DNA of 64,000 nucleotides from a bacterium. GTDB taxonomy: Bacteria; Vulcanimicrobiota; Vulcanimicrobiia; Vulcanimicrobiales; Vulcanimicrobiaceae. The first letter of the stretch is position 1, and each line of letters starts with the position of its first letter. Shown piece by piece: positions 1-64,000 of this stretch. Both the position numbers and the translations under genes were made by a program. The notes beneath the pieces were generated by a model. It saw only the letters and a list, made by a program, of their open reading frames with translations, was not told where the DNA came from and ran no database searches. The stretch covers positions 79,686 through 143,685 of the forward strand of contig JAJYCL010000002.1 of assembly GCA_021778415.1 (NCBI GenBank), given 5' to 3'.

Positions 1-1
1 G

Positions 2-3000
2 CAGTCAAGACGAGCTTTGGTGCCAGCTCGCGTTTGCACTCGACCGGAATGTGGACATGTTTCGCTCCGAGCTGAAAGCGGCCCCTGCGTTCGCTGCTGG
101 GATGAGGAGACTGTTCAACTTCATGTCGTACATGTTGGCCGAATGCTTGAGTGTACCGCATGCCGAGCCCGTTACGGCGTCGGGCGTGAACCGATCACCG
201 GCCTTTCATCGTCGACGGCGATTGGTGTTTCAATTCTAACCTGGCTCACGCTCGGCAAATTGAGCCCGGATCAACGTAGGCTTCTTATTTTTGCCGATAG
301 TCGACAAGATACGGCTTATCAAGCCGGATATCTTCAGGACGTTACGTCCGAGTATAGTTGGCGACAACTAACCTATCGTATTGTCGCTGAAACGCCCAGT
401 GATACCCCGGATCTGGATGGCTTTTGGACCGTGCTCTTCAATGTCGGCCGTAAGGACTATTCACTTTTTTCGAACGAAAATGCAAAAAAACAGAAGGACG
501 ATCTAAGGTGGTTTGTTCTCCAGGAGTTCAGTCGTGAGGGAACGAGACGATCGAGCCTTGAGAACCTTGGGCTGGTGGGCATCGACTATCGTTTCCTCGA
601 TGAGCTAGCCGACGATCCCAAATTTGCGAAGTTGCACGCTCAGTGCCCGGGTTTTGACGTTGCAGACGTTGTTGATCTACTTGCAACGACGCTGGATTTC
701 GTCCGACATGCGGGCGCAATGTCGGATGACTTTACGACGCGTTACTGGGATGATCCGGATCAAGTTCGTGGGATCGATACGTACAATAGGCGGCCAGTCG
801 GGTTCCGGCGGGTGAGTGCCGGGCCGGTTCGTTCAGGATATGCAAGTGCGAGACCATTCGTGGCCGCCAAAGGGAGAACGACTGCGGCTCAATCGTTTTA
901 CCAACGTCTTGACATCCCGAGTCCGCATACGGCTATTGCAGCCGCCGTCGACTTGCTTGAGGACAAAGGTTACTTGATAACAACGAGTATCGGCGGCTCA
1001 TTACAGAACCAAAAGATACGCGACGTTTTCGTAGCCAACACGGGCATGATGGCGCTTTGTGCGAATGCACAGCTCTGGCAGTGCTCGAACTGTGGTACGG
1101 TAAATTGGCGCAATGTTCGCGGACGCTGCTACCGTGGAACTTGCGAAGGCGCCACACTTACGAAAGTCGCCGGTCCAGATGCTGAAAATTTTTACGCTCA
1201 TATGTACCGCGATGCCGAACCAATCGCCTTGCACGTACGGGAGCATAGCGGCCAACTTTCCGGAGCGAAACGCGAGGAGTACGAACATCAATTTCGCGAT
1301 GGCAAGATCAACGTTCTTGTCGCATCGCCGACGCTGGAATTAGGGGTAGATATTGGCGCACTGACGACCGTCCTTTTGCGCGGGCTTCCACCATCTCCCG
1401 CGAATTACGCTCAACGTGCTGGCCGTGCCGGGCGACGCGAACGTATTGCAATCGTATCGTCGTACGCGCAAACGTCGCCTCACGACGCGTACTTCTTTGC
1501 CCACCCTGGAGAGATGATTTCCGGAAGCATTCCAGCGCCTCATTTTGAACTTGATAATCCGACCATTGTGCGAAGACACATACGCTCGCTTGCTCTGGAG
1601 AAAATCGAGCGCCCACTGCCTCGTTTCATGCGTGAATTTCTCGATATTCCTCCGGCCAGCGAAAAGCCCAGCCCTGACGACTTTATTACTTCCAAATTAC
1701 GCACCAATTTAGAAGCGGTTGTGGAACTTCGTGCGAAACGGGCTTCTATTGTTGGCGCCGTTTCCGACGCGTTTCGAGACGAGCGTGGCTTTGCGTGCCT
1801 GACCCCGGAAGCAATCGGAGCAACCATCGATGGATTTGAGCACGATCTCTTTGGAGTGCTACGTGCCTGGCACTCGGAAATTATTGAAATTGCCGCTGAT
1901 ATAAAACGAATTAACGATCTTGCCACGCCAACTGGCGAGGAGCATCGCCGTCGTGCTCAACTGCAGAAGACACTTGTGCGATTGACCATGCCGGCCTACG
2001 GAGAACATCGCGGGGGCGGTAACGACGCCTACACTTTAGGGTATCTCGCGAACCACGGATTTCTTCCAAGCTACGCCTTCCCAGGAACGCCTGCCACGTT
2101 ATTTTCGCGCGATCTCGACGATGGCGAAGTGCAGCGTGATCCTTTACTTGCCCTAGGCGAGTTCGCCCCCGGCGCATTAGTTTACGTTGACGGGAAAAAA
2201 ATAAGTTGTACGGGTTTGAATCTTGTTCGAAGTATTGGCACCTCGCCTGAAGATTTCGTAGCTGGTACGGATTCGAAATACTCGCGTTGTCTAGCATGCG
2301 GCTTTCACGCACCACGGGCTTGGATTGGCGACTGCCCCGACTGCAAAGCCGAGAACACGCAAGAGGAGGAGCCTCGTCTGGAGATCGTTGCCTTTCGTGG
2401 TGCGGTAGACGCTCAGATTACGGCCAGCGAAGAACAGCGACGCCGGACAAAATTCGAGTTATCGGTGGCAATATTTGGGAAGCCGAGTTCGGAGACGACC
2501 CATAGCTTTGATTTGATGACGGCTCGATACAGGCGAAATCAGCCCTTATTGGCTATTAATCATGGGGTCCGCGAAAATTCCGGGACGAAGCCGTTTGTCT
2601 TTTGTCTGGATTGTGGCGACGCAAAGCAAGATACAAAGGCCGATTGGAAGCAAGCGCACGTAAGGTCCCGAAAACACGCACCAAAAGAGTATAGAGCAAA
2701 TCTGACGTATGCTTTTGAGAGCGATGTACTTTTAATAGAGGTTCCGTCGTTCGGACCGGATGAGGCGGTTACACTCCGTCATGCATTGCTGTCGGCGATC
2801 CGGATCGAGTTTCAAGCTGATGAAGGTGAATTGGATGGCTTTGACCTTGCCGCAAACGAACATCGGCCGACAACAATAGTGTTATATGAGAACGTAAGCG
2901 GCGGTGCCGGATATTTACGACGTGCCGGCAGTGATTTGCCGCGCATCGCAACGCGTGCACTCAAGTTGATGAAGCATGATCCGCCCTGCGTGCGCGCGTG

Positions 3001-3475
3001 TTACCTATGCCTTTTGAACTACTTTAATCAGCGCGACCATGAACGTATTGATAAGCGTCTCGTCGAGGGAATACTAGACGAACTGGTTCTGGAACCGGCT
3101 AGTGGCATCGCTCTTGTCCAAGGAGACCAAAAGCAGCCGCATGTAATTCGCCATGTGGAATCACCTATCGAAGCGCTCTTGGATGCGGCGATGCGGCGCC
3201 ACCTGCCGTCGTTCGAGCTTCAGGGAGAGGTATTCGATTCGACTGGCAAGCTTGTCTCTCGACCCGACATGCTTTTCGATGCCCAGCGAATCGCCATATA
3301 CGCGGATGGGCGAGATTTTCACACAAGTCCGGACCAAGTCGAAAACGATAACAGAATTCGATCCAGCGTTCGCGAATTAGGCTACCGGGTGCTCGCATTT
3401 AGCGGAAGCAGAATCGCTGGCGACATAGACGGATGCATTCGTGAAATTGTGTTGGCACTTGAGGATGCCAAATGA
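2..3475 (+). CDS. SF2 helicase C-terminal part fused to a DUF1998-type Zn-binding domain and a C-terminal DUF559/Vsr-like endonuclease-fold domain (5' end cut by the window edge)
   Basis: The frame is open back to nt 2 with no stop. Helicase motifs present: LIFADSRQD, ASPTLELGVDIG (motif V), QRAGRAGRR (motif VI). Several CxxC pairs occur (CLACG..CPDCK, CLDCG). The DUF1998-like end reads YENVSGGAGYL..CVRACYLCLLNYFNQRDHERIDKR. The last ~90 aa (RPDMLFDAQRIAIYADGRDFH..ELGYRVLAF) resemble DUF559. Confidence 0.8.
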   Translation, partial: QSRRALVPARVCTRPECGHVSLRAESGPCVRCWDEETVQLHVVHVGRMLECTACRARYGVGREPITGLSSSTAIGVSILTWLTLGKLSPDQRRLLIFADSRQDTAYQAGYLQDVTSEYSWRQLTYRIVAETPSDTPDLDGFWTVLFNVGRKDYSLFSNENAKKQKDDLRWFVLQEFSREGTRRSSLENLGLVGIDYRFLDELADDPKFAKLHAQCPGFDVADVVDLLATTLDFVRHAGAMSDDFTTRYWDDPDQVRGIDTYNRRPVGFRRVSAGPVRSGYASARPFVAAKGRTTAAQSFYQRLDIPSPHTAIAAAVDLLEDKGYLITTSIGGSLQNQKIRDVFVANTGMMALCANAQLWQCSNCGTVNWRNVRGRCYRGTCEGATLTKVAGPDAENFYAHMYRDAEPIALHVREHSGQLSGAKREEYEHQFRDGKINVLVASPTLELGVDIGALTTVLLRGLPPSPANYAQRAGRAGRRERIAIVSSYAQTSPHDAYFFAHPGEMISGSIPAPHFELDNPTIVRRHIRSLALEKIERPLPRFMREFLDIPPASEKPSPDDFITSKLRTNLEAVVELRAKRASIVGAVSDAFRDERGFACLTPEAIGATIDGFEHDLFGVLRAWHSEIIEIAADIKRINDLATPTGEEHRRRAQLQKTLVRLTMPAYGEHRGGGNDAYTLGYLANHGFLPSYAFPGTPATLFSRDLDDGEVQRDPLLALGEFAPGALVYVDGKKISCTGLNLVRSIGTSPEDFVAGTDSKYSRCLACGFHAPRAWIGDCPDCKAENTQEEEPRLEIVAFRGAVDAQITASEEQRRRTKFELSVAIFGKPSSETTHSFDLMTARYRRNQPLLAINHGVRENSGTKPFVFCLDCGDAKQDTKADWKQAHVRSRKHAPKEYRANLTYAFESDVLLIEVPSFGPDEAVTLRHALLSAIRIEFQADEGELDGFDLAANEHRPTTIVLYENVSGGAGYLRRAGSDLPRIATRALKLMKHDPPCVRACYLCLLNYFNQRDHERIDKRLVEGILDELVLEPASGIALVQGDQKQPHVIRHVESPIEALLDAAMRRHLPSFELQGEVFDSTGKLVSRPDMLFDAQRIAIYADGRDFHTSPDQVENDNRIRSSVRELGYRVLAFSGSRIAGDIDGCIREIVLALEDAK

Positions 3476-3796
3476 ACTCATATCGTGGGGGAATTTCACT
3501 TGGCCTATTTGTTTAGGCCACCTCAAAATAGCAAGTGCCGATAATTTCGTGATCAATCCTGACGCTATTCCTATGTCTGCTTTCATCATCGCTAACACGT
3601 CAACTTCCGGTCGGACGAGTAATGGTAAGTCCGCAGAGGCGACTGCGACATCGAGAGCGTCAGTCAATTTGGCGCAGATGTACCACGCCCATCTCGGAGG
3701 AGCTGCGTTAATCGTCTTTAATGGTCGAATTTCTATCGGGAAAATATCGATAAATGAGGCGCGTAGACGCGGTTTTAGCTTTAGTCTGTTTCTCAC
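3377..3796 (-). CDS. hypothetical protein (uncertain; convergent with the helicase 3' end and overlapping it by about 100 nt)
   Basis: 139-aa ORF with a GTG start in the AT-rich block. Its translation looks more globular than the overlapping + strand ORF 3441..3854. No recognisable motif. Confidence 0.25.
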   Translation of the reverse strand: MRNRLKLKPRLRASFIDIFPIEIRPLKTINAAPPRWAWYICAKLTDALDVAVASADLPLLVRPEVDVLAMMKADIGIASGLITKLSALAILRWPKQIGQVKFPHDMSSFGILKCQHNFTNASVYVASDSASAKCEHPVA

Positions 3797-4333
3797 TAAT
3801 ATCGATTTATCAAAGTGCGTTGTTTATTTAGTGCCGTTAACATGCTCGCATTGATTAGTGCTTGAGTGCCTTGCATTAAATTGGTTTAGCTATGCAAACC
3901 TACAATAGTTGATCGATTCACAAAGACGTCTAACCGAAAGAGTTTCTTGTTTACAAGGATGAAACATTACGTGTTTTAAATTGAGAAAAAATCCATTGGC
4001 GCTTTATGGATTGTATTTCGCAGAATCATGGGAACCGTTTCAGATAGGAGAGGTGCCGCTGCAAAAATAAAAATGCGTGCGTTAATCAGTTTTTGCCAAC
4101 GCTCCCTCCTGGGTCTTAATATTCATACGCAGTAGGTCAGTCCTGCCGAGCGCGCGATTAAGACCGAACTTAAAAAAACATATTTGTCGCTAAGTCGATC
4201 AATACGAAAGTAAAGAGAACGGTGAGAGCAATTAGCGCGGCACTTACCGGAACTGACACTCGAGTAAAATGAAGTATTAAATACTTTTTTCGGGAACGCC
4301 ATTTATATTACTAATGACGACGTGGGAGGCAAT

Positions 4334-4477
4334 ATGAAAAATTCGCTGAGCGCATACATTGGCGCGATTGTGACGCAGGGATTATCGAGAGGGACGATAA
4401 TTTTCGAGGCCGTTTTAGGGCTGATAATATCACTTTGGAATGGCGGCGGGATTGGTTGTGACTCCTTGCGTGGCTAA
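4334..4477 (+). CDS. 47-aa small hydrophobic peptide (candidate)
   Basis: ATG is preceded by GGGAGG at 5-nt spacing. Translation: MKNSLSAYIGAIVTQGLSRGTIIFEAVLGLIISLWNGGGIGCDSLRG. It is below the ORF-track size cutoff. Confidence 0.3.
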   Translation: MKNSLSAYIGAIVTQGLSRGTIIFEAVLGLIISLWNGGGIGCDSLRG

Positions 4478-5191
4478 TGCTCATGCTATTACTGCGCGTG
4501 GTTATCATTCCGTTGCCTTTGCGATTTTATTGCGTTGTTCGGAATTCCGGATTGAAATGCGATTTGATAAATTTGAATTCGGACTGGTAGTTAGTTTTTC
4601 GCGTGGAGCACATCTTCGGCATGGTCAAAGGGACCTTCGGCTTCAGGAAAATTCAATACCGTGGCATTGCTATGAACGAAAGTTGCTTGAACGTCCTGTT
4701 CGCATTTTCGAATTTTTCCATGGCCCGCAAAAAATGCTCTATCTTTCCGCGACGTAGCTGTATATCGACCTAAAAAACGCGAGAAATTACCTTCCTGAGA
4801 CAGCGGAGAACGCCCCCAACGCACAAAATTCACTTAAAACATCTCGTTTATTCCGCTCAGCCAGAATAACAGTCGATTAATCAATCTCGCCGAAAGTTTG
4901 ACGCATCGACAGGCACTCGGGAAGAGGCTTGGCGATCATGTCAATAATTGGGACAGGTTCAGTTGGTTTAATTTTTTAGAGGTCCTCAAAGTGACTGGTC
5001 AACTGAACCTTCACTGACTCCGCGAAATGGCATGAATGAGTTTTACAAGACCCGCAAATGTGATCGAAAATATGCGAGGCATTGTTGATTAAGGCGATGA
5101 CGGTTCGGGGCATTTTGCACCCAAAATTCGATGAGGCGGATTAGTGGGAGCAGGTGCGTTTTGACAAAATGGATAAATTCTGTGTGCTAGG

Positions 5192-5443
5192 ATGAGAATA
5201 TTTTCTGCGTGCAATTCTAAGTTGATTGAGGAAAAGGCCATCGATGTCAAATTGCTGAGCTATCCCGATCGACGCATAAACAGAGCACTTGAAAGCGGCC
5301 AAGCGACCTTGGATCGCCAACTCGAACTCTATCGCGAAGGCAAAACGCTGGAACGCGAATGCGACGCGCTCTTAAAGAACGCCGAAAATGAACTCGCCCG
5401 CGCCAGCGGCAAAAGTGAAGATACGAATGATCACGGAACCTGA
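5192..5443 (+). CDS. hypothetical small charged/coiled-coil-like protein
   Basis: 83-aa ORF rich in E/K/R/L. No strong SD. Lies at the edge of the AT-rich block. Confidence 0.35.
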   Translation: MRIFSACNSKLIEEKAIDVKLLSYPDRRINRALESGQATLDRQLELYREGKTLERECDALLKNAENELARASGKSEDTNDHGT

Positions 5444-5651
5444 CCCTACATCCGAACGCGTCGCGCGCAACACGAAACGGCAGCGGTTCTATGGGATTTT
5501 GTATGCTCTCTTTGCCGTCGGATTTTTGGTGCTTGGCATTCATTCGATTGTGGCTTCCGCGAACTCATGGTATGGCTATCTTGAAGTCGTTAGTGCCGCT
5601 ATTTGGTCATGGTGTGCATGGCAAAGTGTAAAACAAGCCTCGACGACCTGA
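5427..5651 (+). CDS. small membrane protein (two predicted TM helices)
   Basis: Two hydrophobic stretches: FYGILYALFAVGFLVLGIHSIV and LEVVSAAIWSWCAW. The internal Met (MITEP) was chosen as start to limit overlap with the upstream ORF. Confidence 0.45.
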   Translation: MITEPDPTSERVARNTKRQRFYGILYALFAVGFLVLGIHSIVASANSWYGYLEVVSAAIWSWCAWQSVKQASTT

Positions 5652-5786
5652 CGAAAATTCTGACCGTCGTATTGTCAGGCAGCATCATCCCCTTACCGTA
5701 AGATATGCTCATGCCGGCCCTGGATTTTCCGTTCCGTGGCGATGTCAGCGTTTCGCCGGAAGCTTACGAGACGACGTTGCAAAACT

Positions 5787-6578
5787 TCACCGCAATCGAT
5801 CACTCGCACTAATGACCGTCCGTGTTGGGGCCGCCCAGCGAAGCAGCGTGGGAATACCGCGCGCATCACTCGTTGCATTGAGCGCAAGAACCGCCAAGAG
5901 CAGCGATGCTAAAACACCCGCGCCCCACACCAGGGCGCGACGTGTTTTTTTCGGGTGAGGTGCGGTACTCCCGGTAACCATGCCGAGCAGCGTCGGCAAT
6001 CCGGCCCGCAGTACTTGCCCAAGATGGACGGCGATGAAGGCGATCAGCGCAACGGCAAGGATGATGTGAATCACAATTGCAATGCGTTCACCGCCGAAGA
6101 TCGCGAGCATCCACGGAGCTCGGCGCCCCAACCAAAGGCCGAGCCCGGTGAGAATCATCACCGCTCCGCCAAGCATGACGAGCGTATACGCGAGCCGCTG
6201 CGCGCCATTATACTCCTCCGGCTGCATTGCGGCCCGTGGTGACGTCAGTTCTTTGATCGTTGCCGTCCATGCTGCACGTAGAAAATCGCGCTGCGGGACG
6301 ATGCGCTTCCAGGTGCTCCGTGAGATCGATGTCACCGCGTAGAACAGCGCATTCGCCATGAAAAGAAACGCAATACCTAAATGCCAGGCACGCCCGATCA
6401 GGCGATGATCCGTGAGTTGGAGCGCGTTCCAAATCGCACGTGGAATGAGGTGCGTATAGACGGCGAAATGGCGGTCTGCAACGAGCATCGCAAATCCCGT
6501 CCACAGCATTGCGAGCAGAACAATTGCGTTAATCCAGTGGGCGATGCGAACGTGCCGCGGTTGAACCTGATGTTCCAT
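5787..6578 (-). CDS. cytochrome b561 / Ni-Fe-hydrogenase b-type cytochrome family membrane protein
   Basis: Contains HVRIAHWINAIVLLAMLWTGF, multiple TM helices and conserved His residues (HWIN, HLG.., HIILA). Start set at MEHQVQ (ATG at 6578, AAGG about 9 nt upstream). Confidence 0.7.
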   Translation of the reverse strand: MEHQVQPRHVRIAHWINAIVLLAMLWTGFAMLVADRHFAVYTHLIPRAIWNALQLTDHRLIGRAWHLGIAFLFMANALFYAVTSISRSTWKRIVPQRDFLRAAWTATIKELTSPRAAMQPEEYNGAQRLAYTLVMLGGAVMILTGLGLWLGRRAPWMLAIFGGERIAIVIHIILAVALIAFIAVHLGQVLRAGLPTLLGMVTGSTAPHPKKTRRALVWGAGVLASLLLAVLALNATSDARGIPTLLRWAAPTRTVISASDRLR

Positions 6579-6740
6579 AGTGACTACCTTACGTTTCGTT
6601 CCCTGTGGAAAGGATGAGGTTGGCGATTTTCTCATCTGCCTTTCAGGAGACAACGTTCTCTACCGATAATCGTTTCGAACGATACGACCTGGAGATGAGT
6701 CGGCAGTTGGCGAATGAGGCGTACAGAAAGTGAGGGTTCC

Positions 6741-7466
6741 ATGCTCTTTTCCATGCTCTTAGCGCTCGCAACAGTCACCCAGCCGGTGATGTGGCAGGGG
6801 GTCACTCTTGGTGAGCCGATGAGTGCGGTCGTCTCGCGCCTGGGCGATCCGCTGAAGGTGCAAAACGAAGCGGCCGTGAGGACACTTTATCTCTATACGT
6901 CGAATCACGCCTCGACGCTCCTCGTTCTCAGCGTAGAACGTGGCCGAGTCCGTCGCGTTCGCGTCGTCGCCCTCAACGATGGAGCGTTCACGCTTACTGA
7001 TGGTCACGGAATTGCGCTCGGAGCAACGGAAGCACAATTGACGACGTTGAACGGCAAGCCAACGAAGGTACTTGCGTCAACGAAATTTCCTGTCGACATC
7101 TACGAACGCCCGGACGGAATCTGGTCCTATGAATTTCTCGGTGGCGCGGTAAAAGCGATCCAATTAGCTCAGGCGGCGGCCGATTTTTCTGCGCTCCCGA
7201 CCGTAGCCGAGCCCGTCATTCACGGCGGAACATCGTTCGACGATGCAATCGTCGAAATGGCGGATAACGAATTCGATGGAGTAAAGAAAGAAAATATCTA
7301 CCTTCAGCTCCAGGGATGTGCCCCCGGTGTGAGCTGGAAAACGACGACGCAGTCGCTGATGAGTCACGGCGGAAAAAAGTATGATCGCCTAGATACTGTC
7401 TGCCCTACGACCAACGAGAAGCGCGCCTTCTATTTCGACATCACAAATTATTTCGGCAAGCTTTGA
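6741..7466 (+). CDS. secreted hypothetical protein
   Basis: N-terminal signal-like MLFSMLLALATVTQP, with GAGGG upstream of the ATG. No recognised domain. Confidence 0.6.
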   Translation: MLFSMLLALATVTQPVMWQGVTLGEPMSAVVSRLGDPLKVQNEAAVRTLYLYTSNHASTLLVLSVERGRVRRVRVVALNDGAFTLTDGHGIALGATEAQLTTLNGKPTKVLASTKFPVDIYERPDGIWSYEFLGGAVKAIQLAQAAADFSALPTVAEPVIHGGTSFDDAIVEMADNEFDGVKKENIYLQLQGCAPGVSWKTTTQSLMSHGGKKYDRLDTVCPTTNEKRAFYFDITNYFGKL

Positions 7467-7574
7467 TGGCCGTACGGTTCCGGAATCCGAGATGCTCCTT
7501 CGGCTACGGGCTTTGGGCTCTGACTGGGCATACGGAGCGACATGGGCACGTGGAGAAACAGTGCAAGGAGTGGA

Positions 7575-8057
7575 ATGCTAAAGCTAGTCAATACGAATGC
7601 GCTCCCTGAAGTAGCGTGGGTTTCGCCGTCGGGAAACTTTGCGAGTTTTGATTCGAACATCTCCGTGGCGCTTGGGCGCAATCCGGATTCGTTGCATCTG
7701 TACGAACGGCATCCGTTCGATGTGGAAATTTGCCGGGTCCCTTCCGGTAAAGCGATGTGCCCGTATCATTCGCATAGCGCGCAATGGGAGTTCTATCATG
7801 TGATTTCGGGCTCCGGAACGGTTCGCCATGAAGCGGGTGTCACGGAAATCGTCCCCGGAGATGCATTTATCTTTCAACCGGGGCAACCACATCAACTCAT
7901 CGGCGGCGCATCCGGGGATCTCGTGCTCTACATCGTCGCCGATAATCCCCTTGGTGAGTCATGCCACTATCCGGATAGCAACAAATGGGCAGTCGCTTCA
8001 CCCGAACGGCGCATCGTGCGCTCCGAAAACCTGGATTATTTCGACGGCGAAGAATAA
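7575..8057 (+). CDS. cupin domain protein
   Basis: Cupin metal motifs: HSHSAQWEFYHVISGSG...GDAFIFQPGQPHQL. AAGGAG lies 5 nt upstream of the ATG at 7575. Confidence 0.75.
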   Translation: MLKLVNTNALPEVAWVSPSGNFASFDSNISVALGRNPDSLHLYERHPFDVEICRVPSGKAMCPYHSHSAQWEFYHVISGSGTVRHEAGVTEIVPGDAFIFQPGQPHQLIGGASGDLVLYIVADNPLGESCHYPDSNKWAVASPERRIVRSENLDYFDGEE

Positions 8058-8063
8058 ACCCGC

Positions 8064-8840
8064 ATGGCCCTTCGACGTTTGGACGATTGCGTTGCGCAAG
8101 AACTTGGCGTGACGCGTTCGCACGCGCGCAGCCTGATCATGGAAGGGCGTGTGCGCGTCGATGGGGTGACGATGACCAAGGGCGGCCAGCACGTTCGCTT
8201 GGGAGCAACTCTTGACGTCACCGCTCCTCGGCGGTATGTGAGCCGTGGTGGAGAGAAACTGGCTGCGGCCTTGTCCGCGTTTGCTCTTGACGCGACCGGC
8301 ATGCGTGCGTTGGACGTTGGCGCGTCGACGGGTGGCTTTACGGATTGCTTGTTGCAACACGGCGCGGCTCACGTCGTTGCGCTCGATGTCGGCTATGGGC
8401 AACTCGATTGGTCGCTCCGCACGAATCCGCAGGTCGAGGTGCGCGAGCGAACCAACGTCCGTTTGCTCCCGGCCGATGCGTTCCCGGAAGGTTTTGATCT
8501 CATCGTGATTGATGCGTCCTTTATTTCCCTGCGAAGCGTCATTCCGAGTGTCATCCCGTATTTGCGCGAGGCAGCAACCATCGTGGCCCTGATCAAACCG
8601 CAATTTGAAGCCGGGCGAGATCGGCTGGGAAAGGGCGGAGTCGTACGCGACCCCGAGGTGCATCGTATGGTCGTGCGCGAAGTGCGAGATATGATCGCCG
8701 ATCTTGGATTGACCATGACTGCATTGTGTGCGTCGCCTCTACGCGGCCCGGCTGGAAACCGCGAATTTCTGGCGCGAATCCAGCGCACAGGCGTTGGGGT
8801 GGATGATGCAACGCTCGATGCGGCCATCGGAGCCCAGTGA
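8064..8840 (+). CDS. tlyA: TlyA family rRNA (cytidine-2'-O)-methyltransferase
   Basis: S4-like N-terminus (RLD..V..GVTRSHARSLI..GRVRVDG), VSRGG.KL, and SAM motif DVGASTGGFTD. Confidence 0.9.
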   Translation: MALRRLDDCVAQELGVTRSHARSLIMEGRVRVDGVTMTKGGQHVRLGATLDVTAPRRYVSRGGEKLAAALSAFALDATGMRALDVGASTGGFTDCLLQHGAAHVVALDVGYGQLDWSLRTNPQVEVRERTNVRLLPADAFPEGFDLIVIDASFISLRSVIPSVIPYLREAATIVALIKPQFEAGRDRLGKGGVVRDPEVHRMVVREVRDMIADLGLTMTALCASPLRGPAGNREFLARIQRTGVGVDDATLDAAIGAQ

Positions 8841-9688
8841 TCGTGTCCCAGCAGATCATTGCCATCTATACGTCGGAGCCCCCTCGGCCTCGCTCCTTAG
8901 TGCTTTCACATGCTATTCGCCAGCGTTTCGAGGCACGCGGATTCACGGTGATCGATTCGAGCGACGAGCGCATTTGGTCGGCATCGTTGCTCATTACGAT
9001 CGGGGGCGACGGAACGCTGCTTGGTGCTGCGCGCGTTGCCATCGAACACGATCTTCCGATTTTGGGCATCAACACCGGTCGCTTGGGATTCCTTACGGAG
9101 TTCGATGACGGGGATCCGCGAATCGAACTCTTACCGCAAGCTGTGGAATCCGGACTCGTCTACGAAGAGCGCGCCGCACTCGAAGCGCATTACGACGGAC
9201 GTTCGTTTTTTGCGCTCAACGATGTCGTCGTTCGCAAGGGCGAGGTTTCGCGTATCGTTCCTTTCGGCTTGCGGATGAATGGTGAGCATGTGGCAGATGT
9301 TCCGGCCGATGGGATTTGTATCGCCACCTCCACGGGCTCAACCGCTTATTTCCTTTCGGCCGGTGGCCCGATCATCTCACCCAATGTCGATGCCTTTGGC
9401 ATTGTCCCCCTACTTCCGCATACGCTGTTTTCGCGTCCGTTGATCGTGACGGCAAGTTCGCGTATCGAAATTACGTGCGATGCCGAATTGGCCCACGCCC
9501 ATCTGGAATGTGATGGCGAAGTCATTGCCGAGATCGCGCGCGGGCGGACCGTCGTCGTGACGCGGCATCCGAAAACCGTTCGCTTCGCGAGGGTCGAAAA
9601 ATTGCGTTTCTTCTCGCGTCTTGAAGAGAAGCTGCGCTGGGGTGTCTCGATTCGTGCAACGTCGCTGGACGGTAGTTCAGAAAACTAA
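8837..9688 (+). CDS. nadK: NAD(+) kinase
   Basis: Contains ITIGGDGTLLGAAR and GINTGRLGFLTEF. The GTG start overlaps the tlyA stop. Confidence 0.9.
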   Translation: MIVSQQIIAIYTSEPPRPRSLVLSHAIRQRFEARGFTVIDSSDERIWSASLLITIGGDGTLLGAARVAIEHDLPILGINTGRLGFLTEFDDGDPRIELLPQAVESGLVYEERAALEAHYDGRSFFALNDVVVRKGEVSRIVPFGLRMNGEHVADVPADGICIATSTGSTAYFLSAGGPIISPNVDAFGIVPLLPHTLFSRPLIVTASSRIEITCDAELAHAHLECDGEVIAEIARGRTVVVTRHPKTVRFARVEKLRFFSRLEEKLRWGVSIRATSLDGSSEN

Positions 9689-9696
9689 TTCGCTCG

Positions 9697-11370
9697 ATGC
9701 TTCGGCGCCTCCACATCGAAAATTTTGCCTTGATCGGCGATGCCGAGCTTTGCTTCGGCGACGGTGTGACGATGATTACCGGCGAAACCGGCTCGGGAAA
9801 AACGATGCTTCTCGGCGCGTTGCTTTTTGCCGTGGGCGAACGGGCCAGTAGCGATTTCATCGGGCGGCGAGGTGAGCGTGTGCGCGTAACGCTCGGTTTC
9901 GATCTGGATGAACCGCAACGCTCGTGGCTTGCAGAGAACGGCTTTGAATTCGAACCCGGCGAGATGGCCGAGATTGTCCGTGAACTGCATTCGAGCGGCA
10001 AGAGTTCTCTGCGTATCAACGGTCGGGCGACGACCGCGAGTTTTGTGCGCGAGTTCGCACCGCACATGTTCGATCTCGTCGGCCAGCACGAAGCGCAACG
10101 CCTCCTCGCACCGCGCTATCATCTCGCGTTACTGGATCGCTTTGGCGGTCGTGAGCTTCTGGATGTTCGCGATGCGTGCGCCGACGCATATGACCAGTGG
10201 GTTGCTTCGCGCGACGCGCTACGGGAAGTCGAAGCTGCCGGAGTCGATGCGCGGCGACGCTATGATGACGCCGCAGAAACCCTCGCGGCAATTACGGAGC
10301 TTGCTCCACTTGCCGGCGAGCTTGGAACGCTGCGCGAACGCGCAAAATTGCTGGCAAGTGCGCAACGCGTTGCGGCTTCGCTAACCATCGCGCATGAAGC
10401 GTTGGCCGACGATGATGGCGGTGCTATTACCGCAATCGGTGCCGCCCGGACGGCACTCGACGGTATTCGATCCTTAGCTGCGCACTTTGAGGATCTCACC
10501 GTTCGTCTCGACGCGGCGCAAAACGAGTTGGTCGATTGTGCTGCAGAGATCAGCAAAGCGGCCAATGAGATCGAATTCGATGCCGTTGAAACCGAGCGCA
10601 TCAACGAGCGCATCGATGCGTTGGATCGTCTCCAGCGTCGCTTTGGTGGCTCGCTTGACGCCGTGTTCGAGGCGCAAAACCAGGCGCAAGCAATTATCGA
10701 TGCAGCCGAGCTTTCCGACGAGCGTCGAGCAGCAGCCAAAGCGCGATACGATGCCGATGAACGCATAGTACGGGACCGGGCTTCACGCCTTCGTGTTCTG
10801 CGCAAAAAGGCGGCGGCAGCGCTTGAAACGGCGGTCGCCGCCGAACTCGGTGATTTGGCCCTTGCCTCAGCGAAGTTGACGGTAGTCGCCGAAGATATCG
10901 AAACGATCACGGCGACGGGCGATCAGCGCATGAGCCTGATGTTTCGCGCGAATACCGGTGACACGGCGCGCAGTTTGTCCCACGTCGCATCCGGCGGCGA
11001 ACTCTCGCGCGTTTTGCTCGCACTCATCGTCGCCTTGGCCGGTTCACGAGAGCGCAATGCTCTCGTCTTCGATGAAATCGATGCAGGCATCGGCGGGGCA
11101 ACGGCAACGGCCGTTGGAACGCGCATTGCGCGCCTCGGCAAGCAGTCGCAAGTTGTCTGTGTGACGCATCTCGCGCAAATTGCCGTCCATGCCGATGTGC
11201 ATGCCGTCCTAGAGAAACGCGACGACGCCGACGGCGCTGCAATCACCCTTCGCACATTGGCATCACACGAGGAGCGCGTCGATGAGATCGCTCGCATGCT
11301 CAGCGGCGAATCTCACGATGCCGCAAAATCTCATGCGCGAGAACTGCTACGTAATCTGGTGAATTTTTAG
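9697..11370 (+). CDS. recN: DNA repair protein RecN
   Basis: N-terminus LHIENFALI..., Walker A GETGSGKT, coiled-coil middle, SMC signature SGGELSRVLLAL, Walker B LVFDEIDAGIGG. Confidence 0.92.
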   Translation: MLRRLHIENFALIGDAELCFGDGVTMITGETGSGKTMLLGALLFAVGERASSDFIGRRGERVRVTLGFDLDEPQRSWLAENGFEFEPGEMAEIVRELHSSGKSSLRINGRATTASFVREFAPHMFDLVGQHEAQRLLAPRYHLALLDRFGGRELLDVRDACADAYDQWVASRDALREVEAAGVDARRRYDDAAETLAAITELAPLAGELGTLRERAKLLASAQRVAASLTIAHEALADDDGGAITAIGAARTALDGIRSLAAHFEDLTVRLDAAQNELVDCAAEISKAANEIEFDAVETERINERIDALDRLQRRFGGSLDAVFEAQNQAQAIIDAAELSDERRAAAKARYDADERIVRDRASRLRVLRKKAAAALETAVAAELGDLALASAKLTVVAEDIETITATGDQRMSLMFRANTGDTARSLSHVASGGELSRVLLALIVALAGSRERNALVFDEIDAGIGGATATAVGTRIARLGKQSQVVCVTHLAQIAVHADVHAVLEKRDDADGAAITLRTLASHEERVDEIARMLSGESHDAAKSHARELLRNLVNF

Positions 11371-12786
11371 CACGTTCGTTCCGCCGGCGCCCGTGGGCAT
11401 GCCGGTCGTGAAGGCGACATGGTCCCCGTGCTTTACGAGACCCGCGCTAATCATCTGATTCTCCATCATATAGAGCAGGACGTCGATGCTCGCGTATTTC
11501 TCGATCAGGAGCGATTCTACGCCCCAAACGAGCGCGAGACGGCGCGCAACATACGGCACCGGAGTCAGCGCAATGATCCGTGCGCGTGGCCGAAATGCGG
11601 CGATATGATGGGCAGTGTTTCCTGTCGTCGTTCCGGTAACGATAAATGGTATATCCAACTCGTCGGCCGAGCGCGTTGCGCTTTCGGCAATCGAGCTGGA
11701 GACGGAGGGAATGATCCCTTCGAGCCGGCGATCGCGCAAGGCATCGTGCGGATAATTTTCTTCGACTTGTTGTGCAATATCGGTCATCATACGCACGGCT
11801 TCGGTGGGATACAAGCCACGGGCCGTTTCGCCGGATAGCATGATCGCATCGGTGCCGTCGAGGATCGCATTGGCAACGTCGGTGACTTCGGCACGCGTCG
11901 GGCGCGATGACGTCGTCATCGATTCGAGCATCTGCGTCGCCGTAACGACAGGTTTGCTCGCTCGATTGCAACGCGCGATAATATCTTTTTGAATCATCGG
12001 AACGGTTTGCAACGGCACTTCGATTCCCAGATCGCCGCGCGCGACCATGATTCCGTCGGCCGTGGCAATAATGTCGTCGATATGCGCGAGTGCTTCGTGC
12101 TTTTCAATTTTTGCCAAGATCGGAATGCATTTCCCGCGCTCTGCCATAAAGGTTTTTACTTTACGAACATCGTCGGCCGAACGCACATAGGAGATGGCGA
12201 CGTAATCGACATCTTCATCCAATCCGAACGCAAGCAGTTCAAGATCGCGTTCGGTGACGGCATCGAGATTGAGCGTTCCGTCCGGATAGTTAATGCCTTG
12301 CTTGGAGCGTAGATCGCCGCCGAATTCGACGACGGTGTGAATATCGGTCTCGGTTTTCGCCGTAATGCGTAAGGTAATTGCTCCGTCTTGCAGATAGAGG
12401 CGATTTCCAATGCTCACATCGCTGGGCAGGTTTTTATACGAGCAGGAAACGCGCTTGCCATCGCCTTCGATGTCATCCGTTGTGAGCGTGAACGTGTCGT
12501 CTCGTTCGAGGCGAACGCTGGCGACGCCATCGGCGAATGTCCCGGTCCGAATTTTCGGGCCCGGAAGATCTTGGAGAATCGCGACTTGCGTTGAGAGTTC
12601 GTTCGCCAGAGATCGAGCCGTTGCGATGACCTCGGCATGTTCTTTCGGCGTGCCGTGCGAGAAGTTTAAGCGTAGGACATTGGCCCCGGAAATAATCAGG
12701 GATCGCATGACACTACGGTCACGCGAGGCGGGGCCGATGGTCGCAATGATTTTCGTTCGTTTTTGCAATACTAGCTCGTCACTCAT
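11347..12786 (-). CDS. pyk: pyruvate kinase
   Basis: MSDELVLQKRTKIIATIGPAS...LRLNFSHG...LQDLPGPKIRTG...MVARGDLGIE. True ATG is at 12786 (cat at 12784-12786). The upstream Arg-rich part of the 801-aa ORF is discarded. Confidence 0.93.
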   Translation of the reverse strand: MSDELVLQKRTKIIATIGPASRDRSVMRSLIISGANVLRLNFSHGTPKEHAEVIATARSLANELSTQVAILQDLPGPKIRTGTFADGVASVRLERDDTFTLTTDDIEGDGKRVSCSYKNLPSDVSIGNRLYLQDGAITLRITAKTETDIHTVVEFGGDLRSKQGINYPDGTLNLDAVTERDLELLAFGLDEDVDYVAISYVRSADDVRKVKTFMAERGKCIPILAKIEKHEALAHIDDIIATADGIMVARGDLGIEVPLQTVPMIQKDIIARCNRASKPVVTATQMLESMTTSSRPTRAEVTDVANAILDGTDAIMLSGETARGLYPTEAVRMMTDIAQQVEENYPHDALRDRRLEGIIPSVSSSIAESATRSADELDIPFIVTGTTTGNTAHHIAAFRPRARIIALTPVPYVARRLALVWGVESLLIEKYASIDVLLYMMENQMISAGLVKHGDHVAFTTGMPTGAGGTNVLKIHQIT

Positions 12787-12852
12787 GTCGAGCGCATCGT
12801 GCGCGAAGGACGTGGAAGGCTCCTGCGCTGTCTTAAGCGCACTTAAGCCACG

Positions 12853-14028
12853 ATGCGTTCGCGTGATAGCCAAGATCCGGAATTGCCAGCTCGGATCACC
12901 CGCGCTTACCTGCTTTCTATTCTCTTGCATGTGCTTTTGGCGGCCCTTTTTGTGATTGCCCCCTTTACAAGCGACGCAACGGCCGAAATCTCGGGTGCCC
13001 CGGAGACGGTGCGGATGGACCAACGCGCTCCGACGCATCAGGCCGTCGCGATGAAGGCGCCGCCGAAACTTCCGAAATCGGCGGTGGTTATTCCGGCCGC
13101 ACAAAAATTCGTTCCCCGTCCACGTGAGCTCAGCGTGATCGTCCCCAGTGCGCCGCCGATGCCGACGCCGCTGCCACAGGCATCGCCGCTGGTTGCCCTT
13201 CCCCAGAGTCCGATCGCTCTGCCCTCGGCTGCGCTCGTGTCCGTTCGCATCACACCGCGCCCGACGATCGCCCCGACGGCTGCACCGACCGTCGCGCCGA
13301 CGCAACAACCGACGCTGGCGCCGACGGCCCAGCCGAGCCCGGCCCCGACGGCCCAGCCGAGCCCGGCCCCGACAAGCGCACCAACGCAAGCCCCAACGAC
13401 GTCCCCGACAACCTCGCCGACGAGTGCCCCGCGCCCCGCGGCAAGCGCGGCGCCGAAGAGTGCGCCAAGCCCCGGGCCGGCGCGGATTTCGCGGGGGACT
13501 CCCGGCCCTAATGCGAAGGGTGGCCCGAAAGCCGTGCACGTTCCAAACCTCATCCGGGTCGCTCCATCGCCGAAGCCGGCGCGTAGCCGGCCGACTCCGA
13601 AGCCGCGATCGACTCCCGGAACCCCGGGCAACCTCAATGCGCTGATCCCGCATGACACGGTGCTGCCGCAGAATCTTAAACGCTACGGGCCAAACTACGG
13701 AGCGATGTCCGGCGGCTATGCCCCGACGCCTCCTCCCGATGTGCGCGACCAAACGCAGTACCTCTATCGCACGTCAGGTATCGATCGCTTGGAAATGTGG
13801 GTGACGCGCGTCACTAGCGGCGCGTTGGCAGCGCGTTGCTACGGCTGGCTCGTTCGCTTTCCGCAGGGGCCTCCGTCGCAGGCCGCTCCGCCAAGTAAGC
13901 TTGCCCCGACGATCATCTTTGGCGGCGGTGGCGGACCGACGCAAGCCGGTCGCGCAGTTGACCCGATTATCGTTGGTATGGCGACCATTCCGTGCCGTCG
14001 GAGCGCCCTAGCGCCCTATCGACCATAG
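12853..14028 (+). CDS. membrane-anchored Pro/Ala/Thr-rich protein
   Basis: N-terminal TM helix (AYLLSILLHVLLAALFVIAPF), a long PT/PA/PS-rich linker and a ~120-aa C-terminal globular part. The architecture is TonB-like, but no TonB C-terminal motif was recognised. Confidence 0.6.
   Translation: MRSRDSQDPELPARITRAYLLSILLHVLLAALFVIAPFTSDATAEISGAPETVRMDQRAPTHQAVAMKAPPKLPKSAVVIPAAQKFVPRPRELSVIVPSAPPMPTPLPQASPLVALPQSPIALPSAALVSVRITPRPTIAPTAAPTVAPTQQPTLAPTAQPSPAPTAQPSPAPTSAPTQAPTTSPTTSPTSAPRPAASAAPKSAPSPGPARISRGTPGPNAKGGPKAVHVPNLIRVAPSPKPARSRPTPKPRSTPGTPGNLNALIPHDTVLPQNLKRYGPNYGAMSGGYAPTPPPDVRDQTQYLYRTSGIDRLEMWVTRVTSGALAARCYGWLVRFPQGPPSQAAPPSKLAPTIIFGGGGGPTQAGRAVDPIIVGMATIPCRRSALAPYRP
13321..13368 (+). 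repeat. perfect 24-nt tandem duplication inside the Pro-rich CDS
   Basis: ccgacggcccagccgagcccggcc x2, encoding PTAQPSPA x2. Confidence 0.8.
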
Positions 14029-14294
14029 CCGTTGGGCCCTACGACTTCCGTCGCGTTGGCGCGAAGCGATTCCCGCTTGCTTGCCGACATTCGTCGGAGT
14101 ACCATGAAGGCGTGTCCGATCGGCACAGAACTCGTCGCTCATTACGAGAGACAAGGAGGACGGTTGAACCCGCAAGATCCACCGGGCCACCAGGCCCGCG
14201 ACAAAGGCGAATCTTAGCGAGCGCGGCCCACGCGCTTCACGGCAGCCGGACGTTTCCCGGTACTCGCCACCGTCGCGAATAACGAAAAACAGCA

Positions 14295-14327
14295 GACGGG
14301 CCGTAACCCACGGGGTTGCGGCCTGTC
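14295..14327 (+). other. 15-bp stem-loop in the long leader upstream of rimP
   Basis: gacgggccgtaaccc-acg-gggttgcggcctgtc. Its two G:U pairs work only in + strand RNA. No U-tract follows. Confidence 0.35.
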
Positions 14328-14374
14328 GCATTATCGAGTATCGTTTGTGCGTGGTTAATGATTCAAGCGTGGGC

Positions 14375-14884
14375 ATGTCCCGCGCTTCGTTGTTGAATGA
14401 GGTCTTCGAGCAGGCAGTCGCCGAAATCGCTCACGATCCAACCTTTGTGGCCGTCGAAGTCGTCAAACATGCATCGGCGCATCGTCGCGGGAGCACGGCG
14501 CTTTCGGTGACGATCGATCGCGAAGGCGGCGTGGATGTCGCGCTTTGCACGCAAGTTGCCGGGTACATCAACGATGCGTTGGCCTCGTTCGAAGAACTGT
14601 ACACATTGGAAGTTGAATCCGCAGGGCTTGAACGCCCCTTGCTTCGACCCGGCGACTATCAACGCTTTGCCGGCAAACGCGTTCGCATCATCACCACACT
14701 CACGATTAACGGTGCGAAAACGCACCGCGGCATTCTCGGCGGCGTTCGTGGAACGTCGGTGATGCTCACGACCGATTCCGGCGAATTGCCTCTGCCTCTG
14801 GATACCATTAAATCGGCGAATCTCGAATATGATCCGCGCGCTGATCTCACCCGCGATAAGAAAGAACGAAAACAGCATGCCTGA
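14375..14884 (+). CDS. rimP: ribosome maturation factor RimP
   Basis: FVAVEV...LSVTIDREGGVDVALCTQVAGYINDALA...YTLEVESAGLERPL. Position immediately upstream of nusA. Confidence 0.88.
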   Translation: MSRASLLNEVFEQAVAEIAHDPTFVAVEVVKHASAHRRGSTALSVTIDREGGVDVALCTQVAGYINDALASFEELYTLEVESAGLERPLLRPGDYQRFAGKRVRIITTLTINGAKTHRGILGGVRGTSVMLTTDSGELPLPLDTIKSANLEYDPRADLTRDKKERKQHA

Positions 14885-16091
14885 AACACAAGAACGCCTC
14901 CTCGATACGCTCGCTGCAATTGCAAAAGAGCGCAATATATCATTCGAGATGTTGCTTGAAGCCCTTGAAGCTGCGCTCTTAACGGCCTATAAGCGTCACT
15001 ACGGTGCCGACGCTAACGCGTTGGTGAACGTCGATCGCAAAACGGGCGAGTATCGCGTCTATCATCGCCGGACCGTCGTTGAGGAAGTGACCGATCCGAA
15101 ATTGGAAATTTCGGTTGCCGAGGCAAAAGAGCCGTATCAGCCGGGCGATTTCTTCGATGAAGAAGTCATCCCCAAAGAATTCGGCCGCATCGCTGCGCAA
15201 ACCGCAAAGCAAGTGATCGTTCAACGCATTCGTGAAGCCGAACGCGATACGGTTTTTCATAAGTACTCGAAAAAACTCAACGATATCGTCGTCGGTAAAG
15301 TGCAGCGCTTCGAGCAGCGCAATATGTTCGTCGAACTCGAAGGCCGCGATGAAGCGATTCTCCCCTATAGTGAACAAGTCCCGACGGAAGTCTTTCGCAT
15401 TAACGATACCGTGCGCGCGTATGTGCTCGATGTTCGTAAATCACCCAAAGGTCCGCAAGTCGTGCTTTCGCGTGCAAGCGAAGGGCTCGTGCAGCGCCTT
15501 ATCGAGCTGGAAGTTCCCGAAGTCGCCGATGGCCTGGTCGAAATCATGGCGATCGCCCGCGATGCCGGTTCTCGCTCCAAAGTCGCCGTGCGGACGCATC
15601 GCCCGGAAATCGATCCGATCGGCGCGTGCCTTGGGCCGAAATCATCGCGCATCGCCAACGTCTCGGATCATTTGCGCGGTGAAAAAATCGATGTCATTCG
15701 TTTCGATTCCGATGTTCGCGTCTTCATCATGAATGCGTTGGCACCGGCTAAAGTCGTGGAAGTGGAACTTTTTGAAGACGACGGCGTCGCACTCGTCATC
15801 GTTCCGGATTATCAGCTATCGCTGGCAATCGGGCGCGAAGGGCAAAACGTTCGTTTGGCTGCTCGGATGTGCGGTTGGCGCTTGGATATCGCCGCCGAAA
15901 GTGAAGCCGAAGCCGCCCGGGAACGGTATATGGCGGAGCGCTCGGAGACCCCGGCGCAAGATGCGGCCGAAGTCTTCGAAGAGCAGCTTCCCGAGGCCGT
16001 CGAGGGCCAAGAAGCGCCTGTCGAGGGCGTGGATGCCGAACTGATTGCTAAGCTCGAAGCGTTCCGCCGTGAACGTTTGGGCGACGCATAG
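14877..16091 (+). CDS. nusA: transcription termination/antitermination factor NusA
   Basis: N-terminus LLDTLAAIAKERNIS.., S1 domain (VVGKVQRFEQRNMFVEL), KH domains (IDPIGACLGPKSSRI; LSLAIGREGQNVRLA). Overlaps rimP by 8 nt. Confidence 0.93.
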   Translation: MPETQERLLDTLAAIAKERNISFEMLLEALEAALLTAYKRHYGADANALVNVDRKTGEYRVYHRRTVVEEVTDPKLEISVAEAKEPYQPGDFFDEEVIPKEFGRIAAQTAKQVIVQRIREAERDTVFHKYSKKLNDIVVGKVQRFEQRNMFVELEGRDEAILPYSEQVPTEVFRINDTVRAYVLDVRKSPKGPQVVLSRASEGLVQRLIELEVPEVADGLVEIMAIARDAGSRSKVAVRTHRPEIDPIGACLGPKSSRIANVSDHLRGEKIDVIRFDSDVRVFIMNALAPAKVVEVELFEDDGVALVIVPDYQLSLAIGREGQNVRLAARMCGWRLDIAAESEAEAARERYMAERSETPAQDAAEVFEEQLPEAVEGQEAPVEGVDAELIAKLEAFRRERLGDA

Positions 16092-16104
16092 GCGTCTGGA
16101 GTCG

Positions 16105-16338
16105 ATGTCGCACACCCGAGGACATATCCCTAGCCGGCTTTGTATCGGGTGCCGCCAGCGAAAGCCTCAAGGGAGCCTTCGGCGCTTCGTCCGAGTCGAA
16201 GGAACGTGGATCGCCGATGCGTCGGCGCGCCGCGTGGGGCGGGGAACCTACCTCTGCTCGGCAGCCTGTGCGGCGGCCTCGGCAAAGAATCGGCGGTATC
16301 CGGGGCTTGCAACGGTCGCCGTCGAAGTACTGGTTTAG
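16105..16338 (+). CDS. ylxR: YlxR/RnpM family (DUF448) RNA-binding protein
   Basis: RLCIGCRQRKPQGSLRRFV...GRGTYLC. Classic position between nusA and infB. Confidence 0.8.
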   Translation: MSHTRGHIPSRLCIGCRQRKPQGSLRRFVRVEGTWIADASARRVGRGTYLCSAACAAASAKNRRYPGLATVAVEVLV

Positions 16339-16484
16339 AAAGATATGACGACGATGCACCATGCGTAGCGCAAGCTGCGTACCGAGAGGCCGAACGAATC
16401 GCGTTGCGGGGAGGTCGGCGATGTAGTACAACGGAGCGATGGCCGTTAGCGCGAGTGCGCGCGGTCGCATAGGAAAGGCTGATC

Positions 16485-19373
<2,889 letters not shown>

Positions 19374-19404
19374 CGTGCCGTTGACGAGCGAAAACACGAA
19401 TCGA

Positions 19405-19553
19405 GTGATGCGGAGTCTACTGACCGTATCGCTCGGGCGTGTGAGCGAGCGCCGAAGCCAGGATGGCGAGAGGCGCGAGGAACCGAGTAGCATTCTTGCA
19501 GGAGGCAAGAATGCGCGCGTCCCGAGTGATACGGTCAGTAGACTCCGCATCAC
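19405..19553. repeat. long inverted repeat (33-bp arms, one G:U) with a nested 10-bp hairpin, in the infB-rbfA spacer
   Basis: Left arm 19405-19437 is gtgatgcggagtctactgaccgtatcgctcggg. Right arm 19521-19553 is cccgagtgatacggtcagtagactccgcatcac. The inner hairpin pairs gcattcttgc (19490-19499) with gcaagaatgc (19505-19514) around an AGGAG loop. Confidence 0.85.
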
Positions 19554-19582
19554 GGCGCTCGGGCACGAGTGAGGAGTTTACG

Positions 19583-19963
19583 ATGAAATCGCAGCGGTTG
19601 GCGCGGATTGATCATGAGATGCAGCGAGTGTTGGCGACGCTGATTTCGCAAGAGCTGAAGGATCCGCGGCTTGGATTTCTTACCGTGACGCGCGTTGAAG
19701 TCGCCGATGATCTCAACCATGCCAAGGTGTATGTTTCTGTTATCGGCGATCGACATGTTGCCAAGCAATCGATGGAAGCTCTGGAGCGCGCATCGGGATT
19801 TTTGCGGGGCGAGCTTGGGCATCGCATCGATTTGCGGCATACTCCCGAACTTAACTTCATCGAAGATCGCTCGACCGAACGTGCGATTGAGATGTCCAAA
19901 ACCTTACGTCAAGTTGCTCCACCGGTTGAGGTGAAAGCTGCGGAGCCGGAGGACGAAGAATGA
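19583..19963 (+). CDS. rbfA: ribosome-binding factor A
   Basis: MKSQRLARIDHEMQRVLATLISQELKDPRLGFLTVTRVEVADDLNHAKVYVSV. GAGGAG lies 6 nt upstream of the ATG. Confidence 0.9.
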   Translation: MKSQRLARIDHEMQRVLATLISQELKDPRLGFLTVTRVEVADDLNHAKVYVSVIGDRHVAKQSMEALERASGFLRGELGHRIDLRHTPELNFIEDRSTERAIEMSKTLRQVAPPVEVKAAEPEDEE

Positions 19964-20937
19964 GCACGACGTTGCACAATTCTTCCACGCAAGAGGTCGT
20001 AGCAGAGTTGCTGCGTCGTCCGGCCTTTGTGATGGTTTCGCATGTCAAGCCCGATGGGGATACGTTGGGTGCAGGCCTCGCATTGGGCATTGCGCTCAAG
20101 CGCATGGGTAAACGCGTCGCGTATTTTCAGCAGGATCCGGTACCGCGGAATTTGCGTTTTTTGCCGGATGCACAGTTCGTTTCTCGCGAGATTCCGGGTG
20201 ATTTTCCGCCCGATACGCTTTTTGTGTTTTGCGATATGAGCGATCCGGCGCGTGCGGGAGAATTTTTGCCGACGTTTACGCGCGAAAATGCACTCGATAT
20301 CGATCATCATCTCGGGAATTTGCATTTCGGTGCATTCAACTATGTTATCGATTCGGAGTGTTCGACGGGAACGTGCGTCGTGCGATTGTTGCGTGAAATG
20401 GGTGTGCAGATCGATCAGGAGATCGCCACCTGTTTGCTCACGACAATCATGACGGATACCGGCGGGTTCATGCATTCGAATACGACGCCCGAGGTGCTGG
20501 AACTCTCGGCCGATCTTATGCGACGGGGTGCCGATAAAGAGCTTATCACGCAAGAGATTTTCGGCAATAAGCGTTTGGCTGCCATGAAATTGTTAGGCGA
20601 AGTCCTCGCTGTTGCGACCTTCACGCACGATGGCCGTTATGCGTATTCACACGTTGACGATGCGATGTTCGCTCGAACCGGCGCCGATGGCGAAGATACG
20701 GAAGACATGGTCAACACGTTACTGTATATCGAGGGCGTTGAAGTCGCGTCGTTGTTTAAGGCGTACGATGGCGAGATTCGCGTCAGTTTGCGCTCGACCG
20801 GTCGGGTGAATGTTCAAGCCGCCGCAAAACGTTTGGGCGGCGGCGGTCATTTTAGGGCGTCGGGCCTAACGCATGTCGGCGATCTGCCGTCGGCGATATC
20901 GGCCGTGCACGATGCCCTCGTCGCCGAGGGACTGTAA
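19960..20937 (+). CDS. nrnA: DHH/DHHA1 phosphoesterase (NrnA-type oligoribonuclease/pAp phosphatase)
   Basis: Motifs KPDGDTLGA, DIDHH, DTGGF and GGGGHFRASG. ATGA overlap with rbfA. Confidence 0.85.
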   Translation: MSTTLHNSSTQEVVAELLRRPAFVMVSHVKPDGDTLGAGLALGIALKRMGKRVAYFQQDPVPRNLRFLPDAQFVSREIPGDFPPDTLFVFCDMSDPARAGEFLPTFTRENALDIDHHLGNLHFGAFNYVIDSECSTGTCVVRLLREMGVQIDQEIATCLLTTIMTDTGGFMHSNTTPEVLELSADLMRRGADKELITQEIFGNKRLAAMKLLGEVLAVATFTHDGRYAYSHVDDAMFARTGADGEDTEDMVNTLLYIEGVEVASLFKAYDGEIRVSLRSTGRVNVQAAAKRLGGGGHFRASGLTHVGDLPSAISAVHDALVAEGL

Positions 20938-20954
20938 GCGCGACTATCGCTACC

Positions 20955-21827
20955 ATGCTGGGATTCGTCAACGTCTTCAAGCCCGCCGGCCCCACGTCGG
21001 CACAGGTCGTTGCTCGCCTGCGACGCATTTACGGCTTGCATTCGGGCGACAAAAAAATTGCCGTCGGTCATCTTGGGACGCTGGACCCGCAGGCGGCCGG
21101 TGTCTTGCCGATTGCCGTAGGGAAAGCAACGCGATTAATTCCCCTCCTTGAAGATCAACGCAAATCATATGTTGCGACGCTGGCGCTGGGTGTCAGCACG
21201 ACGACCCAAGATGCGTTGGGCGACGTGCTTGAACGCGGTGATCTTCCCAGCGATTGGCAGAAACGTTTGAGCGCGGCATTGCAGCATTTTTCCGGCCGTA
21301 TCGAGCAGATTCCGCCGATGTATTCCGCGGTGCACCATGAGGGGCAACGCTTATACGATCTCGCACGGGCCGGTATCGAGGTTGAACGAAAGTCGCGGAG
21401 CATCACGATCTATGCCATCGATATCATCGGTATCGAAGAGGCGACTGTTCGGCTGCGTATCTCGTGTAGCGAAGGGACCTACGTGAGAACGTTGTGCCAC
21501 GATCTCGGTGCGGCCATCGGTGTACCGGCGCATATGGGGGCGTTATTGCGCGAAGCATCCGGGCCGTTTGTGCTCTATGAAGCGTTGACGCTCGAAGAGA
21601 TCGCCGAGAATCCAAACGATGCATTGCTCACTCCCGAGCGTATCATTCCATTCCCCACCGTCGTGTTGGATCTTCGCGCCTCGTCGGATTTTCGCGCCGG
21701 GCGCGTCGTTCCGTTGCCGGATGGCGCGGCGAATAAACATGTCTTTGTGCGCGATCATTCGCGCACGCTCGTCGGCGTTGGTGAGGCTCACGGAGTCATG
21801 CTCGCTCCGCGCAAGGTCTTCGTCTAA
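20955..21827 (+). CDS. truB: tRNA pseudouridine(55) synthase TruB
   Basis: KPAGPTS..., HLGTLDPQAAGVLPIAVGKATRL, and a PUA-like C-terminus. Confidence 0.92.
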   Translation: MLGFVNVFKPAGPTSAQVVARLRRIYGLHSGDKKIAVGHLGTLDPQAAGVLPIAVGKATRLIPLLEDQRKSYVATLALGVSTTTQDALGDVLERGDLPSDWQKRLSAALQHFSGRIEQIPPMYSAVHHEGQRLYDLARAGIEVERKSRSITIYAIDIIGIEEATVRLRISCSEGTYVRTLCHDLGAAIGVPAHMGALLREASGPFVLYEALTLEEIAENPNDALLTPERIIPFPTVVLDLRASSDFRAGRVVPLPDGAANKHVFVRDHSRTLVGVGEAHGVMLAPRKVFV

Positions 21828-22744
21828 TGAAAATCTACCACGCGTGGGAGCGACGCTCGACGCGGCCGATTGCCCTCGCGATCGGATTTTTTGACGGGAT
21901 GCATCGAGGGCACGCCGAGCTGGCTCGGCACGCTCGATTGCATCGCAAACCGGGTGGTCGCGTCGGAGTGGTGACGTTTGCCAATCACCCGGCGACCTAT
22001 TTGCGTCCGGGGCACGAGCCCGAATTATTGGCGACGCAAGAAGAGCGCGTGAATGCCCTTGCCCACGCCGGATATGAAGAGTGTTGGCTCTTGCCTTTTG
22101 ACGAACGCATCGCAACGCTTTCGGCTTTAACATTTCTCGATCTGCTTGCCACGACGCTGCATGCACGCGCGCTCGTGACCGGACGCGGCTTTCGATTTGG
22201 TCATAAACGTAGCGGCGATTCGGCGATGATCGAAACGTTTTGCTCCGAGAGGGGAATCGCGTATACGGCAGTCGATCCCGTGGTCGATGAAAGCGGCGAG
22301 CGCATATCGTCGACGCGCGTGCGCGGGCTGGTCGCCGCCGGCGATATGGAATCGGCCGATCGCCTGTTGACGGCATCGTATGAGATTCGTGGGCGCATCG
22401 AAGTCGGCTTTGGCCGTGGTCACGATTTGGATTTCCCAACGGCGAATCTTGCCCTGGAACCCAAGCTTCTTCCCAAAGACGGCATCTATGCGGCGACGGC
22501 CCGGTTCGATGGTCGTGATTATGCGGCGTTGGTGAGCATCGGAACGAATCCGCAGTTCGCGGGGACGAAGCGCACGGTCGAAGCATGGCTTCGGGATTTC
22601 CACGCGACCTGTTATGGACGGGAGATCGCGTTGCGAGATTTTCGCTTCGTGCGCGACCAAATGACGTTTCCTGATGTTCAAAGTCTTATGGCGATGATGC
22701 AACGCGACCGAGAAGCCATCGCCTACCCGAATTTTAGCTCGTAA
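21827..22744 (+). CDS. ribF: bifunctional riboflavin kinase / FMN adenylyltransferase
   Basis: AIGFFDGMHRGHAEL..., and the kinase part GFGRGHDLDFPTANL...EAWLRDF. Confidence 0.92.
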   Translation: MKIYHAWERRSTRPIALAIGFFDGMHRGHAELARHARLHRKPGGRVGVVTFANHPATYLRPGHEPELLATQEERVNALAHAGYEECWLLPFDERIATLSALTFLDLLATTLHARALVTGRGFRFGHKRSGDSAMIETFCSERGIAYTAVDPVVDESGERISSTRVRGLVAAGDMESADRLLTASYEIRGRIEVGFGRGHDLDFPTANLALEPKLLPKDGIYAATARFDGRDYAALVSIGTNPQFAGTKRTVEAWLRDFHATCYGREIALRDFRFVRDQMTFPDVQSLMAMMQRDREAIAYPNFSS

Positions 22745-22761
22745 CTGGAGAGGCGATTATC

Positions 22762-23268
22762 GTGACGCGAACGATGGGTGGACGGACCCTTGGCATGCTT
22801 GTCGGACTGACGATGCTGCTAGCCGGCTGTGCAAAGATGCATGCGGCCAATACCGTTGGCGGCGCCGCACCGGTCTGGTCCGATCCGAGCGACGTCGGCA
22901 CGACCCTTTCGTCCAGCAATTTCGCGGGGAAAGCCGTCTATTTGAACTTATTCGCTTCGTGGTGTCCGCCGTGTAATGATGAGGCACCGGCGATTAACGC
23001 GCTCGACAAGCGTTACGCGAGTTCCACGTTTACCGTGATCGGCGTCGATGTCGACGAGAATCCCGTCACGGCGGCGAAATTTGCTGCAAAATATCATCTC
23101 GTTTACCCGGTCATCGCAGATACCGGGGTTCTTCGCGATGCGTTCAATGCAAACGGTAATGGGCTTCCCATGCATATCTTTATTCGCCGCAACGGTACCA
23201 TCGAGCGTATCGTCGTTGGCGAGATGGCGCCGAAAGAGATCGAAGCGGCCATCAAGCGCATTCTGTAA
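22762..23268 (+). CDS. TlpA-family thiol:disulfide oxidoreductase lipoprotein
   Basis: Lipobox LLAGC and thioredoxin motif FASWCPPCNDEAP. Confidence 0.85.
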   Translation: MTRTMGGRTLGMLVGLTMLLAGCAKMHAANTVGGAAPVWSDPSDVGTTLSSSNFAGKAVYLNLFASWCPPCNDEAPAINALDKRYASSTFTVIGVDVDENPVTAAKFAAKYHLVYPVIADTGVLRDAFNANGNGLPMHIFIRRNGTIERIVVGEMAPKEIEAAIKRIL

Positions 23269-23341
23269 AGATTTCGTATCGCAACGGGCGATGAATTACC
23301 ACCCCAGAGGGCGTTCTGAGGGCAACTAAGGATGTATTCCG

Positions 23342-23383
23342 GAGAATGTCGTGCGATAGTACCCTCCATCGCACGACATTCTC
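23342..23383 (+). other. perfect 16-bp stem-loop downstream of the redoxin gene (terminator-like, no U-tract)
   Basis: gagaatgtcgtgcgat - 10 nt - atcgcacgacattctc. Confidence 0.4.
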
Positions 23384-23523
23384 GTTCCCTACGCTCACCG
23401 GGATTTTGCCGCTATTATTGGCGACAGGGATATCTTCGATGTCGAGCGATCAAGCGATGGTACTAGCACAGTACGTCGGTAAGCCTCAACCTTCCGAAAT
23501 CTGCCTGATGGGAGGATATAAAA

Positions 23524-23922
23524 GTGCTCATTAGCCACCATGCCAAGCCGTCCACGATGTACGAGGTTGGAAAACCGTTTGTGCTGGCGCAACAATCCTT
23601 ATGTCGTCGTATTCCAGTACAACGTCACAACCAGTTCCCGATAGACGACCTATCAAATGCTGCCGAAATTGCGCATGGTCTTATTGTTAGCCTCGATTCG
23701 GTGGTCGTTGGATTCATGTACATTCGGAATGATGGAACGGTGATTTACGAAGACGGGTTTATCGATGGACCATCGGTTCCAGCGGGACCACGCAGCAGGG
23801 TCTTCAAAGCTCTGGGAATTCCTCCACAAATCCCTGCCGGCACCGGAGCACTCGTCATTGTAAAAAATGATCCGTTTGAGTCTGTTGCGCGTAAAGGTTT
23901 CGGCCTAACAAGCTGCTACTAA
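23524..23922 (+). CDS. hypothetical protein
   Basis: 132-aa ORF with a GTG start in the lower-G+C patch. No recognised motif. Confidence 0.4.
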   Translation: MLISHHAKPSTMYEVGKPFVLAQQSLCRRIPVQRHNQFPIDDLSNAAEIAHGLIVSLDSVVVGFMYIRNDGTVIYEDGFIDGPSVPAGPRSRVFKALGIPPQIPAGTGALVIVKNDPFESVARKGFGLTSCY

Positions 23923-24003
23923 AAACCCGACTGATTTGAGGAACGTCGAATGTACGCTTTGTGGTGTTGTATGTGATGCATCTGACGTAGCCCTATTTTT
24001 CAG

Positions 24004-24073
24004 GCTGCCTCGAGCGATACGCTCACTGGGACTTTCCCGCTACTGTTGACCGCGACATAGACGGTGGCTCCAG
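24004..24073 (-). pseudogene. orphan duplicate of the 3' end of the Clp-like ATPase gene
   Basis: A 70-nt stretch about 87% identical to 25089-25158. It encodes GATVYVAVNSSGKVPVSVSLEAA*, against TGATVYVAVNSSGKIPVSVSLEAA* in the intact gene. Similarity stops abruptly upstream. Confidence 0.8.
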
Positions 24074-24130
24074 CGATAACATGAACCCAAGGGTTCGAGT
24101 AAGGTCAGGTGGGTCAATTTTACCTCGGCG

Positions 24131-24533
24131 CTAACACAGCAGTACGCTGATGCGCCGATACCCATAGCGAACCCGCGTAGCGGCGATCTCCTTCATCCGC
24201 TCTCGAAGAAAGGCGTTCAATGGCCTCGCCGTCGATTTTCGGTAATACGTCCATCGATTGAGCCTGACGAGTTCGCATGCCCGGCGGACCCCGATATCGC
24301 AGGTGGTCGTGAGATAGCCGACACGCTCACGCTGTCGCGCCCGCTTTACATTTTTTTTGAGACGATGACCTGAAGCATTTTTCGATCAAGTCTGAGGTCG
24401 GCGACGAGTTTGCTTCTAGTGTGCTGTTCTCTTCGCGTAGTTGGCGCAATTCGTGGATGCCGAGTTTCCGAATGATCTCAGCGACGGGGACGCCCGCCTC
24501 CGCCTGGCGCAAGGGAGAAGCAATCTGCTCGGG
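24131..24533 (-). mobile_element. IS3-family transposase remnant (truncated orfA plus the first ~65 codons of orfB; no DDE domain)
   Basis: The orfA-like part reads EQIASPLRQAEAGVPVAEIIRKLGIHE|LRQLREEN.. and has an internal deletion. An A8 slippery run sits at 24351-24358. The -1 frame reads ERVGYLTTTCDIGVRRACELVRLNRWTYYRKS..LRERMKEIAATRVRYGYRRISVLL*. Confidence 0.8.
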
Positions 24534-24636
24534 CTAGGTGATTTTGCCGATTTTTCGCGAGTCCCGCTGGTCCACTTTTTGGGTTCAGGGTCACGATCTT
24601 CTCTGGCACTTCATGACAGAAATGTTGGAAGAACCT

Positions 24637-24981
24637 CTATTTGCGATGAAACTCGTTTGCCGTGTTAAGAATCGCGAGAACTGCTGCTGGGATAAGGCTC
24701 TCCGGACTATCGGTAGCTCCTGGGAATTGACGGAATCGTTTCTCTATTGCAGGGCCGTAATATCCCGGTAAGCCGATTGCATCTTCACCCATTCGGACGC
24801 CACCAATAATCGATATAGTAAGCTCTTTTTTTGACGCACCATTGTCAAGCGCATTTTTATTTAGGATGGGAAGTTTTTCAAGTACATATGCCGTTATAAT
24901 GGTTAGGGTGTGAGCCTCAACGATAGCATAATAAATATGCTTAGCTATGGCTCGGAGAGTGGCGGTTTTATTGTCATCCAT
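24637..24981 (-). CDS. hypothetical protein (low G+C)
   Basis: 114-aa ORF with GGGGGTG about 8 nt upstream of the ATG. No recognised motif. Confidence 0.45.
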   Translation of the reverse strand: MDDNKTATLRAIAKHIYYAIVEAHTLTIITAYVLEKLPILNKNALDNGASKKELTISIIGGVRMGEDAIGLPGYYGPAIEKRFRQFPGATDSPESLIPAAVLAILNTANEFHRK

Positions 24982-25084
24982 GTTAAAACACCCCCTACGG
25001 GTACGTTAAGAGCTTTAGCTCTGCCATTACACGCTCAAGTCCTCCCGACTCCGTAACCGTAATCGCACGCGTCGTCTATTCGCT

Positions 25085-27013
25085 TTATGCTGCCTCGAGC
25101 GATACGCTTACCGGGATTTTGCCACTACTGTTGACCGCGACGTACACTGTGGCTCCAGTGGGGAGTTTGCCACCGAGCATGAGATGGGAGATCGGCGTCG
25201 CTACATAGCGCGTGACCACGCGCGCGACTTCGCGTGCTCCGTCGCCGGACATCGCTTCACGTGCGAGCGCATTGGCTGCAGTTCCCGTGATGTCCAAACG
25301 AATATTCCGCGTGCCCAATCGCGCCGCAAGGGCATCTAAATGAATCGTGACGATAGCGGCGATCGCCTCGACCGGCAGCGCCTGGAAAGCGACGATTTCA
25401 TCGATGCGATTGATGAGTTCGGGACGTACCGCATAGGGCAGTTCGTCGTCTGTGAGATTCGTCGTGAGAATGACGAGCGCATGACGGAAATCGACAATGC
25501 GGCCCTTCGCATCGGAAATTCTGCCTTCATCCAGGAGTGCCAACAGCAGCGATGCGACATCCGCGTGCGCTTTTTCAAACTCATCGAAAAGCACCACGCA
25601 ATAGGGCCGACGGCGAACGGCTTCGGTTAATTGCCCGGCTTCGTCGTACCCCGCGTATCCGGGAGGTGCGCCGATGAGGCGTGCAATGGCATGCGCTTCA
25701 CCGAATTCCGATAAATCAATGCGAATGAGTGCCGTTTCGCTTCCGAATAGTGCCTCGGCGAGAGTCTTGGCGAGTTCCGTTTTTCCGACGCCCGACGGGC
25801 CGCGAAAGAGAAATGTTCCCAGTGGCTTGCGTGGATCGTGCAGGCCTGCGCGGGCGCGGCGGACCGCTTCACTGACAGCGGCGATCGCTCGCGATTGTCC
25901 GACGACGCGACGCTCTAACGTTGCTTCGAGATGCAGCAGCGCCGACGATTCGTTTTCGGTGAGGGCTTCTTGCGGGACGCCGGTCCACTTCGTGATAACG
26001 GAGGCAATATCGCGTGCATCGACCGTCGGCATTGAAACGCCAGCCGGGGCATTGAGCGCAACGGAGGCCGATGCCTCATCGAGTGCATCGATCGCTTTGT
26101 CCGGGAGAAAACGGTCCGGAATATAGCGCGCTGCTAACGTCGCCGCGGCTTCGACGGCAGCATCCGTGATGATGACGTGATGATGCTGAGCATATTTTGC
26201 GCGCAAACCGCGGAGAATCATGATCGTTGCTTCGATGCTCGGTTCGTCGATTTGAACGGGTTGGAAGCGGCGCTCCAAGGCTGCATCGGCTTCGATGTAT
26301 TTGCGATATTCATCGAAGGTCGTCGCCCCGACGCATTGCAGATCGCCGCGGGCAAGTTCAGGTTTGATCATCGATGAAATATCGAGCGCACCTTCGGCGG
26401 CACCCGCGCCGACGAGCGCGTGGAGTTCATCGATGAAGAGAATCACATCGCGGGCACTCCGTTTGATTTCATCGAGGATCCGCTTGACGCGCGATTCGAG
26501 TTCGCCGCGATATTTTGTTCCGGCAACGAGTGCTCCGAGTGCCAACGCGAGAACGCGCTTATTGCGTAGCGAGGCTGGAACGTTTCCCGTTGCAATGCGT
26601 TGGGCTAACCCTTCGGCAATCGCTGTTTTGCCAACGCCCGGTTCGCCCACAAGGACCGGATTGTTTTTGCTGCGCCGCGCGAGAATGGCAATGACCCGAT
26701 CGATTTCGGCATCGCGCCCGATGACCGGATCCAGCGCGTTTTCGCGGGCCAATTGCGTCAGATCGCGCGAGAACGTTTCCAGCGTCGGTGTCGCGCCGCG
26801 CAATCGACGCGAAAGATCGCCGAGAGGTGAACTGCCACCCTCGTGCTGCATACGCTCGACGAGAATTGCGCCGCCGGCGATGAGGCCGGCGGCGGCAAGT
26901 GCTGCGCCAAGAAAGGGGAGAGCCGAGGTGGCCGACTGGCGGCGCGCACACGAGATGCAAATGCCGCCGGCTACGAGCTTCGTCTGCGAACCGCAGGCGC
27001 TACAATGTTCCAT
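25085..27013 (-). CDS. two-ring Clp/Hsp100-family AAA+ ATPase with an N-terminal zinc ribbon and TM anchor
   Basis: N-terminus is CSACG..x10..CISCA followed by LPFLGAALAAAGLIAGGAILV. D1 motifs: GEPGVGKTAIAEGLA, ILFIDELH. D2 motifs: GPSGVGKTELAKTLA, VVLFDEFEKAH. No Clp_N domain or M-domain was recognised. Confidence 0.85.
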   Translation of the reverse strand: MEHCSACGSQTKLVAGGICISCARRQSATSALPFLGAALAAAGLIAGGAILVERMQHEGGSSPLGDLSRRLRGATPTLETFSRDLTQLARENALDPVIGRDAEIDRVIAILARRSKNNPVLVGEPGVGKTAIAEGLAQRIATGNVPASLRNKRVLALALGALVAGTKYRGELESRVKRILDEIKRSARDVILFIDELHALVGAGAAEGALDISSMIKPELARGDLQCVGATTFDEYRKYIEADAALERRFQPVQIDEPSIEATIMILRGLRAKYAQHHHVIITDAAVEAAATLAARYIPDRFLPDKAIDALDEASASVALNAPAGVSMPTVDARDIASVITKWTGVPQEALTENESSALLHLEATLERRVVGQSRAIAAVSEAVRRARAGLHDPRKPLGTFLFRGPSGVGKTELAKTLAEALFGSETALIRIDLSEFGEAHAIARLIGAPPGYAGYDEAGQLTEAVRRRPYCVVLFDEFEKAHADVASLLLALLDEGRISDAKGRIVDFRHALVILTTNLTDDELPYAVRPELINRIDEIVAFQALPVEAIAAIVTIHLDALAARLGTRNIRLDITGTAANALAREAMSGDGAREVARVVTRYVATPISHLMLGGKLPTGATVYVAVNSSGKIPVSVSLEAA

Positions 27014-27055
27014 CAGCCTTGGATACTCCCCACGGTGCGCTGAAGTTTCCGCTCC

Positions 27056-27793
27056 TTAGGGCCGCAGGGCATAGGTGACGGTCACGCTTGCCGTGATCGT
27101 CAGGGACTGCGGCTCGATCTGGGTCGGTGTCGGGGCCGGAGCCGTCGCGAGGCTTTTTATCATCATTTGCGGCTGATACATCGGTTGGGCCACGTAGCCG
27201 CTGGAAAGCATGAGGACATGCGCGACATGGACGCCGGCTGCTGCGGCCATCGCGTCAGCCGAGGCACGAGCTTTGCGGACGGCAGCTGCGAGGGCGGCAT
27301 TGTGCGGCTTCTCATCATTGCTCAGGCCGTAGGTGACGCCGTTGATTTGCCGGGCTCCGCTGGCAACCGAGGCATCGATGACATTGCCGACGGTGTTCAG
27401 CTTGGTGACGCGAATGGCGAGCGAACGTCGCGCGGTATAGCCGGGTTGCGGTCCCCATGGTGCTGGCGTCGCCGTCCCCTGCGGTTTCGGTACGAAGCCG
27501 ACGTTATACCAGGTGGTGCGGATATCGGTAGTAGCAATGCCCAGCGCGGCGAGTTTCTTCACCAGCGTCTCGTAATCGCGATTGATCGTGCCGGTCGCAT
27601 CGGCCGCCTTATCGTTGGTGGAGTCCATCTCGATGTTGATCGTGGCGATATCGGGCGCGCTGGTGACCGTCGCGCTTGCCGAGACCGTCAGCGTCATCCT
27701 CGGGCCGTGCCCGTGGTGTGTGACGGTGGCTGCCTGGCTTGTCGTGACGAGTCCGAAGCTGAGGAGAAAAAATGCGAGGAGAAGACGGCGCAT
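27056..27793 (-). CDS. SIMPL/DUF541 family periplasmic protein
   Basis: Signal peptide MRRLLLAFFLLSFGLVTTSQA, a SIMPL-like body, and GGGAGG upstream of the ATG at 27793. Confidence 0.8.
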   Translation of the reverse strand: MRRLLLAFFLLSFGLVTTSQAATVTHHGHGPRMTLTVSASATVTSAPDIATINIEMDSTNDKAADATGTINRDYETLVKKLAALGIATTDIRTTWYNVGFVPKPQGTATPAPWGPQPGYTARRSLAIRVTKLNTVGNVIDASVASGARQINGVTYGLSNDEKPHNAALAAAVRKARASADAMAAAAGVHVAHVLMLSSGYVAQPMYQPQMMIKSLATAPAPTPTQIEPQSLTITASVTVTYALRP

Positions 27794-28072
27794 ATGGTAA
27801 CCTCCCTTGTGATGATAGGTTTGATCGTTGGAGCTGCCGTTGGCCTGCTCGTCGGTGCCCTTGCCGGGCATATTCTTCCCGGGCAGGCTCGAATGGGTCG
27901 TTCGGGGGATCTGCTCGTGGGCGCCCTTGGCGGTTTCCTCGGCGTTTTGCTGGATGCGTGGCTTGCCCATGGCGATATAACGTCGGCGAGTCCGGCAATT
28001 GTTGCCGTTGGGTTGATCGGGGCCGTCGTGCTCTTAAATATCGCCCGTCGAATGCCACGCCCCTCGGCTTAA
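27794..28072 (+). CDS. GlsB/YeaQ/YmgE family small stress-membrane protein
   Basis: 92 aa, Gly-rich TM helices (IGLIVGAAVGLLVGALAG; LLVGALGGFLGVLL; VAVGLIGAVVLL). AGGAG lies 9 nt upstream. Confidence 0.75.
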   Translation: MVTSLVMIGLIVGAAVGLLVGALAGHILPGQARMGRSGDLLVGALGGFLGVLLDAWLAHGDITSASPAIVAVGLIGAVVLLNIARRMPRPSA

Positions 28073-28141
28073 CCGAATGTCGAAAGGCGGCCCATAGCGT
28101 CTGTGTAAACGGCAGAGTGACCATCCGACGTTTTTAGGAGA

Positions 28142-29584
28142 TTGCAAGTAACTGTGGCTACCGAACTGCGCGAATTCCTCATGCTCTCGTACCGAGAGCT
28201 CGAAGAGCTCAATCTTGCCGCCAAAGAGCAGCGCAAGAATCGAGTCGATCCGGCAAAAATCCAAGAACTTCGCATCAAGTATTTAAACGACGAGAATCGG
28301 ATCAAGGCGGTGACCGTCCTCTTTACCGATCTTGAAGGGCGCCTCCACATGCTCGATTACGACAAGAAATTCTTGTTGAAATCGTTCGACAATCTCACTT
28401 TCGACGGCTCATCGATCCGCGGGTTTACGCCGCAGCGTGAATCGGATTTGCGTCTTGCCCTGGATTGGTCGGCATTCTATTGGGCGCCCGGCGACGTCTT
28501 TGGACCGGGCAAAGTGCTGGTCTTCGCCGATGTCATCGATAAAGACGGGACCCCGTTCGCCGGGGATATTCGCGGAAAGCTCAAGACGCTGGCCAACGAT
28601 GCCTATGCGAAAAACGGCTATGTCTTGCATGCCGCCAACGAAATCGAGGGCTTTCTTTTTCAAGGCTTGGATGCTGAGCGCAAGTTCCATGAAACGGGCA
28701 AATTCGAGTACGTCAATACCGGCGGATATTACCATTCGCTTCCCGGAGATTCGCTGCGTACGTTCATCGATTCCGTTGCCGAAGTGCAGCGCGCAATGGG
28801 CTTTGAAAACGAGAAAGATCATCCCGAAGTCGCGCCGTCGCAATTTGAAATTAATTATACCTACGGTGAAGTGGTCGCGGCAGCTGATCAAATTCAACTC
28901 TATAAATTAATTTGTCGCCAAGTGGCCACGCGCATGGGCATGACTGCATCGTTTTTGCCGAAGCCCGTCGTCGATGTCAACGGCAGCGGCATGCACACGA
29001 ATATCTCGGTCAATAAAGACGGGAAAAATATTTTCTGGAAGGCCGATGGAGAAGAACAACTCAGCGAATTCGCATGGCAATTCGCCGACCGCATCCTGTC
29101 GGCCGGACGGGATCTGTGCTTGATGCTCAATGCGAGCGTCAACGCGTATCGCCGCCTGGATCCGCATTTTGAAGCCCCGAATCAGATCAAGGTGTCCGCG
29201 ACGGACCGCGGATCGATGGTTCGTGTTCCGATTGGAAACGAGCGGAGTTCGCGTCTTGAGGTGCGTTCCGTCGGGCCCGATGCCAATCCTTATCTCGTCA
29301 TGCTCGGCATCTTCGATGCCGGCCTGAATGGCACGATTGCTCCAATTGAAAATCTGCGGCAAGCAGAGCGGTATCTTCCCGATAATATTTATGACGCGCT
29401 ATCGGATTTTCGCGCGTCGAAATGGGTTTCGGCACTGCTCGGCAATGACGTAAAAGAGCGCTATGCAGAACTCAAGCAGGCATCGGCCGATCGCTGTCCG
29501 CGTTTATTGGGCACGTTCGTCAAATCGCAAGAAGTGCAGTACCATCACGAAGTCTACAACCAATACCTCTGGAACCGCTTCTAA
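28142..29584 (+). CDS. glnA: glutamine synthetase family protein
   Basis: FTDLEGRLH, GSGMHTNISV, NAYRRL, and R.P...E.R motifs. The exact start is uncertain (TTG 28142 or ATG 28181). Confidence 0.88.
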   Translation: MQVTVATELREFLMLSYRELEELNLAAKEQRKNRVDPAKIQELRIKYLNDENRIKAVTVLFTDLEGRLHMLDYDKKFLLKSFDNLTFDGSSIRGFTPQRESDLRLALDWSAFYWAPGDVFGPGKVLVFADVIDKDGTPFAGDIRGKLKTLANDAYAKNGYVLHAANEIEGFLFQGLDAERKFHETGKFEYVNTGGYYHSLPGDSLRTFIDSVAEVQRAMGFENEKDHPEVAPSQFEINYTYGEVVAAADQIQLYKLICRQVATRMGMTASFLPKPVVDVNGSGMHTNISVNKDGKNIFWKADGEEQLSEFAWQFADRILSAGRDLCLMLNASVNAYRRLDPHFEAPNQIKVSATDRGSMVRVPIGNERSSRLEVRSVGPDANPYLVMLGIFDAGLNGTIAPIENLRQAERYLPDNIYDALSDFRASKWVSALLGNDVKERYAELKQASADRCPRLLGTFVKSQEVQYHHEVYNQYLWNRF

Positions 29585-29833
29585 ATGAGCAGTGCATGTT
29601 GCGCGGCATGCGGTGCGTCGTGTGCCGCTGCCGCCGCCTCATGTGCCGCCTGCGGAGCAGCCGTCGCCGCTGTGGCGGCGGCAAGCGCGGCGACGGCCGC
29701 AGCGGCGCACCACACGGGCGAAGAAATGGCACCGGTTTCACCAAAAAGGCAAGCCGCACTGTTTCTGATTGCCGGCGTGTTCGTCGTTCTCGGCATCGCC
29801 GTTGTCGCGTGGGCTCTCCTGACACAACGGTAG
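29585..29833 (+). CDS. small Cys/Ala-rich zinc-ribbon-like protein with a C-terminal TM helix (uncertain)
   Basis: CCAACGASC..SCAACG then ALFLIAGVFVVLGIAVVAWALL. The ATG directly follows the glnA stop. The region is GC-rich low complexity and open in four frames. Confidence 0.4.
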   Translation: MSSACCAACGASCAAAAASCAACGAAVAAVAAASAATAAAAHHTGEEMAPVSPKRQAALFLIAGVFVVLGIAVVAWALLTQR

Positions 29834-29899
29834 GACGCATCGGACCGCACTAAAAGTCGCAAGGCGAATTTCCCGCGCACGCCTAAGATGTGGGATACC

Positions 29900-30145
29900 A
29901 TGGCCTATATTATTACCGAGCCGTGTATCGGCACGAAGGACAAGTCTTGCGTTGATGTTTGCCCGGTGGATTGTATCCACGGCAAAGACGAGGACGATCA
30001 GCTCTATATCGATCCTGAAGTCTGCATCGATTGTGGTGCCTGCGTCTCCGCATGTCCGGTCGAAGCGATTTTCGCCGATTCCGATGTGCCGGAAAAGTGG
30101 CAGCAGTTCACCGAAATCAACGCGGCCTACTTCAAGAAGGCCTAA
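29900..30145 (+). CDS. fdxA: ferredoxin (Fe-S cluster Cys motifs)
   Basis: MAYIITEPCIGTKDKSCVDVCPVDCI...CIDCGACVSACPVEAIF. Confidence 0.88.
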   Translation: MAYIITEPCIGTKDKSCVDVCPVDCIHGKDEDDQLYIDPEVCIDCGACVSACPVEAIFADSDVPEKWQQFTEINAAYFKKA

Positions 30146-30195
30146 CTCGCCGAGGCAGCGTCGGTCTCGCAACCAAAAAATGAAATGAACGGGTT

Positions 30196-30870
30196 GTGCG
30201 TAGTGTGCAACCCGTTCGTGTAGTTCGCGCGGCGAAACGCTATGCCGCCGACGTCGTTGCCCTAGACGACGTTTCTTTCGACGTTCAACGTGGCGAGTTA
30301 CTCGCGTTACTCGGGCCATCGGGCTGTGGGAAATCGACGATTCTCAATCTGATTGGGTGCATCGACACTCCCTCCAGCGGACACATTGAAATCGACGGCA
30401 TCGTTACCTCGGCCTTAGATGATGATGCGCTAACCGCACTTCGCCGAGAGAAGATCGGCACGGTTTTTCAGTTTTTTAATCTCCTGCCCACACTCACCGT
30501 CGCCGAAAATGTCGCCTTGCCGTTGGTCTTGCAACGCCGACCGCGGCGCGAGATCGACGAACGTGTTCACGCCGTGCTCGATCGCGTCGAATTGAGCGGA
30601 AAATACGCATCGTATCCCGCGATGATTTCCGGCGGTGAGATGCAGAGGGCGGCCGTAGCGCGGGCCATCGTCCATGAACCGAGCATCGTCTTAGCTGACG
30701 AACCCACCGGGAATCTCGATTCTCTGCGCGGAGAACTCGTGCTCGGCTTATTGCGAGATATTGCATCCAGCGGGCAAGCTATTGTCATGGCGACACATTC
30801 GGCTGAAGCGGCGGCGCGTGCTGACCGGCGCATTCATTTGCGCGACGGCCGCATAGAACGCATGTCATAA
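30196..30870 (+). CDS. ABC transporter ATP-binding protein (MacB/LolD/AttE-like)
   Basis: Walker [10 protein letters not shown], signature SGGEMQR, Walker B VLADEPTGNLD. Confidence 0.9.
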   Translation: MRSVQPVRVVRAAKRYAADVVALDDVSFDVQRGELLALLGPSGCGKSTILNLIGCIDTPSSGHIEIDGIVTSALDDDALTALRREKIGTVFQFFNLLPTLTVAENVALPLVLQRRPRREIDERVHAVLDRVELSGKYASYPAMISGGEMQRAAVARAIVHEPSIVLADEPTGNLDSLRGELVLGLLRDIASSGQAIVMATHSAEAAARADRRIHLRDGRIERMS

Positions 30871-30875
30871 CCGCC

Positions 30876-33431
30876 GTGCTCTTTCGCGCCCTCGTTCTCG
30901 GGTATCTTCGGCGAAATACGTTGCGCGCAGCAGCCACGTTATTGGCCGTTGTTCTTGGCACGGCCGTCGCGTACGCGATCGATCTGGCCAACGCAACATC
31001 GGTCGCATCATTTGCGCGCAGTGTCGATGTCATCGCCAATCACGTCAACCTGCAAGTGTTCGGCATCGGCCCTGGTTTTGATGAGCGAAAACTCCTAGCC
31101 GTTGAACGCCTCGACGGCGTTGCGTCGGCATCGCCCGTCGTCGAAGGAGAGATCGTTGTCGGCGCACGACGCGGAGTTCCGCAGTCCGGCGAGATTCTTC
31201 ACGTCCTTGGCATCGATGCGACGCGCGCGGCACTCCCGGTGGCGGTTTTTGCCGCTCAAGCGTCGTCGCCGACGCATTTTGATCTGGATGCGTTTATCAA
31301 TAACAACGGAGTCATTATCAGTTCACGGATCGCGCATGCATACGGGCTTCATCGTGGTTCGCTGATGCATGCAACGGCTGGACCGCACGAAGTCGCTCTG
31401 CGTGTGATGGGCATTGAACCTGCCCGCGGCGTGGGTGTCGATTCCAGTGTCGTCTTTACCGATCTCGCCACGGCGCAGCCGCTCTTCTCGAAAATCGGTC
31501 TCCTTTCTCGCATCGATCTGATCGTGCAGAAAAATCGCATCGACGCGGTTCAACGGCGCCTCATTTCCATGCTCCCCGGCACGCGCGTGTTGACGCCGCA
31601 TGTGCGCGCCGACGAAATTCGACGGATGCTCGCGTCGTTTGCCATGAATCTCTCGGCCCTGGCCGATGTCGCTCTGTTAGTCGGCATGTATCTCATCGCC
31701 AATGCCGTCTCGATATCGGTGGTGCAGCGCCGCGCGCAGATCGCCACGCTTCGCGCTCTTGGCGCCTCATCGCGTTCGATATTCGGCGTGTTTGCGGCGG
31801 AGGGCGCGATCTACGGCGTCGTCGGTGCAGCAATCGGCTTGCTTGTCGGCGCGCTGCTCGCCAATCTTTCCGTTGGGGCCGTGCAAGAAACGGTATCGAC
31901 GCTCTACGTTGGATCCCACGCAGATCACGTCGCGTACTCCTGGGTGGCAGCGGTGCGTGCGTTTCTGCTCGGAGCCGGTGCCGCGATGCTTGCATCCGTG
32001 CTTCCGGCGCGAGAAGCCGCACGGACATCACCGGCCTTTGCCATGCGCATTCAGGGTAGTTATGAGCGCGATGCGACACTGCTGGTTCGTCGCGCGACGC
32101 CCATCGGTTGTGCCGTTTTATTGCTGGCGTGGGTATTGGCAAAACTTCCCGCAGTGCACGGATTACCGCTTTTCGGCTATGCTTCCGGGCTTTTGATTAT
32201 CCTTGGCGCGACGTTTTGCGCACCGGCGCTGGTGCTCAGCGCTGCGTGGCTTTTAGGAAAGAGCGGCATACGGGGGCCGGCCTTTTCTTCTGCGTTAGCA
32301 TTTTTGCGGGCCTCGCCGCGGCGCTTTGCGACCGCCGTCGCCTCGCTTGCCGTTGCCGTCGGCATGGCTGTGGCCATCGCCTTGCTCGTTGCATCCTTTC
32401 GCACAACCGTCGTCTCGTGGACGCACGATGCCCTCGGAGCCGACCTCTATATCAAGACGCCGGGTGCCGTCGATGCCTCGTTCCAAGGATATTTTTCCCC
32501 GCGCGATGTCCGCCTTGTGCGTCGTGTTCCGGGCGTTGCGGCAGTCGATACATTTCGCGGAATCGATATTGTAATCGATGGCCGAAGTGCGACGCTCGGA
32601 GCCACCGGTTTTTCGGACATTGAGAAACGCAACAAGCTTCGCTTTCTCGGCCACGTCAATTTCGCGCAACTCGCGCAGCGCATGCGCGGCCACAACGTCG
32701 CGGTGATTAGCGAGCCGTTCGCCACAAACTTTGACCGCGACGTTGGTGGAACCGTCATCGTCCCCTCGTTACATGGTCCGGTTACCCTCAAAATACTCGC
32801 GGTCTATAACGACTACTCGACGGCCGGAGGGAGTTTGATCGTCGACCGTTCGACCTTCGCTCGGTTGTATCACGACGATGGAGTCGATTCCATTGCAGTA
32901 TATGCGCGCCCGGGTGTACCACTTGCGCTGCTACGAACGCGTATCGAGCGAGCTGTCGAACCCTTGCGAATCGATATCAACACCAATCGTGAGTTGCGAA
33001 CGTTTGCCATCGGAATATTTGATCGAACGTTTGCCATCACATCGGCGCTCTATGTGATAGCACTGACCATTGCCATGCTGGGTGTGATCGGAACGTTGTT
33101 CGCCCTGGTCACCGAAAAACGCGTTGAAATCGGACTCTTACGGTATCTTGGAATGACTCGAGCACAGGTGCGTACATCGGTCTTGGTTCAAGCGGCGTTC
33201 GTTGGCGTTGTTGCCGCGGCGCTTGGAATCGCCATCGGCTTGGCTCTTGGCGCTCTGCTGGTTTTTGTCATCAACCGACAGAGTTTCGGTTGGCTCATCG
33301 AGTGGCACGCTCCGATTGCCATCTTCATTCAAGCGTTCGTGATGACACTCGTTGCGGCAGTACTCGCCGCGCTCTATCCCGGGATTCTCGCCGCACGCAT
33401 CCGCGGTACGGAGGTTTTACGCGTCGAATGA
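30876..33431 (+). CDS. FtsX-family ABC permease, duplicated (two FtsX modules)
   Basis: 851 aa with two blocks of TM helices, each ending in an FtsX-like segment (..LRALGASSRSIF..; ..LRYLGMTRAQV..). Confidence 0.88.
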   Translation: MLFRALVLGYLRRNTLRAAATLLAVVLGTAVAYAIDLANATSVASFARSVDVIANHVNLQVFGIGPGFDERKLLAVERLDGVASASPVVEGEIVVGARRGVPQSGEILHVLGIDATRAALPVAVFAAQASSPTHFDLDAFINNNGVIISSRIAHAYGLHRGSLMHATAGPHEVALRVMGIEPARGVGVDSSVVFTDLATAQPLFSKIGLLSRIDLIVQKNRIDAVQRRLISMLPGTRVLTPHVRADEIRRMLASFAMNLSALADVALLVGMYLIANAVSISVVQRRAQIATLRALGASSRSIFGVFAAEGAIYGVVGAAIGLLVGALLANLSVGAVQETVSTLYVGSHADHVAYSWVAAVRAFLLGAGAAMLASVLPAREAARTSPAFAMRIQGSYERDATLLVRRATPIGCAVLLLAWVLAKLPAVHGLPLFGYASGLLIILGATFCAPALVLSAAWLLGKSGIRGPAFSSALAFLRASPRRFATAVASLAVAVGMAVAIALLVASFRTTVVSWTHDALGADLYIKTPGAVDASFQGYFSPRDVRLVRRVPGVAAVDTFRGIDIVIDGRSATLGATGFSDIEKRNKLRFLGHVNFAQLAQRMRGHNVAVISEPFATNFDRDVGGTVIVPSLHGPVTLKILAVYNDYSTAGGSLIVDRSTFARLYHDDGVDSIAVYARPGVPLALLRTRIERAVEPLRIDINTNRELRTFAIGIFDRTFAITSALYVIALTIAMLGVIGTLFALVTEKRVEIGLLRYLGMTRAQVRTSVLVQAAFVGVVAAALGIAIGLALGALLVFVINRQSFGWLIEWHAPIAIFIQAFVMTLVAAVLAALYPGILAARIRGTEVLRVE

Positions 33432-34531
33432 TTCGCCGTCTTGCGTTCCTCGCGGTGACCGTCTTGGTTCTGTTCTCGCAGGTTGCCGTCGCGTCGCCGG
33501 TTTTTACCCCGGCTACCGCGCCATATTCATTTGTTTTTCCACGCGATTATTATGCGCACGATTCGTATCGGACGGAGTGGTGGTATTTTACCGGACACCT
33601 CCGCGCTGCAGACGGTCATCTTTTCGGCTACGAACTCACGTTTTTCCGGGCCGCATTACGTCCGGTTCCTTATCGCGTCGCACCTGGCAAATCTGCGTGG
33701 CGGAGTGCGCAGCTCTATCCGGCTCATTTTGCTATTTCGGATATCACCGCACATGCGTTTGATCACCACGAGATTCTCGCGCGCGATGCATTGGGGCAGG
33801 GCTATGCTTCGCAGCATCGCTTAGATGTGAAGGCCTTCACGTGGTCGCTTACCGGAAACGGCACGCGCGAACCGACGATGCATCTACGCGCAAATGACCA
33901 TGGCGACGCCATCGATCTGACGGTAAAGGCGATGAAGCCGGTCGCCATTCATGGCCGTGACGGTATCTCGAAAAAAGGCGCGTGCAAAACGTGTGCGTCC
34001 CATTATTTTTCGTTTACGCGTTTGGCAACAAGCGGGGTGCTGGTTCGCGGCGGTAAGCGCTACGTCGTTTCGGGCATGAGTTGGATGGATCATGAATACG
34101 GATCCGATGAGTTATCCCCGTCGCAAGCGGGCTGGGATTGGTTTTCCATTCAACTCAACGATGGACGAGATATCATGTTGTATCGGTTGCGGGAAAAAAA
34201 TGGCACGACCACCCGTGAGTCGTCGGGAAGCCTGATCTCCGTTTCCGGACGCGTGCGCTATTTGGCGCGTCGCGATTTTCGCATCGAGCAGACGCGTACG
34301 TGGGTATCGCCGCATACTCATGGCCGGTATCCGTCGGCCTGGACGTTGCATATCGCCGGCATAACGCGCCCGCTGGATCTCATTCCGCAATTGGCCGATC
34401 AAGAGTTGGCCGATGCCTTGGGAACGAGCTATTGGGAAGGGGCGGTCATCGTGCGCGATGGGCGTACGCATGCGACTATCGGCGTCGGGTACGTCGAATT
34501 GACCGGCTACGCGGGTACCCTGCGGCTTTAG
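33428..34531 (+). CDS. AttH/CrtC-like lipocalin-fold secreted protein
   Basis: Signal peptide MIRRLAFLAVTVLVLFSQVAVA, then HDSYRTEWWYFTGHLRAADGHLFGYELTFFR. ATGA overlap with the permease. Confidence 0.75.
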   Translation: MIRRLAFLAVTVLVLFSQVAVASPVFTPATAPYSFVFPRDYYAHDSYRTEWWYFTGHLRAADGHLFGYELTFFRAALRPVPYRVAPGKSAWRSAQLYPAHFAISDITAHAFDHHEILARDALGQGYASQHRLDVKAFTWSLTGNGTREPTMHLRANDHGDAIDLTVKAMKPVAIHGRDGISKKGACKTCASHYFSFTRLATSGVLVRGGKRYVVSGMSWMDHEYGSDELSPSQAGWDWFSIQLNDGRDIMLYRLREKNGTTTRESSGSLISVSGRVRYLARRDFRIEQTRTWVSPHTHGRYPSAWTLHIAGITRPLDLIPQLADQELADALGTSYWEGAVIVRDGRTHATIGVGYVELTGYAGTLRL

Positions 34532-34574
34532 CCTGCGAGGGGCGGCCGACATTGGGTGCGAACAGAGATGCCCT

Positions 34575-34820
34575 ATGACGTATGCCATTTCGCAGGAAAC
34601 CCTCGGTTGGATTTTCGGCCTCGCACCGTTAGTGATCGGATTGACCATTTTTATGGTCGTCTGGCTGACGACGCGTCGGGAGGTCGCTCTCGTTCCTCCG
34701 ATGGGGCAAACGTTCGCGTGCGCCAACTGCGGTCGTCGATCGGTTCGCGAGCACATGGTGCCCCAGATGCATGACGGCGCCGTCAGTTATGTCTGCGCTC
34801 ACTGCGCGGGAGCGCACTAG
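34575..34820 (+). CDS. small membrane protein with a C-terminal zinc ribbon
   Basis: TM helix GWIFGLAPLVIGLTIFMVVWL followed by CANCG..x21..CAHCAG. Confidence 0.55.
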   Translation: MTYAISQETLGWIFGLAPLVIGLTIFMVVWLTTRREVALVPPMGQTFACANCGRRSVREHMVPQMHDGAVSYVCAHCAGAH

Positions 34821-34826
34821 CGCCGC

Positions 34827-35405
34827 TTAATACCCGCGTGTTTTCACGCGATGGATTGCTCCAAACACGTACGGAATTTCCTCAAGCCCAAAGCGCTCGT
34901 CTTTGCCTAACGCCATGACATAGCGTTGCGGAGCGCTACCGTTGCTCATGCCGATCGTGATCGTCGAGATTCCGGGGGCGAGGGTGAGTTGCCGGGCAAT
35001 TGTTGCGAGATAGTTGGTTCCTGAAAACGGTTCAAAAAACGTTTGCGTCGCGCCGCTTTGCAGATCGAGCGTGGCAATCTGTTGGCCGCGTTGGTTGCGC
35101 ACGATAGCGTACGGTCGTGCGGCGTTGCCCTCATCCTTGCGCTCAATGAGCAGTTGCCACGGCACGGTTACGGCCGATTGCGTGGAGACGGTGTAGGTAT
35201 CGGTTTGGCCCGGCGTCAGTCGACCATAGTAGGCCCACGATTTCCGGGGGTCGGAGATGGCGATCGGATGTGTGGCCGGGCGCGGAGAGCACGCGAAGCG
35301 CGGGTCGTGGGCGCAGGCCCGGCCGGCATCGCTCCACCCGGCGGCAAACCAAATCCCCACCGCTCCAATGACCACCAAAACACCGATACCGAGGCGTCGT
35401 TTCAT
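34827..35405 (-). CDS. secreted hypothetical protein
   Basis: N-terminal signal/anchor MKRRLGIGVLVVIGAVGIWFAAG. No recognised domain. Confidence 0.6.
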   Translation of the reverse strand: MKRRLGIGVLVVIGAVGIWFAAGWSDAGRACAHDPRFACSPRPATHPIAISDPRKSWAYYGRLTPGQTDTYTVSTQSAVTVPWQLLIERKDEGNAARPYAIVRNQRGQQIATLDLQSGATQTFFEPFSGTNYLATIARQLTLAPGISTITIGMSNGSAPQRYVMALGKDERFGLEEIPYVFGAIHRVKTRGY

Positions 35406-35509
35406 ACGGCATGGTTCGCCGGAACGGATCAGTGAACCTCAGATGGCTTTCTACCGGGTGGAGAGCGGACAACTGGAGAAGAAGTCGAGAAGAAAGTGGG
35501 GGCTCCACG

Positions 35510-36172
35510 ATGGATTCAGAGATATCGCGTAGTGATTTCCTTCTAACGAGCGGCCTTGCTGTCGGCCTGCTTGCCGCCGGCCCCAAATCGTCCGTTCCTG
35601 CGATGGCCCCGGACGATGTCCTGGCAAAATTAACGTCCGGGAATGCGCGCTACATGCAAGGGTCGCCCGAATGTACGCCGCTCGTCAACCGTCGCGCCGA
35701 GTTGGTCGGTGGGCAAAATCCATTTGCTATTATCGTGGGATGTGCCGATTCTCGCGTCCCAATCGATACTATATTTGATCAGCTTCCAGGCTCGCTCTTC
35801 GTCATTCGGGTTGCCGGAAACATCGTGACCGACGATGGCTTAGGCTCGATCGAATATGCCGTCGATCAATTCGGTACGCGACTCATCGTTGTTTTAGGAC
35901 ACGCCAGTTGCGGAGCCGTGATCGCAACGATGGCGCAACTAAAAGCACACGATAAGGCGCCTGGGTTCGTGCAATCCTTGGTTGATAAAATCAAACCTGC
36001 GATTCCGTCCGGTAATCCGACGCTCGAAGAAGCGATTATTGCCAACGCGCGTTATGGCGCCGAGCAAATCACTAAGCGAAGCGTCATTGTTAATGATAGC
36101 GTTCATGCTGGCAAGGTGCGCATCGTGAGCGCAAATTACGATCTCGCAAGCGGTAAGGTTAGCTTTTTATAG
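35510..36172 (+). CDS. beta-class carbonic anhydrase with an export-signal-like N-terminus
   Basis: CADSRVP and GHASCGAV zinc-ligand motifs. N-terminus SRSDFLLTSGLAVGLLAAGP is Tat-like but has a single Arg. Confidence 0.85.
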   Translation: MDSEISRSDFLLTSGLAVGLLAAGPKSSVPAMAPDDVLAKLTSGNARYMQGSPECTPLVNRRAELVGGQNPFAIIVGCADSRVPIDTIFDQLPGSLFVIRVAGNIVTDDGLGSIEYAVDQFGTRLIVVLGHASCGAVIATMAQLKAHDKAPGFVQSLVDKIKPAIPSGNPTLEEAIIANARYGAEQITKRSVIVNDSVHAGKVRIVSANYDLASGKVSFL

Positions 36173-37118
36173 AGGCGCGTCGTAAGCGATCCATGATCGC
36201 GACACCCAAGCCGACCTCGGGGATTTCTTGCGCGTCGATGCGATCGATATCGCTGCTTTCTAAGTCGTGCAAATGCGCAAAAAGTTGCGCTGCTGCTTCG
36301 GGCAGATTTCCCGACGGCGAGAGGATGCGACTCGCTCCATAACCGGGGACGTCATCGCGAAATGCGAGCAACCCCGCGCGTCGGCGATCCTCGGGTGCAA
36401 CGCTTGCGGGATCGACGATGCGAAGCGGTATGCGCGGCGCGTAATGTTGCGGCAGTTGGCCGGGGACGCTTGGCGTTGACGTTGCAATGGAGACGACGGC
36501 GACGTTGCATCCGAGGGCTTCCTCGATCGCTTCACGCGCAATGGCACCGGGCCGAAGAATCGTTGGTTCGGGAAGAAATGCGAGAATCGTGGATTCGATG
36601 CCGAACGGCGTCGGACCATCATCAAGAATGCACGCGACGCGATCTCCGAGTGTCGCTTGTACATGTTCGGCGCAGGTGGGCGAGAGGGCACCAAACGGAT
36701 TGGCACTTGGTGCTGCAATGGGTACGCCGGCGTGCATCACGAGCGCGTGGGCAACACGATGCGCGGGAATGCGAACGGCAACCGTGGATAATCCAGCCGT
36801 AATGAGATCGGGAACGCGCGAATTTTTGGGGAGGACGAGCGTAAGCGGCCCCGGCCAAAATCGTTGCATCGCACGACGGGCCAGCGGTGGTATCGGCTCG
36901 TCGACAACGAGACGGAGCATCGCGTCATCGGCGATATGCACAATTAAGGGATCGAACGTGGGGCGAGCTTTCGCCTCAAATATTTTCGCCGCTGCAAAAG
37001 CATCGAGTGCATTGGCGCCAAGTCCGTAGACGGTTTCTGTCGGAAAGGCAACGAGTCCGCCGGAGCGGACGATCTCTGCTGCTGCCGAAATTGCCTCGCG
37101 TGTTGCGGCGCGCAACAT
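36159..37118 (-). CDS. L-threonylcarbamoyladenylate synthase (Sua5/YwlC type)
   Basis: GGLVAFPTETVYGLGANA, KARP..DPLIVHI and SAN.FG, plus a Sua5 C-terminal domain. Start ATG at 37118 forms a TAATG junction with nfu. Confidence 0.88.
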   Translation of the reverse strand: MLRAATREAISAAAEIVRSGGLVAFPTETVYGLGANALDAFAAAKIFEAKARPTFDPLIVHIADDAMLRLVVDEPIPPLARRAMQRFWPGPLTLVLPKNSRVPDLITAGLSTVAVRIPAHRVAHALVMHAGVPIAAPSANPFGALSPTCAEHVQATLGDRVACILDDGPTPFGIESTILAFLPEPTILRPGAIAREAIEEALGCNVAVVSIATSTPSVPGQLPQHYAPRIPLRIVDPASVAPEDRRRAGLLAFRDDVPGYGASRILSPSGNLPEAAAQLFAHLHDLESSDIDRIDAQEIPEVGLGVAIMDRLRRASIKS

Positions 37119-37372
37119 TACACTTGAACGACTTCGCGGATCTCCGGCACATCCTCGCGCACGACGACTTCGATGGCGCCTTTTAAGGTCATCGAGGCGG
37201 CGGCGCATCCGCCGCAGGCACCGAGCATTTGGACCATGGCGACATCGCCATGGACACCCACAAGCCACACCTCGCCTCCATCGGCTTGGATGCCCGGGCG
37301 CACACGGTCGAGGGCGCGGTTGACGCGCTCTTCGATGCTCTGTGCTGTGTTTTCGGGAGTGTGGTCGCTCAT
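37118..37372 (-). CDS. NifU-like (Nfu) Fe-S cluster carrier domain protein
   Basis: VNRALDRVRPGIQADGGEV.L....GDVAMVQMLGACGGCAAASMTLK. Confidence 0.85.
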   Translation of the reverse strand: MSDHTPENTAQSIEERVNRALDRVRPGIQADGGEVWLVGVHGDVAMVQMLGACGGCAAASMTLKGAIEVVVREDVPEIREVVQV

Positions 37373-37407
37373 GTGAACCTTCAGGTTGCCACGCTGGCGT
37401 GCAAACG

Positions 37408-37444
37408 GCTGCTGGGAATGTCGGAATCCGGTCTTCCCAGCAGC
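37408..37444 (-). terminator. hairpin 9 nt downstream of the aldolase stop (weak U-tract)
   Basis: Arms gctgctgggaa / ttcccagcagc (11 bp) around a 15-nt loop. Confidence 0.3.
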
Positions 37445-37452
37445 AGCGGCTG

Positions 37453-38361
37453 CTACTGGCCGAAGCCCTTCATCAGGCTATGCATTTTCGTTGACATCGC
37501 CATTGCGCTGTCCCATTCGCGTTGCCACATATTGCGTCCGAAAATGAGGCCGACGCATCCGGCTTCCATGGCAATCTTCGCTTTATGGATCGTCGCATCG
37601 TCGCCCATTTTGCTTCCTCCGGAAACGAGGACCAAGGTGCGGCCGGCGCTGCGGACAACGCGTTGCAGACCTTCGAGATCGGAGAACGCGAGCGTGTTAT
37701 AGGGCTTGGGTGACGCGGCAGCTTTTTGCTCTTCCCATTTCGGTTCGTTGAGCTTCACGATATCGGCGCCGACTTCGCAGGCGACACGCGCGGCATAATC
37801 GATTGCATACAGCGAATCGACGCCGCCCTTTGCTTTAATGGCGGCACCGCGCGGATAGGACCAAATGATCAACGGCATTCCGTATTTTTCGCATTCACGA
37901 CGCACTTCGTTGCATTGCGCAATATCGACGTCTTGTGACGGCGATCCAACATACAACGTGTAGCCGACGGCATCGGCACCTAAACGCACGGCATCTTCGA
38001 CCGATGACGTCAGCGATGAAAAAGCATCGTCGTCGCTGGGAACATTGGTCTTTCCGTTGATCTTGAGGACGAGGGGAACTTTGCCGGCGTAGGCTTTGTG
38101 ATATTTTTCAGCGAGTCCGATATGAAGGGCGATGCCGCTGAAATTCCCTTCGACGGCGAGTCGATAGATCCAATCGGTATCCAGCGAGGCCGGATTATCG
38201 AAGAAATCGATCGGACCGTGTTCGAGGCCTTGATCGATCGGAAGAATCATCAGCGTACCGTTGGCCGGACCGTGTTCGTACATCAGACGATGTAAGCGCG
38301 CACGCTTACCCGTTGAGAGATTCATCTCGTCGAACGTTGGCCGACGAACTGCAAGCGACAT
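37453..38361 (-). CDS. class I fructose-bisphosphate aldolase (DhnA/FbaB-type, DeoC/LacD fold)
   Basis: LMILPIDQGLEHGP..., VLKINGKT, DIVKLN, VSGGSK. Confidence 0.82.
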   Translation of the reverse strand: MSLAVRRPTFDEMNLSTGKRARLHRLMYEHGPANGTLMILPIDQGLEHGPIDFFDNPASLDTDWIYRLAVEGNFSGIALHIGLAEKYHKAYAGKVPLVLKINGKTNVPSDDDAFSSLTSSVEDAVRLGADAVGYTLYVGSPSQDVDIAQCNEVRRECEKYGMPLIIWSYPRGAAIKAKGGVDSLYAIDYAARVACEVGADIVKLNEPKWEEQKAAASPKPYNTLAFSDLEGLQRVVRSAGRTLVLVSGGSKMGDDATIHKAKIAMEAGCVGLIFGRNMWQREWDSAMAMSTKMHSLMKGFGQ

Positions 38362-38441
38362 GGAGACTCCTTATTACGATCGAGGTAGATGGTGAGGGGC
38401 GTGGCTTCGACGTGTTCCGTTCGACCCTTGCCGAAGTGACC

Positions 38442-40232
38442 TTAGGGCAGAATGAGGAGGCCGTTCGGCTGGTTCCCGCTCGTGCCGAAGGTGATGTTTT
38501 GCGGCCTTCGGACGGACGTTGGACCGCGTTTGACGATGGCCGCAATGACAGTGCCCGTCGGCGCGGGCGCCACGCCCGGAGCGACGGTGTACTGCGTGAG
38601 GTTCGTACCCGAGCCCGTGTCCGTCCCGATCCAAAGATGGTGGCTTGCATCAAAGACAAGCGAGACTGGAACCGTCGTCGCTGGGAACGCAAGATTTTCG
38701 TTGGCAAGGGGTGCCGGCGGCGCGGAAAGTGTCGGGTAACTCAATGCCTCGACGATATTTCCGGCACCGTTGAGCGAACTCACCCAAATTCTCGTGGCGT
38801 CGGCGGGATCGAAGGCGACGGCGAGCGGATGCAGGGGCACGTTCACGGTGTAGGTCGCAGGGGCCGGCACCGTTGGCGACGAGGTGAAGGCGGATACTGC
38901 GCCGGTTCCGGAGTCCGCTACCCAAATGTATCCGAAAGGATCGAGCGCTAGGCCGATCGGCTGCACGGAGCCGCTACCGGTGGGAACGACGGTTCCCGTT
39001 GCCGCGACGCTCGTCGGCGTGACCACTCTCGTTTGGAAATCGTTGGCTCCGCATTCCGCAAACCAGAGCCCACTGCCCGAGCCTCCGCCTTGCGCAAAAC
39101 TGCCGAAGGCTATGTCAGTCGGCCCGGTTAGGCCGGAAATGGCGGTGTTGCCAACGCTGTCGCAGAGGCAGCTCGAAATTGCACCGTCGTTGCCGATGAG
39201 GTACCCGTAAATAGCATTGTTGGCATAATCGGACGCGAAGATGTCGCCCTGTCCGTCGCTTGCCAGACCGAATGGCTCGCCGAGAATCGGGATTTTATCG
39301 GTGGAGAGGCGTGTCGGCCCCGACGCATAGAGGGCAAAGCCTTGGATGGATCCATCGGAGGCAACGCCGTTGAAAAGGGTGACCCATAGCTCCGGAATAG
39401 CCGTGATCGGGAATGAGAGGACCGTGGGGGCTATGCCGCTACCGACCGGAGGTGTCGCCGTCAGCGCAAGCGGTTGCGGGGAATACCCGACGACCCGTGC
39501 ATTCCACAGGCTTCCGCCGGCATTGGCAAGGGCGATGGCACGATCGGGACTCGAGACCGTCACGGTCGGCGCGCCTTGCCCGGTAATGATATTGCCATCT
39601 GCGTCGAGTGCATTGACATCATAGGAGATGAGCGCGTTGCCCACTTGGCTGTACCCGCTGCCCGATGGTTGCACGTGAATTTGCGACGGTAAGGCGACCA
39701 TCGTGATTGTCGAGACGAGACCATTGAGCGACAAGGAGATCGTCGTCGATGATCCGCTCGTGATCGTTTGCGCGGCGAGAAGTTGCGACGACAGCGCGTT
39801 GGCGCCAACAAAGCTGCCTCCCACGGGTGAGGCATCCCAGGTGGTGACGGCGATATCGTCGCTGCCCGGCGGTGCCGCAATCGAGAAGGTGCACACGCGC
39901 GATCCACCGGCACCCGGCGTGCACGCGGTGCTGGTTGGCGAAAGATCGATTGCGCTTTGCGGCGTCTGCGTCTGCGCAGCCGAAAATGTTGTCGGGTGGA
40001 GACCGACATTCACGCCGATGCCCAGGGTGCTCGGTGATGTGTACAGCGGTCGTCGAAGGTGAACTTGTAATCGGGAAGGTGGAATGGTCAGGACAATGCG
40101 TGCGCCCGCACTGCTGAGAATCGGCTGATTGTTCGACGGCGGTGGCGTTGTGCCGCCCCCTCCGCACTGCACGAGAAACATTCCGGTGAGCGCAAGGAGA
40201 AGTGCCGAACGCACGAGGGTTGGTTTGATCAT
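38442..40232 (-). CDS. lipoprotein with NHL-like beta-propeller repeats
   Basis: Lipobox MIKPTLVRSALLLALTGMFLVQCGG. Repeats include DGQGDIFASDYANNAIYGY, PIGLALDPFGYIWVADSG and PLAVAFDP..IWVSS. ATGA overlap with the upstream gene. Confidence 0.7.
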   Translation of the reverse strand: MIKPTLVRSALLLALTGMFLVQCGGGGTTPPPSNNQPILSSAGARIVLTIPPSRLQVHLRRPLYTSPSTLGIGVNVGLHPTTFSAAQTQTPQSAIDLSPTSTACTPGAGGSRVCTFSIAAPPGSDDIAVTTWDASPVGGSFVGANALSSQLLAAQTITSGSSTTISLSLNGLVSTITMVALPSQIHVQPSGSGYSQVGNALISYDVNALDADGNIITGQGAPTVTVSSPDRAIALANAGGSLWNARVVGYSPQPLALTATPPVGSGIAPTVLSFPITAIPELWVTLFNGVASDGSIQGFALYASGPTRLSTDKIPILGEPFGLASDGQGDIFASDYANNAIYGYLIGNDGAISSCLCDSVGNTAISGLTGPTDIAFGSFAQGGGSGSGLWFAECGANDFQTRVVTPTSVAATGTVVPTGSGSVQPIGLALDPFGYIWVADSGTGAVSAFTSSPTVPAPATYTVNVPLHPLAVAFDPADATRIWVSSLNGAGNIVEALSYPTLSAPPAPLANENLAFPATTVPVSLVFDASHHLWIGTDTGSGTNLTQYTVAPGVAPAPTGTVIAAIVKRGPTSVRRPQNITFGTSGNQPNGLLILP

Positions 40233-42754
40233 GGAATCACCTGTGCCATCGCCGCCGGCGTCGCCTGGGTAACGTAGAGATTGCCGTCGGTTCCGTTCGT
40301 GAGGAATTGCGGCGATGTCGTCGTGAGAGAGATCACGGTCATCATGCCGCTCGTGGTACAACGAATGAGATCGTTGTGCGTCGTATCGATCGCGTAGAGA
40401 TTTCCGTCCGAGCCGAGGGTGAGTGCGGTCGGAACGCCGCCTGCAATCGGTGTCGTGAATTCCGTGACGATTCCGGATGTCGTGATCCGTGCAATTTTAT
40501 TGGTGTTGCTTTCCGTGAACCACATGTTTCCATCGCTCCCCGATGCGAGTGAGGACACCCCCGCATTCGCTGTCGGTATGGCGTAGCTGGCAAACGTGAA
40601 ACTCGGAATCGACATCGCGGCGATGGTGTTGTTGCCGTTTTGTGCAAACCAGAGTCGCCCATCCGAGCCATTTGCCAAACCGGAGAGTGCCGTCGACGGC
40701 GTCGTTACGCACGTTCCTATGCCGGAGACACTCACCGGGCACAGCGTATTCGGCAATACCGCGGCCCACATGCCGCCATTGGACGCGACGCTTAGGGCGA
40801 CCGGCGAGCCGCTGGTTGGCGGTTGCGTGATGATAAAGCCGCTCGTGGTTGAAATGGCAATTGCGTTTCCAAGCGATTCTGCCATATAGAGATTCCCATC
40901 CGTACCACTGGCAATTGCTGTCGGCTTGCTGCCGGTTGGCAACGTAAATGGGTATTCGGTTACAACACCGCCGAGAGTCATGTTCCCATAATTGTCGGTC
41001 GTCGGTTCGGTGAACCAAAGATTGTGATCGGGTCCCGAAACGATCCCGGACGGAGCGGCGGTAAAACTTCCGCTGCCAAGTTCGGTGATGGTCCACGGTG
41101 CGCCCGGAACGGTTACTCCGCCGCCCGAAAGCGTGACGCTAACGGGAACATTTTGTGTTGTTCCATTCGCATCGGAAAATGTGATTGTTGTCGATCCGCT
41201 AGCGACGGCGCGAAGGGTGAATTGTCCGCCGCCAACTGCCGTAATCGTTGCAATGCCGGTGTTGTTGGAGACCGCGGTGATCGTTCCGGTGTAGCCTGCG
41301 ACGGTTGCTGTGAGCGTTTGCGTTTGCCCGATTGCAGTAAAGGCTTGCGTCGACGGGCTCACCACAATCGGCGCAAACGTGACGGTGACGGGAAGTGGAG
41401 CGGTGGTTCCATTCGTATCGGAAAAGGTAATCGTCGTCGATCCAGCGCCGATCGCTTTTAACGTAAAGCGCCCTCCGCCGTTGGCGGTCACCGTGGTAAT
41501 GCTTGGATTGGCGGAAACGGCTGAAATGACGCCGCTGTAGCCCGCGACGGAGGCGGAGACGGATTGCGTTTGGCCGACCTGCGTAAACGCTTGCGAGGGT
41601 ACGCTTAAAACAATTGGAGCGAAGGCCACGGTGACGGGAAGTGGCGCCGTCGTTCCGTCGGTATCGGAAAAGGTAATGGTTGTGGAGCCCATTCCGGTGG
41701 CGTTGAGAGTAAAATTCCCCCCTCCGTTCGACGTGACGCCGACAACGTTCGGATTGGCGGAAACGGCTGAAATGACGCCGCTGTAGCCAGCGACGGTTGC
41801 GGTGACCGACTGCGTTTGGCCAATCGAGGTAAACGCTTGTGTTGTCGTGCTGAGGACAATTGGCGCGAAGGCCACAGTGACTGGGAGCGTTGTGGTCGCG
41901 CCTTTCGTATCGGTAAAGGCAACCGTTGTTGTGCCTGCGCCAACAGCAGTAACCGTAAACGATGTTCCCGATGACGGAGTGACGGTCGCGACAGCCGTGT
42001 TTTGTGATGTTGCCGTAAACGCGCCGGAATAACTCGCAGCACTTGCCGCGACAACTATGGATTGCCCTTTCGTCGATAACGTGACGGTATTGGGGGAAAG
42101 AACAATGGGAAAGATCGGGTTGATGGTTTGATACAGCGCAAAAATGACAGGCGAACCACTTGGATAGGATGTGGTTCCCGTGCTGATCAGGACTTGCGCA
42201 TTCCCTGTGAATGTTTCGGCTGGCCCGGCAAAGGGCTGTTGCCAAACCGTCGATCCCGGCTGGAGTTCGGCCAGGTAGATCGGCCCTTTGGTCGGATCAA
42301 TCCCGACAAGCGTATACGAAATGCCGGGTTGTGCTGAAAATATTGTCGGCTGCGAGAAGCCGAGGGAAAGATAGAAAATCGAGGTTGCGCCGCCAGTCGT
42401 CGGCAAGGCGGGTACGCCGGACGGTTGGTTCGTCGATGCAACGGCATAGGCTGAGTCTCCGGCCGGAGCGCTGAGTGCTGCGGGAAGGCTAACAACGCCA
42501 TGTCCATTGCTGCTTGAAAATGGGATTTCGCTTGGCAATCCGCCGACGGGTGATGTCGATGGCGATCCGAAGGGCGGCGTTCCGCCGCCGGCGCTGCAGG
42601 CGCATAGCAAAAATGGAATCAAGACAAACGCCGCGATTCGCGAATTGCGCTTAGAGCGAATCCCCCTCACACATCGAGCCACGGACAGTTCTATTCGCGA
42701 GGAGCCGGAGGATGTACCTGTTCCTTGGCTAAGGGCGCCCCGAATGAAAAACAT
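40229..42754 (-). CDS. large lipoprotein: four tandem Ig-like (Big_2-type) modules plus a Vgb/streptogramin-lyase-like propeller
   Basis: Lipobox FLLCACS. Four repeats of FAPIVLS..QAFT.IGQTQ..ATVAGY.G.I.AVS.N....GGG.FTL.A.G.GSTTITFSD..GTT..LPVTV. The C-terminus has six repeats of G.DG.LWF.E/YV type. The start is uncertain because the 42754 start overlaps the divergent dehydrogenase gene. Confidence 0.75.
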   Translation of the reverse strand: MFFIRGALSQGTGTSSGSSRIELSVARCVRGIRSKRNSRIAAFVLIPFLLCACSAGGGTPPFGSPSTSPVGGLPSEIPFSSSNGHGVVSLPAALSAPAGDSAYAVASTNQPSGVPALPTTGGATSIFYLSLGFSQPTIFSAQPGISYTLVGIDPTKGPIYLAELQPGSTVWQQPFAGPAETFTGNAQVLISTGTTSYPSGSPVIFALYQTINPIFPIVLSPNTVTLSTKGQSIVVAASAASYSGAFTATSQNTAVATVTPSSGTSFTVTAVGAGTTTVAFTDTKGATTTLPVTVAFAPIVLSTTTQAFTSIGQTQSVTATVAGYSGVISAVSANPNVVGVTSNGGGNFTLNATGMGSTTITFSDTDGTTAPLPVTVAFAPIVLSVPSQAFTQVGQTQSVSASVAGYSGVISAVSANPSITTVTANGGGRFTLKAIGAGSTTITFSDTNGTTAPLPVTVTFAPIVVSPSTQAFTAIGQTQTLTATVAGYTGTITAVSNNTGIATITAVGGGQFTLRAVASGSTTITFSDANGTTQNVPVSVTLSGGGVTVPGAPWTITELGSGSFTAAPSGIVSGPDHNLWFTEPTTDNYGNMTLGGVVTEYPFTLPTGSKPTAIASGTDGNLYMAESLGNAIAISTTSGFIITQPPTSGSPVALSVASNGGMWAAVLPNTLCPVSVSGIGTCVTTPSTALSGLANGSDGRLWFAQNGNNTIAAMSIPSFTFASYAIPTANAGVSSLASGSDGNMWFTESNTNKIARITTSGIVTEFTTPIAGGVPTALTLGSDGNLYAIDTTHNDLIRCTTSGMMTVISLTTTSPQFLTNGTDGNLYVTQATPAAMAQVIP
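41120..42112 (-). repeat. four tandem ~246-nt coding repeats (82-aa Ig-like modules)
   Basis: Near-identical DNA blocks, e.g. gcggaaacggctgaaatgacgccgctgtagcc recurring about 246 nt apart (~41.51 kb and ~41.76 kb). Boundaries are approximate. Confidence 0.75.
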
Positions 42755-43637
42755 TGGATTTCTTGGTTTGGGTGCAATGGGCGAACCGATGGTGCAGTCG
42801 TTGCTGCGCGCCGGTTTTACGGTGCGGGTAGCTGCTCATCGCAAGCGCGAAGCCTTTGATCGGCTCGTTTCCTCCGGTTGCATCGCGTGTTCCGATCCGG
42901 CCGAGGTCGCACGGCACTCCGAGGCGATTATCGTCTGCGTCCCCGATTCACCGCAGGTCGATGAGGTGCTCTTCGGAGCAAACGGTGTCGCCGCCGGGGT
43001 GAAAAAGGGTGCGATCGTCATCGATATGTCAACGATTGCGCCAACGGCCTCTCGGGGCTTTGCGGATCGCTTGGGGGCTCAAGAGGTCGCGTTCGTCGAT
43101 GCTCCGGTGAGCGGCGGTCCGGCGCGTGCCCTGGCTGGAACCCTCACGATCATGGCCGGCGCTAGCGACACCGATTTTGAGCGGGTCAGACCACTGCTTG
43201 AGGCGATGGGGACGGCTCACCACGTCGGACCTGTCGGGATGGGCGAGACGGTCAAATTGGTCAATCAGATTATCATCGCCAACGTCATGGTGGCCAATGC
43301 CGAGGCGCTCACATTTGCCTCGGTGATGGGAGCGGATCGTGACGCAGTACGAAAAGTTCTTGCAGGGGCGACCGGAAACAACTACCTTTTGGAGCAATGG
43401 TTGCCGAAAACGTGGTTTGCCGGGACATTCGAAGGTGGGTTCGCGATGGACTTGCTCCGAAAGGATGTTGCGGCAGCGCTGGATACTGCGCGCACCATGA
43501 ACCTAGCGATGCCGGCATCGGCGTTTGCCTACCAACTTTACACGGCACAATCCGCAGAAGGAGACGGCGGTCGCGACTACACTGCGATTGCCAAATTGTA
43601 TGAACGGCTCGCCGGACATCAAAATTCAACGCGGTAG
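42744..43637 (+). CDS. NAD(P)-dependent 3-hydroxyisobutyrate/tartronate-semialdehyde reductase family oxidoreductase
   Basis: MKNIGFLGLGAMGEPM.. Rossmann motif and a HIBADH-like body (DAPVSGG). The upstream part of the 376-aa ORF is discarded. Confidence 0.88.
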   Translation: MKNIGFLGLGAMGEPMVQSLLRAGFTVRVAAHRKREAFDRLVSSGCIACSDPAEVARHSEAIIVCVPDSPQVDEVLFGANGVAAGVKKGAIVIDMSTIAPTASRGFADRLGAQEVAFVDAPVSGGPARALAGTLTIMAGASDTDFERVRPLLEAMGTAHHVGPVGMGETVKLVNQIIIANVMVANAEALTFASVMGADRDAVRKVLAGATGNNYLLEQWLPKTWFAGTFEGGFAMDLLRKDVAAALDTARTMNLAMPASAFAYQLYTAQSAEGDGGRDYTAIAKLYERLAGHQNSTR

Positions 43638-44340
43638 CTTCACGAAGCACCCCGATTTCAACAAAAAAATTCTTGTCGTCGACGATGAATCTGCGATATT
43701 GCAGACATTGCGCTTTAATCTGGAGCGCAGCGGGTACGCCGTAGTGACGGCGGGCGACGGTCGCAGTGCCATTGCCATGGCCCAGCGTGAACAGCCCGAT
43801 CTCATCGTGCTGGATATCATGTTGCCGATCCTCGACGGAATCGAAGCTTGCAAAGAAATTCGGAAGTTTTCTTCGGTGCCGATCATCATGCTGACCGCCA
43901 AAGATCAAGAGATCGATAAGGTTCTCGCTCTCGAACTCGGTGCCGACGATTACGTGACCAAGCCGTTCGCGTTACATGAATTTTTGGCCCGTGTAAAGGC
44001 GCGCTTGCGTCGACAATCGACGATCTCGGCAAATGGGGACGAAGCAATTTCGCTTGGCGAAATCGTGTTGGATCCATCGCGTCAACATTTGAAAGTCCGT
44101 GGTAAGGATGTTTCTCTCGCTCCAAAAGAGTTCGCGCTGTTGCGCGTCCTTATGGAAAATAATGGGCGAGTGGTGACACGTCAGAGTTTGCTCGACAAAG
44201 TGTGGGGCTACGATTTCGATGGAGAACATCAAACCGTCAGCGTTCACATTCGTTGGTTACGCGAGAAGATCGAAGAAGATTCACGAAATCCGCGGCATAT
44301 CGTAACGGTGCGCAGTCGCGGATATATGTTCAAAGAATAA
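43600..44340 (+). CDS. OmpR/PhoB-family response regulator
   Basis: Receiver domain KILVVDDE..DLIVLDIMLP..MLTAK and winged helix LL.VLMENNGRVVTRQSLLDKVWG. Start uncertain. Confidence 0.88.
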   Translation: MNGSPDIKIQRGSFTKHPDFNKKILVVDDESAILQTLRFNLERSGYAVVTAGDGRSAIAMAQREQPDLIVLDIMLPILDGIEACKEIRKFSSVPIIMLTAKDQEIDKVLALELGADDYVTKPFALHEFLARVKARLRRQSTISANGDEAISLGEIVLDPSRQHLKVRGKDVSLAPKEFALLRVLMENNGRVVTRQSLLDKVWGYDFDGEHQTVSVHIRWLREKIEEDSRNPRHIVTVRSRGYMFKE

Positions 44341-44356
44341 GGCGCAGGCAACAACG

Positions 44357-45487
44357 ATGTTGGGCGCATTTTCGCGGGCCCTTGGTTTGCGACGCTCGGA
44401 AGAAATCTCGGAAGTCGCCGGGAGCGTCAGCGATGTTTCCGATGAGCGACGTGAGGGAGCATTTGAGCGCGTTGTTCGCGCACTGAATACCGGCGTCATC
44501 CTCATTGATGAGCGTCGGAGGATCGAGTTCGTCAACGATGCGGCGGCAGCGCTTTTTGGTTTTGATGTTGAACGGGCAATAGGAGCACACGTCCTCTCCG
44601 CGATTCCGAATATCGAATTGGAACGACGCATTGAAGAAGCGTTCTCGGGCGAGGCATCGATAGCTCCATTAACCGTTACGAGCGTCGAAGGAAATCGTAT
44701 TCACGCTGTGTCCGTGGTCCCGCTCGATAGCGGAAGCGGGGCTCCCCGTGGTGCCGTGGTCATCGCCGAAGATCGCACCGAGGCTGGGCGCTTGGATCGC
44801 GCACGGACCGAACTCATCTCCAACGTCTCGCACGAATTGCGTACGCCACTCTCTTCGATCAAGCTGATGTTGGAGACGGTCATTGCCTCGGCCGATCAGG
44901 AGACTGCCGATCTTTTTGTTCCGCAGGCGTTGGCGCAAGTCGATCGTTTGGCGACGCTCGTCGAGAAACTGCTGGATCAGGCGCGTAGCGAATCCGGTGT
45001 GCTTCGCTTGCGATTACAAGACTGCGATATCGAAGCGGTTGCAAAACCGATTGTTGCGTCGTTTGAAGCGCATGCGGCGGCAAAGAACATCCGACTTCGG
45101 TTGCTTGCCTCACGTCCCGTCCGCGTTGAGGCGGATCCCGACCGCCTCGCACAAGTCTTTGTCAATCTTGTGGATAACGCCATTCGGCATACGCCGGAAG
45201 GGGGAACCGTCACCGTAGAACTCGACGCCGCAGGCGGCGATGCCATCGCTCGAGTCCGCGATACGGGTTCCGGAATTCCGTTCCGCGATCTGCCGCACGT
45301 CTTCGACCGTTTTTACGTCGTCGACCGTTCTCGTGCGCGTTCGAGTAGCGGCGCCGGCCTCGGTCTCTCAATTGTGAAGCAAATCGTGGATGCCCACGGC
45401 GGAACGATTACGGCCGAATCACGCCTGGGCAAGGGGACGACTTTTACCCTAAGCCTCCCGATTTTGCATCTGGGAAGCGCCCGTTAA
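44357..45487 (+). CDS. sensor histidine kinase (PAS-HisKA-HATPase; no TM segment recognised)
   Basis: H box SNVSHELRTPLSSI, N box VDNAIRHTP, G boxes DTGSGIP and GAGLGLSIVK. Confidence 0.88.
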   Translation: MLGAFSRALGLRRSEEISEVAGSVSDVSDERREGAFERVVRALNTGVILIDERRRIEFVNDAAAALFGFDVERAIGAHVLSAIPNIELERRIEEAFSGEASIAPLTVTSVEGNRIHAVSVVPLDSGSGAPRGAVVIAEDRTEAGRLDRARTELISNVSHELRTPLSSIKLMLETVIASADQETADLFVPQALAQVDRLATLVEKLLDQARSESGVLRLRLQDCDIEAVAKPIVASFEAHAAAKNIRLRLLASRPVRVEADPDRLAQVFVNLVDNAIRHTPEGGTVTVELDAAGGDAIARVRDTGSGIPFRDLPHVFDRFYVVDRSRARSSSGAGLGLSIVKQIVDAHGGTITAESRLGKGTTFTLSLPILHLGSAR

Positions 45488-45562
45488 GCGTCCTTAAAGA
45501 ATGATTTTACCGCCGTTTTCTCGCATGTACCAGATAACTCGCGCTCGTTCAACGCTAGGATT

Positions 45563-46345
45563 ATGACGACTTCGATCGCCCCTTCCGCCACGCACACGAA
45601 ACTCGATATTCGCGCGCTCAATGTGTATTATGGTGCATTTCAAGCGATACAAAACGCCTCGCTTGCGGTGCCCGATCATTGTGTGATGGCGCTAATCGGC
45701 CCATCGGGTTGTGGAAAATCGACCTTCTTGCGAGCCCTCAATCGTATGCACGATTTGCAGCCGGGCACGCGAGTCGAAGGCAAAGTTTTGCTCGATGGAT
45801 CCGATATCTATGCGCCCGGTATCGATGCCGTCGCAATCCGTCATCGCATTGGAATGGTCTTTCAACGGCCGAATCCATTTCCGAAATCGATTTTTGATAA
45901 TGTTGCCTACGGGCCAAGGCTGCATGGAACGCAAGATAAGAAGACGCTCATGGAGATCGCCGAGCGATCGCTGCGTTCGGCTGCACTCTGGGACGAAGTC
46001 AAAGACCGGATGGATAAATCTGCGCTGACGCTCTCCGGCGGTCAGCAACAGCGACTGTGTATTGCTCGGTGTTTAGCTGTGGATCCTGAAGTCGTCTTGA
46101 TGGATGAACCCGCTTCCGCACTCGATCCGATTGCCACGAGTAAAATCGAAGATCTTATCGATGGGCTCAAAGACAAATATACGGTCGTCATCGTGACGCA
46201 TTCGATGCAACAGGCCGCTCGTATTTCCGATTTCACGGCATTTTTCTTAATGGGCGAACTCGTCGAACTGAGCACGACGTCGGAAATTTTCACTAAGCCA
46301 AAAGATAAGCGCACCGAAGACTACATCACCGGCCGCTACGGCTAA
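45563..46345 (+). CDS. pstB: phosphate ABC transporter ATP-binding protein PstB
   Basis: LNVYYG..QA..., [34 protein letters not shown] and DEPASALDP, with a YITGRYG end. Confidence 0.92.
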
Positions 46346-46347
46346 AA

Positions 46348-46667
46348 GCCACCCTGAGGAGCGCACGAAGTGCTGTGACCCTGAGGAGCGCACGAAGTGC
46401 TGTCACCCTGAGGAGCGAACGGAGTGCGCGTCTCGAAGGGTCGAAGGGTCGCGGGTCGCGGGGAAATGTTGCACGCTGTCGCGTGCTCCGTTTGAATGGT
46501 GCTTCGAGACGCTCGCTGCGCTCGCTCCTCAGCATGACAGGCCTGTCACCCTGAGGAGCGCACGGAGTGCGCGTCTCGAAGGGCGCTCGCTCCTCATGCT
46601 TCGAGACGCTCGCTGCGCGTGCTCCTCATGCTTCGAGACGCTCGCTGCGCTCGCTCCTCAGCATGAC
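46348..46667. repeat. cluster of seven REP/MITE-like ~27-39-nt units in both orientations
   Basis: Forward units (g[tc]caccctgaggagcgcacggagtgcgcgtctcgaaggg type) lie at 46348, 46375, 46402 and 46545. Inverted units (gcttcgagacgctcgctgcgctcgctcctcagcatgac) lie at 46501, 46598 and 46630. A CA-rich run follows at 46667-46689. Confidence 0.85.
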
Positions 46668-46873
46668 ACATACACACACACGCACATGTGGGGGCGACGT
46701 TCGGGGTTGACGGGTTTGGGGCGTAAAGGGTAAGGTTCGGGGCAGAGGAGTTTTGCTTGCAGGAGCAACCTGCAGGCTCGCCCGATACCACCTTAACGCT
46801 ATTTTAAGGCGGAGTGGGTAAACTACGGCGGGGATTCCCCGCACCTCTCCATTTCTAGCTAGGAGATATTTTC

Positions 46874-48442
46874 GTGAAATCAATCATCGCACGCGTCGGC
46901 TTGGCCCTCGCTGCGCTGGTTCTCGGCAGCACTGCAATTTCGTCGGCGGCAACACAGGACACACCGACGCATAAAGTAGTGGCTCAGGCCCCGGCCAAGA
47001 AGCACGCCAAGAGCCCGTTCAGCTATAAAGGCTTTATCCGCGCCTACAACTTTACCCGTCAAAACGCCAGTGGTGGCGTTGCGCAGGTCAACCAACAGTC
47101 ATTCAATATGGCCTTGGATCTGCATGGCGATTACAAATTCGTTGGCACCCCGTTCTCGATCGGTGCGACGTACTTCTACGCCAATCCGCTGGGCTCGTGC
47201 TCAAATGCACAAGATCATGCCTTCGGATCGGCATGCGTTTCGAACAAGGCACCGGGCTTGAATCCCGATGACACGTTGCCCGGCTATACGCTGAGCACGT
47301 TGATGGAAACGTACGTGAAGTACAATGCCGGACGTTTCAATGCAACGCTCGGCAATCAGCTCTGGGCGACGCCTTGGGCCAATCCTTCGGATTCGCGCGT
47401 CAAACCGGCCGCGTTCCAAGGCTTCGATGCCAACTATGCGTTCAACAAGACCTGGTCTGTTGAAGGTTCGTACATGACGCGCTTTGAGTCGCGTACGTCA
47501 TCGGCGTTCGATAACACGACGTTGATCACGGCCTGCGTTCCCGGTACCAACGGTATCGAGAGCACCGCTGTCGGCGCTGCCTGCGGCTTAAATTCGTATC
47601 CGCGTGTCACCAACAGCGGTTTCCTCTACGGGAAACTCGCCTACAACGGTCCGAAGGGCCTTTCGGCTGCACTTCATTACTACACGTTCAGCAATCTTGC
47701 GAACCTGACGTACTTTGAAGGCCGTTATAATCTCCCGTACGCCAACAAGTACAAGCCATATGTGATGGCACAGTATGCAACGGAAAAGAACACCGGTAAC
47801 AACATCGTCGGCAAGATCAACGCAACGGCGTTCGGTCTTAAGGGCGGACTTTCGTTGACGCCGAATGTGGACTTCTTTGTTGCCTACGATACCGTTCCAT
47901 CGAAGAGCGATACGTACACCAATGCGCAGATCGCTGCGACCGGTGTGACGTGTACCGCCGCTGGCGCATCAACGAACGGCTTCATCAAGGGTAACGGAAC
48001 GTTGCCATATTGGTTGCCGCAAGGCGGTAACCCGGATTGCACCGTTAACGCGGCAGCCGGCACGACGACCGTGTACTACGGTGGCTTTGCTTCGCCGTAC
48101 ACGTTCTCGTACGCAACCGATCCACTCTTCACCACGTCGATGACGCAGGGCTTCGCCGATCGCGGCATGTCCGGTTCGGCTGTGAAGTTCCAACTGAACT
48201 TCACCTCGTCGGATAAACGCTTCAACGGCATCCTCTCGCGCGCATATTACAACTACAACAACGGTGCCGGCGTCTCGCCGACCCAAGAAACCGATGCCGA
48301 TGCATGGTTCTACCTGCAAAAGCCGGGCAAGGGTCTGCTCGTTCGTTACCGTTACGGAGAGCGCACGCAGCAGTTCACCTCTGCGTTCGGTGGGCTCCCG
48401 CTCTTCAAGTACAACCGCGCTCAACTCGAATACGACTTCTAA
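46874..48442 (+). CDS. outer-membrane beta-barrel porin (candidate)
   Basis: Signal peptide MKSIIARVGLALAALVLGSTAISSAA, a Y/G/N-rich alternating pattern, and a C-terminus ..AQLEYDF ending in Phe. GTG start with AGGAG upstream. Confidence 0.7.
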   Translation: MKSIIARVGLALAALVLGSTAISSAATQDTPTHKVVAQAPAKKHAKSPFSYKGFIRAYNFTRQNASGGVAQVNQQSFNMALDLHGDYKFVGTPFSIGATYFYANPLGSCSNAQDHAFGSACVSNKAPGLNPDDTLPGYTLSTLMETYVKYNAGRFNATLGNQLWATPWANPSDSRVKPAAFQGFDANYAFNKTWSVEGSYMTRFESRTSSAFDNTTLITACVPGTNGIESTAVGAACGLNSYPRVTNSGFLYGKLAYNGPKGLSAALHYYTFSNLANLTYFEGRYNLPYANKYKPYVMAQYATEKNTGNNIVGKINATAFGLKGGLSLTPNVDFFVAYDTVPSKSDTYTNAQIAATGVTCTAAGASTNGFIKGNGTLPYWLPQGGNPDCTVNAAAGTTTVYYGGFASPYTFSYATDPLFTTSMTQGFADRGMSGSAVKFQLNFTSSDKRFNGILSRAYYNYNNGAGVSPTQETDADAWFYLQKPGKGLLVRYRYGERTQQFTSAFGGLPLFKYNRAQLEYDF

Positions 48443-48463
48443 AGCATCGCGTTCGCAGACGCA

Positions 48464-48503
48464 CGCAAGGGTCGGCAGAAATGCCGGCCCTTGTGCGTTT
48501 TTT
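48464..48503 (+). terminator. rho-independent terminator after the porin gene
   Basis: caagggtcggc-agaaat-gccggcccttg followed by tgcgTTTTTT. Confidence 0.8.
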
Positions 48504-48541
48504 CGAGGTGCGTTCGCCTTCCACGCGAATACTTGAGCCCG

Positions 48542-49600
48542 ATGAATGCGATGATGAAAGCGCTGGTTAAAACCGCGCCACAAGCGGGTTTTACGCTCAG
48601 CGACGTCCCTGTGCCCACCATCGGTCCGACCGACGTTCTCATCCGCGTCGAAAAAGCCGGCGTTTGCGGCACGGACGCGCATATTTACGGTTGGGATGTC
48701 TGGGCGCAAAACCGCGTGAAACCGCCACTGGTGATCGGCCACGAGTTCATGGGGACCGTCACGGCTATCGGCGCGGCAGTGCGATCAATCCATGTTGGTC
48801 AGCGCGTGAGTGCGGAAGGCCATATTGCCGATCTCACCTGCGTGCTTTGCCGTACGGGTGACGCGCATATTTGCGAGCGCGTCAAAATTATCGGCGTCGA
48901 TCGCGATGGGGCGTTCGCCGAATATATTGCGATGCCCGAATACAATGTGTGGCCGCTCGACGATGCCATTCCCGATGAGTTTGCCGCCATTTTCGATCCG
49001 CTTGGCAATGCCGTGCATACGGTGATGGCGGCCGGCGTCAGCACGAAATCGGTGGTTATTACCGGTGTCGGATCGATTGGCTTGATGGCGATTCCCGTCG
49101 CTCGCGCAGCGGGTGCGGCCTCGGTTTTTGCCATCGATGTGAATCCGGCGAAGCTTGAACTTGCCGCTCGTTTGGGCGCCGATGCCACCTACATGGCAAC
49201 GGATCCGAATCTCGTCGATGAGATTCTTCGCCGCACGAACGGTGACGGTGTCGATGTTTTACTGGAGATGTCGGGAAGCGGTGCGGCTATCGATGCAGGC
49301 CTACGCATGGTTCGCAATGGCGGGCGCGCCGCGCTTCTCGGAATTCCCAGTGATGACGTAAAAATCAATCTCGCGGAGCGCATTATTTTCAAGGGTCTCA
49401 CGGTGCTGGGAATCAACGGGCGCCGCATGTTTGAAACGTGGTATCAAACCCAGGCGTTGGTGAAATCCGGGCGCGTAGATCTGCGTCCGATTATTTCGCA
49501 CGTCTTGCCGTACACGGAATTCGATCGGGCATTCGCGCTGATGAAAAGCGGCGAAGCCGTAAAAATTGTTCTCGATTTTAAGGGAGATGGCGCACGGTGA
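48542..49600 (+). CDS. tdh: L-threonine 3-dehydrogenase
   Basis: MKALVKT..., CGTDAHIY, GHEFMGTV, and the structural Zn Cys cluster. The start may be the MKALV Met at 48554. Confidence 0.92.
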   Translation: MNAMMKALVKTAPQAGFTLSDVPVPTIGPTDVLIRVEKAGVCGTDAHIYGWDVWAQNRVKPPLVIGHEFMGTVTAIGAAVRSIHVGQRVSAEGHIADLTCVLCRTGDAHICERVKIIGVDRDGAFAEYIAMPEYNVWPLDDAIPDEFAAIFDPLGNAVHTVMAAGVSTKSVVITGVGSIGLMAIPVARAAGAASVFAIDVNPAKLELAARLGADATYMATDPNLVDEILRRTNGDGVDVLLEMSGSGAAIDAGLRMVRNGGRAALLGIPSDDVKINLAERIIFKGLTVLGINGRRMFETWYQTQALVKSGRVDLRPIISHVLPYTEFDRAFALMKSGEAVKIVLDFKGDGAR

Positions 49601-50790
49601 ATATCGCATTCGAATCGCGGCTCAACGGTGAGTTAGAAAAACTCAAAAGCGCGGGAACGTATAAACATCTTCGGCACATCACCTCGCCAATGGCTCCAAC
49701 AGTGCATATGGAAGAAGCCGGCGACGTGATCGTGCTCTCATCGAACAACTATCTGGGCCTCTCCGATGTTCCCGAGGTGATCGCTGCGGGCAAAGCCGGG
49801 CTCGATAAGTACGGAGCCGGGACGGCATCGGTACGGTTCATCTGCGGAACTTTTGATGTGCATCGTGCGCTCGAAGATCGCATCGCTTCGTTTCTTTCTG
49901 CAGAAGCTGCGCTAACGTACGTATCGTGCTGGAATGCGAATACCGGATTGTTTCCGGCAATTTGCGATGAGGGCTCGGCGATTATTTCCGACGAGCTCAA
50001 TCACGCATCGATCATCGATGGCGTTCGCTTGGCGTCGAAAGCTAAGCGTGCGGTGTACAAGCACGCCGATATGCACGATCTTGAAGAGAAGCTCAAGAGC
50101 GCGCAAGGGTGTGCGCCGATTCTGGTCGTGACCGACGGCGTCTTCTCCATGGAAGGGAGCGTTGCCAACCTTCCGGCCATCGTTGCACTCGCCAAGAAAT
50201 ACGGCGCAGTCACCGTTGTCGATGATTCGCATGGAACGGGTGTGATGGGTCGCACGGGGCGTGGAACCATCGAACATTTTGGGCTCGAAGGCGAGATCGA
50301 TATTATTACCGGAACCCTGGGCAAAGCGCTCGGTGGCGCCGCCGGCGGCTTCGTTGCCGGAAGCAGAGCGTTAATCGAAACGCTGATTCAAAAATCGCGC
50401 CCGCAGCTCTTCTCGAATGCCTTACCGGCGACCGTTGCGTGCAGTGCGCTGGCCGCAATCGAGTATTTGGATGCGCACCCCGAGTTGGTACAGCGTCAAC
50501 GTGAAAACGTGGCGTATTTTCGCGCCGGGTTAGCACGCATCGGACTCAAGCCGCTCGAAGGCGATAGCGCAATCGTCCCCATTATCGTCGGCGAGACGGC
50601 CTTCGCGATTGCGATGAGCGATAAGCTCTTACAACGCGGCGTTTTTGTCACCGGTTTCGGCTTCCCCGTGGTGCCTGAGGGTGCCGCACGAATTCGCGTG
50701 CAGATCAGCGCGGCCCATACCCACGAGCATCTGGATGCCGCACTCGCCGCGTTCGCTGCTGTTGGCAAAGACGTTGGGCTGTTGACGTAA
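49597..50790 (+). CDS. kbl: glycine C-acetyltransferase (2-amino-3-ketobutyrate CoA ligase)
   Basis: ELEKLKSAGTYK.., NNYLGL, DDSHGTG and TLGKALGG (PLP Lys). Overlaps tdh. Confidence 0.92.
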   Translation: MNIAFESRLNGELEKLKSAGTYKHLRHITSPMAPTVHMEEAGDVIVLSSNNYLGLSDVPEVIAAGKAGLDKYGAGTASVRFICGTFDVHRALEDRIASFLSAEAALTYVSCWNANTGLFPAICDEGSAIISDELNHASIIDGVRLASKAKRAVYKHADMHDLEEKLKSAQGCAPILVVTDGVFSMEGSVANLPAIVALAKKYGAVTVVDDSHGTGVMGRTGRGTIEHFGLEGEIDIITGTLGKALGGAAGGFVAGSRALIETLIQKSRPQLFSNALPATVACSALAAIEYLDAHPELVQRQRENVAYFRAGLARIGLKPLEGDSAIVPIIVGETAFAIAMSDKLLQRGVFVTGFGFPVVPEGAARIRVQISAAHTHEHLDAALAAFAAVGKDVGLLT

Positions 50791-51820
50791 TGTTTGCAGC
50801 GCTACTTCTCGCACTCTCGATTGCTCAGGCGTCTCCTCTCCCGAGTCCAAGCCCGACTCCGGTGGCAACGGCAATTCCGCTGAGTGCATATTTTACCGCG
50901 CCGAAGACGATGGACGTGACGCTTGCACCATCGATGCTCTCACCAAGGGCGCGCATGCTTTTTCTTTCCGAACGTAAAGGATCGATTGGCATCCTCGGGC
51001 CGCTCTCATCCTCTTTGAGAAAGAATCAACTCTTACGTCGATCGATGGGCTTGCCACAGCGCTTTCGGCATCGATCCACGCGAGACTGAACGGAGTCTCT
51101 CGATTTTCTGAAGCCCCGGTCCCCATTTGTGGCGGAACGCACACGGGAGTCGACGTTCACTATCAAGCGGTGTTTGCCGGACAATCCGTTGACATCCATC
51201 AAGTTTCCGGAATAGGCCCTGGGTCGGTGGATACGCTAACGTATAGTCGTCCAGTCAATGCTCTTGACGACCCCACTATTAACGCATCGTTGTCGACGCT
51301 TTGCCCACAGCCATTCATACCGGGTCGAGTGAGCTCGGAAATGGATCGGGCTAGCCTCGATGCGGTTGCCCCTTTGCCGAAAGGATGGGTCTCGCTCGCT
51401 GTGGATTCTTCCGCGAATGGGACTCCCGGTGCTCTTCCTTCGTTAGTGCTAAGTGCTCGTCTGGCGGCCACAAGCGATGCATCCGAGGAATACGATGTTT
51501 TTCGAGTATCCATTCCTGTTGGATCGCCTCCTGCGCAACGCTCTCTGAAAAACATTGCGATGTCCGCCGATCAAACGATGCTCGGTCTGTATAAGGGCTT
51601 TCGCAAAATTTCTAGTGCCGTGCGTCCCGGATTTTCGGGAACGGAGCTACAGCCGCAGTCGACATTTCGATTCGGACCACTCGTAATGATGACGCGCTAT
51701 AGCGAAAACGCAACGTCCGTCTATATTATCCGGTACAGTTTTTTAGCGTCGTTAGGCCCCAATCCCGGCGCTCTTAAGGCTATGGATATGCTTTGTGCAA
51801 CGCGGCATGAAAAGACGTAA
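50790..51820 (+). pseudogene. secreted protein gene split by a frameshift near 50.98-51.00 kb (pseudogene or assembly indel)
   Basis: Frame 0 has a signal peptide (MFAALLLALSIAQASP) but degenerates into Arg-rich text and stops at 51089. The next frame is open from 50978 to 51820, reads protein-like (AALILFEKESTLTSIDGLATAL..), and has no credible start or SD before the GTG at 51170. Confidence 0.5.
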
Positions 51821-51856
51821 TTATGGTGGCGATTGTGGGCAAAGCGACAAATGAAC

Positions 51857-51892
51857 AACGACCCTCATAAAATCGCTTTTACAAGGGTCGTT
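51857..51892 (+). terminator. 9-bp stem hairpin downstream of the split gene (large loop; weak)
   Basis: aacgaccct - 18 nt - agggtcgtt followed by a ..ggttttgg stretch. Confidence 0.3.
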
Positions 51893-52014
51893 CCTGGCGT
51901 TGGTTTTGGCTCATCGTAGGGACCCTAAACGCCGTCACCATCGACACTAAGCGGTATTAGTCGATAAAGGACCCATGGCAACAAGCCTCTTGTCAGTCGG
52001 ATTGCCATCGGGAT

Positions 52015-52137
52015 TTAGGCACCGAGCGAGCCGAAGAAGATTGATAGAAGCGATTTCTCGCGCTTTACGAATGCTTCCGCAGTTAGGGCGATGAGGAAAA
52101 GGGAGGCGATCGCCGTGATCGGATGAACGCTTTTCAA
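52015..52137 (-). CDS. 40-aa hydrophobic peptide translationally coupled to the upstream gene (candidate)
   Basis: TTG start at 52137, preceded by GGAGGTGA that spans the upstream stop codon. Peptide: MKSVHPITAIASLFLIALTAEAFVKREKSLLSIFFGSLGA. Confidence 0.35.
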   Translation of the reverse strand: MKSVHPITAIASLFLIALTAEAFVKREKSLLSIFFGSLGA

Positions 52138-52142
52138 ATAAC

Positions 52143-52628
52143 TCACCTCCCTTCGGCCGTTGCTAAATCGCGAAGCGTCGCAGCGACGGTTTCGGCTGCT
52201 TTTACCGGTGGGACTTGCCGATCGAACGACCACTGTTGCGACGGCCGACGTTCTGGCGTAGCAACTCGAGGTCCGACGTAAGGAATGAATGGATCACTTT
52301 CATCGTCGTTGCCGCCAGCGTGATTGAATAGTAATACGACGTAGAACGCACCGAAATTGCGCGGCGCGTAGGGGTTGTCGATCCGGTCGGACTGTCCCAT
52401 CTCCTCGCCGAGAATAAGCCAGAATGATTTCATCCAACCATCGCGAGTTATGGCCTTACGATTCAGATCGTGCCGCCTAACGAGTGATTTCAGCTCCTCC
52501 GTTGGTAATGCCAAGAGCCGGGTCAGCGCGAGGTCAGCCAATAGCGATGCGTTGCCGTTGGAAACAACTTTGGCGGTGCTCGCCAACTTTTCTGCTACTG
52601 CGTCGCTGAGGCTTAAGGCGCTCTTCAT
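52143..52628 (-). CDS. hypothetical protein with a ribbon-helix-helix-like N-terminus
   Basis: MKSALSLSDAVAEKLASTAK...ASLLADLALTRLLAL fits a strand-helix-helix pattern. The C-terminal ~110 aa are of unknown type. Confidence 0.55.
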   Translation of the reverse strand: MKSALSLSDAVAEKLASTAKVVSNGNASLLADLALTRLLALPTEELKSLVRRHDLNRKAITRDGWMKSFWLILGEEMGQSDRIDNPYAPRNFGAFYVVLLFNHAGGNDDESDPFIPYVGPRVATPERRPSQQWSFDRQVPPVKAAETVAATLRDLATAEGR

Positions 52629-52634
52629 GGTGTC

Positions 52635-52662
52635 ACCATATCAGTAATCTGAAGGGCGTCAA
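52635..52662 (-). promoter_or_regulatory. candidate sigma70-like promoter placing the TSS at or near the ATG (leaderless)
   Basis: On the minus strand: TTGACG - 16 nt - TATGGT - 6 nt - ATG (52628). Confidence 0.25.
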
Positions 52663-53092
52663 GGCAAAACTGGCGCGATTTTGAATTTTGCACGATTCTG
52701 AGATGGCGCAAGTTAAAAATGGTCACCTCGATGTTTGAATTATAGGGTACGGTGGCTCAGGCCAGAGCGTTCATTCGCCAGTCTCGTGTAATAGGCGGGA
52801 TGACCGGCCTCGGTTGTGACCGCTGCGGAACCATGAACACTTAGCTATGGGAACGCCGAGTAAAGAATCGCCGAGAGATGTTGCGCGTAGCCGCAGATGC
52901 CGACGGGAGGCGAATTGGATTTGCAGCAAATGCGGTACTGAGTCATTGCTCGAGAAGCGCAAGATAACCAGTGCAGTTTGCACCCCAATCCGCTGGATTG
53001 AAGCAGCCCCTTCATAGGATACGGCGCGATTCTGATGCTCATCGCAATACGCGGTCGACATGCGACGCGAGGCAGGCGGGTGCCCGAAATTT

Positions 53093-53124
53093 AAAAGGCC
53101 ACGCATGATGCGCGGCCTTCTTTT
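53093..53124 (-). terminator. rho-independent terminator closing the R-M-linked operon
   Basis: Minus-strand RNA: ggccgcgca-ucau-gcguggcc (one G:U, favoured on this strand) followed by UUUUAAAUUU. It lies 17 nt after the 82-aa gene stop. Confidence 0.7.
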
Positions 53125-53140
53125 GATGAGTTATCGTGAT

Positions 53141-53389
53141 TTACGCGACGGCCAATTTGCTGGCAAGTCTTGTTGTCGTCACCCGTAGTTCTTCGGCGAA
53201 CTGCCTGTAAGTAGCCGGCGCATTACTGTCGGCCCCGACCAAAACCTGAGCAACTTCGCGGGCGACAGGCTCGTTAATGGAGTCTGCGATCTTGCGGGCA
53301 TAAGTGCCCGAGCCGCGCGACATCATCTCAACGATCTGCTGCAGCTTCGTCATGTCCTCCGGGCGTATTCCGCGGAACTGCTTGCTCAT
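53141..53389 (-). CDS. 82-aa protein with a C-terminal HTH-like segment
   Basis: GGAGG lies 7 nt upstream of the ATG. ATYRQFAEELRVTTTRLASKL resembles an HTH recognition unit. Confidence 0.6.
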   Translation of the reverse strand: MSKQFRGIRPEDMTKLQQIVEMMSRGSGTYARKIADSINEPVAREVAQVLVGADSNAPATYRQFAEELRVTTTRLASKLAVA

Positions 53390-53443
53390 AAATGACCTCC
53401 TTCGGTTCTCTGGCTATAATTCCCACGTTCCCCTTGCCCCAGG

Positions 53444-55141
53444 CTAGGGCTTGATTTGGGTTAAATCCAGGAGTGAGAGGTAGCCCGTGGCCTGGTCGTC
53501 ATGCCTGCCGTCCGCTGTCCATTCTTTCGACATTTTGCTCCCTAGTTTAAGAACCACGCCCTCTGCCCCGGGTTCCAGGGGTATGGGCCTGCTTGCTCCC
53601 TGAAAGGCTTCACGCCAAAGGGCGATGCTACGATCTTCGTAGCCGCCAACTCTATTTGCCAAGTCGACCATCCCGGCTGCCGTCAGCGTCAAGACAGACG
53701 AACGGGGGTCTTCGGCCAAAACCGTGGCATAGCGGTCGGGCCAACGCGCTGGCACCTGGGCGGCGTCCAAAAGCAATGCGATTACTAGCGTAGGCCCGAC
53801 CGACCTTACCAATTCCGAAACGGGGTCCTGTCGTGCAAGATCCTCACAGATCAGAACGCAGAACGTCAGCCAGTCGTTCGCATTGAAGAAGATGCATGAG
53901 CGATTCTCAATTTGGATTCCTTCCCACCACGCGCCGTTGTCTTTCCTAGGGGGAAGCTTCGAAAGTGCGTAGCTGTTTGCTTGTTGCTCGTCAATACGCC
54001 AACGATGATGTTTGCTTTGCAGATAGGGCTCGTCTAATTCCGCATGAACAGAAATCGCGACATTGTTTGCTCCGAGCCGATCTGAGTTGGCGCCGCCAAC
54101 CCCAGAGACGATCAATGGCACTTTGAAGTTGTCCTGGATCCGCACTCGGAGCTTGGAGAACTGTTCTGGAGTCATGGCAAGTTCGGGCAGTACAACCCCA
54201 TGTATATCGCCGACTGCCTTTTGAGCGGCACGAAGCAAATTCTCAATTTTATCAATATCAGAGTCGCTAAATGGAATGTCGTAATCGAATAAGCCAACGC
54301 GGTCGGGAAGGCGTAGATTGTGACAATCGGCCGCGGGATGGAACGCTGCGGGATCAATGGTCATCGGCCATGGCACAAGCAGCAAGTTCATTTCTCGGTC
54401 TGGGATATCGAGCCGTATGTTTTCCCACGATCCGACCACTTCGGGTCTGTCCCACAGTGCGATGTTGTGCGTCAAGGAGCGTAGAGTCATACCCGTAAAC
54501 GGGTTGTGAGCCTTGGGCAAAACGGCGCATCGCGACGAATGAATGGACTCGCATAGAGTCTTGTCAATCGACAAATTTGCATTAGCGCGGCCTTCCTTTT
54601 CGCTCATAGCGCCGCTGCTCCTAAAACCAAAGCCAGCACAAGCAGCATCGCACGCGGCTACGATTCCGACAAGAGCGATAAACAGATCTCGCGTGTCGCA
54701 GATTTTGGCGACAGGAATACTCAAGTGGGTTAAGACCACTTTCCACCACGTTTTTACTTGAGCCGGCATCGTGGCGGAATTTGCGTCGCATGAGTTGCGC
54801 CACTCGTCCGCAATTTTCTCGATCGCTTGCTGCCACGCCGTCGTGTCGGTGTACTCGGCGGGCGGCCAAGTATTGGCCACTTCGCGATATGCGCCACTCC
54901 TCTTGAGAAGGCTTGCAGCAATAGCGAAGGCGTCGGGGGGCCACGCTATTTCTACGGAAGTTCGCACGGAAGGATTGAGATAATCGAGGATATCGCCAAC
55001 CGTTTCTACAGTACTTACTGACAATCGTGAGCCCTTTATGTTGTTGCTAGTGTTGCGGCTTAAGGGATCCGACTGAAGGATCGTTTTCATGGCCGCAAAT
55101 TTTGCACCGATCTTGATTCCATGGCGGATGCCCGAGGTCAT
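53444..55141 (-). CDS. 565-aa protein: unknown N-terminal ~250 aa plus a C-terminal nitrilase-superfamily (CN-hydrolase)-like domain
   Basis: Motifs in canonical order and spacing: first strand REMNLLLVPWP, Glu motif GDIHGVVLPELAMT (E320), Lys motif YLQSKHHRWRID (K377), Cys motif FCVLICEDLARQDP (C432). The start is uncertain (55141 or 55090). Confidence 0.7.
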   Translation of the reverse strand: MTSGIRHGIKIGAKFAAMKTILQSDPLSRNTSNNIKGSRLSVSTVETVGDILDYLNPSVRTSVEIAWPPDAFAIAASLLKRSGAYREVANTWPPAEYTDTTAWQQAIEKIADEWRNSCDANSATMPAQVKTWWKVVLTHLSIPVAKICDTRDLFIALVGIVAACDAACAGFGFRSSGAMSEKEGRANANLSIDKTLCESIHSSRCAVLPKAHNPFTGMTLRSLTHNIALWDRPEVVGSWENIRLDIPDREMNLLLVPWPMTIDPAAFHPAADCHNLRLPDRVGLFDYDIPFSDSDIDKIENLLRAAQKAVGDIHGVVLPELAMTPEQFSKLRVRIQDNFKVPLIVSGVGGANSDRLGANNVAISVHAELDEPYLQSKHHRWRIDEQQANSYALSKLPPRKDNGAWWEGIQIENRSCIFFNANDWLTFCVLICEDLARQDPVSELVRSVGPTLVIALLLDAAQVPARWPDRYATVLAEDPRSSVLTLTAAGMVDLANRVGGYEDRSIALWREAFQGASRPIPLEPGAEGVVLKLGSKMSKEWTADGRHDDQATGYLSLLDLTQIKP

Positions 55142-55566
55142 GAATCATTTCACGCTCAATATCCTCGAAGCCATCCGTAGGAAAGACGTAAACGTCGATC
55201 TCATCGCCGGCTGCGGCGTACTGATAGAATTTGGGCATTGACGTAGCACGTTGTGCGCGGGCCGCCCTTAAACGACTGCCGTGGGCCCGGTCTTGTCAAC
55301 GTACATGACGCGGTCGCCAATTTTGAGGAGGTACACTCCGTGGCCCTTGGGGACATCGCGAGGAACCGGGAATTCGCAGAAGGGGCCGCGACCATGGAGA
55401 TGCGGCTCTTGCTATCTGCGAGATGGGAGTCAAGCGTCGTGTGGAAACGCCAGTTGTCGTCGTCCGCTCTCAATGTATCTGGTGGCAGCGTGTACGTCGC
55501 CTTTTCGTGCCCGCCACGGATTGTGCGTTTTCCACTCGGTCGCTTCATCGTAGGCGTTGGCTTCAT
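55047..55566 (-). pseudogene. GIY-YIG-like nuclease gene broken by two frameshifts
   Basis: ATG 55566 forms an ATGA overlap with the DUF45 stop. Frame 1 reads MKPTPTMKRPSGKRT..ISMVAAPS. The next frame reads EFPVPRDVPKGHGVYLLKIGDRVMYVDKTGPTAVV*. The third reads ..SRLRAARAQRATSMPKFYQYAAAGDEIDVYVFPTDGFEDIEREMIHDLGHPPWNQ.. Confidence 0.45.
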
Positions 55567-56276
55567 GATTGCCACTCTTGATGGCTTACTGGAAGTTCGT
55601 TCAATAGGTCCCGCCGCAAACGCCAGTTGGGCATAAGGCGGTCCATGGCGCCCGTGAAACGGGCGTTATGCGTCGGCTCCAGTAGATGAACCATCTCATG
55701 AAGGAGCACATATTCAAGGCACTCTTTTGGCTTCTTCGCGATATCCGTGTTGAGTCGGATTGATCCTGACTTGTGGCTGCAGGAACCCCACTTCGTTTTC
55801 ATGCGCTGAACCGTAATCTTGTCGACCCCGACTCCGACCACGGGGGCCCAACGTGCGATTAACGCAGGCACTGCTGCTTTCACTTGCTCCCGATACCAGC
55901 CGGCCAATAGTGCGTCTTTTCGCTCGACCGTTGCTTCGACGGGAACGTGTAGGATGAGGTTCCTATGATTGATCGTTACTGAAGCCCTTTTAGATTCGGC
56001 GACACGCAACAAGTAGCGTTTGCCCCAAACGAAGTGGCTTTCGTTTGCAAGAAATTCGCGAACCATCTCCCGATGCTGTGTGCGTAATTTGAGTTGCTGC
56101 CGTCGAATCCAACCGAGTTTAGTGATGGCGAATACACGAATGGTTTCGATATCCGTTTGATGCGGTGCCGAAACGGTCACGCGGCCCGAGGGCGGGTGAA
56201 CACTCAGATGTACGTTTTTAATATCCTTAAAGTGTACGGCAACCAATAAGTCACCGACGTTCAAATGTGCCAGCAT
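55563..56276 (-). CDS. DUF45/YgjP-like (M48-type) metallopeptidase, R-M associated
   Basis: HEMVHLLEPTHNARF (HExxH) and KWGSCS. The start overlaps the hsdR stop (TGATG). Confidence 0.85.
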   Translation of the reverse strand: MLAHLNVGDLLVAVHFKDIKNVHLSVHPPSGRVTVSAPHQTDIETIRVFAITKLGWIRRQQLKLRTQHREMVREFLANESHFVWGKRYLLRVAESKRASVTINHRNLILHVPVEATVERKDALLAGWYREQVKAAVPALIARWAPVVGVGVDKITVQRMKTKWGSCSHKSGSIRLNTDIAKKPKECLEYVLLHEMVHLLEPTHNARFTGAMDRLMPNWRLRRDLLNELPVSHQEWQS

Positions 56277-59200
56277 CAGTACTCGTCCTGGGCCTTCACG
56301 ATTGCAAATACGCGTTCAACTTCATCGTCATCCTGGAGAACCTCGTAGATAATCTCTTTGACCTTGCGTTCTTTGGCTAGCATGCCGCGCCAAGCGTCCG
56401 GCCGACGCTCACGGATGATCTCATCTAGCCGTAGCGCCAAATCTTCATTTCGTGCCAAGCTATTCCATAGTGCGCGCTTGCCCGGCGTATCAAGTCGTTC
56501 GGGCGAATCATCCATGCGGCCGGCAATGGCTTGTTTAGCGAGTTCACTAATTTGTTTGAGGTACTCTCGATACTTGATCGCATTGGATTTACGAGCCTCG
56601 ATGACTTCTTTTAGCAACGAGGAGATAGTCTCGTAGTAGATCGGGTCGGAAAACCGCTGTTTAACGATCGTCTTACGGATGTTGTTTTCGATGACCTCGG
56701 CGACGATCTCCGCATTCATTGTTCTGCCTCTAAAATGCTGCTCGACGGCCTTCGTAACGCCGATACGCCCGATAAGGTCCAAAAGGGACATAGCTAGCGA
56801 CGTATCTAGCGACGAGAAGACACTCCGCGGTGCATCTGCTTCAATGTAGACATCTATCAAGTGTCTCATATCAGCCTCGAAGGGCTTAAGGTCCAACGTT
56901 TCGCCACTTGCCTGGCGAACAAGGTCGCGAATGTTGACGTAATATTCGCGTAGTTGCTTAAGCTCCAAGACATCATCGGGGGTGTATCCTGCGCCTGCCA
57001 TCTCATCAGCGATATCTGCAGTTGCGCGCACAAAATCCACGGTTGCCCTGTATAAGGCTACGCGCCGAGGTTGCGTCTCAACAAGGTCCGATTCAATTTC
57101 GGAGTTTCCGCAGAAGTATTGAATAAATTGCAATTCGCCGCGAGGAGATGCCACCGGTTCGCAGAGGCCGAAGAGCGTCTCTCTTGCGTCTTCGATCCGT
57201 TGTCGCCCGCGAACAAGTCGGTCCTGAATAAGAATTTCCGGTTCCGACCCTGGCGCTTCATCGTCTAATTCGGACGCGTAGACCGCCATCGCGCCTTCGA
57301 CCTTCTTGAAAAGGTCCTTGTAGTCAACGACGGTGCCGAATTTCTTGGTTTCATCGTCGAGCCGGTTCGTGCGGCAAATCGCCTGGAAGAGGCCGTGGTC
57401 CTGCATGGATTTGTCGATGTAGAGAACGCTGCACGGTGGCGCATCAAAGCCTGTTAGTAATTTGTCCACAACGATCAGCAGACGCATGCTGGCTGGTTCT
57501 TTGATAAACTTTGCCTTGACATCGTCCTCATAGGTTTCGGTCGCAGTCTTGCCGGGTTTCGGTATTATATTCGCCAATAGATCGGTATATATGCGGTAAA
57601 TAAATTGCTTCTCGGTTTCGGTATTAGCGCCAGTCTCCTCAAGCGTAATATCGCGAACCTGAGGATTGTAAGACGTGACAATGGCGCACTCGCCTTTGAG
57701 GCGCGTGGACTGGAACAGTTCGAAATACCGGCATGCCTCGTAGATGCTTGATGCAACAAGGATTGCATTCCCGAGTCTACTGGCTAAACGAGCGTTTTTC
57801 ATAAAATCGAAAATGATGTCATTAACAACGCGCGATATGCGTGATCGCGAACTGAGCACTATCTGCATGGTGCTCCAATGTTTCATGAGTTCGTTTTTTT
57901 GCCACTGGTTAAGCTCGCGAGTCGTGCATGCAAACCATTCGTCGATCGTTTCGGGCGAGCCAAGCGATTGGTCTATATCACGCGCGTCATAGACCAAATC
58001 AAGGACGACACCGTCTTCAACAGCTTCTTTAAACTGGTACCTATGGATGTAGCCGCCGAACAAGGCAAGCGTCGACTGCCGATCTTGCTTGAGAAGCGGA
58101 GTGCCGGTAAACCCAATGAACACGGCATTCGGCATGATCGCACGCATGGCACGGTGTAACTTGCCGCTTTGCGTGCGGTGCGCCTCATCAACGAAGATGA
58201 AGACGTCGCCAACAGTTTGGCTAGGCTTATCGCCGAGGTCTTTGATAAAAGCCTCAAAATTGTCGATGTTTCTCGGGCCGAATTTATGAATGAGGGAGCA
58301 TAGCAAGCGCGGCGTTGCTTGACCGAGTTGTTGCAACAAATCGCGACCACTCGCCGTTCGCTTTATCGGCTCTCCAACAGCGTTGAAAACGCCCTCGATC
58401 TGCTTATCAAGTTCATCTCTGTCGGTAATGATGGCCACTCGCGCATTTGGAAGGTTCTCGAGAATCCATTTAGCGAGAAAAACCATAACGATGCTTTTGC
58501 CGCTGCCCTGCGTGTGCCAGATGATGCCACTTTGTTTGCGCGCGACGTATTCTTGAGCGGCCTTAATCGCAAAGTACTGATGCGGCCGTGGTAGCTTTTT
58601 CCAACCGTTATCAAAGAGTACGAAATTCTGCATTAACTCAACGATGCGTGCTTTACTGCAGATCTTGCGCAAGTACTTGTCGATCTTGAATCCCGTGTTG
58701 TCGGATTCGTCTTCTTTCCAGTCGACAAAGAACTTCTCGGGGGTAAGTATTGTCCCGTACTTGAGACCTTCCGAATCGTTTCCGGCAAACACGAACTGGA
58801 TGGTGCTGAAGAACCACGGGTGAAACTCAGGCTGCTGGTTCGAAAGATTCTGCCGAATGCCGTCACCGATGCTGATTCGGCTGTTTTTTAGCTCGATTAC
58901 GCCAATCGCAATACCGTTGATGAAAAGGACAAGGTCCGGCCGACGATCATGGTCGCCACTAAGCGTGACCTCTTGGGCAATCCCAAAATCGTTCTTCTCG
59001 GGCTCGTTCCAATTGATGAGATGGACTGTTTTCGTCATCTCGCCTACCGCGGTTTTTACGGGAATGCCGTAGCGCAGCAACTTGTAGACTTCCTGATTGT
59101 TTTCGTACAACGAGCGCTGCGGATTACGCGCTTCAGTTTTGAGGGCGTAGATCGCCTTGGAGATTTGTTCCGGGGAGTAGCCGCTGCGGACAAGCCAATC

Positions 59201-59341
59201 GGAAAGAAGCGATTCTTCAACGTTCGAGTTGTTTTCGCGCTCAGTCCAATCCCCAAGATACGTGTAACCGAGGTCGTCCCTAAAGAGCGCGATGATGCGT
59301 TCTTGCGTGACCTTCTCTGCCTTGCCGACCTCATCGATCAT
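56276..59341 (-). CDS. hsdR: type I restriction endonuclease subunit R
   Basis: N-terminal nuclease region (PDLVLFINGIAIGVIELK), helicase motifs WHTQGSGKS, FVDEAHRTQSG, FTGTP and QAICRTNR. Start set at MIDEVG (ATGA overlap with hsdS). Confidence 0.93.
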   Translation of the reverse strand: MIDEVGKAEKVTQERIIALFRDDLGYTYLGDWTERENNSNVEESLLSDWLVRSGYSPEQISKAIYALKTEARNPQRSLYENNQEVYKLLRYGIPVKTAVGEMTKTVHLINWNEPEKNDFGIAQEVTLSGDHDRRPDLVLFINGIAIGVIELKNSRISIGDGIRQNLSNQQPEFHPWFFSTIQFVFAGNDSEGLKYGTILTPEKFFVDWKEDESDNTGFKIDKYLRKICSKARIVELMQNFVLFDNGWKKLPRPHQYFAIKAAQEYVARKQSGIIWHTQGSGKSIVMVFLAKWILENLPNARVAIITDRDELDKQIEGVFNAVGEPIKRTASGRDLLQQLGQATPRLLCSLIHKFGPRNIDNFEAFIKDLGDKPSQTVGDVFIFVDEAHRTQSGKLHRAMRAIMPNAVFIGFTGTPLLKQDRQSTLALFGGYIHRYQFKEAVEDGVVLDLVYDARDIDQSLGSPETIDEWFACTTRELNQWQKNELMKHWSTMQIVLSSRSRISRVVNDIIFDFMKNARLASRLGNAILVASSIYEACRYFELFQSTRLKGECAIVTSYNPQVRDITLEETGANTETEKQFIYRIYTDLLANIIPKPGKTATETYEDDVKAKFIKEPASMRLLIVVDKLLTGFDAPPCSVLYIDKSMQDHGLFQAICRTNRLDDETKKFGTVVDYKDLFKKVEGAMAVYASELDDEAPGSEPEILIQDRLVRGRQRIEDARETLFGLCEPVASPRGELQFIQYFCGNSEIESDLVETQPRRVALYRATVDFVRATADIADEMAGAGYTPDDVLELKQLREYYVNIRDLVRQASGETLDLKPFEADMRHLIDVYIEADAPRSVFSSLDTSLAMSLLDLIGRIGVTKAVEQHFRGRTMNAEIVAEVIENNIRKTIVKQRFSDPIYYETISSLLKEVIEARKSNAIKYREYLKQISELAKQAIAGRMDDSPERLDTPGKRALWNSLARNEDLALRLDEIIRERRPDAWRGMLAKERKVKEIIYEVLQDDDEVERVFAIVKAQDEY

Positions 59342-60621
59342 ACGAGTCGCACTTTCCCTGTAAGTAGTTGCTGCATCATGCCTTGTTTGATATTGCAAGC
59401 TTTTGCCAAGTGATCGTTGATTGCGGCTACTTCATCATCCATGTCAGAAAGGGCACTAGAAATCGCCGACTGTTCCTGGAGATCAGACGGGACAATGAGC
59501 TTCATCGCGCTTAAAACGGAACCATTCAGAGCCGGAAGCGCGGTGGTGCTCACTAAATCACCAAACCGTGTGTTCCTAAAGAGAAAGTGAACAAAGCGGT
59601 GGTCCGCGCTACCGTCGAATAATGTAAAGCCAGCCATGTTGTTATCTAGGCATGACGTTTGCGAAAGAATACGCTTTCTTTCAAGAAAAACTGCGGCGCC
59701 GACTTTGGCGAGAACGATTGTACCGGGAGCGAATGTTGGAGCGCCAAGGAGTTTGCGCTGAGTCTCAGAAATGTAATTGTTCGAGGTGCGCATGAAGGTC
59801 TCGTTCCCGTCGTTGTTCATATCCGAGACTTTAAAGAACGGGTAGGCGCCAGATGTTGCGCCCTGGTATGATAGCGGGAATCCTGTGCCGCCTCTGAAGT
59901 TGCCCAATTGCTTCGCCTCGACGACAATCCAATCTCGCGGAATCGACCCGACCTCGGTGCTTTTCCAGCCAGGCATTTTCTCGAATCCCGGCAGCCGCCG
60001 GGTGCCAGTGAGCAACTCCTGCATTGCGCCCTGCATGATGGCGCGCTTCTTCGCAAGCAATTTTTCCATCGATTCGATGTACGCGTCGGCATTGCTCAGG
60101 ACTTCGGCGATCGCTTCTTGTTCGCAGAGCGCCGGCACAGGGATTAAAAAGGACTTTACGATTTCACCACTGAGATTCGGCTGCCCGCCTTGCAGATACG
60201 TGTCCAGGTAGGCTTGCTTCTGAAAACGTAGATACTGGAATAAGAATTCAGTATTCAATATCTTCGAAGGCTTGATCGCTAGAATTGCTTGATTGATAGC
60301 TGCGGGAATTTGAGTTCTTGCCGCGACCCCGGCAGTTGCTCCGTATAGAGCGATAAGCAAATCTCCAGCCTCAACCATTTTAGCTGAAGAATTTGCGAGG
60401 CCGAGCTTAGTAATACGACCTTCGACGTCGCGGATACGGACCGCATTAAGATCTCCCGAGGTGATCCAAGGTATTGCCCCACCGTAGTATTCTCGAACAG
60501 ACGTGTTCGGAGTACCCCCAGAGAAGCACTCCGCGAGTTCACTAATGCGTTGCGCAGTCCAACCAAATGCTATCACTCCAAGTTCCGTCTGATTGCGTTC
60601 CGGCGCCGTTGCTACTTCCAT
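59338..60621 (-). CDS. hsdS: type I restriction-modification specificity subunit S
   Basis: Two target-recognition halves separated by conserved helices (..EQEAIAEVLSNADAYIESMEKLLAKKRAIMQGAMQELLTG.. and ..EQSAISSALSDMDDEVAAINDHLAKACNIKQGMMQQLLTGKVRL). Confidence 0.9.
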   Translation of the reverse strand: MEVATAPERNQTELGVIAFGWTAQRISELAECFSGGTPNTSVREYYGGAIPWITSGDLNAVRIRDVEGRITKLGLANSSAKMVEAGDLLIALYGATAGVAARTQIPAAINQAILAIKPSKILNTEFLFQYLRFQKQAYLDTYLQGGQPNLSGEIVKSFLIPVPALCEQEAIAEVLSNADAYIESMEKLLAKKRAIMQGAMQELLTGTRRLPGFEKMPGWKSTEVGSIPRDWIVVEAKQLGNFRGGTGFPLSYQGATSGAYPFFKVSDMNNDGNETFMRTSNNYISETQRKLLGAPTFAPGTIVLAKVGAAVFLERKRILSQTSCLDNNMAGFTLFDGSADHRFVHFLFRNTRFGDLVSTTALPALNGSVLSAMKLIVPSDLQEQSAISSALSDMDDEVAAINDHLAKACNIKQGMMQQLLTGKVRLV

Positions 60622-63008
60622 GTAAATCCCATCCGCTGCAGATGACCATTCACCATTGTTTCCAGAGTCGTGACAGATTGAGTCAGGAGCGGAAGTGCAG
60701 TGGCATAGCGAGATGAGAGTTCTTCGGTCCGTTTTGCGAGCTGTTGCCCTAAACGATTCATCTCACTGTGAATTGCGGAGTCAATTGCGCCGAGCCACTT
60801 ATCCTCGACTACGAGGGTCTTAATTTCGCGCTCGCTTAGTTTCGGATATTTCTCGAATGCTGCAAGGTCGAGAGCTGCTTCTACTGCTTTGAGGCTCTTC
60901 TTGAGCGCTGCTTCCTCGTCGCTAAGTTTAAGCCAGGCCTTCAGAACGGCGACCTCATTGCGCGCACCTTTGTCTTTGGCAATTTCCTTGAGGCGGGCCG
61001 CTACGTTCGGGCGCTTGATCGCATCGAGATCCAACGCGCCTCCTTCGACTTCGTGTTCCTCTTCGATTTCGGCTAGTCGTGACGTTGCCGATTCAAGCGC
61101 GCTCGTCAGGTCTTCAATCTCGCTGCGCTCTTTTGCGAAATAGCGGGCAACGATAATGTCCTTCGGAATCAGCTCGCATACCCAGCCCTTATCCTTGCTC
61201 TGGCCTTTTTTGTTCCTTTCGATAACGCGCTGCGTCTCGGCTTTCCAGCCGTCAATCGAAATGAGGTAGCAGTCGTCTTGCATCGTGTCGGCCCAATAGT
61301 CCATGAGATGCTGGTAGACGGCGTACGGATCGATTAGGGGATTGCCAGTGTAATGCGCGAGCAACTCCTCGGAAATCTTTTTTATGAGGTCCTTCGGATG
61401 AAATCCGGGCTTGAGGTCTTTGAGTGATTTAACGGTCTGACTGCGCCAGGTGGCAAAATGCGCGTTCATGTCGGCGACGAACGCCAGAAACTGCGGATGC
61501 GCATGGATGGTGCTTTTAATCGCTGATTGTTCGACAGCGAGGTCGACGTAGCCGGGCCGGTTAGGTTTGAAGAGCGCGTCGCGCAGGTTCGGGCAGACCT
61601 TCCAATAGCGCTCGAGTGCGTCAATATCGGCCTCGGGAATCCCGCCCTGCAGATGCGCGGCAATGTCTTGGATGTCTTCCGTTACCAGGCTATCAATGTA
61701 GCGCGGAATGTTGAGGTTAAAGCCGTTCTTCTCAATTTCGGCGAACGGCACCATGCGAGAGTATTTCGACACCTCGAGCTGGCGCGTAAAAACGTCAACG
61801 ATTTTGTGAATGTCTTGCGCGCGTAGGCGGTTTTTCGGGCCATCCTTCATGAAGCCAGTGCTGGCATCAATCATAAAGATGCCAGTGCGGTCCTTCGCGT
61901 GCTTCTTGTCGATAACGACGATGCATGCGGGGATACTCGTGCCATAGAACAGGTTTGGCGGTAAGCCGATGATGCCAGCGATGTAGCCCCTGCGAATAAG
62001 GTTCTCGCGAATCGTCGCCTCACCGCCGCCGCGAAAAAGCACGCCGTGCGGCAAAATGCAGGTGCCCGTGCCGGTACTTTTGAGCGACGCAACGATGTGG
62101 AGCAGATACGCGAAATCACCCTGCTTGTCAGGTGGAACTCCGAAGCCTTCGAATCGCTTGAATTCGTCGTTTTCGGGATCGATGCCATTGCTCCATCGTT
62201 TGTCCGAAAATGGCGGATTGGCGATGACGTAGTTGAACTGTTTGAGTTTGCCCTTATCCGTGAATTTGGGATTCGCGAGGGTGTTGCCCTGAACGATTTC
62301 GGCCGTCGGGCGCTGGTGCAGAATCATGTTCATGCGGGCCAGGCCGCTCGTCGTCGCGTCTTTCTCCTGGCCATAAAGCGTGACATCGGGGCCTGCCTCC
62401 TCCGCAACCTTTAGCAGCAGCGAGCCGGAGCCGCAGGTCGGGTCGTAAATTGTCGTTTGTGCGCTGACCTTTGATTTCACGATGCCGAGGAGGCGGGCGT
62501 CGACTTGGCTGACCTCGGAAGGCGTGTAGAACTGCCCCTTACTCTTGCCGCTTTCGGTCGCAAAGTGGCGCATCAGATATTCATACGCATCGCCCAAAAG
62601 ATCGTCGCCGTCGGCGCGGTTGTTCGAGAAGTCCAGGGCTGGGTTCTGGAAGATCGCGATGAGGTTGGTGAGGCGATCGACCTTGTCTTTGCCGCTGCCG
62701 AGTTTCAGATCGTCGTTGAAATCTGGCATATCCGCCAGACCATTGGCCGCGGCTAAGGGTGTGATAATCCTTTTATTGATCTGATCGCCGATGTCGGCCT
62801 TACCCTTGAGGGCGACCATGTCGCTGAATGATGAACCGGGCGGCACGGTGATGGCCGCATATTTCTTGCCGGCGTATTTATCGCTGACGTACTTGACGAA
62901 TAGCAGCACGAGCACGTAGTCCTTATACTGACTCGCGTCCATGCCTCCGCGGAGTTCGTCACAACTGGCCCAGAGGCTTGAGTAGAGGTCCGATTTCTTG
63001 ATTGCCAC
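60612..63008 (-). CDS. hsdM: type I R-M N6-adenine DNA methyltransferase subunit M with a long C-terminal extension
   Basis: HsdM N-terminus (LWASCDELRG..YKDYVLVLLFVKY), SAM motif DPTCGSGSLL, catalytic NPPF (YVIANPPFS). About 300 extra C-terminal residues, partly coiled-coil-like. Confidence 0.93.
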   Translation of the reverse strand: MAIKKSDLYSSLWASCDELRGGMDASQYKDYVLVLLFVKYVSDKYAGKKYAAITVPPGSSFSDMVALKGKADIGDQINKRIITPLAAANGLADMPDFNDDLKLGSGKDKVDRLTNLIAIFQNPALDFSNNRADGDDLLGDAYEYLMRHFATESGKSKGQFYTPSEVSQVDARLLGIVKSKVSAQTTIYDPTCGSGSLLLKVAEEAGPDVTLYGQEKDATTSGLARMNMILHQRPTAEIVQGNTLANPKFTDKGKLKQFNYVIANPPFSDKRWSNGIDPENDEFKRFEGFGVPPDKQGDFAYLLHIVASLKSTGTGTCILPHGVLFRGGGEATIRENLIRRGYIAGIIGLPPNLFYGTSIPACIVVIDKKHAKDRTGIFMIDASTGFMKDGPKNRLRAQDIHKIVDVFTRQLEVSKYSRMVPFAEIEKNGFNLNIPRYIDSLVTEDIQDIAAHLQGGIPEADIDALERYWKVCPNLRDALFKPNRPGYVDLAVEQSAIKSTIHAHPQFLAFVADMNAHFATWRSQTVKSLKDLKPGFHPKDLIKKISEELLAHYTGNPLIDPYAVYQHLMDYWADTMQDDCYLISIDGWKAETQRVIERNKKGQSKDKGWVCELIPKDIIVARYFAKERSEIEDLTSALESATSRLAEIEEEHEVEGGALDLDAIKRPNVAARLKEIAKDKGARNEVAVLKAWLKLSDEEAALKKSLKAVEAALDLAAFEKYPKLSEREIKTLVVEDKWLGAIDSAIHSEMNRLGQQLAKRTEELSSRYATALPLLTQSVTTLETMVNGHLQRMGFTWK

Positions 63009-63197
63009 GGTGCGATACGTAACCTTCCTGGATATAAATACGACGCAGGGTTAGAGACCCACCCTAGGAAGATACACCAAATTCGGCATTCGAACAATCG
63101 AGCAAATCAGCGCAAAAAATGCAGATTAGCAATAAAGCATCGCTGTGTTTGCTATGCAGTGAAGCGCAAGCTTGCATAGGTGCAAATTCGACGCATA

Positions 63198-63220
63198 TTT
63201 GCGCGACGCAAACGTTTGCG
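63198..63220. promoter_or_regulatory. overlapping palindromes (TTTGCG/CGCAAA half-sites) upstream of hsdM: candidate operator
   Basis: tttgcg-cga-cgcaaa (63198-63212) overlaps the perfect 12-bp palindrome gcaaacgtttgc (63208-63219), in the AT-rich spacer between the HEPN-like gene and hsdM. Confidence 0.25.
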
Positions 63221-63279
63221 ATATCAGAATATAGCGGAGCGCCACAGTCAAAACGTTAGCACAATAAGCGTAAGACTTC

Positions 63280-63759
63280 TCACAATAAACCTGCGCCGTG
63301 CTTGAACGCGCCCTGCACACGGCGACTATTTTGAACGTAGCCCTCGATGATTTCCAGGCCAGCCTCGACTAACTGTCGATCGCGGTCGGTGTATGGCTGC
63401 TTCCCACCATGAAACAAGTTGTTTCGTATTCGCCGGAGCGCTTCGCAGATCGCGGCATTGCCGGTTCCGGTCAGCGTGGCTTTGGTAAATACAACGCGCC
63501 CATTTTGAACGCATTGCTTTTTGGGCGGCTCATTGCAAACGTAGCTGATTGCGCCTTGTAACTTCGGGGAAGCGTTTTCCGCTAAGTCTGGGAGGGACTT
63601 TTCGAATGCTTCCCAGTTGGCCCGTGCGACACGTTTACTAGGCGCAGGGAATGTTTCTTTGAGTGCGTGCTCAAAGAGCGCGAATGCCACACAGAACTTT
63701 AGGCGTTCAAGCTCCCTTTTTTGGACTCGCTTGAAAACTTCGTCGATTATACTCCGCAT
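63280..63759 (-). CDS. 159-aa protein with an HEPN-type Rx4H motif
   Basis: ALRRIRNNLFHGGK (R112-x4-H117, with Asn after the Arg) in a predicted all-helical protein. Lies between the tRNA and the R-M operon. Confidence 0.55.
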   Translation of the reverse strand: MRSIIDEVFKRVQKRELERLKFCVAFALFEHALKETFPAPSKRVARANWEAFEKSLPDLAENASPKLQGAISYVCNEPPKKQCVQNGRVVFTKATLTGTGNAAICEALRRIRNNLFHGGKQPYTDRDRQLVEAGLEIIEGYVQNSRRVQGAFKHGAGLL

Positions 63760-63974
63760 TCGGCCTCGCTGTTCATTTGCGCTCGCGACGTAGACAGATA
63801 AATGTTACTTGAAGGCGAAGCGTTCGCCTGGGTCCTTGGCGGTGGGAGCCCCGTGACACACCCGGCCAAACGATGACCTGCTCAAAACGGCGGCGAATGT
63901 AGCTCGTTGATGATCCTCGAACGACGGATAAAAAAGAAAAAGGCCCAACAACGTTTCCGCTATCGAACCTATAT

Positions 63975-64000
63975 TGGTTGCGGGGGCAAGATTTGAACTT
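63975..64000 (-). tRNA. 3' end of a tRNA (T-arm, acceptor and encoded CCA), initiator tRNA-fMet-like; rest lies beyond the window
   Basis: The minus strand reads AAG-TTCAAAT-CTTGC-CCCCGCA-A-CCA. The visible AAG pairs with CTTGC as a T-stem. The tail ..GTTCAAATC...CCCCCGCAACCA matches the E. coli tRNA-fMet 3' end from memory, including A72. Confidence 0.7.

Follow-up and report, generated by a model that had tools for sequence, protein, structure and literature searches.

Two adjacent genes on the minus strand of a 64,000-nt stretch of bacterial DNA (the window) form an autonomous, horizontally mobile two-gene cassette that occurs in many phyla and on plasmids. The first gene encodes a large protein with a divergent nitrilase-superfamily domain and the second a small helical partner. 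The preferred reading, to which we give a probability of roughly 45%, is that the cassette serves in conflict or defence as a toxin-antitoxin-like module, with a Cys hydrolase as its effector. Since it has repeatedly landed beside unrelated restriction-modification (R-M) systems, the cassette is a credible candidate for an anti-phage or toxin-antitoxin-like module.

The large ORF as mechanically called spans 53444..55141 (minus strand, 565 aa from the ATG at 55141; ORF list) and is separated by a 54-nt gap from the small partner gene (53141..53389, minus strand, 82 aa, predicted to be helical and fast-evolving; ORF list and HMM match). A GGAGG ribosome-binding site, read from the sequence, lies at 53396..53400 (minus strand), 6 nt 5′ of the partner ATG. 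The ORF coordinates, the gap and the GGAGG of the original prediction were all borne out from the sequence, and the terminator said to close the unit is real. This intrinsic terminator (53085..53121, minus strand) consists of a 13-bp GC-rich hairpin at 53093-53121 followed by a U-rich tail, UUUUAAAUUU, and RNA folding gave the hairpin a dG of -21.3 kcal/mol and a z of -5.8, with no equally stable structure in 200 shuffles. A simple terminator scan missed the hairpin, which was found by folding. A third conserved downstream gene was considered and rejected, the 161-aa ORF of the window and the 171-aa gene of locus L095 being unrelated.

The length of 565 aa that had been predicted for the large protein is probably over-extended. 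Its homologues are about 527 aa long and start at the residue-40 position (e.g. P0002, 'MSVSAEETVGD'), the first ~39 codons are not conserved and overlap a GIY-YIG remnant upstream, and residues 1-40 are modelled as disordered with pLDDT <50. As the homologues begin at the position of the TTG at 55024, the true coding sequence is probably 53444..55024 (minus strand), encoding 526 aa plus the stop codon. The residue numbers below are those of the 565-aa ORF.

Outside the cassette, a type I R-M operon with a YgjP/DUF45 gene occupies 55563..63008 on the same minus strand (ORFs, Pfam). The order hsdM-hsdS-hsdR-DUF45 that had been proposed was found as hsdM (60612-63008; HsdM_N/N6_Mtase), hsdS (59338-60621; Methylase_S), hsdR (56276-59398; HSDR_N/ResIII), these domains being matched on an identical contig, and the YgjP/DUF45 metallopeptidase gene (55563-56276; PF01863, E 5e-59). 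The GIY-YIG gene that was to follow them is, on the other hand, only the frameshifted remnant of a nuclease-like gene, lying after the YgjP gene and before the cassette (55047..55411, minus strand, context only). Three-frame translation shows GVYLLKIGDRVMYVDKTG in one frame and EIDVYVFPTDGFEDIEREMIHDLGHPPWN in a second, and the 124-aa ORF at this place has no Pfam match. The GC content of the R-M operon region is lower, 0.51-0.53. As marks of an island boundary, no tRNA was found in the whole window and no Rfam element in 48000-64000.

The CN-hydrolase fold that had been proposed for the large protein, a four-layer alpha-beta-beta-alpha sandwich, was confirmed by structure comparison. The single-chain AlphaFold2 model has a pLDDT of 88.6 and a pTM of 0.88, and a Foldseek search of the PDB with it gave 88 matches at E<=0.001, of which the 50 listed were all nitrilase-superfamily enzymes (best match E 4e-8, probability 1.00; target TM-score up to 0.62). 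The listed matches are metabolic enzymes, namely beta-alanine synthase, formamidase, Nit2, the NadE glutaminase domain and N-carbamoylputrescine amidase. The domain covers 53447..54529 (minus strand, ORF residues ~205-565; Foldseek and hhalign), and a conserved LPKxHxPxxGxTxRSxxH segment leads into it, so that in the predicted model the C-terminal half to two-thirds of the protein is a confident nitrilase-superfamily fold. At the level of family models the picture is different. No model matches the large protein in Pfam, NCBIfam or PADLOC scans; PF00795 finds no match in the window protein at E<=1 and weakly touches 2 of 40 relatives, with a best E of 0.0061 that is far weaker than curated matches elsewhere. 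Searches of PDB sequences with phmmer and with the family profile gave nothing usable, and the family assignment was obtained by structure comparison and the hhalign register alone. Because the window protein and most of its relatives lack a PF00795 match, membership is at the fold or superfamily level only, and the family is a new, very divergent branch.

The motifs VVLPELAMT (E320), SKHHRW (K377) and VLICEDL (C432) on which the original prediction was built are all there, the Glu and the Lys 57 residues apart and the Lys and the Cys 55. Together with E407 these three residues are invariant in a 40-sequence alignment in which identity goes down to 38%. Against the single sequences of YafV and Lnt, hhalign returned the right register at negligible probability. 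After 40 N-carbamoylputrescine amidases were added, the unbiased alignment spanned 250 columns, still with a weak score (P = 0.04), and in this register E320, K377, E407 and C432 fall on the catalytic Glu, Lys, second Glu and Cys. Opposite the candidate catalytic Glu320 (codon 54182..54184, minus strand), in a PELA motif, stand the glutamates of LPEM in YafV, WPES in Lnt and LPELF in the amidases. The candidate catalytic Lys377 of the KHHRW motif (54011..54013, minus strand) pairs with the lysines of 'DKRH' in YafV and 'YRKMH' in the amidases, and the candidate second Glu of the tetrad, Glu407 of WWE (53921..53923, minus strand), with the Glu in the amidase 'F.EK' motif. The candidate nucleophile Cys432 of ICEDLAR (53846..53848, minus strand) is aligned to the 'LICWD' Cys of the amidases, and its motif is similar to 'VCYDLRF' of YafV. 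The sequences describe a Cys hydrolase or acyl-transferase domain whose Glu-Lys-Glu-Cys set is intact, and catalysis is predicted for it. Activity in the nitrilase superfamily needs homo-oligomerisation across conserved interfaces.

The N-terminal part, which had been noted as unrecognisable, was indeed found to be so. It forms an all-helical domain (54542..55021, minus strand, ORF residues ~41-200; alignment A1 and domain model) with the invariant residues W67, P68, D70, F72, Y85, W103, W114, D165 and G172 in alignment A1. No Pfam model matches it, and the confident domain model (pLDDT 87.6, pTM 0.88) has no solved structural relative, the best Foldseek match in the PDB being at E 1.4. A profile search with this domain found 1,797 clusters at 50% identity. 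Among the best 150 of these the domain is always N-terminal, in proteins mostly of ~520-570 aa and otherwise in shorter entries.

The 82-aa protein is a genuine conserved partner of the large protein. An HMM made from the downstream ORFs of other loci matches it at E 1.4e-15, and a match to the partner HMM lies immediately downstream of the large gene in 113 of 135 distinct loci. Partner start offsets are often -4 to +20 nt relative to the large gene, and gene 2 is usually found a few to ~100 nt 3′ of gene 1, sometimes overlapping it. Across phyla the partners paired with gene 1 are helical proteins of 65-110 aa. Their identity in the alignments falls to 10-20% where the enzyme retains 35-40%, and by this sequence comparison the partner evolves much faster than gene 1. 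Leu16 alone is nearly invariant in partner alignment A5, the rest being mostly a hydrophobic, Ala-rich helix pattern, and no N- or C-terminal residue, Asn, Gln, Cys or Lys is conserved family-wide. A C-terminal -(A)VA is conserved in the closest clade and missing outside the Eremiobacterota clade; the -VA tail was rejected as a conserved modification site since it is confined to the closest clade. The designation of the partner as an HTH mini-protein found no support. A Pfam scan of 59 partners at E<=1 gave no consistent HTH family, with HTH_63 touched by 2 (best E 0.016) and HTH_IclR by 1 (E 0.026), sporadic matches among 34 families in all, of which the 25 listed are mostly unrelated.

Relatives were found in 331 of 185,579 species genomes (0.18%), and the best 80 of the 331 belong to Acidobacteriota, Eremiobacterota, Myxococcota, Planctomycetota, Verrucomicrobiota-type, Gammaproteobacteria and other lineages. 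Among the carriers in culture are Terriglobus roseus DSM 18391, Dyella japonica DSM 16301 and several Rhizobiaceae with plasmids. A relative is present on twelve plasmids, and in a mobilizable Massilia plasmid it sits between Tn21-type mer genes and IS3 elements. Copies 83% identical to each other occur in different gene arrangements. A metagenome scan gave matches with the family alignment as query and none with the single protein. No relatives were found by tblastn among 50,697 phage records, nor among viral structures in a fold search of BFVD.

The surroundings of the cassette were examined in a census of 241 neighbours within 5 kb in 35 genomes, with the top 25 families listed. In Pfam these neighbours are mostly housekeeping or metabolic genes with a few transposases, and the leading PADLOC matches are Ser/Thr kinases, with a few AAA ATPases and subtilases. 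R-M families are absent from the top families listed, and since the neighbourhoods are mostly housekeeping, no broad defence-island enrichment is seen in this census. Of ten contexts on long contigs, four are purely housekeeping. Neither the large nor the small protein is matched at E<=1 in PADLOC-DB 2.0.0 (5,027 models), which we take to include DRT models. Individual copies lie in other company. The 83% relative is flanked by a type I R-M system and a CD-NTase + Cap15 CBASS pair, the 68% relative adjoins Bil genes, a UvrD-PD-(D/E)XK protein and an integrase, other copies adjoin OLD-family ATPase, patatin and RHS/Imm33 genes, and an Agrobacterium plasmid copy adjoins a DGQHR/radical-SAM/PIN cluster. 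The proposal of a candidate defence module is made plausible by the separate R-M juxtapositions and by CBASS and Bil genes beside close relatives, though the census showed no broad enrichment.

Type I R-M genes flank 5 of 149 distinct loci, where by estimate ~0.5-1 would be expected by chance. In the window, L019 and L106 hsdR is the immediate upstream, co-directional gene, while L095 has R-M genes next to the cassette and L042 has them in the vicinity. These arrangements speak for the cassette being a dedicated type I R-M accessory, either modifying R-M activity or forming a reserve, like PrrC, that is triggered once the Hsd complex is blocked by the anti-restriction proteins of a phage, and so does the window's short upstream gap, whose little promoter room suggests co-transcription with the R-M operon. 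Such a role is nevertheless very improbable, as ~97% of the distinct loci have no type I R-M in their available flanks and in other loci 100-460 nt of intergenic DNA precede the cassette or its neighbour is divergent. The adjoining R-M systems are moreover found in either orientation and come from unrelated families, the adjacent HsdR proteins having a mutual identity of 22-29%, whereas the cassette proteins of the window and L095 are 83% identical. Being appended to a type I R-M operon, as the original prediction had it, is accordingly not a defining feature of the cassette, which is autonomous and has most of its copies among housekeeping genes without R-M. Its position after the R-M operon in the window would appear to be one of several separate landings in defence islands and not a functional dependence on R-M.

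With the housekeeping surroundings of most copies in mind, the large protein might instead be an ordinary uncharacterised metabolic or detoxifying amidase or carbamoylase, with the N-terminal domain as a substrate-binding lid, the small protein as an accessory or chaperone subunit and the defence adjacency as incidental. The listed structural matches, all metabolic enzymes, fit this explanation, as do the copies in several Pyrinomonadaceae MAGs and the succinate-dehydrogenase and LigT families that recur in a neighbour scan including Pyrinomonadaceae, a recurrence that may reflect shared synteny. We consider it rather unlikely, given that no metabolic gene is conserved beside the pair across loci, that the spread is sparse and patchy over many phyla and plasmids, that the partner evolves very fast, that type I R-M adjacency has recurred separately and that close relatives have swapped genomic context. 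The strict pairing of an enzyme with a small protein raises another explanation, in which the large protein belongs with those nitrilase-family enzymes that act on proteins, such as the N-terminal amidase Nta1 and the N-acyltransferase Lnt, and the partner is its dedicated substrate or carrier that is deamidated, acylated or processed. The superfamily, as reportedly set out by Pace & Brenner 2001 (cited in PMC13275509), does have branches directed at protein N-termini, Nta1 and Lnt, and the -(A)VA end kept by the partners of the closest clade would suit such processing. Against it, the partner lacks any family-wide conserved terminal residue, Asn, Gln, Cys or Lys, and lacks the -VA tail beyond the Eremiobacterota clade, and we hold this explanation to be distinctly improbable.

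Gene 1 encodes a cytoplasmic ~526-aa protein with a divergent nitrilase domain and ~160 helical residues at its N-terminus. Under the preferred reading of a toxin-antitoxin-like conflict module, the pair would act in toxin-antitoxin or abortive-infection fashion. The large protein may be a latent effector against a C-N bond of the amide or amidine type in an essential small molecule or protein, which it would attack via a thioacyl-Cys432 intermediate, and the N-terminal domain may gate or target the active site. The small protein would be the cognate partner that inhibits or regulates it, and the activity would be freed when this partner is lost or displaced, for example upon phage infection. 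This reading is favoured by the fold with its catalytic set, the obligate pairing, the mobility, the R-M, CBASS, Bil and OLD contexts and the precedent of DRT1 and UG5. Against it stand the housekeeping neighbours and missing broad defence enrichment, the absence of relatives in the phage and viral searches, a gene order with the large gene first and an effector size that are atypical of a classical type II toxin-antitoxin system, and a partner without a DNA-binding signature. It is further conceivable, if doubtful, that the pair is an anti-phage system independent of a reverse transcriptase, in which a stand-alone nitrilase-fold effector with an N-terminal sensor domain is restrained by the small cognate protein and on infection either breaks down an essential metabolite with an amide or amine group (NAD+, a nucleotide or a cofactor) or deamidates a key protein, the whole moving between defence islands and repeatedly coming to lie beside type I R-M.

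The analysis defines an unannotated protein family whose members are hypothetical proteins in every database searched, and whose N-terminal domain alone comprises ~1,800 clusters at 50% identity in many soil phyla and plasmids. It places this family in the nitrilase superfamily as a very divergent branch with intact active-site residues, and adds an obligatory N-terminal domain without a solved relative and a conserved small partner. Should the conflict or defence reading hold, the cassette would be the first effector system of the nitrilase fold that lacks a reverse transcriptase, and its two proteins would offer a simpler way into the question, posed by DRT1 and UG5, of what is hydrolysed by a nitrilase effector when it stops phage.

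Compared with the nitrilase superfamily (PF00795), here the Nit2/YafV omega-amidases, formamidase AmiF, beta-ureidopropionase, N-carbamoylputrescine amidase, the NadE glutaminase domain and Lnt, the window family shares the fold and the ordered Glu, Lys, (Glu) and Cys, with PELA resembling LPEL/WPES and ICEDLAR resembling VCYDLRF/LICWD. It differs in that the similarity of the window protein is under all family thresholds, with neither a Pfam nor an NCBIfam match, and in having the obligatory N-terminal domain of ~160 aa that has no solved relative, an insertion of ~20-30 residues between the Lys and the second Glu, and genes paired with a small partner. Known defence genes that sit within type I R-M loci or at their ends include the PrrC anticodon nuclease in EcoprrI and the Rlo genes of Campylobacter. 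The cassette is like such R-M-riding second-line effectors as PrrC in lying directly after hsdR and co-directional with it at 3 unrelated loci, but it has no sequence or fold similarity to PrrC or RloC and its family members are mostly not R-M-linked. With type II toxin-antitoxin systems it has in common that its two genes are tightly linked or overlap, that its small partner evolves fast, that its distribution is patchy and mobile, that plasmids carry it and that it occurs in islands with other toxin-antitoxin and defence genes. Unlike in these systems, the putative toxin is ~526 aa and encoded first, and the partner has no recognisable DNA-binding or antitoxin domain.

The precedent for how the cassette may act comes from the class 3 UG/Abi reverse transcriptases DRT1 (UG1) and UG5 RT-nitrilase, which are validated anti-phage systems whose nitrilase-fold catalytic-tetrad domain is the proposed effector and is required (PMC13275509, PMC9122126, PMC13436386). 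The original prediction that no named anti-phage system is built on a nitrilase-fold effector is therefore contradicted (PMC9122126, PMC13275509, PMC13436386). An essential amine- or amide-bearing metabolite is suspected as the substrate of the nitrilase in DRT1 and UG5 (PMC13275509, PMC9122126, PMC13436386). The cassette protein shares with DRT1 and UG5 a nitrilase-fold domain with Glu-Lys-Glu-Cys, and differs from them in having neither a reverse-transcriptase domain nor a PADLOC match. No RVT family was found in the large protein with Pfam, and no reverse transcriptase in the annotated neighbourhoods or among the top-25 neighbour families listed. Whereas DRT1 is regulated by covalently attached DNA and by filament formation, the candidate regulators of the cassette are its N-terminal domain and its small partner.

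The large gene of the cassette (ORF at 53444-55141, minus strand) was originally predicted to encode a nitrilase-superfamily-like protein, and this was confirmed, the start codon and the HTH label given to its small partner being corrected. All the motifs and spacings of the original prediction are present, and E320, K377 and C432 (565-aa ORF numbering) are invariant in an alignment of 40 sequences reaching 38% identity, as are E407 (in WWE) and many further positions. The AlphaFold2 model is confident (pLDDT 88.6, pTM 0.88), and the fold search proposed as a check for a CN-hydrolase gave 88 Foldseek matches in the PDB at E≤0.001, the best 50 of which are all nitrilase-superfamily enzymes. The matches include beta-alanine synthase, the NadE glutaminase domain, formamidase AmiF, Nit2/Nit3, CJ1056C, N-carbamoylputrescine amidase and vanin. 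By sequence the protein matched nothing in Pfam, NCBIfam, PADLOC or the PDB sequences, and PF00795 was touched by only 2 of the 40 relatives (E≥0.006). Comparisons by hhalign with E. coli YafV, E. coli Lnt and a set of N-carbamoylputrescine amidases gave weak scores and a register consistent in all three, in which E320 corresponds to the catalytic Glu, K377 to the catalytic Lys, E407 to the second Glu and C432 to the nucleophile Cys. From the model, the Foldseek matches and this register, the C-terminal two-thirds is predicted to be a very divergent nitrilase-superfamily domain with all four catalytic-type residues kept.

The length of 565 aa was not borne out. ORF residues 1-40 are unconserved and disordered and overlap a GIY-YIG-like remnant, and the homologues, of about 527 aa, have starts equivalent to a TTG codon at 55024, which makes 526 aa the probable length of the protein. 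Residues 41 to about 200 form an all-helical domain with invariant WPPDAF, Y85, W103, W114, D165 and G172, and in the 40-sequence alignment a conserved LPKxHxPxxGxTxRSxxH segment runs into the nitrilase fold. Modelled alone the N-terminal domain is confident (pLDDT 87.6, pTM 0.88), and nothing in the PDB matches it significantly (best E 1.4), in agreement with the earlier remark that this part resembles nothing recognised. A search of 1.84 billion representatives with its profile retrieved 1,797 clusters at 50% identity; in the best 150 of these the domain lies at the protein N-terminus, mostly in proteins of about 520-570 aa and otherwise in shorter entries, and the two domains therefore look like an obligate unit as judged from these sequences.

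The small gene (82-aa ORF, 53141-53389, minus strand) follows after a 54-nt spacer with a GGAGG, and a strong terminator hairpin closes the unit (53093-53121, minus strand, dG -21.3 kcal/mol, z -5.8). The large gene usually has, in the contexts fetched, a 65-110-aa gene on its 3′ side, often overlapping it or within a few tens of nt, and an HMM built from the downstream ORFs of other loci matches the window's 82-aa protein with E 1.4e-15. The co-occurrence that had been proposed for checking was found, the partner being detected by HMM in 113 of the 135 distinct loci with enough downstream sequence, and several of the remaining loci have small ORFs of the same helix pattern, too divergent to score. 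The small gene is thus a conserved partner of the large gene. It is predicted to be helical with a hydrophobic 'LSPxDASxLxxLA ... AReIA ... WA' pattern, and diverges far faster than the enzyme, with 10-20% identity where the enzyme retains 35-40%. The HTH label is unsupported, no HTH family recurring among 59 partners.

Upstream on the minus strand of the window lie hsdM (60612-63008), hsdS (59338-60621), hsdR (56276-59398), a YgjP/DUF45 metallopeptidase gene (55563-56276; PF01863, E 5e-59) and the GIY-YIG remnant, and the gene order is identical in the public MAG contigs GCA_027355875.1 and GCA_027422005.1. The GC content of the R-M segment, 0.51-0.53 against roughly 0.55-0.64 across most of the window, fits horizontal acquisition. 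The window HsdM is unusually long (798 aa, against 666 aa for the HsdM beside the cassette of L095, the locus of an 83% identical relative), with a charged-looking and helical-looking extension of several hundred residues C-terminal to its HsdM_N/N6_Mtase part. The YgjP/DUF45 gene, for a zinc metallopeptidase also SprT-like, abuts the end of hsdR, sharing position 56276, and is missing at the other R-M-linked loci L019, L095 and L106. The GIY-YIG nuclease-like gene between it and the cassette (55047-55411, minus strand) is broken by a frameshift into the pieces 55268-55411 and 55047-55295, one frame giving GVYLLKIGDRVMYVDKTG and another EIDVYVFPTDGFEDIEREMIHDLGHPPWN. The 3′ end of this gene overlaps the start of the over-extended ORF, and either pseudogenisation or a mistake in the assembly could account for the break. 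The ORFs flanking the R-M and cassette block (159 aa, 63280-63759, and 161 aa, 52143-52628, both minus strand) have no family match, and both are among the gene calls of the identical public contigs. No relationship exists between the 161-aa ORF and the gene that follows the 83% relative. Positions 50790-53100, about 2.3 kb downstream of the cassette, hold no convincing gene and no Rfam match, and no tRNA was found in the whole window.

A relative was detected in 331 of the 185,579 species genomes searched, and Acidobacteriota make up most of the best 80, alongside Eremiobacterota, Myxococcota, Planctomycetota, Chthoniobacterales, Armatimonadota-type, Bdellovibrionota, Gammaproteobacteria and others; close relatives are annotated Candidatus Cybelea or Aquilonibacter, or derive from a Candidatus Eremiobacteraeota MAG, which makes Eremiobacterota the probable source of the window. 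A metagenome scan gave at least 600 pattern matches, and 567 of the 600 listed encode a relative, a lower bound for the total. Twelve plasmids and no phage records carried one. The pair is an autonomous, mobile cassette, found on a Massilia plasmid between Tn21-type mer genes and IS3 elements. More distant relatives of about 30% identity are a 598-aa protein on the Agrobacterium sp. S7/73 plasmid NZ_CP072139.1 (L182 5580-9650), preceded at a distance of 13 nt by a 753-aa protein that has no Pfam domain, and adjoined by a DGQHR/radical-SAM/ATPase/PIN cluster, and part of an 808-aa fusion protein on Deinococcus aetherius pDAETH-2 (L183 7488-12960), with a 995-aa TPR protein and a VapBC pair downstream of it.

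With a probability of roughly 0.45, the pair would act like a toxin-antitoxin or abortive-infection module, the large protein being a latent Cys-hydrolase effector that would attack a C-N bond via a thioacyl intermediate and the small protein its inhibitor or regulator. The 83% relative lies between an R-M system and a CD-NTase and Cap15 CBASS pair, a 68% relative adjoins BilA/B/D genes, a UvrD-PD-(D/E)XK protein and an integrase, a 70% relative adjoins an HD/dGTPase-like gene, a kinase and a cpYpsA SLOG gene, and another copy is near OLD-family ATPase, patatin and RHS/Imm33 genes. Two genes of 171 aa and 265/305 aa without Pfam match stand 3′ of the cassette and in the same direction before the CBASS pair (L095 11945-14962, L096 11102-14119), and may be part of the CBASS operon or further island cargo. 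RHS/DUF6531 polymorphic-toxin genes were seen a few kb from the cassette at two unrelated loci (L001 12411-14216 and L007 615-6284, both minus strand), at one with an Imm33-like immunity gene.

Also in favour of a defence or conflict context, type I R-M genes flank 5 of 149 distinct loci, where roughly 0.5-1 would be expected if a 5-Mb genome carries one to two type I systems. In the window, L019 (Bryobacter) and L106 the cassette comes directly after hsdR and runs in the same direction. At L095-97 the R-M operon is divergent to the cassette, and in Dyella japonica (L042) it is 6.7 kb away. The HsdR proteins beside the cassettes are mutually unrelated: that of the window is only 22% identical to that of L095, where the cassette proteins are 83% identical, and 29% to that of L019, so that by sequence these adjacencies look like separate juxtapositions and not one inherited block. 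A true accessory of type I R-M is the least probable of the readings, disfavoured because about 97% of the distinct loci have no R-M genes in their flanks. The strongest of the alternatives, less probable than the main reading, is that the enzyme is an ordinary metabolic amidase and has an accessory subunit. Against a defence context, 4 of the 10 long-contig contexts looked up are plainly housekeeping. A census of 35 genomes, covering 241 neighbours up to 5 kb away, was dominated by housekeeping families, with some Ser/Thr kinases and a few transposases, and R-M families were not among the top PADLOC or Pfam families. No neighbour except the partner is conserved across loci. The eukaryote-like Ser/Thr kinases (8 of the 241; L010-L084, neighbour sets A3 and A4) scored strongly against PADLOC 'PD-T4-6' models and probably reflect kinase-rich Acidobacteriota and Myxococcota genomes rather than defence. 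A protein-directed enzyme acting on the small partner, in whose alignment only one position is nearly invariant, is improbable. In the neighbourhood check, type I R-M and further conflict genes recur beside the cassette, though at a minority of loci, and the defence interpretation stands in part, conflict-system behaviour being suggestive and global enrichment near defence genes weak.

Contrary to the original claim, nitrilase-fold effectors do occur in named anti-phage systems: DRT1 (UG1) and the UG5 RT-nitrilase are validated defences (Gao 2020 via PMC9122126; PMC13436386). The catalytic tetrad is present in the nitrilase domain of DRT1, which is the proposed effector and whose substrate is still unknown (2026 cryo-EM, PMC13275509). 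Unlike these systems, the cassette family lacks a reverse transcriptase and matches no PADLOC model, and its enzyme has a different N-terminal domain and a protein partner. On these four differences the enzyme family is best filed as a new, very divergent nitrilase-superfamily branch and, as a candidate conflict module, among the nitrilase-effector systems outside the DRT family. It is sizeable and unannotated, its predicted enzymatic core is clear, its N-terminal domain has an unknown fold, its partner is obligate, and its behaviour is suggestive of a conflict system.
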